A stretch of DNA of 64,000 nucleotides from the NCBI RefSeq assembly GCF_964194155.1, contig NW_027596437.1, positions 124,001 through 188,000 of the forward strand, written 5' to 3'. The number at the start of each line of letters is the position of its first letter. The first letter of the stretch is position 1. Source of the stretch: Cetorhinus maximus (taxonomy: Eukaryota). The notes beneath the pieces are model-generated. The model had not been told where the DNA came from. It saw nothing but the letters and a program-made list of their open reading frames with translations, and ran no database searches. The translations under genes and the position numbers were made by a program. Of this stretch, positions 1 through 64,000 are shown piece after piece.

Positions 1-724
1 ATATTTTTAACTTGATTACTTCGTCTATAAATGAATTTTATGAGTTTTTTGACGTAAGTTACACTGCAATGCAGCCTTTGGGCTGTGAACATATTTCTTG
101 AATAAAATATTATTATATCAAAAAAATACTTACCCAATATGGGGAACAGAGGATAATTCAGTGGATTCAGAGCTTTCTTTCCAGCTCTGGTCGAACAAGC
201 TGTGGCTAAACTGGAGATATTTATATTTTAACTTGTTCACTACATTCGTGATCTGACCATGTTCAAACTATAACCACAAGGATACCTGTGCATTTTTCTG
301 ACTGTGAGCACAAGGCTGTTAATACATTTGCTGAGTCAATTTCAATTTAAACCAGGTTTAAAGACATGATGCTCTATTCATACATCAAAGGTGCGAGAGA
401 TGCTGTGGGACACACACTGTGTCCAGTAGCTGAAAGTGTTTAACAAACTGAGCTTTGGGTTTAGTGATCCTGGATATGTTAGTGATGTCTTTCCTGGATG
501 CTAAGACTAGGAGGGACAGTCTGGAAGGTATGGGGAGCTGGGACTTGTCCATGAGAGGAACTGAAGGTAGGAGAGCTGAAATAATCGAGAGTTAGAAAGG
601 GGGAAAGGTCCAAAGATGGAAGTGTCAGTAAAAGGACATCAATTACTTTCCTTTTATCCTGGAGAATTTAAGAGGATAACTGGGGCACTGAGTGCAGTTT
701 TGGTCTCCGTATTTAAGGAAGGAA

Positions 725-960
725 GAGGTCTTGTGGTGCAGTGGGTAATGTCCCTGTCTCTGAGCCGGAAGCTCTGGGTTCAAGTCGCACTCCAGGACTT
801 GGCCACGGAAGCTGTGTTCATCACACAGCCAAACAGCTCGGGTATCAACTTATAAACGCTCCCAACTCACACCGATGGCAGATGGAAAGAGAGGGAGGGA
901 GTCCGTGTCACCCATGTGGTGGAAAGAAGATTGGAGTCTCTTCCATCACTATTTCTAGCT
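725..960 (+). mobile_element. tRNA-derived SINE
   Basis: Pol III A box TGGTGCAGTGG (~734) and B box GGTTCAAGTC (~777), followed by a non-tRNA body; no complete cloverleaf. Confidence 0.6.
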
Positions 961-1179
961 CCGGACTACAACATGTATGTTAAAGTGTATGTTGTCATAG
1001 CAACTCGGACTCCTTAGGCGGGCAGTTTGCTGGATGGCTGGTGTGGATCCGATTGGTACAAACAGCATGGAGTTTGATTCCTGTTCCAGCTGGGGTGGAT
1101 TTGGGACCCGCCTCCTTGCCCTGTGCAGGGTGGAGATCAGGGTGCTGTGAGTCAGACCTGCTTTCAGGCAGAGAACTGA

Positions 1180-1680
1180 AGAAGATGAAGATTTAATGAA
1201 GGATATAGTTGCATTGGGAGGCAGTACAGCACTGTATTGGTTCCTGGGATGAGAGGGTTGTCTTACGATGAGAGGCCTATATTCTCTGGCGTTCAGGGGA
1301 GTGAGAGGTGATCTCACTGAAACATATAAGATTCTGAATGGGCTTGACAGGGTAAACACTGGGAGGTTGTTTCCCCTGGCTGGCGAATCGAGGAGATGGG
1401 GGCACACACTCCGGTTAATTTAGAATTGAGGTGAGGAGACATTTATTCACATGAAGACATGTGAATGTTTGGAATTCTCTTTCCCCAGAGGGTTGTACAT
1501 GCTCCATTGTTGAACATATTTAAGACTGAGATAGACAGATTTTTGGTCTCTCAGGGAATCAAGGAAATGGGGAGTGGGCGAAAAAGTGCAATTGAAGCTA
1601 ACGATCAGCCATGATCGTATTGAATGGCGGAGCAGGCACGATGGGCCATATGGTCTGCTCCTCTCTTATGATTTTATGAC
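1180..1680 (+). mobile_element. CR1 LINE 3' fragment
   Basis: Typical CR1 ORF2 end/3'UTR (gaggtgatctcactgaaacatataagattct...gatcagccatgatcgtattgaatggcggagcaggcacgatgggcc). Confidence 0.8.
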
Positions 1681-1816
1681 ATGCAGTCTGCTTCCCCCAA
1701 AACTGATACATTTGACCAATGTCCAGAATATTAAACTCCAGGCCAGTTATAGGAGGTATTAACATCAGCAAAAACAAACAAAGGACTTGATTAACAGCAA
1801 TTTCCAACCTCTACAA

Positions 1817-2407
1817 TCACTTGTGAACTCGCTGGTGTGTCAGCAAGTGAGAAGAACGAGCAAATCTCTTCCCACAGACAGAGCAGGTGAACGGCCTCTC
1901 CCCAGTGTGAACTTTCTGGTGTCTCAGCAGGTTGGAAGACTGAGAAAAGTGCTTCCCACACACAGAGCAGGTGAATATCTTCTCCCCTGTGTGAACCCGT
2001 TGGTGTCTCACCAGGTTGGATGAAGAAGTGAATCCCTTCCCACACATGGAGCAGGTAAGGGGTCGCTCTCCAGTGTGAACTCGCTGGTGTTGAATGAGGT
2101 GAGATGACTGTCTGAATCTCTTCTCGCATTGAGAACAACCAAATGGTCTCTCGTCAGTGTGAACAAACTGGTGTTTAATTAGATCCGGTGAGATTTTAAA
2201 GCCTTTCCCAATATTAGAACATTTAAATGGCCTCTCGTCAGTGTGAACTAGCTGGTGTAACTGAAGGCTGGACATCAGAGTGAATCCCTTCCCACACACG
2301 GAGCAGGTGTATGGTCTCTCCCCAGTGTGAGTGCGTCGATGAGCTTCCAGCTGGGATGGGCAAATGAATCCCTTCCCACAGTCCCCACATTTCCATGGTT
2401 TCTCCAC
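1817..2407 (-). CDS. C2H2 zinc-finger array (7 fingers, finger 3 defective CSNI); possibly a pseudogene because the paralog-conserved ATG of MEKPWKC is GTG
   Basis: Repeated CxxC...HxxxH with TGERPF linkers; start codon 2405-2407 reads GTG; in-frame TGA upstream at 2444-2446 and 2456-2458; splice acceptor ttacag|GGTATTAG at ~2640. Confidence 0.75.
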   Translation of the reverse strand: MEKPWKCGDCGKGFICPSQLEAHRRTHTGERPYTCSVCGKGFTLMSSLQLHQLVHTDERPFKCSNIGKGFKISPDLIKHQFVHTDERPFGCSQCEKRFRQSSHLIQHQRVHTGERPLTCSMCGKGFTSSSNLVRHQRVHTGEKIFTCSVCGKHFSQSSNLLRHQKVHTGERPFTCSVCGKRFARSSHLLTHQRVHK

Positions 2408-3089
2408 GATGCGGGTGTCTTTGTGGCTCTCCAGGTTGGACGATCAGTTGAAGCCTCATTTATATTCAGAACACGTGTCCAGTTGCTCCCTACTGTGAAG
2501 GGTTCAATGTTTTTTTCAGGCTGTGGAACTGGTTCATGCTGTTTCCACAGTCAGTTCACTGGGATACTCTCACTCAGGTTTGTGTGTGTATCTTGGTACT
2601 TCGGTTTGCATACTCTGTAAATCCTCCCCTTCTAATACCCTGTAAATTAAATTTATAAAGTTTATTATTGTAAATACAGGACAGATATTTAGAATCGACT
2701 GTTCTAGTTACCATGGAACTTTCTTTTGTCTCTCAATTTCCATAGAATTGTGCTTGATTGCAACTGCCCTCTGAAATGGCCTAGCCAGCCACTCAGTTGT
2801 GTCAAAACACACGACAGAGAAAAACTCTATGAGCGTACCGACATCAAATTACCTTCAGCAGTGCAAGAAGGCGGCTCAGCACCACCACAAGGGAAATTAG
2901 TAATGGGTAACAACTGCTGTCCTTGCCAGCAATGCATACAGCCCATGACTGACTTAAAAGAAACCACAAATATGAAACCTATGTGTTTGTTTTCGTGAGT
3001 CTTCCCTCCTAATCCCTGTGAAAGGAGTTTATTAAATCCATCACTGTCAGCCCTGGACAGAAAGTCATAACATTCTCTTTCTGCTTCCG

Positions 3090-3200
3090 GGCCCTGGATA
3101 ACTGCGCATGCGTACTGCTACAAAGCTCAGCCCCTCTGGACACACACGTGACCCAGATACACCAATCGGCTTCTCTCTTGGACAGTAGGAGCGGTTGGGA
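3090..3200. promoter_or_regulatory. Promoter-like segment (NRF1-type GCGCATGCG and CCAAT box) upstream of the minus-strand ZNF
   Basis: ctgcgcatgcgtactgc at ~3102, ccaatc at ~3161. Confidence 0.4.
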
Positions 3201-3539
3201 AAATTAAGAAACAATCGTAGGGGAAACATTTTTATCAACATCTACTAACAGATATATTAAAAGCTTACTTCTTACTGTCTAAGAACAGTAAAAGGGACTG
3301 CTTAATGCATAGGCAATCTAAAAGTTTTTGTAGCACCATAAAGCTTTTGTGCCAACCACGAAGCTTAACAGTTGACAGGACTGTAAAGCTCTCGGGGTAG
3401 GAATTCAATTCAGTGCAATACTTTTGCAACTCAATGTTCCTGCAGATGGATGGGGGTGAATTGAGTCCTTCCCTTCAACCACCCGTAAATAAATAACTAT
3501 AAACTAATCGGGACTGTCAATGGCGGGGCTTTTACCCAT

Positions 3540-3870
3540 CATCCGCCGCGGTGGAGAATGCCCCCTATCCACACCCCGGGAGAGCAATACGCAGGCGCAG
3601 TGATGATGATGATGGATAAACCCTTGTTTACCGCATTTGCAGCCGGTAAGCGGAGAAGGGAGCGATGGACCCGGCGGGTGGGCAGGGAGGTATCAATAAC
3701 ACCCAGTGTCGGCTGCCAGCACCGAATGAGAACCTGCAGTCCGGCGTTTGAGGCTCCGAGTTTTTTTTCCCGGGGAAAGGCCCAGATCAACGGCCACCAT
3801 CTTGTTTTAGTAGGTAGGAGAGCGCATGCGCTGCAATCTTGGTGACGCAACAAAGGGAGGGCGGGTGTTC
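3540..3870. promoter_or_regulatory. CpG island between two head-to-head ZNF units, with NRF1 and YY1-like motifs
   Basis: CpG-rich; GCGCATGCGC ~3822; CCACCATCTT ~3794; GC box gggcggg ~3859; donor-like CCG|gtaagc ~3646. Confidence 0.65.
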
Positions 3871-4184
3871 AGGGTCTCAGTGACCAAGAGAAAAATCATT
3901 AATAAATAATAAAATCATTGATTTTACTCTCATCCTGCTCACAGGGGCTGGAGAACTGAACCCAGGCAGAGGAGGGGAAGGGAGAAACTGGGAGTGGAGG
4001 AAAGAAATGGTGCAGATGGTGAGACGGGTTTCGATTTCAGCCCAAGGTGAGGGAGACTGTGTGGAATGGGGACTTACAGCTTTTGGAGAACAAAAGGGAA
4101 AAATATCTTCCAAAGAAACTAGAATTGTCTTCTGAATTTCTATCCTGGACTTACAGCGATGACTATTGTAAACTCCTTTTCCAG

Positions 4185-5367
4185 GTCATTAAAATGGAGG
4201 ATTTGTATACAGGAAACTCAAACATCAAGTCAAGAGTAGACAGAGTCACCTCAGTCATCAAGATCTGAGTATCATCAGCCTTTGAATGTAGAGGAAGAAA
4301 TGTTTGTCTCGTCTGTCTATGGAAAAATATTACAAAGATCAGTGTGACTGGAAAAGCACTGGGACACACATCCAAGTGAGAGGGTTCCAATGCACTGACT
4401 ATGGAAAGAGCTTTAACCAGTTACACGGCTTGAATAAACATCACACCATTCACAGCAGACAGAAACTAAACTGTACAGGTGTTCTGAGTATGAATGAGGT
4501 TTCAACTGATTGTCCGTTGGAGAGACACAGGGACACTAACACCATGGAGAAACCATGGAAATATGGGGACTGTGGAACCGGATCCATTTCCCCATCCCTG
4601 CTGGAAATGCATTGGCGTATTCACACTGGGGAGAGGCCATTCACCTGCTCTGTGTGTGGGAAGTGAATCTCAGTAATCCCGCCTTCTGACACATCAACTT
4701 GGTCATTCCGATGACAAACATTTTAAATGTTCTGACCATGAGAAAAGCTTCAAAAGAAAAATGGATCTGACACACCAACTCCTTCACACTGGGGAGAGGC
4801 CGTTCACCTGCTCTGACTGTGGGAAAAGATTCAGGAGTTCATCCAATCTTAATACCCACCAGCGAGAGGCCATTCACTTGTTCGATTTGTGGGAAAGGAT
4901 TCACTCAATCATCTGTTCTGCTGACACACCAACTTGTTCACAGTGCTCAGAGACTGTTCAAATGTTCTGACTGTGAGAGGAGCTTTAAAGGCCCAACAGA
5001 TCTGCTGAAATACCAGCGAATTCACACTGGGGAGAGGCCATTCACCTGCTCAGAGTGTGGGTAGGGATTCACATGAACATCCCACCTTCAGAAACACCAG
5101 CAAGTTCACTCCATTAAGAAACATTTTAAATGTTCTGACTGTGGGAAGATATTTGAAAGCAGAAATCAAATGATGCAACACCAGTGCTCACACACTGGGG
5201 AGAGGCCTTACACCTATCCTGTGTGTGGGAAGGAATTCAAATATCCATTCCTTCTGCTGACACTCCAGCGAGTTCACGTCAGGGAGAGGCTGTTCATCTG
5301 CTCTGTGTGTGGGAAGGGATTCAATGTGTCATCCAATCTGCAGAGACACCAGGATGTTCACAAGTGA
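4185..5367 (+). pseudogene. C2H2 zinc-finger pseudogene
   Basis: Finger repeats broken over several frames by in-frame stops (4664-4666 TGA, 5062-5064 TAG) and a frameshifting deletion near 4860; same acceptor module and 3'UTR as the neighbouring ZNFs. Confidence 0.9.
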
Positions 5368-5629
5368 CTGCAGGGGTTTGAATTCCATTGTTATTACCGT
5401 AGTTAATCACCTCCAGGACTGGACAATGTTCATTTTGATACGAGGTGTTTGTTTCTGCTGATAATGATCCCTATAACTGGGCTGGTGTTTAATTCTGGAT
5501 AAATGTTAAATTAATCAGCTTGGTGTCAAACACACTGTGTGGAGTATTTGTTTTCTCCAGGATAAGAGGAGACTAATTGAAATCTTGTTGTCAACTGTTC
5601 CATTTCTGGGCCTTTTCTCCTCCGTTCAA

Positions 5630-5960
5630 GAAAGATTTGTATTTCTGTAGAGCCTTTCATGACACCAGGATATCTCAAAGCATTTAACAGCTAATGAAAT
5701 TTCTATGAAGTGCAGCACATGTTGTAATGTAGGAAATACAGCAGCTCATTTATGCACAGCAAGATCCCATGGAAGCAACATGATCAGACCCAGAAAAGCT
5801 GTTTGAGTGATGTTGATCAAGGGATCAACATTGGTCATGACACTGGGCAGAGCTTCCCTGCTCGTCAAAATAGCAGCAATGGATCTTGTATACCCATCGG
5901 CTGAAGATCTCATCTGACAGTGCAGTGCTCCCTTGGTACTGCAACGGAATCGTCATCCTT
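5630..5960 (-). mobile_element. Deu-domain SINE (SacSINE1/AmnSINE1-like), degenerate
   Basis: Reverse-complement Deu core: acagctaatgaa...tgttgtaatgtaggaaa...tgcacagcaagatccca...gacagtgcagtgctccc. Confidence 0.65.
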
Positions 5961-7539
5961 CCATCTACATGACATGATGGACGTACAGCAAATCAAACTG
6001 TTGGGGATGGGGGAGCCTCATATGGTTCACTTTTACTGATGGCTGAAGAGACCAATCCGTGGGAGGCAGGTTCTGCCACAAGTGTCAGATGTGAAGTGGT
6101 TCTCAGGTGGGGTTGTGGGTTGTTGTTTTCAGTGTTGGCGCCTGTTGCCAAGTGGCTGCAGTCACCAGGGATGAGAATAGCCAAAGACAGAAAGGTCTGA
6201 AAATCTTTTGGTGATAAGGAATCATGTAATTTAGCAGTTTTTATGATGTGAAATAAATTCAAATTCTTCTAGCCCACTTCAAATGGGTGGAATTATTCAA
6301 CTTCAAGTGGGTAAAACCTGAGTTTTCCTTTTGTTTACCTTCTATTACCATCAAAACTGTGACCAATGCCTTTGTATCAAGTCACCAGAGTGAGATGAGC
6401 ATTCAATGCAGTTAGTGCCTGTAATACAGGATGAAGTCCATACTAACAACAACATGAGCTTGCTGGGTTATGTACATGCGAAGTGAAGCAAAGGGTTATG
6501 TCAGTGTGTCACCAGCTATTTTCCAATGTGCCACCATTTTAACTCACCAATACCTTCGAGGGCAATTAGGGATGGGCAACAGATGTTGGTCTTGCCAGTG
6601 ATGCCCACATTGCATAAACAAACATCTATACAACAAAACTCTTGAAAATTAATGTGATCCCAGACGCCAGTAAAAACAAAGCAATAAAGCAGCACAGTAA
6701 CATTCAGCAAATAATTGTTAAAATCCACATCATAGATCAACATATCAATATGAAAGTCTGTATTTTTAAAGAACTTGCTAAAAATATTATTTTACACATT
6801 CGTAGGTTAAGCCAACTCAGTGAAACTCCTCACACCTCCATCCTCCCACACACACTTTGTAATCAGCTGCTCCCTCACACCGCCCCCCCCCCCCCCCCCC
6901 CGCCCCGCCCATTACACACACACACACACACACACGCCCTTCTTTCCAAATCCCACCCACTCACTCACTCGGCAGTCCCATTCACCAACCCCATCCATTT
7001 AGCAGTTTCTCTTCTCAACCCTGCCCCCCGCCCCCCCACCCCCCCAATTCTTCCCAACCTACACCCCTACCCCAACTCATTCAGCAGCCCCTCTTCCCAA
7101 TGCCCCCACTCACTCACTCGGCTTTCCAAGAGCCTGACAGCAATACAGAGCCATCGTGGGGCCCCATCGAACCCTTCGTGAGCAGGTCACTGTGACTGAA
7201 AACTGGCACTGATTCACTATAATCAGCCAAGACTTGGGTTCCACTGCTCCCAGCCCGCTAGCTAGTTCTGTGTCAAAGCAAATCCCTTCACAGGTCAGGG
7301 ACTCTCATTCGAACTTGATTCAATGAACAACTCATATTATAAACAAAGAATGTACCAGTCTGAAATAGCCAGTTGTTAAATTAATTTTAGAAGACTAATT
7401 AATCTAATGAAGGTTGTTCAGAGTCTATTTTCTACAAGTACTTTATTTATTGAATTATACTATTCACAATAAGCTGCTGTTTCCAAATGTTCCAGAGAAC
7501 AAAAGACTTCTGTCTCAGGCTCGACTCTGCTGCTTCCCC

Positions 7540-8340
7540 ACACCCCATCCCCAACTGGTCTGCATGTAGATGTAGTCTTTTAAGCAAAACCCTACCGAAG
7601 GTCTTCCCTGTGACACTGAGAAGTGAGATGCCCCTGTAGTCTTTGCTTTTGTATATTGTGATGATTTTTGAATCACACATATCGGGTCGAAGGGATCATA
7701 CCTTCCAATAGAGACAGAGGTCGTGAAAGTGTGGCAGGAGATGGGACTTTCTGTGCTTGAGCAGTTTGGCTGCAAGAGCCGGGTGCCTTCCTGTTTGCTA
7801 AGAAATCGATGGTCTTTTTGAGCTCATCCAACTCAACCCTGACAGGAAGCTGTGGGAAAGTGTCAAACGGAAACTGGGAGATGTCCATCTCATGGGTGTA
7901 CAGCTGACAGTAGTGTTCAACCCAGCAGGACATATGTTTACATCAGTTGGTGAGTACTTCACCATCTGTCAATTTCAATTTCAGGGGGGCAACTTTGGTG
8001 ATGGTAGGACCAAGTGTGCTCTTGATCCCATCATACATAGCACGCAGATTACCATTGTCACAGGTGGTTTGGATTTCATGTAAGTTGATCCAGAGTTTAT
8101 TTGCACATCATCACCCTGTTCTTTTTGCACAACTGTCTTGATACTTTTAAGTGATTGAGTGTTCTATGCTGTGCATCTGGTGGGCTTTGCTTTTTGCTTC
8201 AATGACAGATGCCATCTCTGCTGAGTGGGTCTCAAACTAGTCTTTGTTGTGGGTTCCACCTTTACCAAAAGTTGCTGCTGCTGTGTCAGAAATGATTGAA
8301 TCAGTGACTTCCAAACTTCATCAATATCAATGTTGATTGA
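7540..8340 (-). mobile_element. RTE-clade LINE fragment
   Basis: Broken frames give WVEHYCQLY, KAPG and DYRGISLLSVTGKTFGRVLLKRL (RT N-terminal region). Confidence 0.8.
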
Positions 8341-8779
8341 TGAAGCTTTTATTGATGTGCCTGTAAAATATTTTACTGTTTTGTTTATGTTCCTTAATTT
8401 AATTTCATAATGGAGGTGTCACTATGAAAAATGTGGAAGTCATTAAGAATTGTCAGCAAGGATTAATTAGCACTTTCTAATTGGAGATGTTAATCGGAGG
8501 AACCCTTCAGACACTGAATTGTAGATTTTTCATCAAAGATCAATTTAGGATTGAAGTAAAAGTTCATAATTTTATTGTAAGCGGGTTCTTGTTGAGATTT
8601 CTTAAACTAAGGGGAAAGATCACAGATGGTGCTTTTAAAACGGGACATTGCAGACCCGAAAATCAGTGACATCTCCGGAACATTCAACTCCAGCCAGTTG
8701 TGGGGTTGTTAATAACATCAGAATGCCAATGCTGGACCTGATTCACAGCAGCAAAAACAGCAGAAACCAATCCCCGCAG

Positions 8780-9670
8780 TCATTTATGAATTTGCTGGTG
8801 TCTCAGCAGGTGTTGTGACTGAGTGAATCTCTTCCCACACACGGAGCAAATGAACGGTCTCTCGCCAGTGTGAATTCTCTGGTGTATCACCAAGTTGGAG
8901 GACTTTGTGAATCCTTTCCCACACACAGAGCAGATGAATGGCTTCTCCCCAGTGTGAACTCGCTGATGTTTAACAAGGCTGGATGAACACCTGAACCTTT
9001 TTCCACAGGAGCTGCAGGTGAATAGCTTCTGCTCAGTGTGAGCCTGCTGGTGGTTCTGGAGGCTGGATAACCGAGCAAATTCCTTCTCACACAAGGAGCA
9101 GGTGAACGGCCTCTCCTCAGTGTGAATTTGCTGGTGTGCAGTGAGGTTGGATGAAGATCTGAACCGCTTTCCACAGTAAGTGCAGATGAATGGCTTCTCC
9201 TCAGTGTGAATAAGCTGGTGTGTCAGCAGGTGGGATGACCCAGTGAACCTCTTCCCACACACCGAGCAGGCGAACAGCCTCTCCCCAGTGTGAATTCGCT
9301 GGTGTGCAGTGAGGTTGGAAGAAGATCTGAATCTCTTTCCACAGTAAGTGCAGATGAATGGCTTCTCCTCAGTGTGAATAAGCTGGTGTGTCAGCAGGTG
9401 GGATGACCCAGTGAATCCCTTCCCACAAACTGAACAGGTGAATGGCTTTTCCACAGTGTGAATGTGTTGATGGTTTTTCAGCTGGGATGGATAATTGAAT
9501 CCTTTACCACAATCTTCACATTTCCATAGTTTCTCTTGGGTGCTGGCCCCAGTGTGACTGTGTTGATGAATTTCCAGAAGGGATGGATAATTGAATCCTT
9601 TACCACAGTCCCGACATTTCCATGGTTTCTCCATGGTACCAATGTGCTTGTGTCTCTCCAGGTTGGACAT
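8780..9670 (-). CDS. C2H2 zinc-finger protein (10 fingers)
   Basis: Uninterrupted 296-aa ORF with ATG start, canonical fingers and linkers; conserved acceptor module ~9990 and 3'UTR ~8680-8780. Confidence 0.85.
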   Translation of the reverse strand: MSNLERHKHIGTMEKPWKCRDCGKGFNYPSLLEIHQHSHTGASTQEKLWKCEDCGKGFNYPSQLKNHQHIHTVEKPFTCSVCGKGFTGSSHLLTHQLIHTEEKPFICTYCGKRFRSSSNLTAHQRIHTGERLFACSVCGKRFTGSSHLLTHQLIHTEEKPFICTYCGKRFRSSSNLTAHQQIHTEERPFTCSLCEKEFARLSSLQNHQQAHTEQKLFTCSSCGKRFRCSSSLVKHQRVHTGEKPFICSVCGKGFTKSSNLVIHQRIHTGERPFICSVCGKRFTQSQHLLRHQQIHK

Positions 9671-10399
9671 TCAGTGAAGCCTCATCCACATACAACACTT
9701 GTACAGTTTCTCCTCACTTTGAATGGTGTGATGTTTTTTCAGACTGTGTAACTGGTTGCAGTTATTTCCAGTCAGTTCACTGGAACACTCACTTGGGTGT
9801 GTGTTTCTCGGTGCTTTTCCAGCCACACTAATGTTTGAAATCTTTTCCAACAGACTGAACAGATAAACATTTATCTTTCCACATTCAAAGGCCAACGATA
9901 TTCAGGTCCAAATGAATTAAGTGAGTCATCCAGATTGTGATATGATGTTTGGTTTGAGTTTTACATCTGCAAATCCTTCCAATATTCTGTAAAGGGAGTT
10001 TACAAAAGTCATCAAAACAGACAATTCTAGTTTCTATGGAACTTGTTTTCCTGTCTTGTTCCCCCAAAGCTGTAAATCCCCGTCCCACACACTCTCCCTC
10101 CTCCCTGGGCTGAAATCCAAACCCATCTCACCATCTCCACCATTTCTTTCCTCCACTCCCAGTTTTCTCCCTCCCTCTCCCCTGCCTGGGTTCAGTTCTC
10201 CAGCTCCTGTCTGCAGACTGACAATAAAATCAATGAGTCTTATTGGGAGTTTGGGGCCCCCAGCGGGTGTTTCTGAATCCTCCCCGCCCACCTCCCAGGG
10301 TTTCCTTCCTTCCCACAGATCAGATCCTCATTGATTTGAGCCCAAAGTGTAACCTCTTATTTATTGTCCCCCCTCCCCCATCCTCTGATGTGAACCATC

Positions 10400-10930
10400 C
10401 TCCACTCGCTGAGCCAGGATGGCGGCCGTTAACCTGGGCCTGTTCCCGGGAGGGAGAAGCCCCGCAGCTGCAAACCAGGAGCTGACAATTATTCCTCAGG
10501 GTTTGCGGATCCACAAAGTGTTTCCAAATCCTCCCCGTCCAGCCGCCGGCTCCATCGCTCCCTCCCCCCGGGCCTGTCACCGCGGGGTAAACACGGGGCC
10601 TGGGGCCTACCCCAGAAGTTGCTCCAGTTCCCAGTCCAGCCGCGGTTTCCATTCCTACCCTGTGCTCACAATCTCCTCCCGCCTCCCGAACCGTCCGCTC
10701 CTCCTCACTCTGTCACCATGACTGACACTGAGCATGCTCAGAGCGCTCACCCACACTGCACCTGCGCACTGGGAGTTGCCTCACCGGCCGCCGCCATCTT
10801 GGGAGAGGAAGACGGGTCTTGTTCAGAGTGCCAGGCGCATGGGCGACCATCTTGGAGAAGGCGGGGCTTTCTCCCCGGTGACCGGCCCGGGTTACCCGGG
10901 CAACCGGCCGCCGCCATCTTGTGATGAGGG
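10400..10930. promoter_or_regulatory. CpG island / probable bidirectional promoter of the ZNFs at 8780-9670(-) and 13114-13908(+)
   Basis: High CpG; YY1-type CGCCGCCATCTT at ~10789 and ~10909, GACCATCTT ~10845, GATGGCGGCCG ~10418; minus-strand donor GGCCG|gtgagg ~10783. Confidence 0.7.
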
Positions 10931-11074
10931 TTTTCCATCCGGGTCTTTAGTGAAGGAATGGACAATGAGCTGGAGTCAGTTTGCAAACTGTTCAGAGGAA
11001 GGTCTGAAATCAGATTTACATCCAGATACCTGTAAGGACAATAAACTTTACATCAATTATGTGTTTAAAATTAA

Positions 11075-11235
11075 ATCAGGATGCTGGAAATACTCAGTTC
11101 TGAAGAAGAATCATATTGGATTGGAAATGTTAAATCTGTTTCTCTCTCTTCACAGAAGCTGCCAAACTTGCTGAGGATTTCCAGAACTTTCTGTTTTTAT
11201 TTCAGATTTCCAGCATTCACCTTATTTTACTAAAA
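11075..11235 (+). mobile_element. Penelope-derived pseudo-LTR fragment
   Basis: agttctgaagaag...gaaatgttaaatctgtttctctct...tgctgag...tttccagca; same family as 24384-24650. Confidence 0.6.
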
Positions 11236-11639
11236 TTATTATGTTTCTTTGCAATTTTGTTGAATATCTAATTAATAGTAAAATAATTGTGACCATTTAA
11301 ATGTACAAATCAGTGATATTTATTTGTGTAACTGAGACTCGGCTGTTCAGGAACAATGTCAGAAATCACTTCACAGAAAATATAGTGGAAATCTGGAATT
11401 CTGTGGAGATTTGGTCAATTCAAAATTAAAAAACTGAGATTGCTGGACGTTTGTGAGGCAAGTGAGTATTTAGAGTCATGGAATCAAGGGAGATGGATGG
11501 ATTTAATGTAGAAATCAGGCACCTACATACTGGAGCTCAGTATCTGAGGTTGGACTGATTCTGCTTTTGTTTTGAAGGTGGTGTAGGTTTCCCGTCTGTT
11601 CTGTAAATTATCTCCACACCTGTGGGTAATTTTCTCAAA

Positions 11640-12260
11640 GTGAGATGCAGAGAGGAAATTGGAGGAGGGTTGGTGCAAAGGCACAGCCTTGCCTGATCCC
11701 AGTCTTCACTGTGATACAGTCTGTGGTGGTTCTGTTGATGAGGATCACGGCTTTCATGACATTGTGGAGTAGGTGGAGGTTGGTGGCAAATTTCTGAGCG
11801 CAGCTAAATTTGAGGCAGATACTGCTTAAACTTCATGTTTGACAGTGCAAAAGGCTTTTGTGAGGTCGAAAGAATTCAAGTTCAGCAGTTGGTGCAGTTC
11901 CTTGCAATTTCTTGGGCTTTCCCTGCAGTGAAGGTGATGCCTTTCGATGGGGGAAAACTGCCTTGCGACTCTGGAAGGAGCTCTTCAGCCATTGGGAGGA
12001 CGCAATTGAGGATGATCTTTGCCATAGCAGACAGCAGGGAGACTCCTCTGTAATTATCGCAATAGGACTCATCTCCCCTCTTGAACACAGTCACAGTGTC
12101 CCAGAGATTCCCTGTCATGCTTCCCCCTTCCCAGGTGAGGGATATGAGGTTGTGCAGCTGTGCCAGGAGTGTAACTCTGTGGCATTTCAGAATTTCAGCA
12201 GAAATTCCATCTGCTCCAAAACGTTAATGTTGAAATTGTGCTGCAATGGAATACAAGCTT
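11640..12260 (-). mobile_element. RTE-clade LINE fragment (RT)
   Basis: GDESYCDNYRGVSLLSAMAKI...AEELLPESQGSF on the minus strand. Confidence 0.8.
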
Positions 12261-12269
12261 TAGGTGGGT

Positions 12270-12453
12270 AATTAAGCACAGCTATCCCCAGTAGGGGAAG
12301 GATTAGGGAATCTTTGCAACTGTATATAAACTAGTTTACTCTGGGTGTCTGGGAGACTCTGTTACTTGACTCTGCTGTCTTGGAAATAAACCTGTTTTAA
12401 GGTACAGGCTAGTTTCAGACTCATTCTTCCTCAGCATAGTTATTGGAATTAAC
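12270..12453 (+). mobile_element. Partial LTR (3' half)
   Basis: TATATAAA ~12323, AATAAA ~12385, ends in ...TAACA. Confidence 0.4.
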
Positions 12454-12574
12454 AAGGGGAACCTGGAGTTGATAGTTTTCACATACACCTATCCTGGTTC
12501 TTCCGGGAAGTGGAGGTTGAACGTTTGGGAGATGCTGTCATAGTTCTGGTTGAATTGTAGATATATAAAATCCC

Positions 12575-12770
12575 TCTCCTTCACCCTCTGCCCTCCCTCT
12601 CTGTTTCTACCTCTCTCTGTCTCTGTCTCTCTGTGCGTCTCTCTTTCTCCCTCCATCTCTCTCCCTTTGTCTCTCCCTCCCTCTTTCTCTCTCCCTCCGT
12701 CTCTATCTGTCTGTCTGTCTCTCTCCTCTTTCTCCCTCTGTCTCTGTCTCTCTCTCCCACTCTCTCTGCG
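12575..12770. repeat. (CT)n/(CTGT)n microsatellite
   Basis: Seen directly. Confidence 0.95.
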
Positions 12771-12784
12771 CATAGATGCTGGAT

Positions 12785-12945
12785 CTTGTGTAGGTCCAGA
12801 CTGGGTGGCAGGTTGCCTTCCCTGAAGGTCATTAGTGAACCAGTTGGGTTTTTATGACAATCCAGCAGTTTTCATGTTCACTTTTTCTTAATGCCAACCC
12901 CACAAATTACCAGATTCATTCAGCTCAGTTTCACAACCTGCCTTT
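12785..12945 (-). mobile_element. HE1-type SINE fragment
   Basis: ccttccctgaaggtcattagtgaaccagttgggtttttatgacaatc is the reverse of the HE1 body. Confidence 0.65.
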
Positions 12946-13113
12946 GTGTTTTTGTGGGTTCTCTCTCACTCCCTTTTTTCTGTTTTCAATTAATTTTACA
13001 GGGTATTAGAAGGGGAGGATTTGCAGTCGGTAAACTCAAACCAAACATCACATCAAAATCTGACAGAGTCACCCAATTTATTGTAATGTGAATATCATCA
13101 TTGGATTTTGAAT

Positions 13114-13908
13114 ATGGAAGGAAAAAGCACCATTCACAGTGGGGAGAAACTGTACACGTGTTGTGTGTGTGGACAGGACTTCAGCCAATCATCTGACCTG
13201 TCAGAACATAAATGCAGTCTCAATGGGCAGAAACCATTGAAATGTGGGGACTGTGGGAAAGGATTCGATTACCCATCGAAGCTGGAAACTCATCGGCGCA
13301 GTCACACCCGGGAGAAGCCATTCACCTGCTCCGAGTGTGGGAAGGGATTTGCTACCTCATCCCACCTGGTGAGACACCAGCGAGTTCACACTGTGGAGAG
13401 ACCATTCACCTGCTCCAAGTGTGGGAAGGGATTCAATCAGTCATCCAACCTAGCGTTACACCAACGGGTTCACACTGGGGAGAGGCCATTCACCTGCTCC
13501 CAGTGTGGGAAGGGATTCACTTATTCATCCACCCTGCAGACACACCAACGAGTTCACACTGACGAGAGACCTTTTAAATGCACAGACTGCGGGAAGTGCT
13601 ATAAAAGTTCCGTGGACCTGATGTCCCATCAACGTATTCACACTGATGAGAAACCATTCAGGTGCTCTCGCTGCGGGACTGGGTTCAGGAACTCATCTCA
13701 ACTCACTGTACACCAGCGAGTTCACACGGGGGAGAGGCCATTCACCTGTCCCCAGTGTGGGAAGGGTTTCACTCAATCATCCAACCTCCTGACACACCAG
13801 CGAATTCACACTGGGGAGAGGCCGTTCACCTGCTCTGAGTGTGGGAAGGGATTCACTACCTCATCCGGCCAGCTGAAACACCAGCGAGTTCACAAGTCAC
13901 TACAGTGA
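13114..13908 (+). CDS. C2H2 zinc-finger protein (8 canonical fingers plus 1 atypical)
   Basis: Open ORF from ATG 13114; acceptor taattttacag| at 13001; AATAAA ~13968. Confidence 0.88.
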
Positions 13909-14309
13909 TTGGATTTTTCTGTTAATCACATTTGGAACTGGAATTGGGGTCTGTTTCTGCTGATGTTAATAAACTCCATCCCAGCTATAGGTGTTAATAT
14001 AGTTGATAAATGTAAAAAAAAATCAGTTTTGTGTTAACACACAGTGTGGTGAATCTTTATAGTATTTCTAACACAAGTTAGTTCCTTTTGAAGGGCTCTC
14101 CCCGTATCCTCCAACCTCACCGCCAACAACAAGCATGAGGAGCTCATGGAGCTTCTTTGTCACTAAGATTGAGACAATCCAATCAGCTGCCTCTGCTGCT
14201 CCCCTACTTTCCACTAGCCCACTGGGCCAAACTGTGTCTAAAGTTCCTCCTTGTCTGAGCCCTGAACTCCCATCTTTCTCCATCCAGCCTCCACACACAC
14301 ACCAGTGAG

Positions 14310-14825
14310 TTCATATTGGAGAGAGAGGGTTTAAATATTTAGACTGTGACAAGAGCTTTAAAAACCCACATTCACTGATGATGCACCAGTGCATTCACTC
14401 CGGATCCACTCCATTCACCTGCTCTCAGTGTGGGCAGAGGTTCAGGTGATTGTCTGTCCTGCAGCAACACCGGTGAGTTCACACTGGGGAGAGGTCATTC
14501 ACCTGCTCCGTGTGTGGGGAGGGATTCCCAACTCATTCAACCTCTTGACCTACCAGCGAGTTCACACTGACGGAAGATCTTTTAAATGTCTGGATTGCTG
14601 GATATGTTATGAAAGATCTATGGAGCTGACATGTCATCAACATGTTCACACTGACAAGAGACTGATCAGGTTCTCTCACTACGGGACTGGGTTCAGATGA
14701 TCATATGAACTCAGTGTCCACCATTGCACCCACACTGGGGAGAGACCATTCACCTGCTCCGTATGTGTGAAGAGATTCAATCGGTCATCCACCCTGCTGA
14801 GAAACCAGTGAGTTCACAGGTGACA
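14310..14825 (+). pseudogene. Decayed C2H2 zinc-finger array
   Basis: cacactggggagag...ccattcacctgctcc linker repeats with frameshifts and stops, followed by the family 3'UTR. Confidence 0.85.
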
Positions 14826-14989
14826 GCAGAGGTTGTATTCTGCTCTTATTGCTGCTGTTAATCACATCCATGACTGAATCATGTTAACAAAACATAAGAA
14901 CAAGGAGCAGGAGTGGGTAATTCAGCCCCTCGAACCTGCCCTACCATTCAATACAATCATGGCTGATCTCTTTTCAGCCTCAACTCCAA

Positions 14990-15072
14990 CAGTTCTGATA
15001 AAGAGTCATATGGACTCGAAACGTTAACTCCGCAGAAGCTGTCAGACCTGCTGAGTTTTTCCAGCTATTTTT
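14990..15072 (+). mobile_element. Penelope-derived fragment with a minimal hammerhead-like motif
   Basis: AGTT-CTGATAA-a-GAGTC-atatg-GACTC-GAAAC-GTT-AACT. Confidence 0.65.
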
Positions 15073-15699
15073 GTCAAATAAATCAATGTTGTTTGAAACA
15101 CATTGTTGTAGATGTTTCTCTTTCCCACCTGAGTGTTTAACATCACCTGGCTGGAACTCAGAAAGGACAATCTGGGGGAGGATCATACGGCAGGAACAGA
15201 ACTTCAGCCTGGACACAGTCCTTCAGGGTCACACTGAGAAGGACAAGCGGCACTTTGGTCTTTCTCATCTCTCTTCACTGACAGCAAAGTCCGTGTGTGG
15301 GTTAACCCTGAGGTGTGGATGAAATGTGTCCCAGCCGCTCTCTTTCATGGTTCAGGGCTCCTAGACACGGAACAGAAGGCTCCTTTACAACTGGGTTTAG
15401 AGTCAGGAAGAACAACGGTGAATGCTGGAAACGTGCTGTCAAATCAGTGATTGGTGTAAAACTGTGATCTGTTCCTGACTGAGAGTGAAACGGCAGGTTT
15501 AAGTTTCCAGTCTGAAAATGATTGTGGTAATTATTCCATGATGATTGAATGTGTTTGTGTGACAGTCCTGAAACTACAACTTGAGGGCTGGTGTTACTAG
15601 TTTAAAATAAACCCATTTTAAGTAATTTTGTGAAAGTCTGCATTAAAATAACAGATGGAAGAGTTCATAGGAGCCAGTTAACTGCTGGGATAATTATGC

Positions 15700-17090
15700 C
15701 TGTACCCACTTATGTCCTGCACACAAGGAGCAGGACAAATCCAACCCGGCCAATTACCGCCCCATCAGTCCGCTCTCGAACATAAATAAACGATACTATC
15801 AAGCAGCACTCGCTGAGCAAGAACTTGCTCATTGACGCCCAGTTTTGTTCCGCCAGGGCCACTCAGCTCCTGACCTCATTAAAGCTTTTGTTCAAACATG
15901 GTCAAAACAACTGAACTCTCAAAGTGAGATGAGAGTGACTGCCCTTGACATCAAGGCCGTATTTGACAGAGTGTAGCATCAAGGAGCCCGAGCAAAACTG
16001 GAGTCAATGAGAATCAGGGGGGAAATTCTCCACTGGTCAGAGTCATACCTAGCACAAAGGAAGATCGTTGAGGTTGTTGGAGGTCAGTCATCTCAGCTTG
16101 AGGACAACACTGCAGGAGTTCCTCAGGGTAGTGTCCTAGGCCCAACCATCTTCAGCTGCTTCAGACCTTCCTTCCATCTTAAGGTCAGAGATGTTCGCTG
16201 ATGATTGCACGATGTTCAGCACTATTCGCAACTCCTCAAATACTGAAGCAGTCCATGTCCAAATGCAGCAAGACCTGGATAATATCCAGGTTTGGGCTGA
16301 CAAGTAACATTCGCGTCGCCCAAGTGCCAGGCAATGACCATCTCCAACAAGGGAGAATCTAACCATCGCCCCTTGACATTCAATGGCATTACCATCACTG
16401 AATCCCCCACTATCAACATTCTGCGGGTTACCATTGACCAGAAACTGAAGTGGTCCAGCCATATAAATACTGTGGCTACAAGAGCAGTTCAGAGGCTAGG
16501 AATCCTGTGACGAGTAACTCACCTCCAGACTCCCCAAAACCTGTCCACTATCTACAAGGCACAAGTCAGGGGTGTGATGGAATACTCCCCACTTGCCTGG
16601 ATGAGTGCAGCTTCAACAACACTCAAGAAACTTGACACCATCCAGGATAAAGCAACCCACTTGATTAGGACCACATCCACCAACAATCACTCCCTCCAGC
16701 ACTGACATACAGTAGCAGCAGTGTGTAGCATCTACAAGATGCACTGTAGGAATTCACCAAGGCTCCTTTGACAGCACCTTCCAAACCCACGACCACTACC
16801 ACCTAGAAGGACAAGGGCAGCAGAAAGATGGGAACACCACCACCTGGAAGTTCCCCTCCAAGTCACTCACCATCCTGATTCAGAACAATATTGCCGTTCC
16901 TTCACTGTGGCTGGGTCAAAATCCTAGAATTCCCTCCCTAACAGCACTGTGGGTGTACCTACACCACATGGACTGCAGTGGTTTAAGAAGGCAGCTCATC
17001 ACCACCTTCTCAAGGGCAACTAGGGATGGGCAACAAATGCTGGCCCAGCCAATGAAGCCCACATCCTCTGAATGAATAAAAAAAAACAGA
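15700..17090 (+). mobile_element. HER1-type (CR1/L2 group) LINE, 5'-truncated
   Basis: RT remnants (GVPQGSVLGPTIFSCF, FADD); 3' tail caagggcaactagggatgggcaacaaatgctggcc...gaatgaataaaaaa shared with HE1 SINEs. Confidence 0.85.
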
Positions 17091-17589
17091 CACTTGATCT
17101 CCAGATAAAGCAGGAGCTGCAGTGTGTTTCCAGGAATTCCCTGTTTTATTGATGTGTGTGTGAGAGACATCAGGATAACTAAAAATACCCAACTTGGAAC
17201 ACCCATGGCAGTGTGATCCCGACAGTTACTCTGGGATCACTTCCGCTGTGGAGCTCCACCACTGACCCTGCTGAAGGTTGTGGGGTCTCCAGGAGTGGAC
17301 TGTAAAAAAACTGGATTTCAGTATCCTGACTAATACATGGTAACAAACCAGAGGAATCCTGACTGAAGAGCTCTCTGGGGTTTTACCTGTCAGTGTAGGT
17401 CTAGGGGTGAATGATTCCCGACTCCCTGAACTGTCTGACATTGAACCCAGTTTAGAACAAGATGGATTCAGTATCCAGGAGAATAGGGACAAATATCACC
17501 CACAATTGAGGGAGACAAAAGCAGCCTTTAGAGAAGTGAAGCAATCTTTGGAAAAGAAGGTGGTGAACAATTATAGGAATAATAGTGAC

Positions 17590-18230
17590 AACTTTTCCAG
17601 CTCCATCAGGAGTGAGAAGATGGTTAAAGATGGTTTTGAGTCTCAGTCAGTTCAGGACAGATTGAAACAGATTGCCAGGATATAACAGAGCTGTTAAATG
17701 ACTATTTCACATCAGTCTGCACTCCTGTGGATGATGTTCAGATTCCAGCTGTGGGATGTGCTGTTGACAGTAACATCATCAATATTAAAGTAGAAAGTGA
17801 TTGTCATCCTGGATAAAATAGGAAATCTCAAACTAGATGGTGCTCCAGGTCCAGATGATACCCACCCAAGGGTGTTTAAGGAGATGGGACGGCTACTCTT
17901 TGAGCCCCTTGGCTGAATCTTCAACAGCTCAAGAGAGTTGAGGATTGTTCCCTGAGATTGGAAGGCACCTCACTTAGTTCCCGCTTTACGAATTGGAGAC
18001 AAATCAGAAACAGGGAACGACAGGCCCATGAGTGTGATGTCGATCACAGGATCTTGAAGGGATCCTAAGAGATGCCGTTTCTGATCACTGGGAAAGAGAA
18101 GGAGCCATTAGAGATCCTCAACATGGCTTCCAGAAAAGAAGGTCACAACTTACAAACCTGTTTGTGTTTTGTGGAGAAGTTGTTGTGTTTGTGGATGAGG
18201 GGAATCAGATTGACATTGTCTATCTCTGGG
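17590..18230 (+). mobile_element. Old CR1 ORF2 fragment
   Basis: Decayed APGPDDTHPRVFKE, VP*DWK and RPMS motifs. Confidence 0.6.
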
Positions 18231-18549
18231 TGTAATCCAACAACACCTTGTATTTACACAGAGGGTTGTCGGGCTGGAGGAGATTACAGAGACTCAGGAG
18301 TGTCAAACTAATTTTCCATGGTGGCTCTGATCTGATATCCTGGCACTGGGTGAGGGCCACATTCAGCAGAAGTTATTAAAATGGAACTAGATACAGATAA
18401 ACTACATCAGTATTTACTGACATCTCCATTTATTTACTGCTCTTGCTGCTCCTGACACCTGACACCTCTTAGCTTCAACCATCACATCAACACTTGGAGC
18501 AAATGACTCGGCTGAGGCCTGTCTCAGATAAAAACACGAGGACCACTTG

Positions 18550-19125
18550 TCATCACAGAAATTTAGAGCACAGAGGAGGCCATTGAGCCCATCATGCGTG
18601 TGCTGGCCGAAAATTAGTTATCCAGTCTAATCCCACTTTCCAGCTCTTGGTCTGTAGCCCTGGAGGTTACAGCACCTCCAGCTGTATATTGGAGTGTTTC
18701 TTAAATGTGATGAGAGTTTCTGCCTCTACCACCCTTTCTGACAGTGAGTTCCAGATCCCCAACCACCCTCTGGGTGAAAACATTACTCAGCTCCCCTCTA
18801 ATCCTCCATCAATTAGTTTAAATCTTTGCCCCCTGGTTACTGATCTCTCTGTTAATGAAATAGGTCCTGTCCGCTCTATCTGGGCCCCTCATAATTTTAT
18901 ACATCTCAATTAAATCTCCCCTCAGCCTCCTCTGTTCCACAGAAAACAATCCCAGTCTATCCGATATTTCCTCACAGTCAAAGTTCCCCAATCTGGGCAA
19001 CATATAGATAAACCTCTTCTCTACCCTCTCCAGTGCAATCACATCCTGTAATGTGGTGACCTGAACTGTACTCAGTACTCTAGCTGTGGTCTAACTAGTG
19101 TTCTTTACAGTTCTGGAATAACCGA
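18550..19125 (-). mobile_element. CR1 3' fragment
   Basis: ALERVEKRF...RLGLFSVEQRRLRGDLIEMYKIMRG. Confidence 0.8.
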
Positions 19126-19459
19126 TCTATCACCTCCCATTAACTTCAGTGTAATGGAAACTGACAGTTGGAACCTGTCAACATTTGAAAGATATTTACA
19201 AATGATTCGAGGGTTTCTTACAGATGGGATCTTTCTCTGTTCTGTCCACTCGAGGTGTTAGATAACAGACTTTCTCCTGGGAATATTGAGCTGGAATATT
19301 GGGCCGTGATGTGTTTCCTTGTTCATCTTGTTGACTCTAAATGCTGAATCTTGTGATTTCAGACACCAGATAATCAAACTCACAACAATAGATTGTCTTT
19401 CCTGACTTTATTAACAGCACTGCAATCATACAGAGTATAGTTCCCCGATCCAGGGAACA

Positions 19460-20165
19460 GGGGTAATGTTGGGGTAGACGCCTCGTTGTTCGAGTATGTC
19501 CAAGCTGTCAATGATTGCATCGTTTTCTGTGGCTCCTCTCATGACTGAAGAGTCTGATGTGGGATTGCCATGGACTGGCAGTTCATGTTGTCGTTGTTGG
19601 TACCGGGGGAACTTCTGCAGCTGCTCCACCACTGGTCTTCCTCTGGGCACATCGGATGTTGCGAGTCTGGAGTAGATGGTCCTTGAAACATGCTGAACCA
19701 AATTTCAGTGTTTGCCTCCACATGGGCCGGTCGGCTGCAATGTTTTCCCCAGAGAGGTGGTCTGCAATGCACAAGTTTGTAAGGCTCTTTTTTAAGGGTG
19801 TCCTTGTACCGTTTGTACTGACCACCTTGATGTTGTTTACCCTGAGGCAGTTCCCCATTGACGATCTGCTTGGGGATTCTGTCATCATCCATGTGGGGGA
19901 CATGGCCTGGCCATCCAAGTGGAATTTTCTGGAGGGTGGTCTCTGTGCTGTTGAGCCCAGCACGATGGAGACCTCGTTGTTTTGTGATTTTGTCCTGCCA
20001 TCGAATCCTCATGATGGACCTCAGGTGTCTTTGGTGGAAGCGTTCCAGAGCTTTGACGTGGCTCCGATAGCAGACCCAGGATGCTGCTCCATAGAGCAGG
20101 GTGGTAAGGACAATGGCCTGGGAGAGTCTGAGTTTAGTCTTCAGGTTAATGCCATGCTGCTTCCA
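19460..20165 (-). mobile_element. RTE-clade LINE 3' end
   Basis: MRIRWQDKIT...WPGHV..MDDDRIPKQIVNGEL..G.QYKRYKDTLKK. Confidence 0.85.
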
Positions 20166-20199
20166 GACACAAACAGAAATAATACAGTGGATTCAGAGC

Positions 20200-20675
20200 T
20201 CGATTACATAGGATTACAGAGGATATAAGGCACAGAAATAGGCCATTCAGCCTAACCAGTCCATGCTGGTGTTTATGATCCACTCGAGCCTCCTCCCATC
20301 TTTCCTCATCTAAATCCATCACTGTAACCCTCTACTCCCTTCTCCCTCTTGTGCTTATCTCGTTTCCCCTTAAATACATCCATACTATACACTTCACCCA
20401 CTCCCTGTGATAGTGAGTTCCACATTCTCACCACTCTCTGGGTTAGGAAGTTTCTTCTGAATTCCCTATTGGATTCTTGGTGACTATCTTATATTGATGG
20501 TCTCTCTTCCCCACAAGAGGAAGCATTCTCTCTGTATCCTCTCTATCAAAACCTTTCATCAATTTAAAGGCCTCGATTAGGTCACCTCTCAGTCTCCTTT
20601 ATCCAAGAGAGAAGAGACCCAGCCTGTCAATCCTTTCCTCATATGTCAACACAAACATTTCTGGTATCATTCTTG
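20200..20675 (-). mobile_element. CR1 3' fragment
   Basis: Reverse CR1 tail (ggccattcagcc...gagttccacattctcaccactctctggg...aggtcacctctcagtctcc). Confidence 0.75.
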
Positions 20676-20679
20676 TCAA

Positions 20680-21245
20680 ACAGCGCGTCCCTTCGGCTGT
20701 TCACAACAGGGAAAGTGCTGACCATAATAAACCAGCCCATGCTTGCAAATCTCAGAACTAAGTGTCCAACATGATAAGCGACTCTGCAATTGGACAGCGC
20801 TTACTAAACAAATCTGATTGTGCTAAGAATGACACTGACAAACAATTTAAAATTATCAGTCATGCTCACGGTATAGCTCACTTACACATGCTAGAAACTC
20901 ATGTATTCACACACAGGGTCCCGTCCTTTGCAAACAGAAAGAGCATGTCCACACACTGCGCTTTCTCAAAAAAACAAAAGCTTAGGGACAGTCATTCCCT
21001 GGTTCATTTCCCATGACCAATCAGAGTCGACCTACCTGGTTTGAATTTAAACAAAAGCTTGGCAGTTAACTACTGCCTGGTGCATTTTCCATGGTAACAC
21101 CTCTACCAATCAGAGTCCTCTTGCCAACCAATCAGCCCCTCCTCTCATGTAGTATAAATCATTGTTCCATTTACAATTGGTATTCTTACAAATCTGTCCT
21201 GATGAGTGCAGGATGAAAAACTTCAACAGCATGTCTCTTTTTTCA
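20680..21245 (+). mobile_element. Penelope-like element 3' end (GIY-YIG C-terminus plus pseudo-LTR with hammerhead-like motif)
   Basis: SAIGQRLLN..CAKN...FKIIS.A....HL..LE resembles the Penelope endonuclease end; CCAAT repeats and TATAAA; ctgtc-CTGATGA-gtgcaggat-GAAA-aacttc-aacag ~21194-21230. Confidence 0.75.
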
Positions 21246-21322
21246 GAAATGTTCAGCAAAATTTTACCAATAATGATCCTGGGTGTGTTATCCTTCCCTG
21301 GATGCCAAGGCTAGGAGAGACA

Positions 21323-22278
21323 TAATAACTTAAGAAATAGGAACTGGAGTAGACCATTCGGCCCCTTGAGCCTGCTCCACCATTCAATAAGATCATGGCT
21401 GATCTTATGTTTCAATCCTGATAACCTTTGATTCCCTCACCTAACAAGAATCTATTTACCTGTGCCTTAAAAATATTCAGTGACCCCGCCTCCACCGCCT
21501 TCTGAGGCAGAGTTCCAAAGTTGCACAATGCTCTGAGAGAGATAAAATTTTCATTTCTGTCCTAAAAGGGCGACCCTGATTTTAAAACAGTGCCCCCTAG
21601 ACTCACCCACAAGAGGAAACATCCTTTCGACATCCACCTTGTCAAGGCCGTTCAGGATCTTGTAAACTTCAATCAAATCACCCGTCACTCTTCTAAACTC
21701 CAGTGGAAACAAGACCAGTCTGTCCAACCTTTCCTCATAAGACAACCCACTCATTCCAGGTATCAATCTAGTAAACCTCCTTTGAACCGCCTCCAATGTA
21801 TTTCTATCCTTCCTTAAATAAGGAGACTAAAACTGTATACAGTATTCGAGGTGCGATCTCACCAATGTCCTGTATAACTCAAGCGTGAAATCCTTACATT
21901 TATGTTCAATCCCTCTCATAATAAAGGATTGCATTCCATTAGCCTTCTTAATTACTTGCTGTTCCTGCTTAATAACTTTTTGTGACTCATGTACTAGAAT
22001 ACCTAAATCCCTCTGCACCTCAGAATTATGCAGCCGTTCTCCATTTAAGTAATACTCTGCTTTTTCATTCTCCCTGCCAAAGTGAACTTCACATTTTCCC
22101 ACATTAAACTCCATTTGCCAGGTCTTTGTCCACTCACTCAACCTACCTATATCCATCTGCAACCTCCTCATGCCCTCTTCACAACATACTTTCCTATCTA
22201 TCTTTGTGTCCTCTGCAAATTTAGCCACCATGTCTTCACTCCCCTCATCTCAGTCATTGATGTAAATCGTAAAAAGTT
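21323..22278 (-). mobile_element. CR1 LINE, 5'-truncated, with 6-bp TSD GAGACA
   Basis: KFAEDTKI...WQMEFNVGKC...RSHLEYCIQF; GAGACA at 21317-21322 and 22279-22284. Confidence 0.88.
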
Positions 22279-22375
22279 GAGACACTCTGGGAGGTACGGG
22301 GAGCTGGGACTTGTCCATGAGAGTAACTGAAGGTATGAAAACTGAAATAATCTAGAGTTAGAAAGGAGAAAAGGT

Positions 22376-23800
22376 TCAGTTCTGGATGTGATTCTCAGCA
22401 TCAACAACTGAATCCAACTTTTCTGGTAACATATGAACTCGCTTATGTCTCAGCAGGTCGGATGACCGAGTAAATCTCTTCTCACACATGGAGCAGGTGA
22501 ACGGCCTCTCCCCAGTGTGAATTCGTTGGTGTCTCAGCAGGTTGGATGAATTAGTGAATCCCTTCTCACACACAGAACAGGAGAACGGCCTCAACCCCAT
22601 ATGAATGCGGTGGTGTCTCAGCAGGTGGGTTGAACCAGTGAATCCCTTCCCACACAAGGAGCAGGTGAACAGCTTCTCCCTAGTGTGAATGCGCTGATGT
22701 CTCACCAGATAAGATGAACAAGTGAATCCCTTCCTACACACTGTGCAGGTGAACGGCCTCTCTCCAGTGTGACTGCGCTGGTGTCTCACCAGATGGGAAG
22801 AATGAGCGAATCTCTTCCCACACGTGGAGCAGGTGAACGGCCTCACACCGGTGTGAAATCGCTCATGTACCTCAAGGTAGGACAAACGAGAGAAACTCTT
22901 GCCACATACGGAGCAGATGAATGGCCTCTCCCCAGTGTGAACCCACTGATGTGTCCGCAAGTTGGCTGACTGAGTGAATCTCTTCCCACACACGGAGCAG
23001 GTGAAAGGTCTCTCTCCAGTATGAACTCGCTTGTGTATCAGAACTTGGTTTGAACGAGTGAATCCCTTGCCACATATGGAGCAGGTGAATGGTCTCTCCC
23101 CGGTGTGAATCCGTTGGTGCATAAGAAGGCTGGATGACCGAATGAAACCCTTCCCACACACGGAGCAGATGAATGGTCTCTCCCCAGTGTGACCACGCTT
23201 ATGTGTCAGAAGGTGGAAAGAATGAATGAATCTTTTTCCACACACAGAGCAGGGGAACGGCCTCTCCCCAGTGTGAATGCACTGGTGCCTCAGCAGATCA
23301 ATGCTTCTTTTAAAGGTTTTCTCACATTCGGAGCATTTAAAAGGTCTCTCATCGGAGTGAACCAGTTGGTGCTTAGTGTAGCTTGAAAACTGAGTGAATG
23401 CCTTCCCACACTGGGAGCAGCAGAATGGCCTGTCCTTGGTGTGAACTCGCTGGTGCTCAGTGAGATGCCCTGACTCACTGAACGACTCCCCACAGAGAGA
23501 GCAGCTGAACGGCCTCTCGTGTGTGTGAAGGAGCTGGTGCTCCGCGAGGCAGGAGGACAGCCTGAACCTCTTCCCGCAGTGGGAGCAGCTGAACGGTCTC
23601 TCATCAGTGTGAACTCGCTGCTGCTGGACCAGTTCCTCAGAGGTTTCAAAACTTTTCCCAGAGTGAGAGCATTGAAGAGGCTTCTCATCAAAGTGATCGA
23701 GTTGGTGTGCCAGCAGGTTGGATGAGCACATGAATTTCTTCCCACACGCAGAGCAGGTGAACAGCCTCTCACTATTTTGAGCTCGCTGTCGTGTCAGCAT
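22376..23800 (-). CDS. C2H2 zinc-finger protein (16 fingers, one defective)
   Basis: Long uninterrupted ORF; first in-frame ATG at 23800; acceptor ttttacag|GGTAATAG at ~23990. Confidence 0.88.
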   Translation of the reverse strand: MLTRQRAQNSERLFTCSACGKKFMCSSNLLAHQLDHFDEKPLQCSHSGKSFETSEELVQQQRVHTDERPFSCSHCGKRFRLSSCLAEHQLLHTHERPFSCSLCGESFSESGHLTEHQRVHTKDRPFCCSQCGKAFTQFSSYTKHQLVHSDERPFKCSECEKTFKRSIDLLRHQCIHTGERPFPCSVCGKRFIHSFHLLTHKRGHTGERPFICSVCGKGFIRSSSLLMHQRIHTGERPFTCSICGKGFTRSNQVLIHKRVHTGERPFTCSVCGKRFTQSANLRTHQWVHTGERPFICSVCGKSFSRLSYLEVHERFHTGVRPFTCSTCGKRFAHSSHLVRHQRSHTGERPFTCTVCRKGFTCSSYLVRHQRIHTREKLFTCSLCGKGFTGSTHLLRHHRIHMGLRPFSCSVCEKGFTNSSNLLRHQRIHTGERPFTCSMCEKRFTRSSDLLRHKRVHMLPEKLDSVVDAENHIQN

Positions 23801-24383
23801 GTTTACCAGCTGTATCAATCCCTTCACACAGGAGGAGCAGGTGAACAGCCTCTCACCAGTTTCCAGCTGAGGCGGTCGATTAAATCCCTTCAGATGTACA
23901 AATCTTCAGATCCCAATGACCCAGCTGACTCTGTCAGACGTGAGGTTTGATTTGATATTCCTGTCTGCAGATCCTCCTCTTCTATTACCCTGTAAAATAA
24001 GTTTACAAAGAATTACACTGTGTACATTACACAAACAGGCCATTCGGTTTATCTAGTCTGTACTGGAGTTTCTACTCCACACAAATCTCCTCCCATTCTG
24101 CCAACCTAATCTCAGCCTTTCAGCTGATCTTTCTAATCCCTTTTCTCTCATGTTCTCATTTAATTTCTTTTTGAAAGAGTCTCAGGTATTTTTCTCAGCC
24201 ACTTACTGTAGTAGCGAGTTCCACATTTTAATTACTGCCTGAGGAAAGAAATATCTCCAGTTTTCCTGTTGGATTTATTTGTAACTATTGTGTACACAAG
24301 ACCTCCAGCATTGGACAGACCAACAAGTGGAAACATTCTGTCCGCATCGACCTGCCCATCCTAATGAGGATTTTAAAGACCTA

Positions 24384-24650
24384 GATAAAAGCAAAATACT
24401 GCGGATGCTGGAAATCTGAAACAAAAACAAAAATTGCTGGAAAAAAACTCAGCAGGTCTGACAGCATCTGTGGAGAGAAAGACAGAGTTAACGTTTCGAG
24501 TCCATATGACTCTCGAGTTCTGAAGAAGTCATACGGACTCGAAACGTAAACTCCGCCTTTCTCTCCATTGATGCTGCCGGACCAGCTGAGTTTTTCCAGG
24601 TGTTTCTGTTTTTGTATTGGATTTTCAGCATCTGCAGTTTTTTGTTTTTA
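24384..24650. mobile_element. Palindromic Penelope-derived non-autonomous element with hammerhead motif
   Basis: Two inverted arms of ~125 bp; GAGTT-CTGAAGA-AGTC-atacg-GACT-c-GAAAC-GTA-AACTC at 24515-24553. Confidence 0.75.
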
Positions 24651-24689
24651 TAGAAATGCACAATATTCTCTCCTCCTGCTGACAGGGAC

Positions 24690-24960
24690 AGGGATGTCTG
24701 CGCATGCGTACTGCTGCACATTGACCCCGCTCAAGATGGCGGCCGTTGACTCCGCCATTTTACTGAGAACCGCGGCCCGCAGCTGCTCCCAGGACCGTTC
24801 GCTGCGACCGCGGGGCCACTGCAATTTACTCGGGTGTCGAAGCCTCCAGTGGACCTTTATAACATCTCACTGCCCACTCCACCGCCTCCAATCCTCCCCA
24901 TCTACCGGCTTCATTGACTTGCCTGCACTCGAAAATTGTCAACTCCTTCGACCAGCTCTT
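24690..24960. promoter_or_regulatory. CpG island / promoter module of the 16-finger ZNF
   Basis: GCGCATGCGT ~24700, AAGATGGCGGCCG ~24733, CCGCCATTTT ~24752. Confidence 0.65.
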
Positions 24961-24984
24961 GCTGCAGGATGTTAAATTGGAATG

Positions 24985-25180
24985 TGGAATTTCATCCCTG
25001 AAGCTCTCTGCCTCTCTACCTCACTTTCCTCTTCAAGATACTCCTTAAAAGCTACGCCTTTGCCCAAGTTTTTGGTCACCTGCCCTAATATTTCCTTATG
25101 TGGCTTGTTGTCAAATGTTGTTTTGTAACATTCCTCAGAAATGCTTTGGAACGTTTTATTACATTAAGGTGTTATATAAA
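24985..25180 (+). mobile_element. L2 LINE 3' end
   Basis: ctctctacctc...ccttaaaa...tttggtcacctgccctaatatttccttatgtggct, the shark L2 tail. Confidence 0.6.
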
Positions 25181-26754
25181 AACAAATTAAGTGTCATTGA
25201 CTTGGACATATATCACTGTTCCGACATCATCACTGGGTGAAAAAAGTGTAATTCCTTAACTAACAGCATTGTGGGAGCACCTTCACCACATGGACTGTAG
25301 CTGTTCAAGAAGGTCAAACATCATCTTCTCCACAGGTAACTGGGGATTGGCAATATATGCTGCAGGTCTTGTTAATGACACCCAAATCCCAAGAATAAAT
25401 TTTAAAAACTTGTATGTAAATATGGATATGTAAAATAGATTAAAAACACCTACAAAAATAATTGTTCTTTAAACAATATTCTTTTACATTGTCTGGACAG
25501 TGTCCGTTTAGCAACCTGATCTCCCCTAGAATCTACCTCCCATGACAATTTCACATTGGAAATTGCTGGGCCCGACTGGGTTCCAAAGTCCTCAGGGTTA
25601 ATCCCAGCAGCTTCTCCTCCATCTCCACTCCAGCTCAAACTCATGCAACAAAGGCTTCCAAAAGGGAATTGGATAAATTGCTGGGCTATGAGGAAAGGGC
25701 AGGGGAGTGGGACAAGCTGATTTACTGTTCTGGAGAGCCAGCACGAGCATGACGGCGAAATGGCACCTTCTGAATTGCAATCACTCAATGATCCTCAGAT
25801 TCAATGAAAAAGGACCTACACCGGAGGCCAGGGACCAACTTCTGCAACCAACACGCAGCCCATTACAAATCAGTTGTTAAATGGTCCATCTCTGTTTCTA
25901 GACTCAGTTCTGTGAGCAACAGCTGCAATAAAACAAATACAAAATATTGTGTTTGCTGTAAATCTGAAAGAAAAAGAGCAAATGCTGGAAATGCTCCAGG
26001 TCAGACAGTAACTGTAGAAAAAGAGAGTTAACATTTCAGGATGTGCAGAATCAATTACAGGGAATAAAAATTCAGCAGAATTTTATGGTCAATATAAGCT
26101 CAGAAGCAGAAGAGAATGATCTCTAGTGCAGGAAAAACAATTCCTGACCACGGGAAGGTAAAGCTGGTAAATCAGCAGTGGAAAGACGGGAGACGGGCAG
26201 CAGGGGACACCTCATTTAGACACAGCTGGCAGAAATAACAGGGAAATACCAAACATGTTTAAAATACACCCATTGTTCGAGGGAGAGGAAGTTAAACAAT
26301 GGAAAAGAGGTGATCAGGGAGGCAGAGGTGAAACAGAGCAATGGATGGACATAGATTCAGATCCACAGTAAAGAAGCCACACCAGCCCCAAAGCTATGGA
26401 AACCAGAGCACAGCACTAAAAGCTCTAAATTGTAGATGAATGTTCAATAATACTCACCTCTGAAACAATTTCACTGTTTTCAAATTTAAAATCTTCTGCC
26501 AGAGCCTGCAGCTGGAAAGATATTACAAGCAGTGAAAGCACCTGTAAAAGGATATTACAAAAGTCATATGTGTCAGTCCAGGTTTGAAATTCAGAGGAGA
26601 CAAACGTTTATCTTGGTTTGAGTTTCCTGTGTGTTGATCCTCCCCTTCTAACCCTCTGTAAAAGGAGTTTCCAAAATCCATCACTGTTTGTCCAGGATAG
26701 AAATTCACAACATTCCCTCCTCCTGGCCTAGGATTACTTAAGCAGTGACAATTT

Positions 26755-27290
26755 CCATTGGAAGCAGGTCAGAGAAGGTTTACTAGGCCAATTCCTGGAG
26801 TGAGGGGGGTTGTCTTATGAGGAAAGGTTGAGCAGGTTGGGACTATACTCATGGGAATTTATAAGAATGAGATGTGATCTTATTGAAACATGTTAGATTC
26901 TGAGGGCTCTTGACAGATGCTGAGAGGGTGTTTCCTCTCATGGGGGAATCTAGAACAAGGGTAGGGGGCACAGTTTACAAATAAGGGGGTCTCTCATTTT
27001 ACACAGAGGAGGGGAAATTTCTTATCTCAGAGGGTCATGAGTCTGTGGAATTCATTTCTCCAGAGAGCAGTGGAGTCTGGGTCATTGAATATATTCAAGG
27101 TTGAGTTAAGCAGATTTTTGATCTACAAGGGACACAAGCGTTATGTTGGGGGTGGTGGGGGGGGGGGGGGGGGGTGGGGGGGAGGGAGGGGGCGCAGACA
27201 GGAGAGTAGAGTTAAGGCGACAAGCAGACCAGCTATGACCTTATTGAATGGCAGAACAGGCTCGATGGGCTGAATGGTCTCCTGATGTTC
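26755..27290 (+). mobile_element. CR1 3' fragment containing a G-run
   Basis: CR1 tail sequence; poly-G at 27147-27190. Confidence 0.75.
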
Positions 27291-27294
27291 TTAT

Positions 27295-27830
27295 TCCGGC
27301 GCTTGGGAAGACCGCGCATGCGCCCTGCAGCAAATTGCCCCTTCGGAAGATGGCGGCCGTTAACCAGGGTCTGTTAACAGAAATAGAAACACCTGGAAAA
27401 ACTCAGCAGGTCTGGCAGCATCGGCGGAGAAGAACAAAGTTGACGTTTCGAGTCCTCATGACCCTTCAACAGAACATCCTCTTCTCCGCCGATGCTGCCG
27501 GACCTGCTGAGTTTTTGCAGGTGTTTCTGTTTCTGTTTTGGTTTTGCATTTCCAGCATCCGCCGTTTTTTTGTTTTTAACCAGGGTCTGTTCCCCGGAGC
27601 TGCAAACGCCATTCCCATTCCTGCACAGTCTGATTCTGGGCTTGCGGCCTACATCGGGTGTTTATGAAGCCTCCTTTCCCTACCCTCACCTCCCGGCTAA
27701 ATTCCTCCCTCACCCATTTCCAAAAACCTCTCCCGCACTCACTGGGCTCCGATCAAAGTGACATTGCGCATGCTCCCAACTGATCAGCACGGCGCCTGCG
27801 CACTGGGCTCCTGTACAGTGACTAGAGCAC
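27295..27830. promoter_or_regulatory. CpG island / ZNF-type promoter module interrupted by an insertion
   Basis: GCGCATGCGC ~27314, AAGATGGCGGCCG ~27347, GCGCCTGCGCA ~27792. Confidence 0.6.
27376..27575. mobile_element. Palindromic Penelope-derived element with 16-bp TSD
   Basis: TTAACCAGGGTCTGTT at 27360-27375 and 27576-27591; inverted arms inside. Confidence 0.8.
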
Positions 27831-28449
27831 ATTCACATCCGCACGGAATGTTGGGTAACAGCAGCGCCATTGACACTCGAAATACAAAATAGAAAATCTT
27901 TCTGTTAACCAATTGGGATAAATTAATTTTAAAAAAAGACACGTAAATGTTTGTGAATTTGTGTGCTGCTAGGTTCCATCTCCCAACGTGATTTAAATCT
28001 TTGCTCCATTCGGAATACACTGAGTTTTTAAAGCTTTTTCCAATGGTTCCCCTCTCTCTCCTCCCATGCAGGTGCTGACCCTGGCTGGGTTCAATCCCAC
28101 AGTCACTGGTTCCTCTCTTTCTCTCTCTATCTTATGTTACTGAATATTCACTCTTTGATATAATGATACAGCACAGATGGACACTATTCAGCCCATCATC
28201 CCTGTGCTGACCTTTTTGGACGATCTATCCAAGTAATTCCACAGCCCGGCTGGTACTGTCAAAATGATGCATATCTGCTGTAGTAATGCAGGAGGTGAAT
28301 GGGAAAGGATCTCCCGGAATCTGGGAATATTGACTGACCAGTGTTCTGAGCTGAAATAAAACCGCAAGTGCCACAAAAACTCAGCAGGTCTGGCAACTCC
28401 TCTGGAGAGAGGAACAGTGTTAGTGTTTTGATTCCAATATGATTCTTTA

Positions 28450-28690
28450 TTTTATTCAATCATGGGATGTAGGTGTCCTATCCCTAGTTGCCCTAGCTCA
28501 GAGGGCATTTAGAGTTAACCACATTGCTGTCACATGTAGTTACCATTTCACTAAATGACATTTGTGAACCAGATGGGTAGTCATCATTCGACTTTTAATT
28601 CCAGATTTTTATTCGCACTGTGGTGGGATTATCCAGCGCATTGCCCTGGGTCTCTGGATTACTAGTTTAGCAATTACCGCTCTGCCGTCT
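28450..28690 (-). mobile_element. HE1-type SINE (degenerate)
   Basis: Reverse of the HE1 head and tail (ccctgggtctctggattactag, tccctagttgccct). Confidence 0.65.
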
Positions 28691-28769
28691 ACTCCCCTCC
28701 TTCGAAACTGAAATGGACAGCCATTTTTGCTGTATTCTGACTTTAAAACTTACCGTGCTTTTTATTTTA

Positions 28770-29055
28770 TACTACAAACATGACCACTCCCTTTGCCTTT
28801 TGTTCAATCACATCTTTGTTTAATCTCTCCCGTCCTCCTGACCTTCTCTTTTGTTGTACCTGACCCTCCCCACTTTTCAATGCCAGAAAACCCATCCTAT
28901 TTCTCCATCTCTTCAGTTCTGAAGAAGAGTCACATTGCAGTCGAAACATTAAATCTGCTTCTCTCTCCACAGATGCTGTTAGACCTGCTGAGTTTTTCCA
29001 ACACCTTCCGATTTTTATTTCAGATCTCCACTATCCGCAGTATATTGCTTTTATT
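28770..29055 (+). mobile_element. Penelope pseudo-LTR fragment
   Basis: cagttctgaagaagagtca...gaaacattaa...ccacagatgctg...cctgctgagtttttcca. Confidence 0.7.
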
Positions 29056-29149
29056 TAAGGGTTCACTGGTTAGTTAAGTACAGAGTACTTGGTCGAGTTT
29101 AATTCGATAATTCTGCACACCCCACATACCACAGTGACATTATTAACAA

Positions 29150-30950
29150 AGGGCCAAGTGAAGGGAATATCCCTGATGTGATAGAGTAGATGAATTATGG
29201 AGTTACGAATCAAGGATATTAATATGCTGTAACCTCACAAATGCCAATTAGCTGGGATGTTGCAGTTTGAAAGAACCCCACATACTTGTCCAGTGAAAGA
29301 GGCCGTGTCCATTGGACATATTAGGGCCACACCACTGTCCAATTTCACTGGTGTTCATGTGGATGGATCTCAACTTTATGAATAAGGACTGTATCAGACT
29401 GTTGCTGCATCTTATGTCCCTCATGACAGCTGTAATATCCTTATTAAATACTCAACATAATATTTAACCCAGAAATCTGAGCTTATTGTGATCACAGCCC
29501 TTCAAACTGCCACTGATGGAAACTCCAACTATTCAGAAACTATCCATTGGTTGTAACTCCCTCAGGGAAAACCTTCCTCTCTAGCAAAAAAAAACACAAC
29601 TTCTCCACAACAGAAAGGAAACCACTCACCCACCACTCCAAATGCCGAATGATTTGGTATATTGCTGGTAAGTGACGGGAACAATTTGCTATTTGTAATG
29701 TGAATGTACATCAGCAGCAAGAGTTAGTGAAGAGGGTGATGGTAATACCCAGGCAGACTGACTCACCAGGAAAGTTACTCCAGAGGGAATTCCATGGGAT
29801 CCACCCAGAACACTGGCACTGGTACGACAGACTCCAGTTAAACGTGATTTAAAAACTTGTCAGGACCATGACCCTGATGTGACTGTGGCCAAAGAGGCCG
29901 TACACCATAGCAAAGACTTTCCCTCATCCTTTCTCAGCAAGGACTCATTCATCCAACAAGGGTGGCTCTAATTTGACTTGGGTCACACTTTGATGCCTCA
30001 GAAAAGAATTATTTTTGTTGATGGATCAAATTTGGGACATGTTTCTCTTTTTCCAATCCTCGATATGTTGCATAATTACTATTGACAACACAGGATGCAC
30101 CAGGATGTCCATCACTACCTGAACCTGTGACCAAATTAACCCGGACTCGTGAACGGACATGTCTCATCTGAATGACGTTCCGTGGGAAACATTGCAGATT
30201 GATTATACAGGCCCACTACCCACAGTAACAGGAAGGGACCGGTATATCCAGGTAGTTGTAGTTATGCTTACCTGGTGGATTGAATCTTTCCCTGCCTGTA
30301 AAAAATGATGCAGCCACTACAGCTAAAATCTTGTGGGAACAGATCTTTATCAGATGGGACTTTCTGAAAAGGATAGAGAGTGATATTGGTTCTCATTTCA
30401 CAGCTGAATTAATGCAGCAGTTCCGTCATCTTGTGGTTGTGGAACAACATTTCCACATCACCTACCACCGAGCAGTTAGCGGGATAGTCGAGGGCTTTAC
30501 TTTTCTATAAAAACAGTACTGAGAAAAGCTGTCATGAAGGGAGCTGATGATCTGGTCAAGGTCAACTGCCTTGCCTGGTGTGTTAATGACCATTCACTCC
30601 CATCCTGTGCACTGCTCCAATTGCAGCCCAATTCAGCTCATGACAGGGCACAAAATGCAGATTGTGCATCGCCCTGCGATCCTACTCCCCATTGCTACTC
30701 GACAGATTCAGGATCTGTTTCTCCAGAACCTCCAACAAACCTCAGCATCCTCCCTCAGTGGGACTACAGGCAGTGGAGAAGATGGTGCTGCCCATCTCAA
30801 CACCTCCTGGGAGTACAACCCTACCCGTTACATTAACTGTTCAATGGGAGATGAAGTCATGTTAAAAACCTTGTGAAAAGGGGTCGGGTCGGGTTGCTAA
30901 TTGGGAAGGTCCATATGATGTTCTAGATAGACTTGTGGGAAACAAATCTT
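29150..30950 (+). mobile_element. Decayed LTR-retroelement/ERV pol (RNase H plus integrase)
   Basis: HVDGS...TQKSELIVITAL...GNTQAD (RNase H); PWETLQIDYTGPLP...NDAATTAKILWEQIF..W....IESDIGSHFT...YH...SGIVE (integrase core); many stops. Confidence 0.75.
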
Positions 30951-31749
30951 ATATTAGCGAAATGGAAATGAAGGATGGAAATGCAATATTTGTGTTATCA
31001 TGAAGATCCGTGTGAACTGTATATAATGAAAATGTCAGATAACCAGATGGAGAATAAACGCTGTGTTTGATTTTATCCAACAGGGACAAGATGTGGATGG
31101 TCACCATGCTCCTGGACTGTGTCCAGGCTGAAGTTCTGTTCCTGCCATATGATCCTCCCCCAGATTGTCCTTTCTGAGCTCCAGCCAAGTGATGTTAAAC
31201 ACTCAGGTGGGAAAGACAAAAATCTACGACAATATGTTTAAAACAATGCTGATTTATTTGCTATGTAACCAGAATACTAAACTTCAGTTCAATTATTAAC
31301 ATCAGCAGAAACAAACTCCAACTGTCAGAATGAATATAGTTGGGGGAATTAATTTCTGGCATGTTGAGTTGTAATCCGATTGGGTGTCTGGCTTATTGTG
31401 AGAGAACATCAAGCTGTCAGGGAGAGGGATGATGTTGAGGAGAGCAGGTTTCTGATGGTGTGTGTGTGTATGTGTATGTAAGGGAGAGACAGGCTGTGCT
31501 GATAGTTCGGTACAGGCAGCACCAGTGCAGCCCTGAATGATCAAGAACATCTCTCTCTGCCGGAGTGAGACTCTCCGCTATGTGGTTGCTGCAGGGAAGG
31601 AAGAGCGGAAGGAGACTCGCAAGGAGTCTCTGTACGGAGCAGAAGTGAGTGTGCTACCAAATTTTCAACACCAAATTATCAAGGGGAGCAAACAGGAATG
31701 GAACGCCAGTGGCGAAAAGTTGGTGATGAAGGATGATAGAGACATTTAA

Positions 31750-32340
31750 AAGAGCAATAAGCAATTGGTTTCATTTCTAGAGGGTGAACGTTGAAAAACA
31801 GAAGTTTTGTTCTACCCTATCTCGAGCGATGGGAGCACTGTGCACGGTTCTGGCCTCCGTATTATAAAAAAGGATATAGAGGCACCGGAGAAGATGCAAA
31901 ACAAAAAAAGATTTACAAGGACGATTCCAGATCTGAGAGGTTATAACCGTCAGGAAAGACTGAACAGGCTGGGGCTCTTTTCTCCAGAAAAGAGAAGGCT
32001 GAGAGGTTGACCTGATCGAGGTCCTTAAAATGTTGAAAGGGTTTCGAGCGGGTAGACGTAGAGAAGATGTGGAGGAGACCAAAACTGGGCGGTGGGGGTA
32101 GGGGTGGTTAGTGTTATCAATATCAGATAGTCATTAATAAATCCAATGGAGAATTCAGGAGAATTTACCCAGAGATTGGGGAGAATGTGGAACTCGCTCC
32201 CATTGGGAGTGGTCGAGGTGAATAGCATTTAAGGGAAAGAGTTAGGGTGGGGGTGGTGGTAGTGAGACTAACCCGATCGCTCGTCAGAAGTGCTGGCACG
32301 GACTCAATAGGCTCGATGGTCTCCTTCAGTGCTGCACAAA
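31750..32340 (+). mobile_element. CR1 3' fragment
   Basis: KRFTRTIPDLRGYNRQERLNRLGLFSPEKRRLRG. Confidence 0.75.
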
Positions 32341-32544
32341 TTTGGTGAATGGGAGCAAAGTTTCTGCCAAGTTTTCTTTCTATATCCAAACAGGTTGGGT
32401 TCAGTCCTGTCAACACATATTTGTACCGCCCTGTGGTAACCCACTCCCTCTCGAAGGTGCCGCACTGCCTCCCTCGCGGGGAATGGGGGACAGCTCCGGA
32501 GCACAGGAAGTTTGTTTCTCAGGCAGAGGGTTCAACAACCTCGG

Positions 32545-33905
32545 TCGCTGGTAAGATTTTAGAGTCCATTATTAAGGATGAGATTTCAGAATACTTGGAA
32601 GTGCATGGTAAAATAGGGCAAAGTCAGCATGGTTCCATCAAGGGGAGGTCATGCCTGACAAATCTGTTAGAATTCTTTAAGGAGGTAACGAGTAGGTTAA
32701 ACAAAGGAGAGCCAATTGATGTTATCTACTTGGACTTCCAGAAGGCCTTTGACAAGGTGCCGCACAGGAGGCTGCTCAGTAAGATAAGAGCCCATGGTGT
32801 TAGAGGCAAGGTACTAGCATGGATAGAAGATTGGCTGTCTGGCAGGAGGCAGAGAGTGGGGATAAGGGGGTCCTTCTCAGAATGGCGGCTGGTGATTAGT
32901 GGAGTTCTGCAGGGGTCAGTATTTGGACCACAACTTTTCACTTTATACATTAATGATCGAGATGAAGGAACTGAGGGCATTCTGGCTAAGTTTGCAGATG
33001 ATACAAAGATAGGTGGAGGCACAGGTAGTATTGAGGAGGCTGGGAGGCTGCAGAAGGATTTGGACAGGTTAGGAGAATGGGCGAATAAGTGGCAGATGGA
33101 ATACAACGTGGGGAAATGTGAGGTCATGCACTTTGGTAGGAAGAATAGAGGCATAGACTATTTTCTAAATGGGGAGCGAATTCAGCAATCTGGAGTGCAA
33201 AGGGACTTGGGAGTCCTAGTCCAAGATTCTCTTAAGGTTAACTTGCAGGTAGTTAGGAAGGCAAATGCAATGTTGGCATTTATTTCGAGAGGACTAGAAT
33301 ATAAAAGCAGGGATGTGCTGCTGAGGCTTTATAAGGCTCTGGTCAGACCACATTTAGAATATTGTGAGCAATTTCGGGCCCCGAACCTCAGGTAGGATGT
33401 TCTGGCCCTGGAGAGGGTCCAGAGGATGTTCACGAGAACGATCCAAGGAATGAAAAGCTTAACATATGAGGAACGTTTGAGGACTCTGGGTTTATACTCG
33501 ATGGAGTTTAGAAGGATGAGGGGGGATTTAATTGAAACTTACAGAATACTGAAAGGCCTGGATAGAGTGAACGTGGGGAAGATGTTTCCATAAGTAAGAG
33601 AGACTAGGACCCGAGGGCACAGCCTCAGAGTAAAGAGAAGACCTTTTAGAACAGAGATGAGGAGAAACTTCTTTAGCCAGAGATTGGTGAATCTATGGAA
33701 TTCATTGCCACAGAAGGCTGTGGAGGCCAGGTCATTGAGTGTATTTAAGACCGAGATAGAGAGGTTCTTGATTGGTAAGGGGATCAAAGGTTACGGGGCG
33801 AAGGCGGGAGAATGGGGTTGAGAAACTTATCAGCCATGATTGAATGGCGGAGCAGATTCGATGGGCCGAATGGCCTAATTTCTGCTCCTATGTCTTGTGG
33901 TCTGA
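32545..33905 (+). mobile_element. Young CR1 LINE, 5'-truncated, with near-intact RT
   Basis: RSCLTNL, YLDFQKAFDKVPH, GVLQGSV.GP, KFADDTK, RPHLEYC; stop at 33393-33395; full 3'UTR. Confidence 0.92.
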
Positions 33906-34539
33906 TGGTCTTATGGGTTCGGCACAGCTCCAGGGAAATCAGTACGGAGCCAGGAAAAGGCTGCTGGTGCCCTCCTGCCACACCTGGTAAAGCCTGGCAC
34001 CTTCACAGTCAGCTATTTGAGCTGTAAATGATTGGGCATTGATATCGTGACACCTTCCCTACGACCATCAGGGTTTTCGCTGGAGTAAACAAGGAGTAAC
34101 TGTTTCCAGTGGCAGGAGGGTCGGTGAATAGAGGGACACAGATTGAAGAGAATCGGGAAAAGAACCAGAGGGGGAGATGAGGGGGATTTTTTTTTTACAC
34201 AGCGAGTAATCTGCTGTGATCTGGGAGGCGCTGCCTGAAAGGGTGGTGGAAGCAGATTCAACAGGAACTTTCAAAAGGGGAATTGAATAAATACTTGAAG
34301 GGGAAATGTTTTCAGGGCTATGGGGGAAAGAGCAACGTGGGGGAAGTGGGACTAATTGGATAGATCTTTCAGAGAGCCATCACAAGCACAATGGGCTGAA
34401 TGGCCTCTTCCTGTGTTGTAAGATTTTATGATTCATTTCTTTCTGCCCACACACTGGATTATGCACCCTCCACAGTCACTAACTAGCACATTTGCTTGTT
34501 TTTGTCACTGTTTTATTCTGGTTCTCTGTCATGTCCGCC

Positions 34540-35440
34540 TTCCTCTCCCTCTTCCGTTTTCCCTCTCCTCCTCTCCCGCTCTCCCACTCTCCCCGGGCTC
34601 TCTCTCCTTCCCTCCGACTCTCCAATTCTCCCCACTCTCCCTCTCCTTCTCTCCCGCTCTCCCACTTCCCCCGGTCTCCCTCTCCTTCCCTCCCACTCTC
34701 CCACTCCTCCTGGTTTCCCTCTCCTTCCCACTCGCTCTCCCATTCTCACCGGTCTCTCTCTCTTGTTCTCTCCCACTCTCCCACTCCCTGGTCTCCCTCC
34801 CCTTCCTTCCTGCTCTCCCACCCCCCCTGATCTTCCTCTCCTCGCCTGCTCTCCCACTCCTCCCAGTCTCTGTCGCCTTCTCTCCCACTCCTCCTAGTCT
34901 CTGTCTCCTTCCCTCCTAGTCTCCCTCTCCTTCCCTCCTACTGTCCCACTCCACCAGTCTCCCTCTCCTTCTCTCCCGCTGTCCCACTCTCCCTGTTCTC
35001 TCTCTCCTTCTCTCCCATACCCCCGGTGTCTCCTTCTCTCCCGCTCTCCCATTTTCCCTGGTTTCTCTCTCTCGCTCTCCCGTTCTCCCCGCTCTCTCCT
35101 TCCCTCCCACTCTCCCACATCCCAGTCTCTCCTTCTATCCCACTCTCCCACTCCCCATGGTCTCTCTCTCCTCTCCCGCTCTCCCATTCTCTCCAATCTC
35201 TCTCTCCTGCTCTCCCGTTCTCTCTGGTCTCTCTCTACCACTCTCCCATTCTCTCCGGTTTCTCTCTCCTTCTCTTCACCTCTCCCACTCCCCGCAGTCT
35301 CTCTCCCACCCTTCCATTCTCCCAGGTCTCTCTCTCCTTCTCTCCTGCTCTGCCATTGTCTCAGGTTTCTCTCTCCTTCTCTCCTGCTCTCCCGTTCTCT
35401 CCAGTCTCTCTCTCTCCTTCTCTTCCGCTCTCCCACTTCC
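34540..35440. repeat. Polypyrimidine minisatellite-like tract (ctctcccact/ctctccttc units)
   Basis: About 900 bp almost entirely C/T on the plus strand. Confidence 0.9.
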
Positions 35441-35445
35441 CAGTT

Positions 35446-35885
35446 AGGGGAGGCGATGCCGTAGTGGTATTGTCGCTGGGCTAGTAGTCCAGAGACCCAG
35501 GGTAATGCTCTGGGGGCCTGGGTTCGAACGGTGGTGGGTTCAGATGGTGGAATTTGAATTCAGTAAAAATCTGGAATTAAAAGTCTTACGATAACCATGA
35601 AACCATTGTCGATTGTTGTAAAAACCCATCTGGTTCACTAATGCCCCTTTAGGAAGGTCATCCTTACCTGGTATGGCCTACATGTGACCCCAGACCCACA
35701 GCAATGTGGTTGACTCCTAAATGCCCTCTGAAATGGCCGAGCTGGCACTCAGTTGTATCAAAACCGCTACAAAGTCTCGAAAAAGGAACGAAACAGGATG
35801 GGCCATCTGGCATTGACATAGGCACCGGAACCGACAACAGCAATCTCAGCCCCGTCGACCCTAAGTCCTCCTTACCAACAGCTGG
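35446..35885 (+). mobile_element. HE1-type tRNA-derived SINE
   Basis: ggggaggcgatgccgtagtggtattgtc...gggttcgaa head; cccatctggttcactaatg body. Confidence 0.8.
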
Positions 35886-35892
35886 AGGAGCC

Positions 35893-36520
35893 ATTTAAAT
35901 ACTGTGGCTACAAGAGCAGGTCAAAGGCTAGGAATCCTGCGACGAGTTACTCATCTCCTGACTCCCCAAAGCATGTCTACCATCTACAAGGCACAAGTCA
36001 GGAGTGTGATGGAATAATCCCCGCTTGTCTGGATGAGTGCAGCTCCCTCAACACTCAAGGAGCTGGACACCATCCAGGACAAAGCATCCCCTCTTGATTG
36101 GCACCACATCCACAAACATTCACTCCCTCCACTACTGACGCACAGTAGCAGCAGTGTGTACCATCTACAAGATACACAGCAGGAATTCACCAAGACTCCT
36201 TTGACAGCACCTTCCTAACCCACGACCACTAGCATCTAGAAGGACAAGGGCAGCAGATAGATGGGAACACCAACACTTGGAAGTTCCCCTCCAAGTCACT
36301 CACCATCCTGACTTGGAAATATATCGGCCGTTCCTTCACTGTCACTGGGTCAAATTTCTGGAACCCCCTCCCTAACAGCACTTTGGGTGTACCTACACCA
36401 CGTGGACTGCAGCGGTTCAAGAAGGCAGCTCACCACCACCTTCTCAAGGGCAATTAGGGATGGGCAATAAATGCTGGTCCAGCCAGCGAAGCCCAAATCC
36501 CATGAATGAATTTTTTAAAA
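35893..36520 (+). mobile_element. HER1-type LINE 3' fragment
   Basis: Near-identical to 16460-17090. Confidence 0.85.
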
Positions 36521-36965
36521 AGTCTCTCTCTCCTTCTCTCCTGCTCTCTCATTCCCCAAGGTCTCTCTCTCTCCTAATCTCCCACTCCCCCGGTCTCCCT
36601 CTCCGTCTCTCCCGCTCTCTCATTTCCCCTGGTCCCCCTCTCCTTCTCTCCCTCTCCCACTACCCCCGTCTCCCGCTCTGTCTCTCTCCCTTTCCCTTTC
36701 TTCCATCCCCATTCATCATCTCCCTTTCTCGCGCTCTCTCTCTCCCTCCTTTTCCTCTAATCTGTTCTTCCTCCCTACCGCAACCTCTCTCTTCACCCCA
36801 CCCCCCTTCCACCCGCTCTCTCCCTTCGGTCTCTTCCACACCCGCCTTTAGAAAATTGAAGGTTTGAATCCCAACTCTGTTTCTTTCTCTCCCAATCTCC
36901 CATTTCTCCCAGTCTCTCTCCATCTCTCCCGTTCCCCTGGTCTCCCAGATCTTCTCTCCCTCTCC
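36520..36965. repeat. Polypyrimidine low-complexity tract
   Basis: Seen directly. Confidence 0.85.
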
Positions 36966-36974
36966 CTGTTTATA

Positions 36975-37245
36975 CAGACGAGAGAGTGTCAGGATGAAAT
37001 CCAGTGTGTTATTAGAGAGGAGAGAGGGTCAGGGTGGAATCCAGTGGGTTATAGAGAGGAGAGAAGGTCAGGATGGGATCCAGTGATTTTTTACAGAGGA
37101 GAGAGGGTCAGGGTGGAACCCAGTGGTTTTTCCAGAGGAGAAAGGGTCAGGATGAAATCCAGTTGTTTTTACAAAGGAGAGAGAGTCAGGGTGGAATCCA
37201 GTGAGTTATACAAGGGAGAAAGGGTCGGATGGAATCCAGTGGTTT
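36975..37245. repeat. 39-bp minisatellite, ~7 copies
   Basis: gagagagggtcagggtggaatccagtg... units. Confidence 0.85.
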
Positions 37246-38683
37246 ATTATTTCCTTCCCTCATATTTTTTCCTCCCACCCTCCCTTCCTTCCTTCCTCCC
37301 ATACAACTAATTTCCCCAATTTATTCCTTCCATTCCTCCATCCTTCCTTCCCTTCCATTCTCCATCGTTCCTTCCTCACGCATTTCCTCTCTCACCTGCT
37401 TTTAACCTGAGAAGAGAGAGGAGGGTACCCGAGGGTTGGCCTGAGGGACAGGATTGGCTGGTTGATATCCGGTGAGATTGGCCCATGTGGTTTACATTGG
37501 GATTGGAGGTCCACTTAGCAGGAAGAGAGGAGAGGATTGGGCAGTCTTCAAAGAGGTAAGTAGAGAGGACGAGGCGGATTTATGTAGGGAAAGAATCTAG
37601 AGAGAGAGAGGGGAGGGGGCATAGCAGACTGGTGGGTTTTTGTCCCTGAGTATAATCATACCACTGCAGATCATTATCTACTGAGTAATTTAATTTTGTG
37701 TGTAGACCAGTCGACATACAATGAATGAGTTAGCAATAGTTTGGGGACCACAATTGTGTAGTTCATATCATGGCTGCTGATAGATTTCATATAATTATCT
37801 TCTCAAGGTATCGTGAACACACATCCCTCATGTGAACTGATTAATGCTTATAAATGGTCTGTGCACAATGCTTGACATACAAGAGGTTTTATTGATTTAA
37901 TAAATGTTTTGATAAGGCAGCTTTAATGGAATCAGATTAAATTACAGTTGAACATCCGGAGATGACACCTTCGCCGACCATAATCTTTACTGTTGGTCAA
38001 AGCCAACTAGATTGGATTAAGAGGCACCGTTTAAGGGGTGTTTATGTGAACATTTTAGAGAACTATTGTTCGCATTTTGGACCTGCCCATGTCCCAAAGC
38101 CTTTTTGAACAAATGACGGAAGTATCAAAGGCGGGTGCCAAATTGAACACAGCAAGATCCCGCCAACTTCAAGGCGGTTAATGACCAGATCATCTGATTT
38201 AATCCTCCCTGCGTTCCTCAATCCTGCCCTCTTGAGCATCCTCCGATTCCCATTGCTCCACCATTGGCTGCCGTGCCTTTAGCTGCCAGGTGCCCTAAGC
38301 TGTGGAATTCCTTCGCTAAACCTCTCTGACTCTCTCTCTCTCTCTCTCCTCCTTTAAGATACCCCTTAAAAACTGACCTCTCTGACCGAATTATTGGCCG
38401 CAATATCTCCTTATGTGGCTCGGTGTCAAATGTAATAATGCTCCTATGAAGCACCTTGGGACGCTTTGCCTTGCTAAAGGCGCTAGATAAATATAAGTTG
38501 TTGTTGCCGCAATTGCTTCCTTTTTACCCTTGGTGCCTGGATCGCCGGTATTGTTGCACCATTTTCCCACTTGGTTGGGGTTAAATTTTTGCCTTCTTTC
38601 CTCTGCAGGCTACTGAGGAGGCTGGAGTTCAGAGGTCGCTGCCAGTAGCTGCTCCAAACACAGCCGCCCTGAATGACTCGCAG

Positions 38684-38923
38684 ATGAGGGAGCTGGGGCC
38701 CTGGAGCAACTCGGCCGGTGAGCAATGGAGGCATCGCTACAATTTCTACGCGGCATTGCTCAGCCTCCTGATCTTCGTGGTGGTGTTTGGCCATGTGTTG
38801 ATGTGCATGGCAGTGTCCAGGGAGAGGGCACTGCAGACGACCACCAACTACCTCATCGTCAGCCTGGCTGTGGCAGACCTACTGGTGGCCACGCTGGTGA
38901 TGCCCTGGGTTGTCTATCTGGAG
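38684..38923 (+). pseudogene. drd2l: D2-type receptor coding exon 1 (N-terminus, TM1-TM2)
   Basis: [62 protein letters not shown]|gt; upstream acceptor ttcctctgcag at ~38609. Confidence 0.9.
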
Positions 38924-39183
38924 GTTAAACCGTTAGTTCGCTCCCGCTTATCGATAGGCGGGAGGGGCCCCGAAGGGCGTTGGGCCTCGCAGCTACCGAC
39001 ATCACTCCTCAGCGACCCCACCCCCCGTCATTGAGGTCCTAAGTCCTTTTCCCACTTCCCTTCCTGGAGCCAGTCACTTGTGCATCAGTCACGGCCAGAA
39101 CAAGGTCTCTCTTCTGGTCATCCATTTAGATACCAGGCGATTGGTGAACAACACAAGACTGAACTTGGCCGTATAGAAACATA

Positions 39184-39312
39184 GGCCAGGATTTTATGGC
39201 CCCTCCTGCCCGGCGGGTTATTACGGTCCTGCCGAACTAAATGGAGATTTAATTGGCTCGCCGCGTCCACTGGGGGGGAGACACGCTGCGGTGGGGCCAT
39301 AAAATCCTGGCT
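39184..39312. mobile_element. MITE (probably PIF/Harbinger-type)
   Basis: Perfect 19-bp inverted repeat GCCAGGATTTTATGGCCCC (39185-39203 / 39293-39311), inserted in a CR1 tail. Confidence 0.75.
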
Positions 39313-39860
39313 ACAGAAAATAGGAGCAGGAATAGGTCATTCGGCCCTTCAAGTCTGTTCCGCCATTCAATATGATCATTGCTGATCCTCTATCTCAACG
39401 CCACACTCCCGTGCTCTCCCCATACCCCTTGGTGCCTTTGGAGTCTAGAAATCCATCTATTTCCTTCTTAAATATACTCAGTGACTTGGCCTCCACAGCC
39501 TCTGTGGTGGAGAATTCCACAGGTTCACCACCCTCTGAGTGAAGAATTTTCTCCTCATCTCAGCCCTAAATGGCCTACCCCATTTCCTGAGACTATGACT
39601 CCTTGTTCTAGACCACCCCACCAGCCAGAGGAAACGTCATCCCTGCATCCAGTCTGTCCAGCCCTGTCAGAATTTTATACGTTTCAATGAGATCCCCTCT
39701 CATTCTTCTAAACTCCAGTGAATACAGGCCTAGTCAGCCCAATCTCTCCTCATATGACAATCCTGCCACCCCAGGAATCAGCCTAGTGAACCTTCATTGC
39801 ACTCCCTCTATGGCAATTATACCCTTTCCTAGGAAATAAGACCAAAACTGCGCACAATAG
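39313..39860 (-). mobile_element. CR1 3' fragment
   Basis: Reverse CR1 tail and ORF2 end. Confidence 0.8.
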
Positions 39861-39952
39861 GGACAGGAGCAGGCCATTCAGTCCATCGAGCCTGTTTCAC
39901 CATTAGATTGGAATGGTCCTGCACAGAAGGAGACCATTTGGCCCATCAAATG

Positions 39953-40340
39953 GAGACACAGTGGCGTAGTAGCAATGTCACTGGACTAGTAAACTGAAGG
40001 CCCTATGTAACGCTCTGGGGACATGGGTTTAAATCCCTACAAGGCAGCTGCTAGAATTTAAGTTCAATTAATAAATCAGCAATTGAAAGCTAGTCTCAGT
40101 CATGGTGACCATGAAACTATCATCAATTGTTATAAAACCCATCTGGTTCACTAATGCCCTTTAGGGAAGGAAATCTGCCGTCCTTACCCGGTCTGGCCTA
40201 CATGTCACTCCAGGCCCACAGCGATGTGGTTGACTTTTAATTTCCCTCTGAAATGGCCGAGAAAGCCAATCAGTTCAGGGGCAATTAGGGATGGGCAACA
40301 AATGCTGGCCTTGCCAGCGACGCCCACATCCCATGAAAAA
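39953..40340 (+). mobile_element. Full-length HE1-type SINE
   Basis: tRNA-like head gtggcgtagtagcaatgtcactggactagt...gggtttaaatccc; tail gggcaattagggatgggcaacaaatgctggcc. Confidence 0.85.
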
Positions 40341-41119
40341 GATAAAAAGAAAATTGAGTCTGCTGCAGATTTTTGAAAGATCAATCCAATTAATCCCCAC
40401 TCTCCCCCCACCCCCCACTGCTCTTTCCCCCGTCGCCCTGAAAATTTCTCCCCTTCCAGTATTTATCCGATTCCTCCCCTTTGAAAGTTCCTGTTGAATC
40501 TGCTTCCCCCGCCCTTTCAGGCAGCGCCTTCCAGATCACAACAACTCGCTGTGTGATTAAAAGTCGCCCTTCCTCACCTCGCCCCCTGCTGGTGACGCTC
40601 ACTTGCACCAAAGGCTTATCCGCCTCAGCAAAAGCCGTTCCCACATTGTCGTGGGCAACCCTCGGCCGCTGAACGATCGTCATGGATGGGGGATAATATT
40701 GCAGCCGTCGGGCACTCTTCTGAGTGTTGTGATCCTCCAAAGAGCGAATCTCGCAATCCCATCTCTCAATCGCTTTCATTACCACTTCAAACAAAGAAAA
40801 AGCAAACATAAGATCAGCCGGCGCAATGAAGCTATTCATTGCACAAATGATAAAATATTCATTCATTATCATCGAACTGCTAGATAATTCATTTTGTATA
40901 ATGTCTCCGCTAGATATCTAATCGCACTATTCTCACACAATCAAATCTGGAGCAAAATTAGTTTTATAGGAAATGAAAATTACTGTAATATTCTTTGCTG
41001 CAGCGCTTTCAAACTAATTTATACTTCATACTATCGAGATTGTCCACAAGCGTTTAATCTCTTCATCTTGAAATTACCCGAACTATTATTTTCGCCTTTT
41101 ATATTCTTTTCAATGGAGA

Positions 41120-41712
41120 TGTAATATCTCTATGGACCTCAGTGACTTTTAGGGGGAAGAAAGTAAATGAGAATTTATGGTAAGGGAGAATTCATGATAA
41201 GGGAATGAATTACTTAAATTAGAATCTATAGGCAGGCCAGCGCAAATCTGTAAATCAACAATTAAACAGTTAAACCAGATGAACCTTTTACACTCTCAAA
41301 CTTTGTACACCCTCAGGGTTTGCAATCACCAGCAATGTCCTGGGAGTTAGACTGGAGTCAGAGGATGGCAAGAACATATTTTAAGTGTGTTCTTCAACAG
41401 ATAGGGGAAGGACAGATGGTCCCAGCTTAGATAGGAAGGCAGGTCTCTGCCTGGGTGAAAGTAGGGTCAGATGATGCATGTACCTTTGTACCAGAGACTT
41501 GTCTGTTTAATGTAAACCTATATGTTAAGAAGATTGGAATCTGGAGGGTGTTCTTGTATGTGACCAATAATGTATAAATATGGTGAACACTTGTAGCTTA
41601 GCAGAGTACTGTCTCAAGCTGTATTGAGATGGTGCCCTCCTTGCAATTGCTCGAATAAACGATCGTAACCTGTACCTGAGTCTCCTGTGGTCCGTTCATG
41701 AAAGACACCACA
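41120..41712 (+). mobile_element. Solo LTR (ERV/Gypsy-like)
   Basis: TGTAA...CACA termini, CCAAT and TATAAA ~41564-41578, AATAAA ~41654; no clear TSD. Confidence 0.6.
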
Positions 41713-42212
41713 TCAGTGACAAATGCATAAAACGACCCAAGTGTTAAGCCAATGTTCTCCAAGTTTGATTAATGTAGGTGCAGAATAAGTGTTAGTTTCT
41801 CAACAGAAGATTGTTAAGATGATGCTATAACACATATTCAAATGATTCAAATCAACACGTTCTCTTGGCATATTTATGTTTAGAATATGAAAATGTCTAG
41901 GCTTTTTCTCTGACATGAATGAATAATTGATGTGTTATTTAATAAAAATGTCAATAAGTGCAAAACTGTCAACAGCAAAACAGCAGCAGAAAGTTTATAA
42001 TTTCAACAACAACTTTTGATTCTACAGCACCTTCAATTTAATGAAGTGTCTCCAAGGTGCCTCACAGAAGTGATTATCAAACAATATTTGACCCCAAGCC
42101 ACATCAGGAGATATGAGGGACCGGTGACCAAAAGCTCAGTCACAGAGTGAGGTTTTAAGGAACGTCTTAAAGCAGGAGAGAGTGAGAGAGAGAGATAGAA
42201 AGAGAGAGAGAT

Positions 42213-42597
42213 AGGGGCTGGAGGAGGCTCCAGAGATAGGGAGGGTTGTAGGGGGCTGGAAGAGGTTACAGAGATAGGGCGGGTTGTAGGGACTGGAGGA
42301 GGTTACAGAGATAGGGAGGGTTGTGTGGGCTGGAGGAGGTTACAGAGATAGGGAGGGTTTTAAGGACTAGAGGAGGTTACAGAGATAGGGAGGGTTGTGG
42401 GGGCTGGAGGAGCATACAGAGATAGGGAGGTTTTAGGGACTAGAGGAGGTTACAGAGTTAGGGAGGGTTGTGGGGGCTGGAGGAGGTTACAGAGATAGGG
42501 AGTGTTGTAGGGGCTGGAGGAGGTTACAGAGTTAAGGAGGGTTGTAGGGACTAGAGGAGGTTACAGAGATAAGGAGGGTTGTAGGGATTGGAGGAGG
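42213..42597. repeat. 38-bp minisatellite (~10 copies) next to a reversed L2 tail
   Basis: ggggctggaggaggttacagagatagggagggttgtag units. Confidence 0.9.
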
Positions 42598-42600
42598 AAC

Positions 42601-44674
42601 GAGTCCATTAGCAAATTCGAAAACTAATTTTTATCGACGTGGAAACAATCACACTCCTAACGATTGGCAATTTAAAAGGTGGAATGTTATTTTTGTCACA
42701 AAAAAGGACACATATTGAAACATTGCAACACAACATTAAAACAGGCTTCCAGGCAACAAAAGCCCAATGAAGTATATAGTGTGGAAGAGCCAGAAACAAC
42801 CAATTCTGACATTTAATCCTTATTCAACATGAGAGTTGGGAAGACAGAGCCAGTCACTGTCACTTTACAGGTGAATGGGAAACTCTTAATAATGGAAGTA
42901 GGCACTGGTGCTTCTACCACTGTAGTAGGAGAACACAATTTCAGATATTTAAATAAAGGTGCTCAACAATTAAATTTGGAACAAACTTCCACCAAGTTGA
43001 AAACGTACACAAGCGAAGAAATCCAGGTATAAGGTATCACCAGAGTACCTGCTTATTATAGACACCAAACAGCACAACTGCCAGTGATGGTATTAGAAGG
43101 TACAGGACCAAGCCTTCTAAGTCGAAATTGGTTGAAGGAAATTAACCTTGATTGGCCAATGAGATTTCAAAAGGAAGCAGGAAGAGTTCCTGAGTTGGAA
43201 AAGGAACAAGGCAAGGTCCTTCAGAAAGAGCCTAGAGAGTCCAAGGACCGCATCTGGATGCAAATGGAATGTGTAGCTATTCAGCAACCTGAAGAAATGA
43301 AGACTGTCTTAAACTACGACATGGAAGAACAGCAGAAGAAACTCAAGGCGACTCTGCTGAACTACAGAGTTCAAGTTGAAGCGAGTGAGTTTCACAAAGA
43401 AAAGAAAAACCCTGTTGAAAGACCCTCACACACCACAAGGATCCCTCAGGTCAAAATTTGTACCTCTGGAAAATTACGAAGAGAAGCAGGAAGAATTTAA
43501 CGTCAGTCTGAGCAAACTGAAGAACGAATTGGCACAGAAGACGCAGCAATGTTCAAGGTTCCAGGAGGAAGCCAACAGATACACGAAGGAGACAGAAGAG
43601 CTGAAGAATCAGCTGAATGAAGCTAAAGGTCGTAGACCTTTCCAAGATGCAAGTAGATAATGAAGTCATGGGTAACTCAATTACTGAACTAAGACAAGTT
43701 GAGAAATCACCTGAGAGAAGTCTGGCCGACAGTGAAGTCAAGATGAAGGCCAAGACTATACTCTGTGGTAGAAAGCAGAAGACAAAAAGGAGGAAGGTCC
43801 TGAAAAGACAATAAATGGCGAGAATGAAAAAGTTAACAGGTGATCATCGGAAACTAAACTTGCTCGTTTCCTATTTCACTACAGAACAATCCCAATTTGG
43901 AGGATAAGATGGAGAAAAGTCAAGGGAACCAAAAAGCGACTCCTGATTTGCATAGTCATGAGCAACAATTTACTGTTGGAGAAACAGTGTATGTAAGGAC
44001 TGAAGTGGTTAGCTGGTAAAGTAAGCTCTGTGACCGGACCATTGTCGTACCGTATGGAAGTGGAGGGCCGGATCACCCGTAAGCATGTGGATCATTGAGG
44101 AAGAGAGATATCCCAAGAAAATGATGTTCCACCTCTAACCATTGCTGAACCTATGGTTCCTGTTGAAGTTGCTCAACCAAGGACAGACATGCCCGATGTC
44201 TCTGTCGGAGTGGAAGACACTGAACTGCCTGTGCCTAATGAGGTAACTGATGTTAATGCGGTTCCAGAGAATATGGTTCCTGCAAAAGAATCGGAAGTCG
44301 TGGAGCTTCGACGTTCCACACAGATCAGGAAACTATCTTAAAGACTGAATTTGTAATTTCATGACCTGTGTAAATATTGTGATGGCATGAGATAAATACA
44401 AAAGGTAGAGAAAAGTTTAAGGTTGGGGGTGGGGCGGGGTGGCTACAGTAATTATAGTTCTGTTAAACGTAGGGCTGTAGCTTTAAGAATACTCATGTGT
44501 TGTAAGATCACATGACCTGTATGGACCAATGAGTTAGCAGCACGGGGACCCTCGAGGAGAGAATTCTTCTTTAGTTATAGAGTTAGATGCACACATGTAA
44601 CTGCTGCTGCCGTCTTGTAAATAAAGTTCAACGTTTCCACCAAGCAAAGCTGCCTAGAAAATCAACTCTATCAC
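42601..44674 (+). mobile_element. Non-autonomous Ty3/Gypsy element: gag knuckle, protease, captured coiled-coil fragment, integrase C-terminus, PPT and 3' LTR (~44444-44674)
   Basis: CHKKGHILKHC knuckle; VNGK...MEV[G]TGAS...GPSLLSRNWL protease; TKLARFLFHYRT...WLAGKV...GPLSY...RKHVDH; LRRST; G-rich PPT then an LTR with AATAAA ending TCACA. Confidence 0.85.
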
Positions 44675-45269
44675 ACTTTCCTTCCCGAAAGTACATCAGT
44701 GAAACAAACAGGGTATTTATGACAATGGATGATCACCATTACTGAGACTAGCTTTCAATTCCAGATTTATTAATTGAATTTAAATTCCACCTACCACTGT
44801 GGTGGGAATTGAACCCATGTCTCCCAGAGCATTAGCCTAGGCCTCTGGATTAGTAGTCCAGACATTAATGTTATGCCGCCATCTCACCTTTTAGTGACAA
44901 TCAAATATTGATAGCCCTTAGTTCTGGTCTCACCCCACAAAAATAGAAAGACTTTCGCTGCCCTATCGAAAAACCCCTTTCATCGTCTTAATCAGGTCAC
45001 CCCTCAGCTTTCTCATTTCTAGAGAAAAGAGCCCCAGCCTGTTCAGTTTTTCCTGAGAGTTATAACCTCTCGGATTTTGGCAGTGTAGGAAATGCAGAAT
45101 AGATGAAGAATAGCCTCCTTCGGCGCTGTGAAGTGCTGAGAAGATCGGAAAAAGGGGTTTAATTTCACTCCACCTGGCGGAAACTGCACAGCAACAGACT
45201 TAAAATGGTAGCGGACAACCTGCTTCTCCAGCCCTTTTGGCACCGGGTGGCGGGGCTGTGCCAGGAAGA

Positions 45270-46030
45270 ATAAAAAAGAGGCATATTATCTAAATGGTGA
45301 GAGATTGCAGAGCTCTGAGATGCAGAGGGATCTGGGTATCCTAGTGCATGAATCACAAAAGGCTAATAGCCTTTACATCAAGTAATTAGGAAGGCTAATA
45401 GAATGTTATCGTTTATTGTGAGGGGAATTGATTGTAGGGAGGTTATGCTTCAGTTCTACGGGGCACTGGTGAGACCGTATCTGGAGTACTGTGTACAGTA
45501 TTGGTCACCTTATTTAAGGAAAGGTGTCAATGCGTTAGAAGCAGTTCAGAGGATGTTTACCAGGCTAATACCAAGAATGTGTGGGTTGTCTTATGAGGAA
45601 AGGTTGGACAGGTTAGGCTTGTATCCACTGGAATTTAGATGAGTAAGAGGTGACTTGATTGAAACATTTAAGATCCCGAGCGGTCTTGACAGGGTGGATG
45701 TGGAGAGGATGTTGCCTCTTGTGGGAGAATCTAGAACGAGAGGTCACTGTTTAAAAATAAGAGGTCGCTCATTTAAGACAGAGATGAGGAGAACTTATTT
45801 CTCTCAGAGGTTCGTGAGCCTATGGAACTCTCTTCCTCAAAAGGCGGTAGATGCAGAGTCTTTGAATATTTCTAAGGCAGAGCTAGATAGATTCTTGCTT
45901 AACAAAGCGTTGAAAGGTTAACGGGGGTAGGCAGGAATGTGGGGTTGAGGTTACAATCAGATCAGCCATGATCTTATTGAATGATGGAACAGGCTCAAGG
46001 GGCCGAGTGGCCGACTCCTGCTCCTAATTC
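45270..46030 (+). mobile_element. CR1 3' fragment
   Basis: LVRPYLEYCVQYWSPYLRK...SYEERLDRLGL. Confidence 0.85.
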
Positions 46031-46429
46031 ATAATTTGTGATGTGTCCATCTGAATTCATACACATCAGCGTTCCAGTGGGGTACATGACACGCGTGTGC
46101 CATTGTCAGTGGAGTGCCCTCTGGGCTGCACAAGGGTAGCTAGACTCTTCCTCCCTCTCTTCCCTGCACCCCACCCCCCACCTCCCTCCTCAGGCCTTTA
46201 CCCACCACCCTCCCTTATTCCTCCATTACTTTTCCTGGGCTCCCTAGTTTTGGGAGGAGTGGGGCCACCGAGAACCAACGGCCAGCGAGTGGCCCTTTCA
46301 TGACTCCAGGTTCGCCAGATGTGCATTGACAAGGTTCCCCCCCTCCTCCCTGAAGCTCGATAGAGAATGGGACCCTCCCATGAGAGAGGCTGTCCCGCTT
46401 GTGATCCTGGTTGGAAATGGTAGGAAACT

Positions 46430-47360
46430 GGGAAATATTGGGATGCAGAGGGACCTGGGTGTCCTTGTACACGAATCACAGAAAGACAGCAGGTAGGTAC
46501 AGCAAGGAACTCGAAAGGTAAATGGCATGTTCGCCTTTATTGCAAACGGATTGGCATATAAAAAGTAAAGATGTCTTAAAATAATTATATAGATCTTTGG
46601 TGAGACTACACCCGAATATTGTGCACAGTTCTGGATCCCTAACCCTACCCCTTACCCCAAACCCAACCCTAACTCCCTAACCTCATCCCCAACTCCCTAT
46701 CCCTAATCCTAACTCCCTAACCCCATCCCTAACTCTCCAACCCCATCCGTAACTCCCAACTCCGGCCCTAACCCCATCCCTAACTCCGTACCTCATCCCT
46801 AACTCCCCAAACCCCACCCCTAACTGACTACCCCTAACCCTAACCCCATCCCTAACTCCCTACTCCTAACCCTAACTCCCTAACCCCATCCATAACTCTA
46901 ACTAAACTGATTCCTGGGATGAGAGGGATGTCCTATGAGGGGAGATTGAGTAGAATGGCCCCATATTCTCTGGAGTTTAGAAGAATGAGAGGTGATCTAA
47001 TTGAAATGTACAAAATTCTTCGGGGGTTTACAGGGTCGATTCTGGGAGGCTGTTAACCCCCCACCCCCTCCCCTGGCTGGGGAGTCTGGAACAATGGTGG
47101 GGGTCACAGTCTTAGGATAAGAGGTCAGCCATTTTGGACTGAGATGAGGAGAAATTTCTTCACTCAGAGGGTTGTGAATCTTTGGAATTATCTACCCCAG
47201 AGAGCTATGGATGCTCCATCATTGGGTATACTCAAGACTCAGATTGATAGATTTTTGGGCACTGAGGGTGGGAAAGTGGATTTGAAGTAGAACATCAGCC
47301 ATGATCTTAATGAATGGGTGAGGCAGGCTCGAGAGGCCGAGTGGCCTCCTCCTGCTCCTA
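46430..47360 (+). mobile_element. CR1 3' fragment interrupted by a telomere-like repeat
   Basis: CR1 sequence on both sides of 46636-46905. Confidence 0.8.
46636..46905 (-). repeat. Degenerate interstitial telomere-like repeat (CCCTAA)n
   Basis: ccctaa/cctaac variants with a higher-order ccctaactccctaaccccat unit. Confidence 0.8.
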
Positions 47361-47380
47361 TTTGTCTGGCTGTTTGCTAG

Positions 47381-47463
47381 TTCTTGGGAGTATTGTGTAC
47401 CTTTTTCCGACTGGATCAATGGAACCTCATCCTCAACCTCCCTTGGTTGTCATGGCTACAGGA
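47381..47463 (+). pseudogene. drd2l: Candidate decayed TM3 exon of the D2-type receptor
   Basis: ctag|FLGVLCTFFRLDQWNLILNLPWLSWLQ(GA)|gtacgc; LD, ILNL and the S align with CDIFVTLD...SILNLCAISIDR; phase 0 to 2 as expected. Confidence 0.45.
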
Positions 47464-47582
47464 GTACGCCATTTGGCCTATTGAACTTACTTCCCTGCTT
47501 CACTCACCACCTATTTTGGAGCTTTTTAAAGACCGTCCGGTTCATTAACAGCTCTAACCTGTTTCTTGTACACCCCTTGCAG

Positions 47583-47711
47583 GTATACAGCGGTTGCCAT
47601 GCCAATGCTCTACAATATCCAAGCGGAGAGTCACGTTGATAATAACCATGGTCAGGTTGCTGTCCTTCGCCATCTCATGCACGCTGCTCTTCGGGCTAAA
47701 AAACCACCCTG
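47583..47711 (+). pseudogene. drd2l: D2-type receptor exon (ICL2-TM4) with a frameshifting deletion
   Basis: cag|G YTAVAMPMLYN / SKRRVTLIITMVRLLSFAISCTLLFGLKNHP G|gtaag; TRYS codons reduced to one base. Confidence 0.9.
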
Positions 47712-48246
47712 GTAAGCTGTGCCCATCAAGAACCCTTCTTTCATCTTTTATTCCTCTATTGTCTCCTTCTATGGTAAGGGAGGGCCATGAGAATTCTCAC
47801 AGCAGTCCCAAGGATTGGGGACTTCAGTTATATGGAGAGACCGGATCAGCTGGGATCGTTCTCCTTAGAGTAGAGAAGGTTCAGGGGGAGATTTAATTGA
47901 GGCATGCAAAATCATGAGAGGTTTTGACAGAGTAAATAAGGAGAAAGTGTTTCCAGTGGCAGGAGGGCCGGTAACCAGAGGACCACAGATTGAAGAGAAT
48001 CGGGAAAAGAACCAGAGGGGGGGAGGAGGAGAATTTATACTCCACATGAGCCCACTCCCACCCCCTCTTTATCTCCCTCATCACCATTTCCTTCTATTCC
48101 TTTCTCCCTCATGTGTTTATCCAGCTTCCCCATTAAATACATCGATAATATTCGCCTCAACTACTCCCTGTGGGAGTGAGTTTCACATTCTCCCCCACTC
48201 TCTGGGTGAAGAAGTTTCTCCTGAATTCCCCATTGGATTTACTAGT

Positions 48247-48574
48247 TGTTGCCGTATGCTGATAGTGCTGGTATCCCACCACTGCCAACCATATTGTATT
48301 ATGGTGCGCAGTGGTGTCTCAACGATGCAACATTGAGACTTGTAGATTTAAACATGAACTCTTTATCTACTTATAGATCTCAGGTTACTGTCATGCATGG
48401 CGCTGCTACCTCCATGCAGGCTGGTTCCAGAGTGTTCTCTCTAGACTGTTCTCTCAGTCTGTTACCATGTGACTTTATACATCATACCATGGGTGGTGCT
48501 ATTCTCCAGTTCCTCTCTGACCCTTACTCTGCCGAGCACCTTTACATTACAGTGGCATGCAGGTACATACAACA
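48247..48574 (-). mobile_element. Solo LTR with 5-bp TSD, inserted in a CR1
   Basis: TGTTG...CAACA termini; CTAGT at 48242-48246 and 48575-48579. Confidence 0.85.
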
Positions 48575-48896
48575 CTAGTGACTATCTTATATTGATGGCT
48601 GTCTAGTTCTGGTCTCCTACCAGCCTTACCCTCCCCCACCCCACCCAAAAAGTGGAAACAACTTCTCTAGGTTCACCCTGTCAAAACTCTTTCATAGTTT
48701 TAAAGGCTTCTATCAGGTCACCCCTCAGCCTTCTCTTTTCTAGAGGAAAGAGCCCCAGCCTGTTCAGTCTTGCCTGGTATTTATAAGCTCGTAATTCGAG
48801 TGCCATCTTTGTGAACCTTTAGTTACAACTTCCCTAGTGACTCAATGACAGCTTTTGCAATTATGGAGACCAGGAATGTGCTCTGTCCTCTTCCAG

Positions 48897-49096
48897 ATAA
48901 AAGGGAAGAGACCATATGTGCTATCATGAACCCTTTTTTCATCTTATATTCTTCTATTGTCTCCTTCTACGTTCCCTTCATCGTGATGCTGTTAGTTTAT
49001 GTCCAGATCTGTGCCATGCTGAGACAGAGGAGGAAGCGCGTGGCAGCTAAGAGGTTCAGCGTTGCCATGGATCATGAAACCAAACCGCCCATAAAG
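48897..49096 (+). pseudogene. drd2l: D2-type receptor exon (ECL2-TM5-ICL3 start)
   Basis: ttccag|..CAIMNPFFILYSSIVSFYVPFIVMLLVYVQI...RRKRV...PPIK|gt. Confidence 0.9.
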
Positions 49097-49635
49097 GTCG
49101 GAAGAGTAAATAACAAGCTCAAATATTAAAATGAGGGGATGTGCGTAGTGGGCGTGGTGTAAGTGACTGACCTTTAACCTCTAGACGCCGCAATTAAATC
49201 CTGCCCAAGTTCGCTTTGTGTAGAGGCTGCACGGGTTCAATTCGACATGGGTTAGAGTGGCTTCGATCCATTTTGTATCAGACACGCTGCCATGATGCAG
49301 AGTTGCTTTCAACCTGCCATTTAAGGGAGGATACAGGATGACTGAGGAAGTGATGTCACCACAACTATAGGATGTTGGTCATTTGTAGGAGGCTGCAGAT
49401 CGGCAGATTGGTATAGAGGGAAATGTACATCTAACCGCGTGCTGTACCTGTCCTGGGAGTGTTTGGTGGGGACAGTGTAGAGGGAGCTTTACTCTGTATC
49501 TAACCCCGTGCTGTACCTGTCCTGGGAGTGTTTGGAAGGGACAGTGTCTTGCTTTATTATTTAAAAAACATGCTATTCAGGGTGAAATTTCCTTGTGCAA
49601 TATTACTGTGCGTATCACACAATCATATTCCACCT

Positions 49636-50040
49636 GAAACATTCACTCCCTCCACCACCGATGCACAGTGGCAGCAGAGTGTACCATCTACAAGACGCAC
49701 TGCAGCAACTCACCAAGTCTCCTTAGATAGCACCTCCCAAACCCATGACCATGACCATCTAGAAGGACAAGGGTAGCAGATAGGTGGGAACACCACCATC
49801 TGGAAGTTCCTCACCAAGTCACTCACTATCCTGACTTGGAAATACATCGGCCGTTCCTTCACTGTCGCTGGGTCAAAATCCTTGAACTCCCTCCCTAACG
49901 GCAATGTGGGTTTACCTACACCACATGGACTGCAACGGTTCAAGAAGGCAGCTCACCCCCACCTTCTCAAGGGGCAATTTGGGATGGGCAATAAATGCTG
50001 GGCCAGCCGGGGAAGCCCACATCCCATGAACGAATAAATT
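49636..50040 (+). mobile_element. HER1-type LINE 3' fragment
   Basis: Same tail as 16680-17090. Confidence 0.8.
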
Positions 50041-50227
50041 TTTTAAAAATGCAATACTTAAGTCATTAATTTTGAAAGGATTTTTGCCCTATTTAATGGA
50101 TAATCTCTCAATTCAAATTGTAAACAATAGATTTTCTTTATGGCCAATATGAAGTATTTGTATCCATGTTCGTGCCTACACTGTTGCCAGGGTCGATAAT
50201 TCCATTTTTTGTTTTATTTAGTTTCAG

Positions 50228-50314
50228 AATAAGTGCACACACTCGGAAGATGTCAAACTTTGCACTTTAATGGTCCAGTCAAACGGGAGCACCATTGTGA
50301 GTAAAAAGAAATTG
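50228..50314 (+). pseudogene. drd2l: 87-nt ICL3 exon equivalent to the DRD2 long-isoform exon
   Basis: tttcag|NKCTHSEDVKLCTLMVQSNGSTIVSKKKL|gtaagg, 29 aa; compare [29 protein letters not shown]. Confidence 0.9.
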
Positions 50315-51215
50315 GTAAGGCTTCATCTGGAGACATCAGAATCCTCGGAGCTGACTGACAAATTCTAGTTCAATTTGAGTGGCCGAAATTCCCACTTGTC
50401 ACTAAGGTCACCAATCATTCCAAAGGTCATTGATCAACTCTCTTCCCATTCGCTGCCATCGCACGGAATCTCAATGGACCCAAACCTCTTCCCACTCACT
50501 CCCATTGTACACAATCCCAATGGAACAAGCCCCTTCTCCTTCACTCCTATTGCACAGAATGTCAATAGATCAATCCATTCCCATCGCACAGAACCCTAAT
50601 TTCTTTCACTTCCATGGAGAGATCGGAGAAGTTGGGATTGTTCTCCTTAGAGCAGAGAAGGTTCAGAGAGAGATTTAATCGAGGTGGGTGAAATCATGAG
50701 GGGTTCGGATAGAGTAAATAAGGATAAACTGTTTCCTGTGTCAGGAGGGTCAGTAACCAGAGGGACACAGATTGAAGAAAATCAGTAAAAGAAAGAGTGA
50801 GATAGATGAGGAGATTTTTTTTCCTTTTTACACGGTGAGTTGCTATGATCTGGAAGGCGCTGCCTGAAAGGGCGGTGGAAGCAGATTCAGTAGGAACTTT
50901 CAAAAGGGGAATTGGGTAAATAGTTGAAGGGGAATGATTTGCTGGGCTGTTGGGCAAAGAGCGGGAAAAAGTGTGGGACTAATTAGAAAGCTCTTTCAAA
51001 GAGCCAGCAGAGGCTCGATGGGCTTAATGGCCTTCTCCTGTGCAGTATGATTCTGTGAACAAGTTAACTGCCCACACCCCATGTACAAAATGGTGACTTG
51101 GAGACAAGGGCCCTTTGTCATTCCCTTCCTTTTCCTCCCCTGTGATTTGTGTGCGCTCTGGTCTATGCTATTGGCTGTTGGTAACACCCATTTACTCTTC
51201 TTTTTGGCATCCTGG

Positions 51216-51552
51216 ACACTGGTACGAGAAGCAATCCCTTACTCTGAAGAATCTGAGGGAGCCCACTTTGTGGGGCCTCCCGAGAGGTCAAGGCCAACAG
51301 GAACTCCGCAGGCTTTCCAACTTGGGACCACTTCCGTATCCTGCCTGATGGCTGGTAAATGGAAGGCCCCTTCCTCCATCGATGCATCCAGGGACCCCGA
51401 GTGCGATGGCCAAGCAAGGTTCTTCAGGCGGACCGCTTTTGAGGTGCGGAGGGTGTCGGACGAGAAACAGGTGCCAGTGGCCAAATCAGCAGCGAAAGAA
51501 AACTGTCCCACCAGAAGGAGAAGAAAGCAACAAATGTTGGCGGTTGTCTTAG
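51216..51552 (+). pseudogene. drd2l: D2-type receptor exon (ICL3 to TM6 start)
   Basis: ...AFEVRR...RKLSHQKEKKAT (shifted frame) QMLAVVLG|gtgag; the acceptor appears mutated (cctgg|ACA), so the 5' boundary is approximate. Confidence 0.75.
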
Positions 51553-51564
51553 GTGAGTCGAGAA

Positions 51565-52205
51565 CAAACTAGAACAATAGGCTATGTTCCACCGAGTCAC
51601 AATGATCTAGAACAATAGCCCAAGATCCACAGTCTCAGTGGTCTAGAACAATTGGTTAGGTGCTGTTGTGCCACAATGATCGAGAATAGGCAAACGTCTA
51701 CCGGTTCTTACAATGATCTAGAACAACAGACCGATTTCTATGTAGTTACAAGTATCTAGAACAATAGGCGAAGTTCCATTGTGTCTCAATGATTTAGAAG
51801 AACAGGATAGATTCCATGGATCTTGCAATGATCATGGACTGTAGGCTAAATTACATGCTCTATAACTGTGGACTAACTTCAATAGTCCTGAAATGATCTA
51901 GAAAATAGGCAAAGTTGCCTTGTAGCACAATGATCTAGAACCATAAGTTAAGTTGCATTGTAGCACAATGATTTAGATCATCAGTCCAAGTTCTATGGGT
52001 TTTGCTGTAATCTAGAACAATAGGCTGCATTCCACCAGACCACAACGTTCTAGAGCAATAGGCCAAGCTGCACGGAAATGTAATTATCTAGACTAATTGG
52101 CTGTGTATGGTGTTACCATACTCCCAGTAGATTAGTCTGAGTCCTATAGTGTTACAATGATCTAGAACAATAGGCTAAGTTGTATGGAATCGCTCTGTTC
52201 TAGGA
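51565..52205. repeat. Degenerate ~38-bp tandem repeat (~16-17 units)
   Basis: acaatgatctagaacaataggc core recurring about every 38 bp. Confidence 0.8.
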
Positions 52206-52437
52206 TTGGATTCTATGCCGATGATACCAAATTTGTAAGCTTGTGTGCCAGAGATGTAATGTGAATTTTATCAAAGAACTAGCAACTGTAAGTAATTAAT
52301 GGATGCCCTGTTGCCAAATAGTTGAGGAGCTCTGAGTGGTGTAGGAACCCTTTCACGAGTCACTGCATTGCGATGACAAATGGCCCACATGTGCATTGAC
52401 AACTCTTTTCCTCTCTCTCTCTCTGTCGGATTGGCAG

Positions 52438-52625
52438 GCGTCTTCATCATCTGCTGGCTGCCGTTTTTCATCACTCACATCCTGAACGTCCACTGCCAGA
52501 CGTGCTACATCCCGCCAGCGCTCTACAGCGCCTGCGCCTGGCTGGGTTACGTCATCAACCCCATCATCTACACGACCTTCAACGTGGAGTTCCGCAAAGC
52601 CATCATGAAGATCTTGCATTGCTGA
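52438..52625 (+). pseudogene. drd2l: D2-type receptor last exon (TM6-TM7-helix 8)
   Basis: cag|[17 protein letters not shown]...[28 protein letters not shown]. Confidence 0.92.
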
Positions 52626-53119
52626 AGCTGGAACAGGGACTGACTCTGGAACAGGGACTGAGAGCCAAGCGGACCAGACCATGAGACTTGCAACTGATGT
52701 CTCCACACGAGAGACACGGGCTTTTAAGGATCCCAGACTATAAACACCTTGTCTCTGCTGTCTTCACCACACCATAACAGGAAGCCAGAATGATCCCTTC
52801 CTGCCAAAGTTGGAGGAACATGAGTGTACCACACACTGGCACCTTCTGAACACGACAATAAAAGGATGAGTGCTCACACCACAATGTTATGTAGTTTAAA
52901 TTCAGTCTCTCTACACCTAAACACCTTCCATCGCCACCTACTCTGAGTTTAGTTGTTGCGTTCCTTACTGAAGTTCCCACTTGCTGGCACCCAAACTAGT
53001 ATCCTCAGAATTAAACGCAACCCTTGATCATTGTGCCACCACGAAATGTAACGTATGGGTGATGTGGAGATGAGCAGAGAGACATTAGCCCAAACCTAAA
53101 GGTGGCAGGTACCTAATTT

Positions 53120-53495
53120 TCCGTTCATTCATGGCTGGCATTTATTGCCCCTCCCTCATTTCCCCTTGAGAAGATGATGGGGATTTGCCTTCTTGAATTC
53201 CACTGAGTGGCTTGCAAGGCCATTGCAGAGGGCAGCTAGGAGTCAACCACATTGCTGTGGTTCTGGAATCACATGCAGGCCAGACCGGGTAAGGATGACA
53301 GATTTCCTTCCCTAAAGGACATTAATGAACCAGATGGTTTTTTACAACAAGAATGATAGTATCGTGATCACTGTTACTCACTTTTAATTCCAGATTCATT
53401 TAATGAACCTAATTTAAATTCCTTCTGGCCATGGTGGGATTTGAACTCACGTCTCCTGATTATTAGTCCAGTAACATGACCACAAGGCTACTGTT
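53120..53495 (-). mobile_element. HE1-type SINE
   Basis: Reverse complement of the 39953-40340 family. Confidence 0.75.
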
Positions 53496-54219
53496 CAACT
53501 CAACAGAGTTGATAAAGTGATAATAAAAGCAAATGGGTTCCTTGAGTTTAGAAATGGAGGCACAGAATATAAAAGCAATGTGATTGTACCAGAACTTGCA
53601 TGACTGTCCTTTCAGAGAGCCAGCACAGTCACAATGGGCCAAATGGCCATCTTCTGTGCTCTAATTTAATGCCAACGTAAGCCTTTTCTTCTCCTTAATC
53701 CACTCTTGGACAGAGATAATGCCTCGAAGCAGTGAATATACTGAGAAATATACGCAATTCTCCTGATTCCCGTTTGGGTAGAGATGTGACCTCTGTCCTT
53801 GTCTCACTTTACAGATTGTGATGGAAAGCTCAAATCTTTATAGATCTCTAGTCATGCACACTGTGCTAGATGCTTCAGCAAAGCTGTCCCAGAAACGAGA
53901 TGGTGCCTGAAAAAAAATGCCATATGCCAATCTGTCCACCATCAAGTTAGAATTTGAGACAATAAGTGATCACTGTTTTAAAAAAAACCGTTCACAGGAT
54001 GTGGGCTACGTTGGCTGGGCCAGCATTTATTGTCCATCCCCAATCGCCCCTTGAGAAGTTGGTGTTGAGCTGCCTTCTTGAACCGCTGCAGTCCATGTGG
54101 TGTAGGTACACCCACGCTGCTGTTAGGGAGGGAGTTCCAGGATTTTGACCCAGCGACAGTGAAGGAACGGCGATATATTTCCAAGTCTGGATTTCCACCT
54201 TGGCTGGAGAGGCAGAACG

Positions 54220-54520
54220 GGGGCGGGGGCGGGGTGGCGGGGTTGTTGGTGGGTGGGTGGTGGGTGGGTGGTGGGTGGGTGGGTGGTGGGGTGACGGGTG
54301 GGTGGGTGGGTGGTGGGGTGGGTGGTGGGTGGGTGGGTGGGTGGTGGGGTAGTGGGGTGGTGGGTGGGTGGTGGGGTGGTGGTGGGGTGGTGGTGGGGTG
54401 GTGGTGGGGTGGTGGTGGGGTGGTGGTGGGGTGGTGGTGGGGTGGTGGTGGGGTGGTGGTGGGGTGGTGGTGGGGTGGTGGTGGGGTGGTGGTGGGGTGG
54501 TGGTGGGGTGATGGGTGGGC
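54220..54520. repeat. G-rich (GGT/GGGT)n simple repeat
   Basis: Seen directly; G-quadruplex-prone. Confidence 0.95.
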
Positions 54521-54969
54521 GGGCCGGCGCAGCCTCAGGATAAAGGGTTGGCAATTTTGGACTGAGATGAGGAGAAACCTCTTCGCTCAGAGCATTGTGA
54601 ACCTTTGGAATTCCCTGCCCTAAAAAATTGTGGATGCTCAGACGTTGAGTATATTCAAGACTGAGATTGATACGTTTTTGGATATTAAGGGATATGGGGA
54701 TATGTCAGGCGAGGAAGTGGAGTGAGGTAGAAGATCAGCTACGATCTTATTGAATGGCGGAGCAGGCCCGAGGGGCTGAATATTCTCCTTCTGCTCCATG
54801 CTGGCCCCTTCTTGCCTAATAATCTATTGTCTGACTGATTAAACTTCGCCATTCAGTATAACCTTAGCAGTGCACTCAGCTAAATTGTACAGTGACACAC
54901 TAAACTCAGGAGCATCTTGGGGGGATGAACAATTTCAACCATTTCTTTAAGTAACATTCGTGAATCGTT

Positions 54970-55690
54970 AAGTGCCAGGCAATGACAATTGCCAACAAGA
55001 GAGAATCTAACCATCTCCCCTTGATGTTCAATGACATTACCATCACTGAAACCCCCACTATCAACACCCTGGGAGGTTACCATTGGCCAGAAACTGAACT
55101 GGACGAGCCATATAAAATACTATCGCTACAAGAGCTACAGACTGGGAATTCTGAGGTGAGTAACTCACCTCCTGACTTCCCAAAGCCTGTCCACCATCTA
55201 CAAGGCACAAGTCAGGTGTGTGATGGAATACTCTTCACTTGCCTGTATGAGTGTAGCTCCCACAACACACAAGAAGCTCGACAGAATCCAGGACAAAGCA
55301 GCCCGCTTGATTGGCACCACATCCACAAACATTCACTCCCTCCACCACCGACGCACAATGGCAGCAGTGTGCCCCATCTACAAGATGCACTGCAGCAACT
55401 CACCAAGGATCCTTTGACAGTACGTCCAAAACCTGCAACCTGCACCGCCACGAAGGACGAGGGCAGCAGATAAATGGGAACACCACCACCTGGAAGTTCT
55501 CCTCCACGTCACATACTATCCTGACTTGGAAGTATATCGCCGTTCCTTCACTATCGCTGGAACTCCCTCCCTAACAGCACTGTGGGTGTACCTCCACCAC
55601 AGGGTCTGCAGCTGTTCAAGAAGGCAGCTCACCACCACCTTCTCAAGGGGCAATTAGGAATGGGAAATAAATGAAAGAATGAAAAAACAA
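54970..55690 (+). mobile_element. HER1-type LINE 3' fragment
   Basis: Similar to 16320-17090. Confidence 0.8.
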
Positions 55691-55989
55691 TTTTACAACA
55701 GGACAAACTATCTTTAAGTTTTTTTTTAAAGTTTTTAATTTTAACCATACCAATTCCTAGCCCTGTGTAAGCATGTCTAGAGGATTGGGGTATTAAACGT
55801 CATACATTGATAGAGACAGCAAGAAGATGGCCAGTAATCATTGATCCATCCCAATAATTTCTTAGTTCCACAGGAAGGTGTGTTGCATGGAGCACATCAA
55901 AGGTAACAAGCAATTCAGTTGAAGAGAATTAGCTGCTAAAAGCCAACTGGAGAAGACAGGGCCTCAGTTTAATGTGTCATCCGAATGTC

Positions 55990-56545
55990 ATCCCTCCGAC
56001 AGTGCAGCATTCCTTCAATACTGATCCTCCATCAATGCAGTGCTCCCTGAGTACTGACCCTCCGACAGGGCAGCACTCCCTCAGTACTGACCCTCCAACA
56101 GTCTAGCATTCCTTCAGTACTCACCCTCTGACAGTGCAGCACTCCCACAGTACTGACGGTCCAACAGTGCAGCACTCTCTCAGCATTGACCCTCCGACAG
56201 TGCAGCACTCCCTCAGTACTGACCCTCCGACAGGGCGGCGCTGCCTCAGTACTCACCCTCCCCACCCCTAACAGTGCAGCACACCCTCAGTACATCTTGC
56301 CTTCAGTGCTGACCCTCTAAGAGGCAGTACTCCCTCTGTACTGATCCCCGCTCCAACACTGCAGCACTCTCTCAGTACTGACCCTCCAACAATGCAGCGC
56401 TCCTCATTTCTGACCCTCTGACAGTGCAGCGCTCCCTCAGTACTGACCCTCTGACAGTGCAGATCATCCTCAGTGCTGACCCTCTGACAGTGCAGCAGTT
56501 CCTCAGTCCTGACCCTCTGACAGTGCAGATCATCCTCAGTACTGG
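55990..56545. repeat. 33-bp minisatellite expanded from a Deu-SINE segment (~16 copies)
   Basis: cagtgcagcactccctcagtactgaccctccga units, flanked by SINE sequence. Confidence 0.85.
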
Positions 56546-57029
56546 CACTGAGGAGTGTGAGACTTGATGTTGTGTTCATCTCTTTGGAATGGGACTACAA
56601 ATCTGCAACCTTTTGATTCGGGGGCGAGATTACTACCCCTTGCTCCCTGACTACTATTTAACTGTCGTGTCCTAAGGGGGTGGCCATTTCACTTGACCAT
56701 TATCATGTCTAAGTGGATGCAACATTTCACAGCTGCTTTCTGAGTCAAGTTAGTCATTTTGGATGCCCATTTGCTTCCATTAACCAATAATTGCCTCAAT
56801 CAGATGGTGGAGATGTTACATAATAAATATTCTGAGAGGCGACAATGAGTCAATGGAAACTGGGCTGCACCTTTTTCAAATTGACATAGGTGCTTCAGTT
56901 AAGTAGTCAGAAGAGAACAATTAGCATTATATAAAAGCTGTGGGAGCATTTGGCAGAGTTGTGTGATTGGATGGTTAGTGGAGGATATTCAGCCAGGTAA
57001 GTGGATGATGGGCCTTCAGTTGAAGACCA

Positions 57030-57595
57030 ACAGGAAATGTTGGGAGCAATCAGCAGACTGGCCACTATCTGTGGAGAGAAAGGAGAAAAACAAGTAGAGT
57101 TAATGTTTCAGGCTGAGGACCTCTTATCAGAACTGAGTAAAGATAGAAATGGAATAGATTTTCAGCAAGTGGAGATGATTGCTTTCAAAATTGAAATGTA
57201 AGTGATTGAGGGATGAGAGGTTTCATGGTGTGGTGTCAAGGGAATTAGTTTTGGGATAAGTAAAGAAGCAAAATGTGTCTATAGGTGTGAATGGCAGAAT
57301 TTTTAAGAGCAGCTGTTGTCTGAATGCTTAAAAAAAAAGTAAAAATGAAACTGGCAAAGGGAACAAAATGGGGGCAGAGATTAGTCTGAAATTGTTGAAC
57401 TTTGAAGGCTATAGGTAGTGTCTGATTCGAGAGATGAAGTGCTGTTCCTTGGGCTTCACTGGAATAGTGGAGCAGGCTGAGGACAGAGGTTGGAGTGATG
57501 AAGTGCTGTTCCTTGGGCTTCACTGACTAGTGGAGCAGGCTGAGGACAGAGGTTGGAGTGAGAGTAAGGTAGAGAATTAAAATGGCTGGTAACAG
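57030..57595 (-). mobile_element. Penelope 3' end with internal tandem duplication
   Basis: LSLLHYSSEAQ / EQHFI endonuclease-end remnant; ~64-bp duplication at 57434-57560; pseudo-LTR arm at 57030-57135. Confidence 0.65.
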
Positions 57596-58789
57596 TTTTT
57601 GTGAACTATTGAGGAAAAAACCCATTGTTCCCCTCATCTTGGGTCATAGCACTACTATCCGTTTTTAGCATGCTTGTTACTTCTGTGGTGAGTGAGGAAC
57701 CTAAAAGCTCTTGAAGCAACGTTCCCTTTGCGTTTTTGGAAATTTGAATTGCTGAGCAGCTCCTTGTCTGTCCTTCCACTAAACAAAATAGGGTGGCTCT
57801 GAATGTTTCCAGTGAGCTCAGAGACTTTTCCAAAACCATTAAAGTTTCTTAGTGAATGATTCATGGAATAACATGTCCAAGAGGAAGAAGGCTATTTGTG
57901 TTGGTTTATTTGAAAGAGCTACCTTTTTGTCCTGTAATTGTGACTGGTAGTGCAGAATTGATCCTCCTTTAATACGACTAATGTTTGTTGGAGCTGTTGG
58001 CCTCCAGCCTAAACCAGAAAACTGATTTGAAATTGAGATAGAAATGGTTTGTGGGAGAGGGAAAGTGAATGTTTGGTGTCTGTAATTAATTTCCAGTCCC
58101 TTTTTAGCACGATGTAATCTCAGTTGAATAATGCTGTTTTGGTGGAGATATATGTTAAATCTAAATGTGCTAAGCACTGCAGTGATAGATTAATCAGGCC
58201 ATTGAGCAGCTTTGCACAATTAATTTGATTTGAAATGCTATTGATTTTCCTGACAAATAACGATGCTCATTAATTTGAGTTGCTAGTCTAGAGTTCTGAC
58301 TGAGTTGTAATGTTACATTATTTTACAGTGAAAAATCTGACTTTGTTCTAAATTGGATATTCTGGCTTGTTTTTTTGAGAATCACCCAATCATGTTCCCT
58401 AGTACTTAGCTTTTATATGCTGACTGGGGTCTTTAAACATATGAATGTGATTATAATAGGTTTCCATTTGTGGGGGAGACCAGATCTAGGAATCATCAAT
58501 ATAAGATTGTGACTAATAAATCCAGTGGAGAATTCAAGAGGAACTTCTTTACCCAGAGAGTGGAGGAGAATGTGGAACTCGCTCCCACAAGGAGTAGTTG
58601 AGGTATTTAGTGTAGATGTATTTATCCATCTTTCCCCTTTAAATACATTAGGGAAATGGGAATAGAGGTATACGGAGTTAAGTGGGAGGAGGCTTGACTG
58701 GAGCATTACCACTGGTGTGGGGAGGAGGGGTTGTGTTGGGTTTCCCTATGTTCCAAAGAAAATATTGATTGATATATACTCTAGATTCA

Positions 58790-59215
58790 CAATGATTCCT
58801 GGGATGAAGAACTGTAACTATAAGGATAAGCTGGGACTCTCGGAGAAAATAAGGCTGAGAAGAGACTAGATAAGAGATTCAAGATCCTGAGGGGTATGGA
58901 CAGGGTAAATAGTGAGAAACTGTTCCCACTCAATAGAACATCAAGAACTAGAGGGCACAGATTCAAAATAATTGTGGGAAAAGCAGTAAATGTGATGTGA
59001 GGAAAATTTTTTCACCCAGAGGTTGGTCTGGAACGAACTTCCTGAAAGGGTAGTGGAGGCAGGTTCAACCGAGCCATTCAAAGGGAAATTGGATTTCTCC
59101 TTGAAAAGTGTGCGAGGTTACAGGGATAAGGCAGAGGAGTGGGACTAGGCAGAATGCTCTTTCAGAGAACCAGTGCAGACACAACGGGCCAAGTGTTGTC
59201 CTCTTGCACTGTAAA
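58790..59215 (+). mobile_element. CR1 3' fragment
   Basis: CR1 tail sequence. Confidence 0.7.
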
Positions 59216-61209
59216 GATACTTTTGGCATTGTAATATAGTATTTCTTAGATTGATGTGCAAATCAAAAGGTTGAATTTGAGTGGTTTGTTTAGTTCTATG
59301 CTGTCAGAATTGACTTCCCCTGGTCAGTGACCCTGATAGCCTGCTTGAGATCTTTTGAAGAAATGATTTACCCGCACACTAACATAGACAACTGGTCATA
59401 GAAGGCCCTGTGCCTTGCGGTTGTCCTCTCTACATCCGAGTAGAAATGGGTTTGGTTGACTTCTTACATATGGGACTTGCCTCCAATAGATGTAATTAAT
59501 TCTGCGTTTACTTACACTGCCGTCCAGCTGAATGCTAGACAATCACGGTTGACTATCTGCAGGCTAAACAGTTTCTGCTTTTGTACAGCACGGGGAGGCC
59601 ATTCAGCCCATCCTGCATGTACTGACTCATATCTGATTAGTTCTGCACTTGCGGTGTTCCCTGTAGCCTTAAAGTTCCACAAATAGGAATATTCATTTTA
59701 GAATCTGCTGCTGCCATCATTTCACAACCGTTTTTTAAAAAGAACTTTCTCGTGTTGCTACGGTTTTTTCAGCAACCCCCGTTTAAAATCTAACTCTGCT
59801 GCCATTGAACGGTTTGTGATTTTTTTTTTAAGAACCTCATGTCCTCTTAAGCTTCTCCATTCTCAAGAGAGCAATCCCAGCTTCTCCACGCTTTACCTGT
59901 ACGAGGAAAAGCTGATACTGATTATACCAAGGACTAGGAACACAGATTTTAGTTAAGGGGCGGGGGTAGGGGGTGGAAGAGGAGGAGGAGGAGAAGTGTG
60001 AAGAACATTTTTATTTTTAACACTGCGAGTGTGGTGCCCGTGAGGGGTGGTGGAAGTGGGGGGGATGAATGATTTCAAAAGTGGTGGCATTTTTTTCCCC
60101 AAGCATCAGTTTTGATGTGATCCAATTTTTATTAACCACTCCACAGCAAACTCGAGGGGAGAATCGGAGGAGTAGTTTATTTTACACGTACAAAGCAGGG
60201 TTTGCCACACCACACCCCCCACCCACTTTTACATTCATACAAAAGAGGGATAAAGGAAGAATTACAGGGCAAAGACCACAGAAAATAAAAATTATTTCAC
60301 TGGACTCCAGAATCAAAGGTCCAATGATGTATTCCTTTCAGAGTCGGCAGGTTGAAGACTAATCCTGGGTAATTCACTTTTCCAGTGCGCAGAACTTCTA
60401 TGATGAGATGAATTAGTCTTGTAGGCGCTGGTGCAGTAAGTTCTGGTAGAAACAGTGCAGATGGGGACTAGGGCCATTTAAACTTGGACAGAGTCCTGGC
60501 TCTGCTGCCACTTGCTCTATGGAAGATAGCAATCTGCTTCGCAGTTCCACAAGGCAGGGTAACTGGTTCTCCCAGCTAGGATGGTGGGGAAATCATGTGA
60601 TATGACTCTCACTTCTCCACTTTGGCCGGGACAAAGGATTTATTTATATTCCTTAGTCTGGATTCTTGATGGTTAATGTTTCAACCATTAATCATTTCCA
60701 AGAGGTTTTGGAGTCCTTTGAACTATCAGACTGGTCTTCTCTGTTGGCCAGGCCTTGGCCTTAGAAATGTAATTGGTCTTTGTACAATTTCCTTGGATTT
60801 GATCTTTGCAGTCACAACAATCATTGGCGTCTCTTCAGAGATAACGAAGTGGCAGTTGTTCTGAGTGCCAGGAAGTTACTTTTGTTTGAGTCAGCCAGCA
60901 ATGGCTCCAGTCATTTGAAAGCCTTCATCCAGGTTTTTTTAAACATGTAATTTAGCCACTTAAGTTTTATAAAAATAGTGATCTTGGCTACAGGACAGCA
61001 GAATATGCAGGACTACAGGGGAATGGCACTAGCTGAATTGCTCAGTTGACAGATCGAATGGCCTCCTTGTGTGACAAATCTTGTTGTTGTATCTAGCAGA
61101 CTAGCACGCAAGAGATTAAAATCAGGCGTCCATCTATACGAAGTGGCCTGTCTGTTTCCTCAAGGCCTGAGAAAAAGGTGACTTCCCTCAGTTGGCACTG
61201 AGTTAAATT

Positions 61210-61460
61210 TTTTATTCATTCATGGGGCGTGGGTGTCAGAATTAACCGCATGTAGGCCAGACCAGATAAGGACAGCAGCAGATTTCCTTCCCGAAAGGGC
61301 ATTAGTGAACCAGATGGGTTCGTGGCCGTCACTAGATTTTTAGTACCAGATTTTTATGGAATTCTAATTCCACCATCTGCCATGGCAGGATTTGAACCCG
61401 GGCCCATACAGCATTGCCCTGTGTCTCTGGATTACTAGTGCCATCCATTATGTGGCACCT
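61210..61460 (-). mobile_element. HE1-type SINE
   Basis: agatttccttcccgaaagggcattagtgaaccagatggg...ggatttgaacccggg. Confidence 0.75.
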
Positions 61461-61602
61461 CCACTCCCTCTCTTCTCCCACGTGTGTTTGTGGGTCTTAG
61501 AAACGGAAGGAGGACTCTTGGAGCTCATCGGTGTGTTCATTCTTTCTTCTATGCTGTAGATTAGATTCTAACTATGGTTTATTTTTCTCTCAGTTTACGA
61601 GC

Positions 61603-62772
61603 ATGGATTTGGAAATTGAGGGGATTATAGGAAGATTTTCAGATGCCATGAGCCGTGGCGGGATATCCGAAGTGGCATCTTTGGTGAAAGCTGAGAGGAG
61701 CAGATTGGAAAGCGTGACGGTTCATGTGGCGGTCACCGGGACCCCGAGAGCGGGGAAGTCTGCTTTCATTAATTCAGTCATGGGTTTCAAGGATGGCGAA
61801 GATGGCACGGCACCCACCGGCCCCGCCCAACAGGTGACAAAGCCGGCGCCTTACAGCCGGCCGGGGAACCCCAGTTCTGTGTTCTGGGAGCTGCCCAGCG
61901 TTCGGGGATCCGGCTTCTCGTCGGGCCACTACCTGAAGGCGGTGGAGGTCGACAAGTACGTCGGCTTCTTCATCCTGTCATCGACGTGGTTCACGTGGGA
62001 GGTCGCAGCCCTTGCCAGCGAGCTCAGGCGGGTTGGCAAGCAGTTCTACCTCATTCGCACCAAGATTGACTTGGGCCCTCCTGGCTACAGGGACAAGGAG
62101 TTCGTTGAGGACGTCCTGAATGTTTTCACCGCCGGCTACTTTGAAAACCTGGACATTGAATACGCGATTGCTCACTTCTTCTGTGTCTCCTGCCACCAGG
62201 TTGACAGGTTCGACTTTCTGGAGTGCGTCCGGGCTCTGCAGAGAAATTCCTCTCCTCCACTCCAGAAACACGCCCTGCTGCTCTCCCTGTACTACTTGGC
62301 CAACAAGATGGAGCTGAAGCACTCCCTGAGGGAGTTCATTCCGGTGTCGGCGATCTACAGCTGCCTCATCGACCCCATCCCGATCGAGCAGCTGCCTTAC
62401 CAGGCCAATGTCCACTTTCTGTACAACGAGATCCGGCTTTACCGCGTCCTGTTAGGGCTGGACTACCCGGCCTTGAGCAAAAGGGCCAAGCTGATTCGCC
62501 AGCCGACCTTTGTCCTCTCGGATGAGATCCAGACCACGATGGCGAAGATGCTGACGGAGAAGGGCGTCTCGGAGGAGCTGCTGAAGTGGACGGAGATAAA
62601 CGCGTCGGTCTCCCACAGCTACGTGAAGTGGATTCCCTTTCTCGAGACCCTGCCTGGAGGGAAGCTGTCTGGGGCTTCCACCATCCGCTTGTTGGATACC
62701 ATGCTGCAAAAGTTTACGGACGATGCCTGCCGTGTTCAGAGGAAAATGGAGGATGTACTGAAGGGTGAATAA
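61603..62772 (+). CDS. Immunity-related (p47/IRG) GTPase family protein, IRGC/IRGQ-like, 389 aa, single coding exon
   Basis: VAVTGTPRAGKSAFINS (G1), FWELPS (G3 variant), FYLIRTKID (G4), FCVS, IDPIPI in the C-terminal helical domain; acceptor ttttctctcag at 61593 then ATG 61603; GC3-rich intact ORF. Confidence 0.88.
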   Translation: MDLEIEGIIGRFSDAMSRGGISEVASLVKAERSRLESVTVHVAVTGTPRAGKSAFINSVMGFKDGEDGTAPTGPAQQVTKPAPYSRPGNPSSVFWELPSVRGSGFSSGHYLKAVEVDKYVGFFILSSTWFTWEVAALASELRRVGKQFYLIRTKIDLGPPGYRDKEFVEDVLNVFTAGYFENLDIEYAIAHFFCVSCHQVDRFDFLECVRALQRNSSPPLQKHALLLSLYYLANKMELKHSLREFIPVSAIYSCLIDPIPIEQLPYQANVHFLYNEIRLYRVLLGLDYPALSKRAKLIRQPTFVLSDEIQTTMAKMLTEKGVSEELLKWTEINASVSHSYVKWIPFLETLPGGKLSGASTIRLLDTMLQKFTDDACRVQRKMEDVLKGE

Positions 62773-64000
62773 CATTGTTTGAGGCCCAACAATCTAATGG
62801 TGTTTGGTACACATGAAGGGAGAGCAAAGCTCAACTTCAGTATCAAAGGCCAACGTTGGTATCCTCTGGTAGGTGACGTGGCTTAATTCCCTATTCTTTT
62901 CCTCCATAGTCTGCAATGTAACCTTTGTTGCAGAGGCATTCCATGCTCTGCCAGTCCAAGATTGTTAATGCACAATGCCTTCTCTTCTGAAAGTACAAAA
63001 CATATCCATTTCATCCCAAGACCTTCAGATGAAATTTTACTTGGCAGTTCACATGGGCATGGGCCAAGATTGAAGGCTAGGCACTACAAGACTCGTATTT
63101 CACTGCAGCTGGTAGCTACCATGCTAGGTGGGTGTGAAGTTTCGCCTAAGCACATTACTGCAACCCTCCAGCTGTTGTCAATGCAACATATTGACTGACC
63201 CTCTTTGTCTGAATGAGCAACATAACCCAGATGTGTTTTCTTTTGTAAGTTTAAGCTGTATTGTACATCCAAGTGTTGATGCAATATTGGGGATAATTTC
63301 TTCTATCCTTCCCATGTTAAACGTAGCAATAGCTCTTGTAGATGTTGTAATAGTAAACACCATCATTAAACAGCTAATGACGGTCTTTGTAAGCCCTAGT
63401 GTAGATTGAATTGCTGACTCTCCACTTTTAAAGGTGATGGGCGTGATATTTTTGACTTAAACCTGAGTCCAGTGTGGTTGTCGAGCAGTTGGGGATATGA
63501 TGCAACACTTCAATTTTTTTTTTTTAAAATGAACCTTTGTTTCAAGCACATCAACACTAATTGAGCCCAATATTTTGGCAGAATGGCTGACTATTGACGG
63601 CAATGCTTTGTTTTCCTCTCCTCCCAACAGGAGGAGATATTAGAAACTTGTCACTGCAGGGGGAGTTGGTGGGTGAAAGGCCAGGATTCAATAAGGAAAT
63701 GCCAAATGTGTGCAAAAGAAATGAAAGATGTGATTTCTGAGCAATGCAAGTAAACTCTTTTTTTTTTGTTGCTGAAAATGTAAACAAAGCTGTTTCTTGT
63801 ACAGATTACAGCTGAGTGAGTCTCATTTTATTTCACGAAAGGAATGCTATTGGGAGTGTCAAAATTCGCACAACTTAACAACGTTTCAGTCTATTTCCAA
63901 TTGATAACTGAACTCACTACGGTTATTTGAGAAACTTCAGAATTTAAATAAAATTATTCATGTGTACAGTGATTGTTATCTGACTTTTCAAAGTAGCTTT

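What the first reader, a model, noticed from the sequence alone, without database searches (positions are those of the whole stretch)
38684..52625. Probable unitary pseudogene of drd2l, a D2 paralog, in a cartilaginous fish
Seen: DRD2-type exon structure including the 87-nt ICL3 exon. Lesions are TM1 GN>GH (N1.50), a decayed TM3 exon, an 11-nt frameshift deletion in ICL2, W4.50>R, a TM4 P>T, a mutated acceptor, paired frameshifts before TM6, and loss of NSA in TM7. Known: DRD2, DRD3 and drd2l lie in paralogous regions, and human IRGC/IRGQ sit beside a ZNF cluster at 19q13 in the CADM4/PHLDB3 paralogon. Inference: a neighbouring IRG gene and ZNF cluster fit drd2l rather than DRD2. The locus would then record drd2l presence in the gnathostome ancestor and its ongoing loss in this lineage.
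Basis: partly seen in the sequence, partly recalled or inferred. Interest (0 to 1): 0.75.

Follow-up and report, generated by a model that had tools for sequence, protein, structure and literature searches.

The report
Duplicated dopamine-receptor pseudogene in a shark
This is a broken spare copy of a dopamine receptor gene (drd2l) that was duplicated together with a neighbouring immune GTPase gene in mackerel sharks; the working copy survives in this and other sharks, although the gene has been described as lost from cartilaginous fish.

Summary
The lesions are real and the gene is drd2l, but it is not a unitary pseudogene. Seven of eight listed lesions are confirmed; the TM3 exon is absent, not decayed. 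The window's own gene model is named from the basking shark. That species has an intact drd2l model (P0005, 94% identical to the white-shark model) and two further decayed copies that share the TM7 NSA deletion and the pre-TM6 frameshift. Trees place the window inside a drd2l clade (97/97), sister to another decayed copy; an AU test rejects DRD2. Full-length drd2l models exist in seven other sharks. The IRG gene 9 kb downstream belongs to an expanded clade in which basking- and white-shark paralogs interleave, while the IRG on a contig of the same length as the intact drd2l's lies outside it. Best reading: a duplicated pseudogene carried as a passenger on a drd2l–IRG block that began amplifying before these two lineages split. 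The wider point is that sharks kept drd2l, against two papers that call it lost in cartilaginous fish or unique to bony fish. That IRG selection drove the amplification is inferred, not shown.

The parts
38609..38923 (+). drd2l pseudogene exon: N-terminus, TM1-TM2 (AG/GT intact). Carries loss of the ancestral start Met (38645-38647) and N1.50H (38792-38794)
   Evidence: 38684-38923 is 100% identical to model P0002
38924..47582 (+). Fused introns with the TM3 exon (D3.32, start of DRY) absent; filled with LINE-like and LTR-like remnants and tandem repeats
   Evidence: no TM3 exon; repeats; element classes judged from translations, not from a repeat library
47583..47711 (+). Exon ICL2-TM4 with 11-nt deletion (47617/47618), W4.50R (47654), P4.59T (47681)
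47718..47771 (+). 54-nt partial copy of the TM5 exon placed just behind the donor of the TM4 exon
   Evidence: local alignment to about 48917-48969, 5 differences in 54 columns
48897..49096 (+). Exon ECL2-TM5-start of ICL3, open, splice sites intact
50228..50314 (+). 87-nt ICL3 exon (29 codons, phase 0/0), open
51216..51552 (+). Exon ICL3-TM6 start; acceptor AG>GG at 51214-51215; -1 and -2 frameshifts at about 51498 and 51533
52438..52625 (+). Last exon TM6-TM7-stop; 9-nt deletion of NSA at 52553/52554
38089..38130 (+). Homologue of the short upstream exon used in the models of the intact lamniform copies (P0005, P0006); here followed by GC
   Evidence: weak tblastn hit, E 0.004
61603..62772 (+). 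Intact single-exon IRG/IIGP GTPase ORF, 389 aa, same strand, 9 kb downstream; member of the expanded lamniform IRG clade; G1 and G4 motifs present, G3 reads ELPS
1817..23905 (.). Upstream cluster of C2H2 zinc-finger arrays (ORFs 1817-2443 -, 8780-9670 -, 13087-13908 +, 22376-23905 -, plus broken arrays near 4300-5400 and 14300-14900)
   Evidence: Pfam zf-C2H2 for the 3 arrays scanned

Best explanation
An unprocessed, duplicated pseudogene of drd2l in a lamniform shark. Sharks keep one working drd2l next to an IRG-type GTPase gene. In an ancestor of the basking and white sharks the block holding both was duplicated and then amplified. The drd2l on the duplicate lost TM7 NSA and took a frameshift before TM6 early, before further copying. 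Each copy then decayed on its own: this one lost its TM3 exon, its start Met, an acceptor, N1.50, W4.50 and P4.59. The IRG on the same block stayed intact and diversified. SHOWN: lesions, drd2l identity, an intact model and decayed sister models in the same species, shared lesions, faster change, interleaved IRG paralogs. INFERRED: that drd2l and IRG were copied as one unit at each locus; the pre-split date; exchange between copies; and that selection on the IRG (rather than neutral rearrangement in a repeat- and zinc-finger-rich region) keeps the amplicon (about even odds).
For: Same-species models: P0002 (this locus), intact P0005 (8 of 8 receptor motifs; 94.3% to white-shark P0006, 87.9% to the window), decayed P0003 and P0004. 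NSA is missing in P0002, P0003, P0004 and unnamed P0260 and present in the other 10 of 14 rows. P0003 reads the same shifted peptide before TM6, and P0004 reads the same stretch in the window's other frame and shares the ICL2 deletion junction. Tree: window+P0003 100/98, lamniform group 99/97, drd2l clade 97/97, DRD2 clade 99/99; AU p=1.5e-5 against DRD2 (same groups). Relative rate against P0005: 32 vs 9, 31 vs 9, 32 vs 7 changes with three outgroups, p<=7e-4. Pre-split date: 2 derived sites join P0005+P0006 and 0 join the pseudocopies to either; IRG paralogs of the two species interleave inside a 100/100 clade, with P0127 outside it; a contig of coded organism B bridges the NSA site without the 9 letters (X6 record 32). 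IRG cluster P0121, 94% identical to the window's IRG, has 21 member sequences.
Against: Cluster members could not be listed: the 21 may include isoforms, haplotypes or other species. P0005 is a predicted model; its expression and function were not tested. The drd2l tree leaves P0005, P0006 and the pseudocopies as an open fork, so the date rests on 2 sites, the IRG tree and one contig. Lesion sharing is not cleanly nested (window+P0004 share the 11-nt deletion; window+P0003 share M27V, Y60F, F470I), which needs exchange between copies or recurrence. No dN/dS was computed for the IRGs. The TM3-exon loss was not checked in reads.
Confidence: 0.87

Rival explanations
1. Unitary pseudogene: the only drd2l of this lineage, being lost.
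For: Many disabling lesions; the literature read here says drd2l is absent from cartilaginous fish.
Against: Intact model P0005 in the same species and full-length models in seven other sharks; sister pseudocopies with shared lesions.
Confidence: 0.02
2. Assembly artefact: the indels are errors, or the locus is a false duplicate (haplotig) of the intact gene.
For: P0002 and P0005 both lie on short contigs (301,784 and 282,690). W4.50R and P>T read as the ancestral letters in every laid contig that covers them in X2, X4 and X20. The TM3-exon gap is unchecked. No listed run holds more than 0.38 of the words.
Against: 12% protein difference from P0005 is far above allelic level. The same NSA deletion occurs in three other models and in a contig from another coded organism. 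No N in the window. Contigs drop rare variants, so private changes are expected to vanish.
Confidence: 0.04
3. The duplicate lineage was kept for a time, or some copies still are, as an expressed receptor that binds but does not signal (decoy or dominant-negative partner); this copy is a later casualty.
For: The lesions shared most widely keep the frame: the 9-nt NSA deletion and the -1/-2 pair. P0003 keeps TM3 and ICL2.
Against: P0003 has G1.49-region, TM4, TM6 (W6.48S) changes and lacks the start of TM6 in its model. A contig family in X2 lacks one more base at 51533, so frame restoration is not general. This copy cannot fold as a 7TM protein (98-aa product).
Confidence: 0.05
4. A broken DRD2 or DRD3.
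For: DRD2-type exon layout; best solved-structure match is human D2.
Against: AU test rejects DRD2; separate shark DRD2 clade exists; D3 scores lower (87 vs 110 bits) and four elasmobranch Drd3 genes lack the 87-nt exon (PMC12198306 passage).
Confidence: 0.01

Closest known systems
drd2l (DRD2l, 'D2beta' branch) of gar, bichir, coelacanth, lungfish and teleosts
   Same: Same clade (97/97); IRG-family gene downstream as in gar (IRGQ1; PMC5900934 section 12); 87-nt ICL3 exon
   Different: In a shark, where PMC5900934 says it was lost and PMC12198306 calls the branch unique to bony fish; multi-copy with one intact model; this copy is dead
Unprocessed duplicated pseudogenes on segmental duplications (general class; from my own knowledge)
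   Same: Keeps introns, has an intact parent elsewhere, shares early lesions with sister copies, evolves faster
   Different: The passenger is a monoamine GPCR that is normally single-copy; the intact cargo is an IRG GTPase
IRG (p47) GTPase clusters of mouse and zebrafish, and the quasi-GTPases IRGQ (PMC1297648, passages)
   Same: Single-exon IIGP-family ORF; lineage-specific cluster growth; altered nucleotide-binding motif as in irgq genes
   Different: Here G1 (GxxxxGKS) and G4 (TKID) are kept and only G3 departs from DxxG (ELP in all 14 rows; motif definitions recalled); orthology to IRGC or IRGQ not tested; no shark expansion found in my searches
DRD2 (human D2, PDB 7jvr/8tzq)
   Same: Best solved relative of the intact copy, 588 bits against 411 for D3
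   Different: Separate paralog; sharks have their own DRD2

Membership tests
drd2l | Groups with gar/coelacanth/bichir drd2l, apart from gnathostome DRD2 | tested here: met
   AU p=1.5e-5 (DRD2 set taken from database names, but after the first tree was seen); the clade's label rests on P0070's UniRef name and on the second D2 paralogs of gar and coelacanth
drd2l | IRG/IRGQ1 gene downstream | tested here: met
   IRG 9 kb downstream, same strand; contig-length match in 4 of 6 species; exact IRG orthology not tested
drd2l | XRCC1 upstream; ETHE1 and PHLDB3 downstream | tested here: inconclusive
   No matching Pfam hit in 182 of 190 ORFs of 50 aa or more in 24000-38600 and 52626-64000; short exons would be missed; the parent locus could not be read
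drd2l | 87-nt phase-0 ICL3 exon (D2-type exon 6) | tested here: met
   50228-50314; shared with DRD2, so it only argues against elasmobranch Drd3 and DRD4
DRD2 | Groups with gnathostome DRD2 | tested here: not met
DRD2 | ANKK1/TTC12 neighbours | tested here: inconclusive
   No kinase, ankyrin or TPR Pfam hit in the ORFs scanned; window is only 64 kb
Pseudogene | Cannot encode the full protein | tested here: met
   TM3 exon absent, frameshift, dead acceptor; 98-aa straight-splice product
Unitary pseudogene | No functional copy of the same gene in the genome | tested here: not met
   P0005, same species name, 8 of 8 motifs; function of P0005 itself not assayed
Duplicated (unprocessed) pseudogene | Introns kept and an intact parent present | tested here: met
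Duplicated (unprocessed) pseudogene | Flanking DNA homologous to the parent locus | not testable with these tools
   No genome held; indirect: IRG paralogs and a shared upstream model exon at 31537-31650 in P0002/P0003
IRG/IIGP GTPase (neighbour) | Pfam IIGP over most of the length | tested here: met
   132.6 bits, cut-off 24; Atlas hits all IRG-type
IRG/IIGP GTPase (neighbour) | Canonical G3 DxxG and GTPase activity; interferon induction | tested here: inconclusive
   G3 reads ELPS; activity and induction not testable here

The most novel reading that the evidence does not exclude
Mackerel sharks carry an amplicon of some tens of copies of a zinc-finger–drd2l–IRG block, grown under selection for immune GTPase diversity, and some of the drd2l passengers with frame-keeping lesions are still expressed as receptors that cannot couple to G protein and so tune dopamine signalling by the one intact drd2l or by DRD2.
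Probability: 0.06. Interest if true: 0.78.

Novelty: new member of a known kind. Interest (0 to 1): 0.44.

Why it matters
The pseudogene itself is an ordinary kind of object. Two things around it matter. First, it leads to intact drd2l models in eight sharks, which turns the tree-based inference of a gnathostome origin of drd2l (PMC5900934) into direct evidence and contradicts the statements that it was lost in cartilaginous fish or is unique to bony fish; sharks would have one more D2-class receptor than the published repertoire. The models already sit in NCBI under generic 'D(2)-like' names, so this is recognition, not discovery of sequence. Second, it marks an apparently undescribed lamniform expansion of an IRG-type GTPase, with dated passenger pseudogenes that can order the duplications. 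It also warns that automatic annotation counts several 'D2-like' protein-coding genes in this species where most are dead.

Tried and rejected
Whole-genome search: no genome is held for this window. Cluster member lists could not be obtained, so the 21-member count and the species of P0260 stay open. A DRD2 named for this species was not among the best 120 of 619 hits; it may be hidden in a multi-member cluster, so 'intact DRD2 elsewhere in this species' is untested (Stegostoma and C. plagiosum have both paralogs). Rays and chimaeras: none among the best 120 of 1506 exon-1 hits; this is no evidence of absence. 'Decayed TM3 exon': rejected. XRCC1/ETHE1/PHLDB3/ANKK1/TTC12 relics: nothing found in 182 ORFs, a weak negative. 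Expression: no RNA holder listed; no evidence either way. Contig depth: pieces on the 87-nt exon have depth 1450 and 1460 in X2 and X4, against 64-118 for the thinnest listed pieces on the gene, which would fit many collapsed copies, but the tool states that depth is no copy number, so it is kept as a hint only. The 11-nt deletion in reads: X4 record 17 crosses it without an insertion but has only 24 letters on one side, below the 31 needed; inconclusive. X20 record 14 crosses both pre-TM6 frameshifts with 18 letters left out and none put in, but the place of the 18 is not shown. X20 record 16 has 21 letters put in and may be an NSA-bearing copy; unresolved. Only the best-supported rows were shown (591, 30, 2755 and more rows hidden). 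The careful mixture-model tree did not finish (one search is the quick tree); one search left out 12 of its 40 rows, among them the longest branches, and used LG+G4; P0002, P0004, P0007, P0012 and P0260 were left out of both trees because their models hold off-frame or inserted sequence. Earlier findings: three look-ups returned nothing. Literature searches with no hit; irrelevant hits; one search returned only the two papers already read; seen as a listing only and not used. The library lacks most subscription papers (Yamamoto 2015 is known to me only through PMC5900934), and I opened no supplements; the supplementary trees of PMC12198306 could bear on the novelty claim.
Full report
Observation. 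The window holds six exons of a D2-class receptor on the + strand: 38609-38923, 47583-47711, 48897-49096, 50228-50314 (87 nt), 51216-51552 and 52438-52625. Against the intact shark model P0005 I confirm N1.50H, the 11-nt ICL2 deletion, W4.50R, P4.59T, the AG>GG acceptor, the -1 and -2 frameshifts before TM6 and the 9-nt loss of NSA in TM7: 7 of the 8 listed lesions. The eighth, a 'decayed TM3 exon', is not there. Three searches found nothing above background, and the best look-alike scores 31.5 of 196, matched by 22 of 300 random stretches, while real exon pieces score 67-91% of their maximum. The exon that carries D3.32 is missing. The ancestral start Met is also lost, and straight splicing from ATG 38684 stops after 98 residues. 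The locus cannot make a receptor.

Identity. Exon 1 is 100% identical to model P0002, named D(2)-like from Cetorhinus maximus, and P0002 maps along the window. A read-through with X at the breaks falls in a clade with bichir drd2l and the second D2 paralogs of gar, sturgeon, coelacanth and lungfish (97/97). A separate DRD2 clade (99/99) holds chimaera, shark and ray DRD2. Forcing the window into DRD2 costs 168.6 log-likelihood units, AU p=1.5e-5 (28 rows, LG+G4, long-branch warnings near the root; the quick mixture-model tree of 40 rows gives the same groups). Two of the D3 outgroup rows were checked against solved D3 sequences. An intact IRG/IIGP ORF lies 9 kb downstream on the same strand, as IRGQ1 does for gar drd2l (PMC5900934; I read the abstract and introduction, passages and section 12). 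The other published markers were not found in the window, a weak negative.

Not unitary. Four clusters carry this species' name: P0002 (this locus), P0003, P0004 and P0005. P0005 is full length, has 8 of 8 receptor motifs and is 94.3% identical to white-shark P0006, against 87.9% to the window. Seven other shark models also pass 8 of 8 (P0006-P0010, P0014, P0102; P0014 is flagged low quality and P0007 has a large insert). P0003, P0004 and the unnamed P0260 lack NSA exactly as the window does; the other 10 of 14 rows keep it. P0003 reads the same scrambled peptide before TM6; P0004 reads that stretch in the window's other frame and shares the ICL2 deletion junction. The window is sister to P0003 (100/98) and has changed about three to four times as often as P0005 (32 vs 9, p=4e-4). 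Early lesions were therefore fixed in one duplicate that was copied again, and later lesions are private: W4.50R and P>T read ancestral in all laid contigs that cover them. Sharing is not nested (window+P0004 for the 11-nt deletion; window+P0003 for M27V, Y60F, F470I), which suggests exchange between copies; this is inference.

The block. The IRG search returned 14 proteins, 5 clusters named from this species and 2 from the white shark, and one each from six other elasmobranchs. The cluster nearest the window's IRG (94%) has 21 member sequences. In the IRG tree P0127 lies outside a 100/100 clade in which basking- and white-shark paralogs interleave. That places the first duplications before these lineages split. 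Two weaker lines agree: 2 derived sites join P0005 with P0006 and none joins the pseudocopies to either, and a contig of coded organism B bridges the NSA site without the nine letters (X6 record 32), which also argues against an assembly error at that site. Against: nothing could be mapped on a genome, cluster members could not be listed, and the drd2l tree itself leaves the date open.

Mechanism. Most likely (0.87): segmental duplication of a drd2l–IRG block, with drd2l as a passenger freed from constraint by the intact parent. The IRG copies stay open at 389 aa while the drd2l copies decay, which fits selection on the IRG, as IRG clusters grow by lineage in mouse and zebrafish (PMC1297648, passages); neutral rearrangement in a region rich in repeats and zinc-finger arrays is about as likely, since no dN/dS was measured. 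The IRG has G1 and G4 but ELP in place of DxxG at G3 in all 14 rows (motif definitions recalled), so it may be a quasi-GTPase. Rivals: unitary loss (0.02), artefact (0.04), a retained non-signalling receptor (0.05; prompted by the fact that the shared lesions keep the frame), DRD2/DRD3 (0.01).

Known and new. Duplicated pseudogenes and IRG expansions are known kinds. PMC5900934 states that DRD2l was lost in the ancestor of cartilaginous fish, and PMC12198306 (passages only) calls the D2beta branch unique to bony fish. Searches for drd2l with shark, elasmobranch, catshark, chondrichthyan or cartilaginous fish found no paper reporting it in sharks, and two found none on a shark IRG expansion; the library lacks most subscription papers and I saw no supplements. 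The intact shark models are already public under generic names.

Verdict. Observation partly confirmed; interpretation partly supported (drd2l yes, unitary loss no). New member of a known kind. Interest 0.44, carried by the retention of drd2l in sharks and the lamniform drd2l–IRG amplification rather than by the pseudogene.

Noticed in passing
window 47718-47771: A 54-nt copy of the start of the TM5 exon (about 48917-48969) sits six bases behind the donor of the TM4 exon. Contigs of organisms A, B and C lie on this stretch or just behind it (rows 47769 and 47785), so it is probably older than this copy; origin unexplained.
   Followed up: partly
window 61603-62772; P0121-P0133: Elasmobranch IRG family with ELP in place of the G3 DxxG in all 14 rows; expanded in lamniforms (one cluster of 21 member sequences). 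Worth its own study as a possible quasi-GTPase expansion.
   Followed up: partly
P0260 (unnamed representative): A further decayed drd2l model without NSA, with an ICL2 frameshift at a different place from the window's; species unknown.
   Followed up: partly
window 31537-31650: The models P0002 and P0003 both start with an exon homologous to this stretch, 7 kb upstream of the gene; a hint that the duplicated unit reaches well upstream, or that both models use the same repeat.
   Followed up: no
window 42600-44650: LTR-retroelement-like remnant in the fused intron (protease-like peptide at 42817-43032, broken ORFs to about 44340); Pfam gave no hit for 43033-43497.
   Followed up: partly
window 46636-46898: Degenerate CCCTAA-rich tandem array inserted inside a LINE-like fragment, upstream of the TM4 exon.
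   Followed up: no
window 32349-33395: 348-aa reverse-transcriptase ORF (Pfam RVT_1, E 1.2e-24), part of a LINE family scattered through the window; weak integrase hit at 30262-30507.
   Followed up: no
window 1817-23905: At least six C2H2 zinc-finger arrays on both strands, some broken; 3908-5422 and 8726-10244 are inverted homologues (69%). No effector domain was looked for.
   Followed up: partly
window 24380-29060: Several short mutually similar elements (24380-24650, 27376-27584, 28909-29057, also 11094-11231) in both orientations; not classified.
   Followed up: no

What the first reader, a model, noticed from the sequence alone, without database searches (positions are those of the whole stretch)
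43198..43810. Gypsy LTR element has replaced its RT/RNase H with a captured UACA-like host coiled-coil segment
Seen: the Gypsy protease (to ~43197) and integrase C-terminus (from ~43820) are separated by ~600 bp of non-retroelement, intronless, lightly frameshifted coiled-coil sequence: EEMKTVLNYDMEEQQKKLKATLLNYRVQVE..FHKE / SKFVPLENYEEKQEEFNVSLSKLKNELAQKTQQCSRFQEEANRYTKETEELKNQL. From memory this aligns residue by residue with the UACA coiled coil (ILANYRKGQEE..LHAE; KYAPIVSFEECERKF...LKDQLSEQTQKYSVSEEEVKKNKQENDKLKKEI). Inference: retrovirus-style transduction of a host mRNA fragment into a non-autonomous LTR element that keeps its PPT and LTR. It may have amplified as a chimeric family.
Basis: partly seen in the sequence, partly recalled or inferred. 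Interest (0 to 1): 0.8.

Follow-up and report, generated by a model that had tools for sequence, protein, structure and literature searches.

The report
Shark retrotransposons relay captured coiled-coil genes
In a shark genome, over 1,300 copies of a jumping-gene family carry pieces of two host genes (UACA and EEA1) in place of their reverse transcriptase, and these pieces were likely passed on from a second family that strings together fragments of four host coiled-coil genes.

Summary
The window copy belongs to a non-autonomous Gypsy family (A, Mag-like, 1,311 junction matches). A host cassette replaces about 2.1 kb of its parent: RT, RNase H, and the integrase zinc finger and core. The cassette is two UACA pieces joined over a 450-nt deletion, plus part of an EEA1 exon.

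A likely did not take it from the host. A second LTR family (B, at least 193 copies) reads gagN-EEA1-UACA-EEA1-ninein-TPR-integrase tail. B shares A's UACA end-point, EEA1 piece, 450-nt deletion and derived sites, and A nests inside B. The TPR and EEA1 pieces lack introns, so they came from mRNA. The UACA piece lies in one exon and cannot show this. Catshark proteins carry B's joins, so the cassette is likely old.

All 13 joins shared by three or more copies are in frame, against 17 of 25 private ones (p=0.03). Amino-acid constraint is borderline (ratio 0.5-0.6, p about 0.05). The fusion was likely a translated, weakly constrained tail; no function is shown. The mechanism is known (LTR-mediated retroposition, maize Bs1); the all-coiled-coil cargo, relay and scale appear new.

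The parts
42178..42597 (.). 37-bp minisatellite standing where this copy's 5' LTR and early gag would be
   Evidence: D6; the window matches natural copy L051 only from its position 967
42595..43145 (+). gag C-terminal part and aspartic protease from the autonomous parent (broken in this copy)
   Evidence: 77-81% nt to natural parent L115; weak gag-asp_proteas hit
43146..43257 (+). diverged stub of the parent's protease end / RT start; not host-derived
43258..43608 (+). UACA piece 1 (host large exon, aa about 905-1025)
   Evidence: 75.7% nt to host exon at G000:C27
43600..43690 (+). UACA piece 2 (aa about 1174-1210), joined to piece 1 across a 450-nt deletion at a 9-nt microhomology (43600-43608)
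   Evidence: same deletion in B3 copies
43686..43754 (+). piece of an EEA1 exon, shared with family B
   Evidence: 49 of 69 nt to the exon at G000:C12:57.06 Mb; 43258-43754 aligns in one block to B3 copy L172 at 72.5%
43755..43814 (+). A-specific Lys/Arg-rich tail after a shared one-base shift, ending in a stop at the integrase junction
43817..44341 (+). integrase C-terminal remnant, behind the stop
   Evidence: 82-84% nt to parent L115
44411..44443 (+). altered polypurine tract
   Evidence: read from the sequence; compare intact tracts
44444..44675 (+). 3' LTR (about 232 bp, termini worn)
   Evidence: 82-85% to LTRs of L051 and L115

Best explanation
The segment is a host-derived UACA+EEA1 cassette that replaces RT, RNase H and most of integrase in an amplified non-autonomous Gypsy family (A), and it was likely acquired by template switching onto the RNA of a second LTR family (B) rather than onto host mRNA. 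Shown: the structures of A, its parent and B; four host donors; intron loss in the TPR and EEA1 pieces; junctions shared by A and B. Inferred order: B first captured spliced EEA1 mRNA; UACA then replaced its middle; ninein and TPR were added (their timing is not resolved); deletions made subfamilies; one subfamily (B3) was co-packaged with A's parent, and a double switch moved about 500 nt into it. Inferred cause of the all-coiled-coil cargo: purine-rich Glu/Lys/Gln/Leu codons give frequent, mostly in-frame microhomologies, so one captured coil invites the next. Inferred function: the single gag-protease frame runs into the cassette, so it was likely translated as a weakly constrained tail, with an open frame mildly favoured in source elements and no UACA-specific role. 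A would be mobilised in trans by its parent.
For: Parent has the same LTR, gag, protease and integrase tail plus about 2.1 kb with RT, RNase H, H2C2 and rve (22 of 40 integrase-selected loci). A and B share only the cassette. They leave UACA at the same base and continue into the same EEA1 piece. 9 of 20 further B copies carry the same 450-nt deletion (exact spacing in 5, within 1-9 nt in 3, interrupted in 1). 31 sites group A with B against the host, 4 group A with the host; 6 amino-acid changes are shared by A and B against host and outgroups. A is one clade (support 100) nested in B. Six TPR exon joins are crossed without gaps in 11/12, 4/4, 10/11, 11/11, 10/11 and 9/9 spanning copies. After the EEA1 exon end 13 of 19 copies continue with the next exon's letters, none with the intron's. 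Shared joins are in frame 13 of 13 against 17 of 25 private (p=0.034). No stop among 855 commonest-codon columns. Captured pieces are 62-70% A+G against 54% for RT.
Against: 54-100% of repeat pairs of 6-10 nt in these exons are in frame anyway, so in-frame joins are weak evidence of selection. Amino-acid constraint shrinks after correcting for transitions: pooled ratio 0.64 (p=0.047) or 0.53 (p=0.051), A's UACA alone 0.80 (p=0.62), and A's untranslated integrase tail gives 0.61, a similar value. The gag-to-cassette frame in B is not shown (4 of 14 in frame). The B1 subset has 2 stop columns of 339. A carries a shared frameshift in the EEA1 piece. The 450-nt deletion sits on a 9-nt repeat and could recur, and only one site separates B3 from other B. 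No autonomous parent of B turned up among 20 loci.
Confidence: 0.75

Rival explanations
1. Functional coil: the captured coiled coil stands in for RT as the dimerising module behind the protease (A), or as a Gag multimerising tail (B), and was selected for this. It would help the parasite or interfere with autonomous elements.
For: The cassette sits exactly where RT sat, in frame. All four donors are long coiled coils. Nonsynonymous changes between A and B are fewer than neutral (ratio 0.43, p=0.051). A leucine zipper placed after HIV-1 protease enhances Gag cleavage (PMC3291649, abstract). A contig with the A/B3-type junction occurs in three RNA-guessed runs of two other species.
Against: Constraint is far weaker than on RT (0.22) or gag (0.27-0.33). 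Repeated deletions removed large parts of the coil. A's branch is long (0.11-0.14 substitutions per site).
Confidence: 0.2
2. Fully neutral filler: the cassette was never usefully translated. In-frame joins come from codon-phased microhomology alone, and copy number reflects a compact element that kept its cis signals.
For: High in-frame null; 17 of 25 private joins are in frame; single-segment tests are mostly not significant.
Against: No stops in 855 columns although stops make up 73 of 962 private single-base changes; shared small indels are 2 of 2 in frame against 30 of 170 private; the pooled signal is confined to the true frame (shifted frames 0.89-1.2).
Confidence: 0.3
3. Independent captures: A took UACA straight from host mRNA, and B did so separately.
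For: A and B have different LTRs and primer sites.
Against: It would need the same UACA end-point, the same EEA1 continuation, the same deletion and 31 shared sites twice over.
Confidence: 0.03
4. Camouflage: carrying pieces of essential host mRNAs makes small-RNA silencing of the element costly to the host, which favoured spread.
For: The idea is stated for plants in PMC13317346 (passage). All pieces are in sense orientation and the donors are single-copy genes.
Against: A's piece is only about 76% identical to the host, too far for much cross-targeting. It does not explain the coiled-coil bias. No small-RNA data were examined.
Confidence: 0.07

Closest known systems
LTR-mediated retroposition in animals (PMC5131818; passages read)
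   Same: Internal ORFs replaced by partial mRNA copies, microsimilarity at the switch points, two or more parental genes (one case with four genes and an Alu), further rounds as non-autonomous elements.
   Different: The passages I read describe young, low-copy retrocopies. Here the chimeras are old families of hundreds to over a thousand copies, the donors are all coiled-coil genes joined in frame, and part of the cargo moved to a second family.
Maize Bs1 (via review PMC13317346; passages read)
   Same: An LTR element with pieces of three host genes forming a hybrid frame.
   Different: Plant element with unrelated enzyme donors. Here there are four donors of one structural class, fused to gag or gag-protease, in a vertebrate.
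Mag-lineage Ty3/Gypsy elements (PMC3286476 table and text; PMC5408684 passages)
   Same: tRNA-Ser or tRNA-Leu primer sites, 5-bp target duplications, short LTRs, about 4.6 kb, gag and pol in one frame.
   Different: No RT tree with named Mag references was built; A and B have no RT.
ORF exchange between retroelement types in bdelloid rotifers (PMC5408684; passages) and BARE-2/Wis-2 switching (PMC13317346)
   Same: Sequence passed between different retroelements.
   Different: There the cargo is enzymatic ORFs or LTR pieces; here it is recognisable host exons.

Membership tests
Ty3/Gypsy LTR retrotransposon (parent of A) | order PR-RT-RNase H-IN | tested here: met
   Pfam on 9 natural frames from 7 parent loci, positions; best PDB hits are Ty3 RT
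Ty3/Gypsy LTR retrotransposon (A) | two LTRs with target-site duplication | tested here: met
   24 of 37 A copies have two LTRs; 5-bp duplication in 11 of 24, none found in 9. The window copy itself has only the 3' LTR.
Mag lineage | primer site for tRNA-Ser or tRNA-Leu, 5-bp duplication, short LTRs | tested here: met
   A: tRNA-Ser(GCT) 3' end; B: tRNA-Leu 3' end; B duplication of 5 bp in 3 of 10
Mag lineage | gag and pol in one frame with a CCHC knuckle | tested here: met
   natural frames L113 and L118 run from the knuckle through the protease
Mag lineage | placement in an RT tree with named Mag elements | not tested
   no named references on hand; the label rests on the features above and on recall
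LTR-mediated retrocopy (template-switch capture) | intron loss | tested here: met
   TPR: six joins; EEA1. Not testable for UACA and ninein, each within one exon
LTR-mediated retrocopy (template-switch capture) | microhomology at switch points, no own poly-A or target duplication | tested here: met
   overlaps of 5-8 nt at ninein/TPR and UACA/ninein joins, 3-13 nt exact repeats at deletions; no poly-A seen at either end of the cassette
LTR-mediated retrocopy (template-switch capture) | further amplification as a non-autonomous element | tested here: met
   1,311 and 193 junction matches, controls 0
Functional chimeric gene (Bs1-like) | transcribed and translated hybrid frame under purifying selection | tested here: inconclusive
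   borderline ratios; junction contigs only in runs guessed to be RNA; translation not testable
Independent L1-type UACA retrocopy inserted into an LTR element | poly-A tail, own target duplication, host element left intact | tested here: not met
   2.1 kb of parent is replaced, not interrupted

The most novel reading that the evidence does not exclude
Shark LTR parasites assembled, by serial mRNA capture, a selected synthetic coiled coil from four host genes, fused it to Gag, and passed a module of it to another family, where it took over RT's place as the protease-dimerising domain. A copy of this chimera may still be expressed, or domesticated, across shark species.
Probability: 0.2. Interest if true: 0.9.

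Novelty: new variant of a known kind. Interest (0 to 1): 0.7.

Why it matters
It is a dated natural record of serial in-frame exon shuffling by LTR elements in a vertebrate, with thousands of copies to test two open points: whether capture partners are chosen by sequence composition, and whether host cargo can be selected inside a non-autonomous element. It shows host sequence passing between LTR families with different primers. In practice, these copies yield false UACA, EEA1, ninein and TPR paralogues in shark annotations; four catshark hypothetical proteins are such copies.

Tried and rejected
Pfam and the ESM Atlas gave only generic coil hits for the UACA part; PDB gave nothing specific. 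A word-seeded protein search missed ninein; the exhaustive search found it. The Atlas did not identify the gag-to-UACA stretch, later found to be EEA1. My first selection estimates (ratios 0.2-0.55, pooled p=0.0001) were inflated by transition bias and are replaced. My early reading of 7 of 7 in-frame deletions against a one-third null was dropped. The two-copy complex prediction gave no answer. No holder on record as RNA was listed. No autonomous parent of B was found among 20 loci. No FYVE exon was found in the stretches scanned. The count of dopamine-receptor copies failed. Earlier scan findings: none. Three near-twins of the window copy (L066-L068) were left out of the statistics from then on, as duplicates of one insertion.

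Full report
Setting. The window is G000:C379:124001-188000 in a 4.0-Gb genome. The host UACA large exon is 94.7% identical in protein to Carcharodon UACA, so the organism is a shark near that genus (inference). The element lies in an intron of a D2-dopamine-receptor-like gene (exon frames). Twelve near-twins at 91-96% are segmental duplicates: all 6 tested share flanks with the window.

Observation. The segment is UACA-derived. Only five shark UACA proteins match among 1,489 candidates. It is two pieces, aa about 905-1025 and 1174-1210, joined at a 9-nt repeat with 450 nt missing. The host gene is at C27:11.43-11.45 Mb, and every captured piece lies within its single 2.7-kb exon, so the lack of introns says nothing for UACA.

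Family A. Natural full copies are about 3.1 kb with 232-bp LTRs. 24 of 37 have both LTRs (median identity 86%) and 11 of these 24 show 5-bp target duplications. The primer site matches the 3' end of the genome's tRNA-Ser(GCT). A 28-mer across the deletion junction matches 1,311 places (reversed control 0). It hits 33 of 37 A, 0 of 17 B, 0 of 24 parent and 0 of 9 B3 copies. Of 40 loci chosen by the integrase tail (20 for long frames, 20 others, out of 150 listed), 13 carry UACA, 22 have a middle of about 2.1 kb instead, and 5 are partial. That middle holds RT, RNase H, the H2C2 finger and the rve core. The chimera keeps a diverged RT-start stub, then the cassette, a basic tail and a stop at the integrase junction. 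Outside the cassette A is almost the parent: 1 of 116, 9 of 198 and 1 of 182 codon columns differ in gag N, gag C/protease and the integrase tail. Contigs of two other species cover the whole stretch, and one in organism C bridges the stub-UACA join.

Family B. Searching with the part of UACA that A lacks returned 170 matches from 150 scored candidates. They belong to another LTR family of about 4.0-4.6 kb with a tRNA-Leu primer site; LTR pairs are 80% identical (10 of 37 copies). A junction 26-mer gives 193 matches with recall 10 of 17. The order is gag N-terminus, EEA1, UACA, EEA1, ninein, TPR, integrase tail. The gag and tail labels rest on weak similarity (31% to A's gag) and on recall. 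TPR: Pfam above cut-off in 3 of 9 frames given, the sole protein hit, host gene at C18, and six exon joins crossed without gaps. Ninein: 53% to ray ninein and 74-84% nt to 270 nt of the host exon at C19. EEA1: a loose end in RNA-guessed contigs led to one locus at C12. B copies match its exon at 79-87%, and a downstream exon of the same run of exons matches EEA1 in PDB 1JOC (E 2e-15). That the captured exons belong to the same gene is inferred from order, strand and the contig's continuation into the next exon. Two upstream exons are hit in 17 and 29 of 37 copies and adjoin without their intron of about 510 nt. EEA1 flanks UACA on both sides, which suggests UACA replaced its middle.

Relay. 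A and B share only the cassette. They leave UACA at the same base and enter the same EEA1 piece. Nine of 20 further B copies already have the 450-nt deletion. Sites group A with B 31 times and A with the host 4 times. A is one clade nested among B3 copies, with support 73-91 on short branches. Only 10 of 37 A copies hit the EEA1 exon directly by BLAST; the link there rests on the block alignment to B and a local alignment.

Age. At 6 codons A and B keep the state of most other sharks while the host has changed; Carcharodon shares the host's change at 5. One Scyliorhinus torazame hypothetical protein shows UACA, the linker and ninein in B's order, and three more match B's linker region at 53-63%. 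The cassette therefore likely predates the split of these shark orders (Mesozoic, from recall), unless it moved horizontally.

Selection. For: 13 of 13 joins shared by three or more of 37 B copies are in frame against 17 of 25 private (p=0.034); two joins seen in only two copies are out of frame. No stop appears among 855 commonest-codon columns, and shared small indels are 2 of 2 in frame against 30 of 170. Against: short repeats in these exons are in frame 54-100% of the time. After stratifying by transitions the pooled ratio is 0.64 (p=0.047) or 0.53 (p=0.051), A's UACA alone 0.80, and A versus B 0.43 (p=0.051). Controls are 0.22 for RT, 0.70-1.25 for non-coding DNA and 0.61 for A's untranslated integrase tail. 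B's gag-to-cassette frame is unresolved (4 of 14). I read this as a translated, weakly constrained tail. A dimerising role is a live but untested alternative, suggested by PMC3291649 (abstract and outline only).

Expression. In runs guessed to be RNA, a contig with the A/B3-type junction has depth 29-172 in X16, X19 and X20, with the same joint letters in two species. These are contigs of unrecorded library type, so transcription is a hint only.

Literature. I read passages of PMC5131818, PMC13317346, PMC5408684 and PMC3286476, and no supplements; the supplementary tables of PMC5131818 list its animal cases and could bear on how unusual this is. Searches (listings only) showed no report of these elements. 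Repeat libraries such as Repbase and Dfam could not be searched and may hold them without annotation.

Verdict. The mechanism is known. The cargo of four coiled-coil genes joined in frame, its passage between families, its copy number and its age make this a new variant. Interest 0.7.

Noticed in passing
window 38585-49129; twins on G000 C24 (8 places, 6-25 Mb), C580, C1508, C307, C256: The D2-dopamine-receptor-like gene lies in a segmental duplicate with at least 12 near-twins at 91-96%, which points to a DRD2-like gene expansion. Only flanks were compared (6 of 12); the exon count failed.
   Followed up: partly
runs X16, X19, X20 laid on L048:4825-5428: A high-depth contig with the A/B3-type UACA junction and the same joint letters in two species; possibly one expressed or domesticated locus. 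Not located in G000.
   Followed up: no
window about 41120-41711: A TG...CA-bounded stretch of about 590 bp that looks like a solo LTR of another family; most of it is missing from twin L067.
   Followed up: partly
L034, L036, L037 (family B): A subfamily with an extra copy of the UACA-end/EEA1/ninein-start block placed before the main UACA piece, an internal rearrangement.
   Followed up: partly
L121-L130, L083-L090: A second A subfamily whose cassette joins integrase about 105 nt further downstream.
   Followed up: partly
G000 C24:37-65 Mb: 33 of 44 exact matches to a tRNA-Leu 3' end lie on C24, the contig that also holds the receptor duplicates.
   Followed up: no
Scyliorhinus torazame GCB69511.1, GCB74008.1, GCB72304.1, GCB71637.1: Annotated hypothetical proteins that appear to be fragments of family B copies.
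   Followed up: partly
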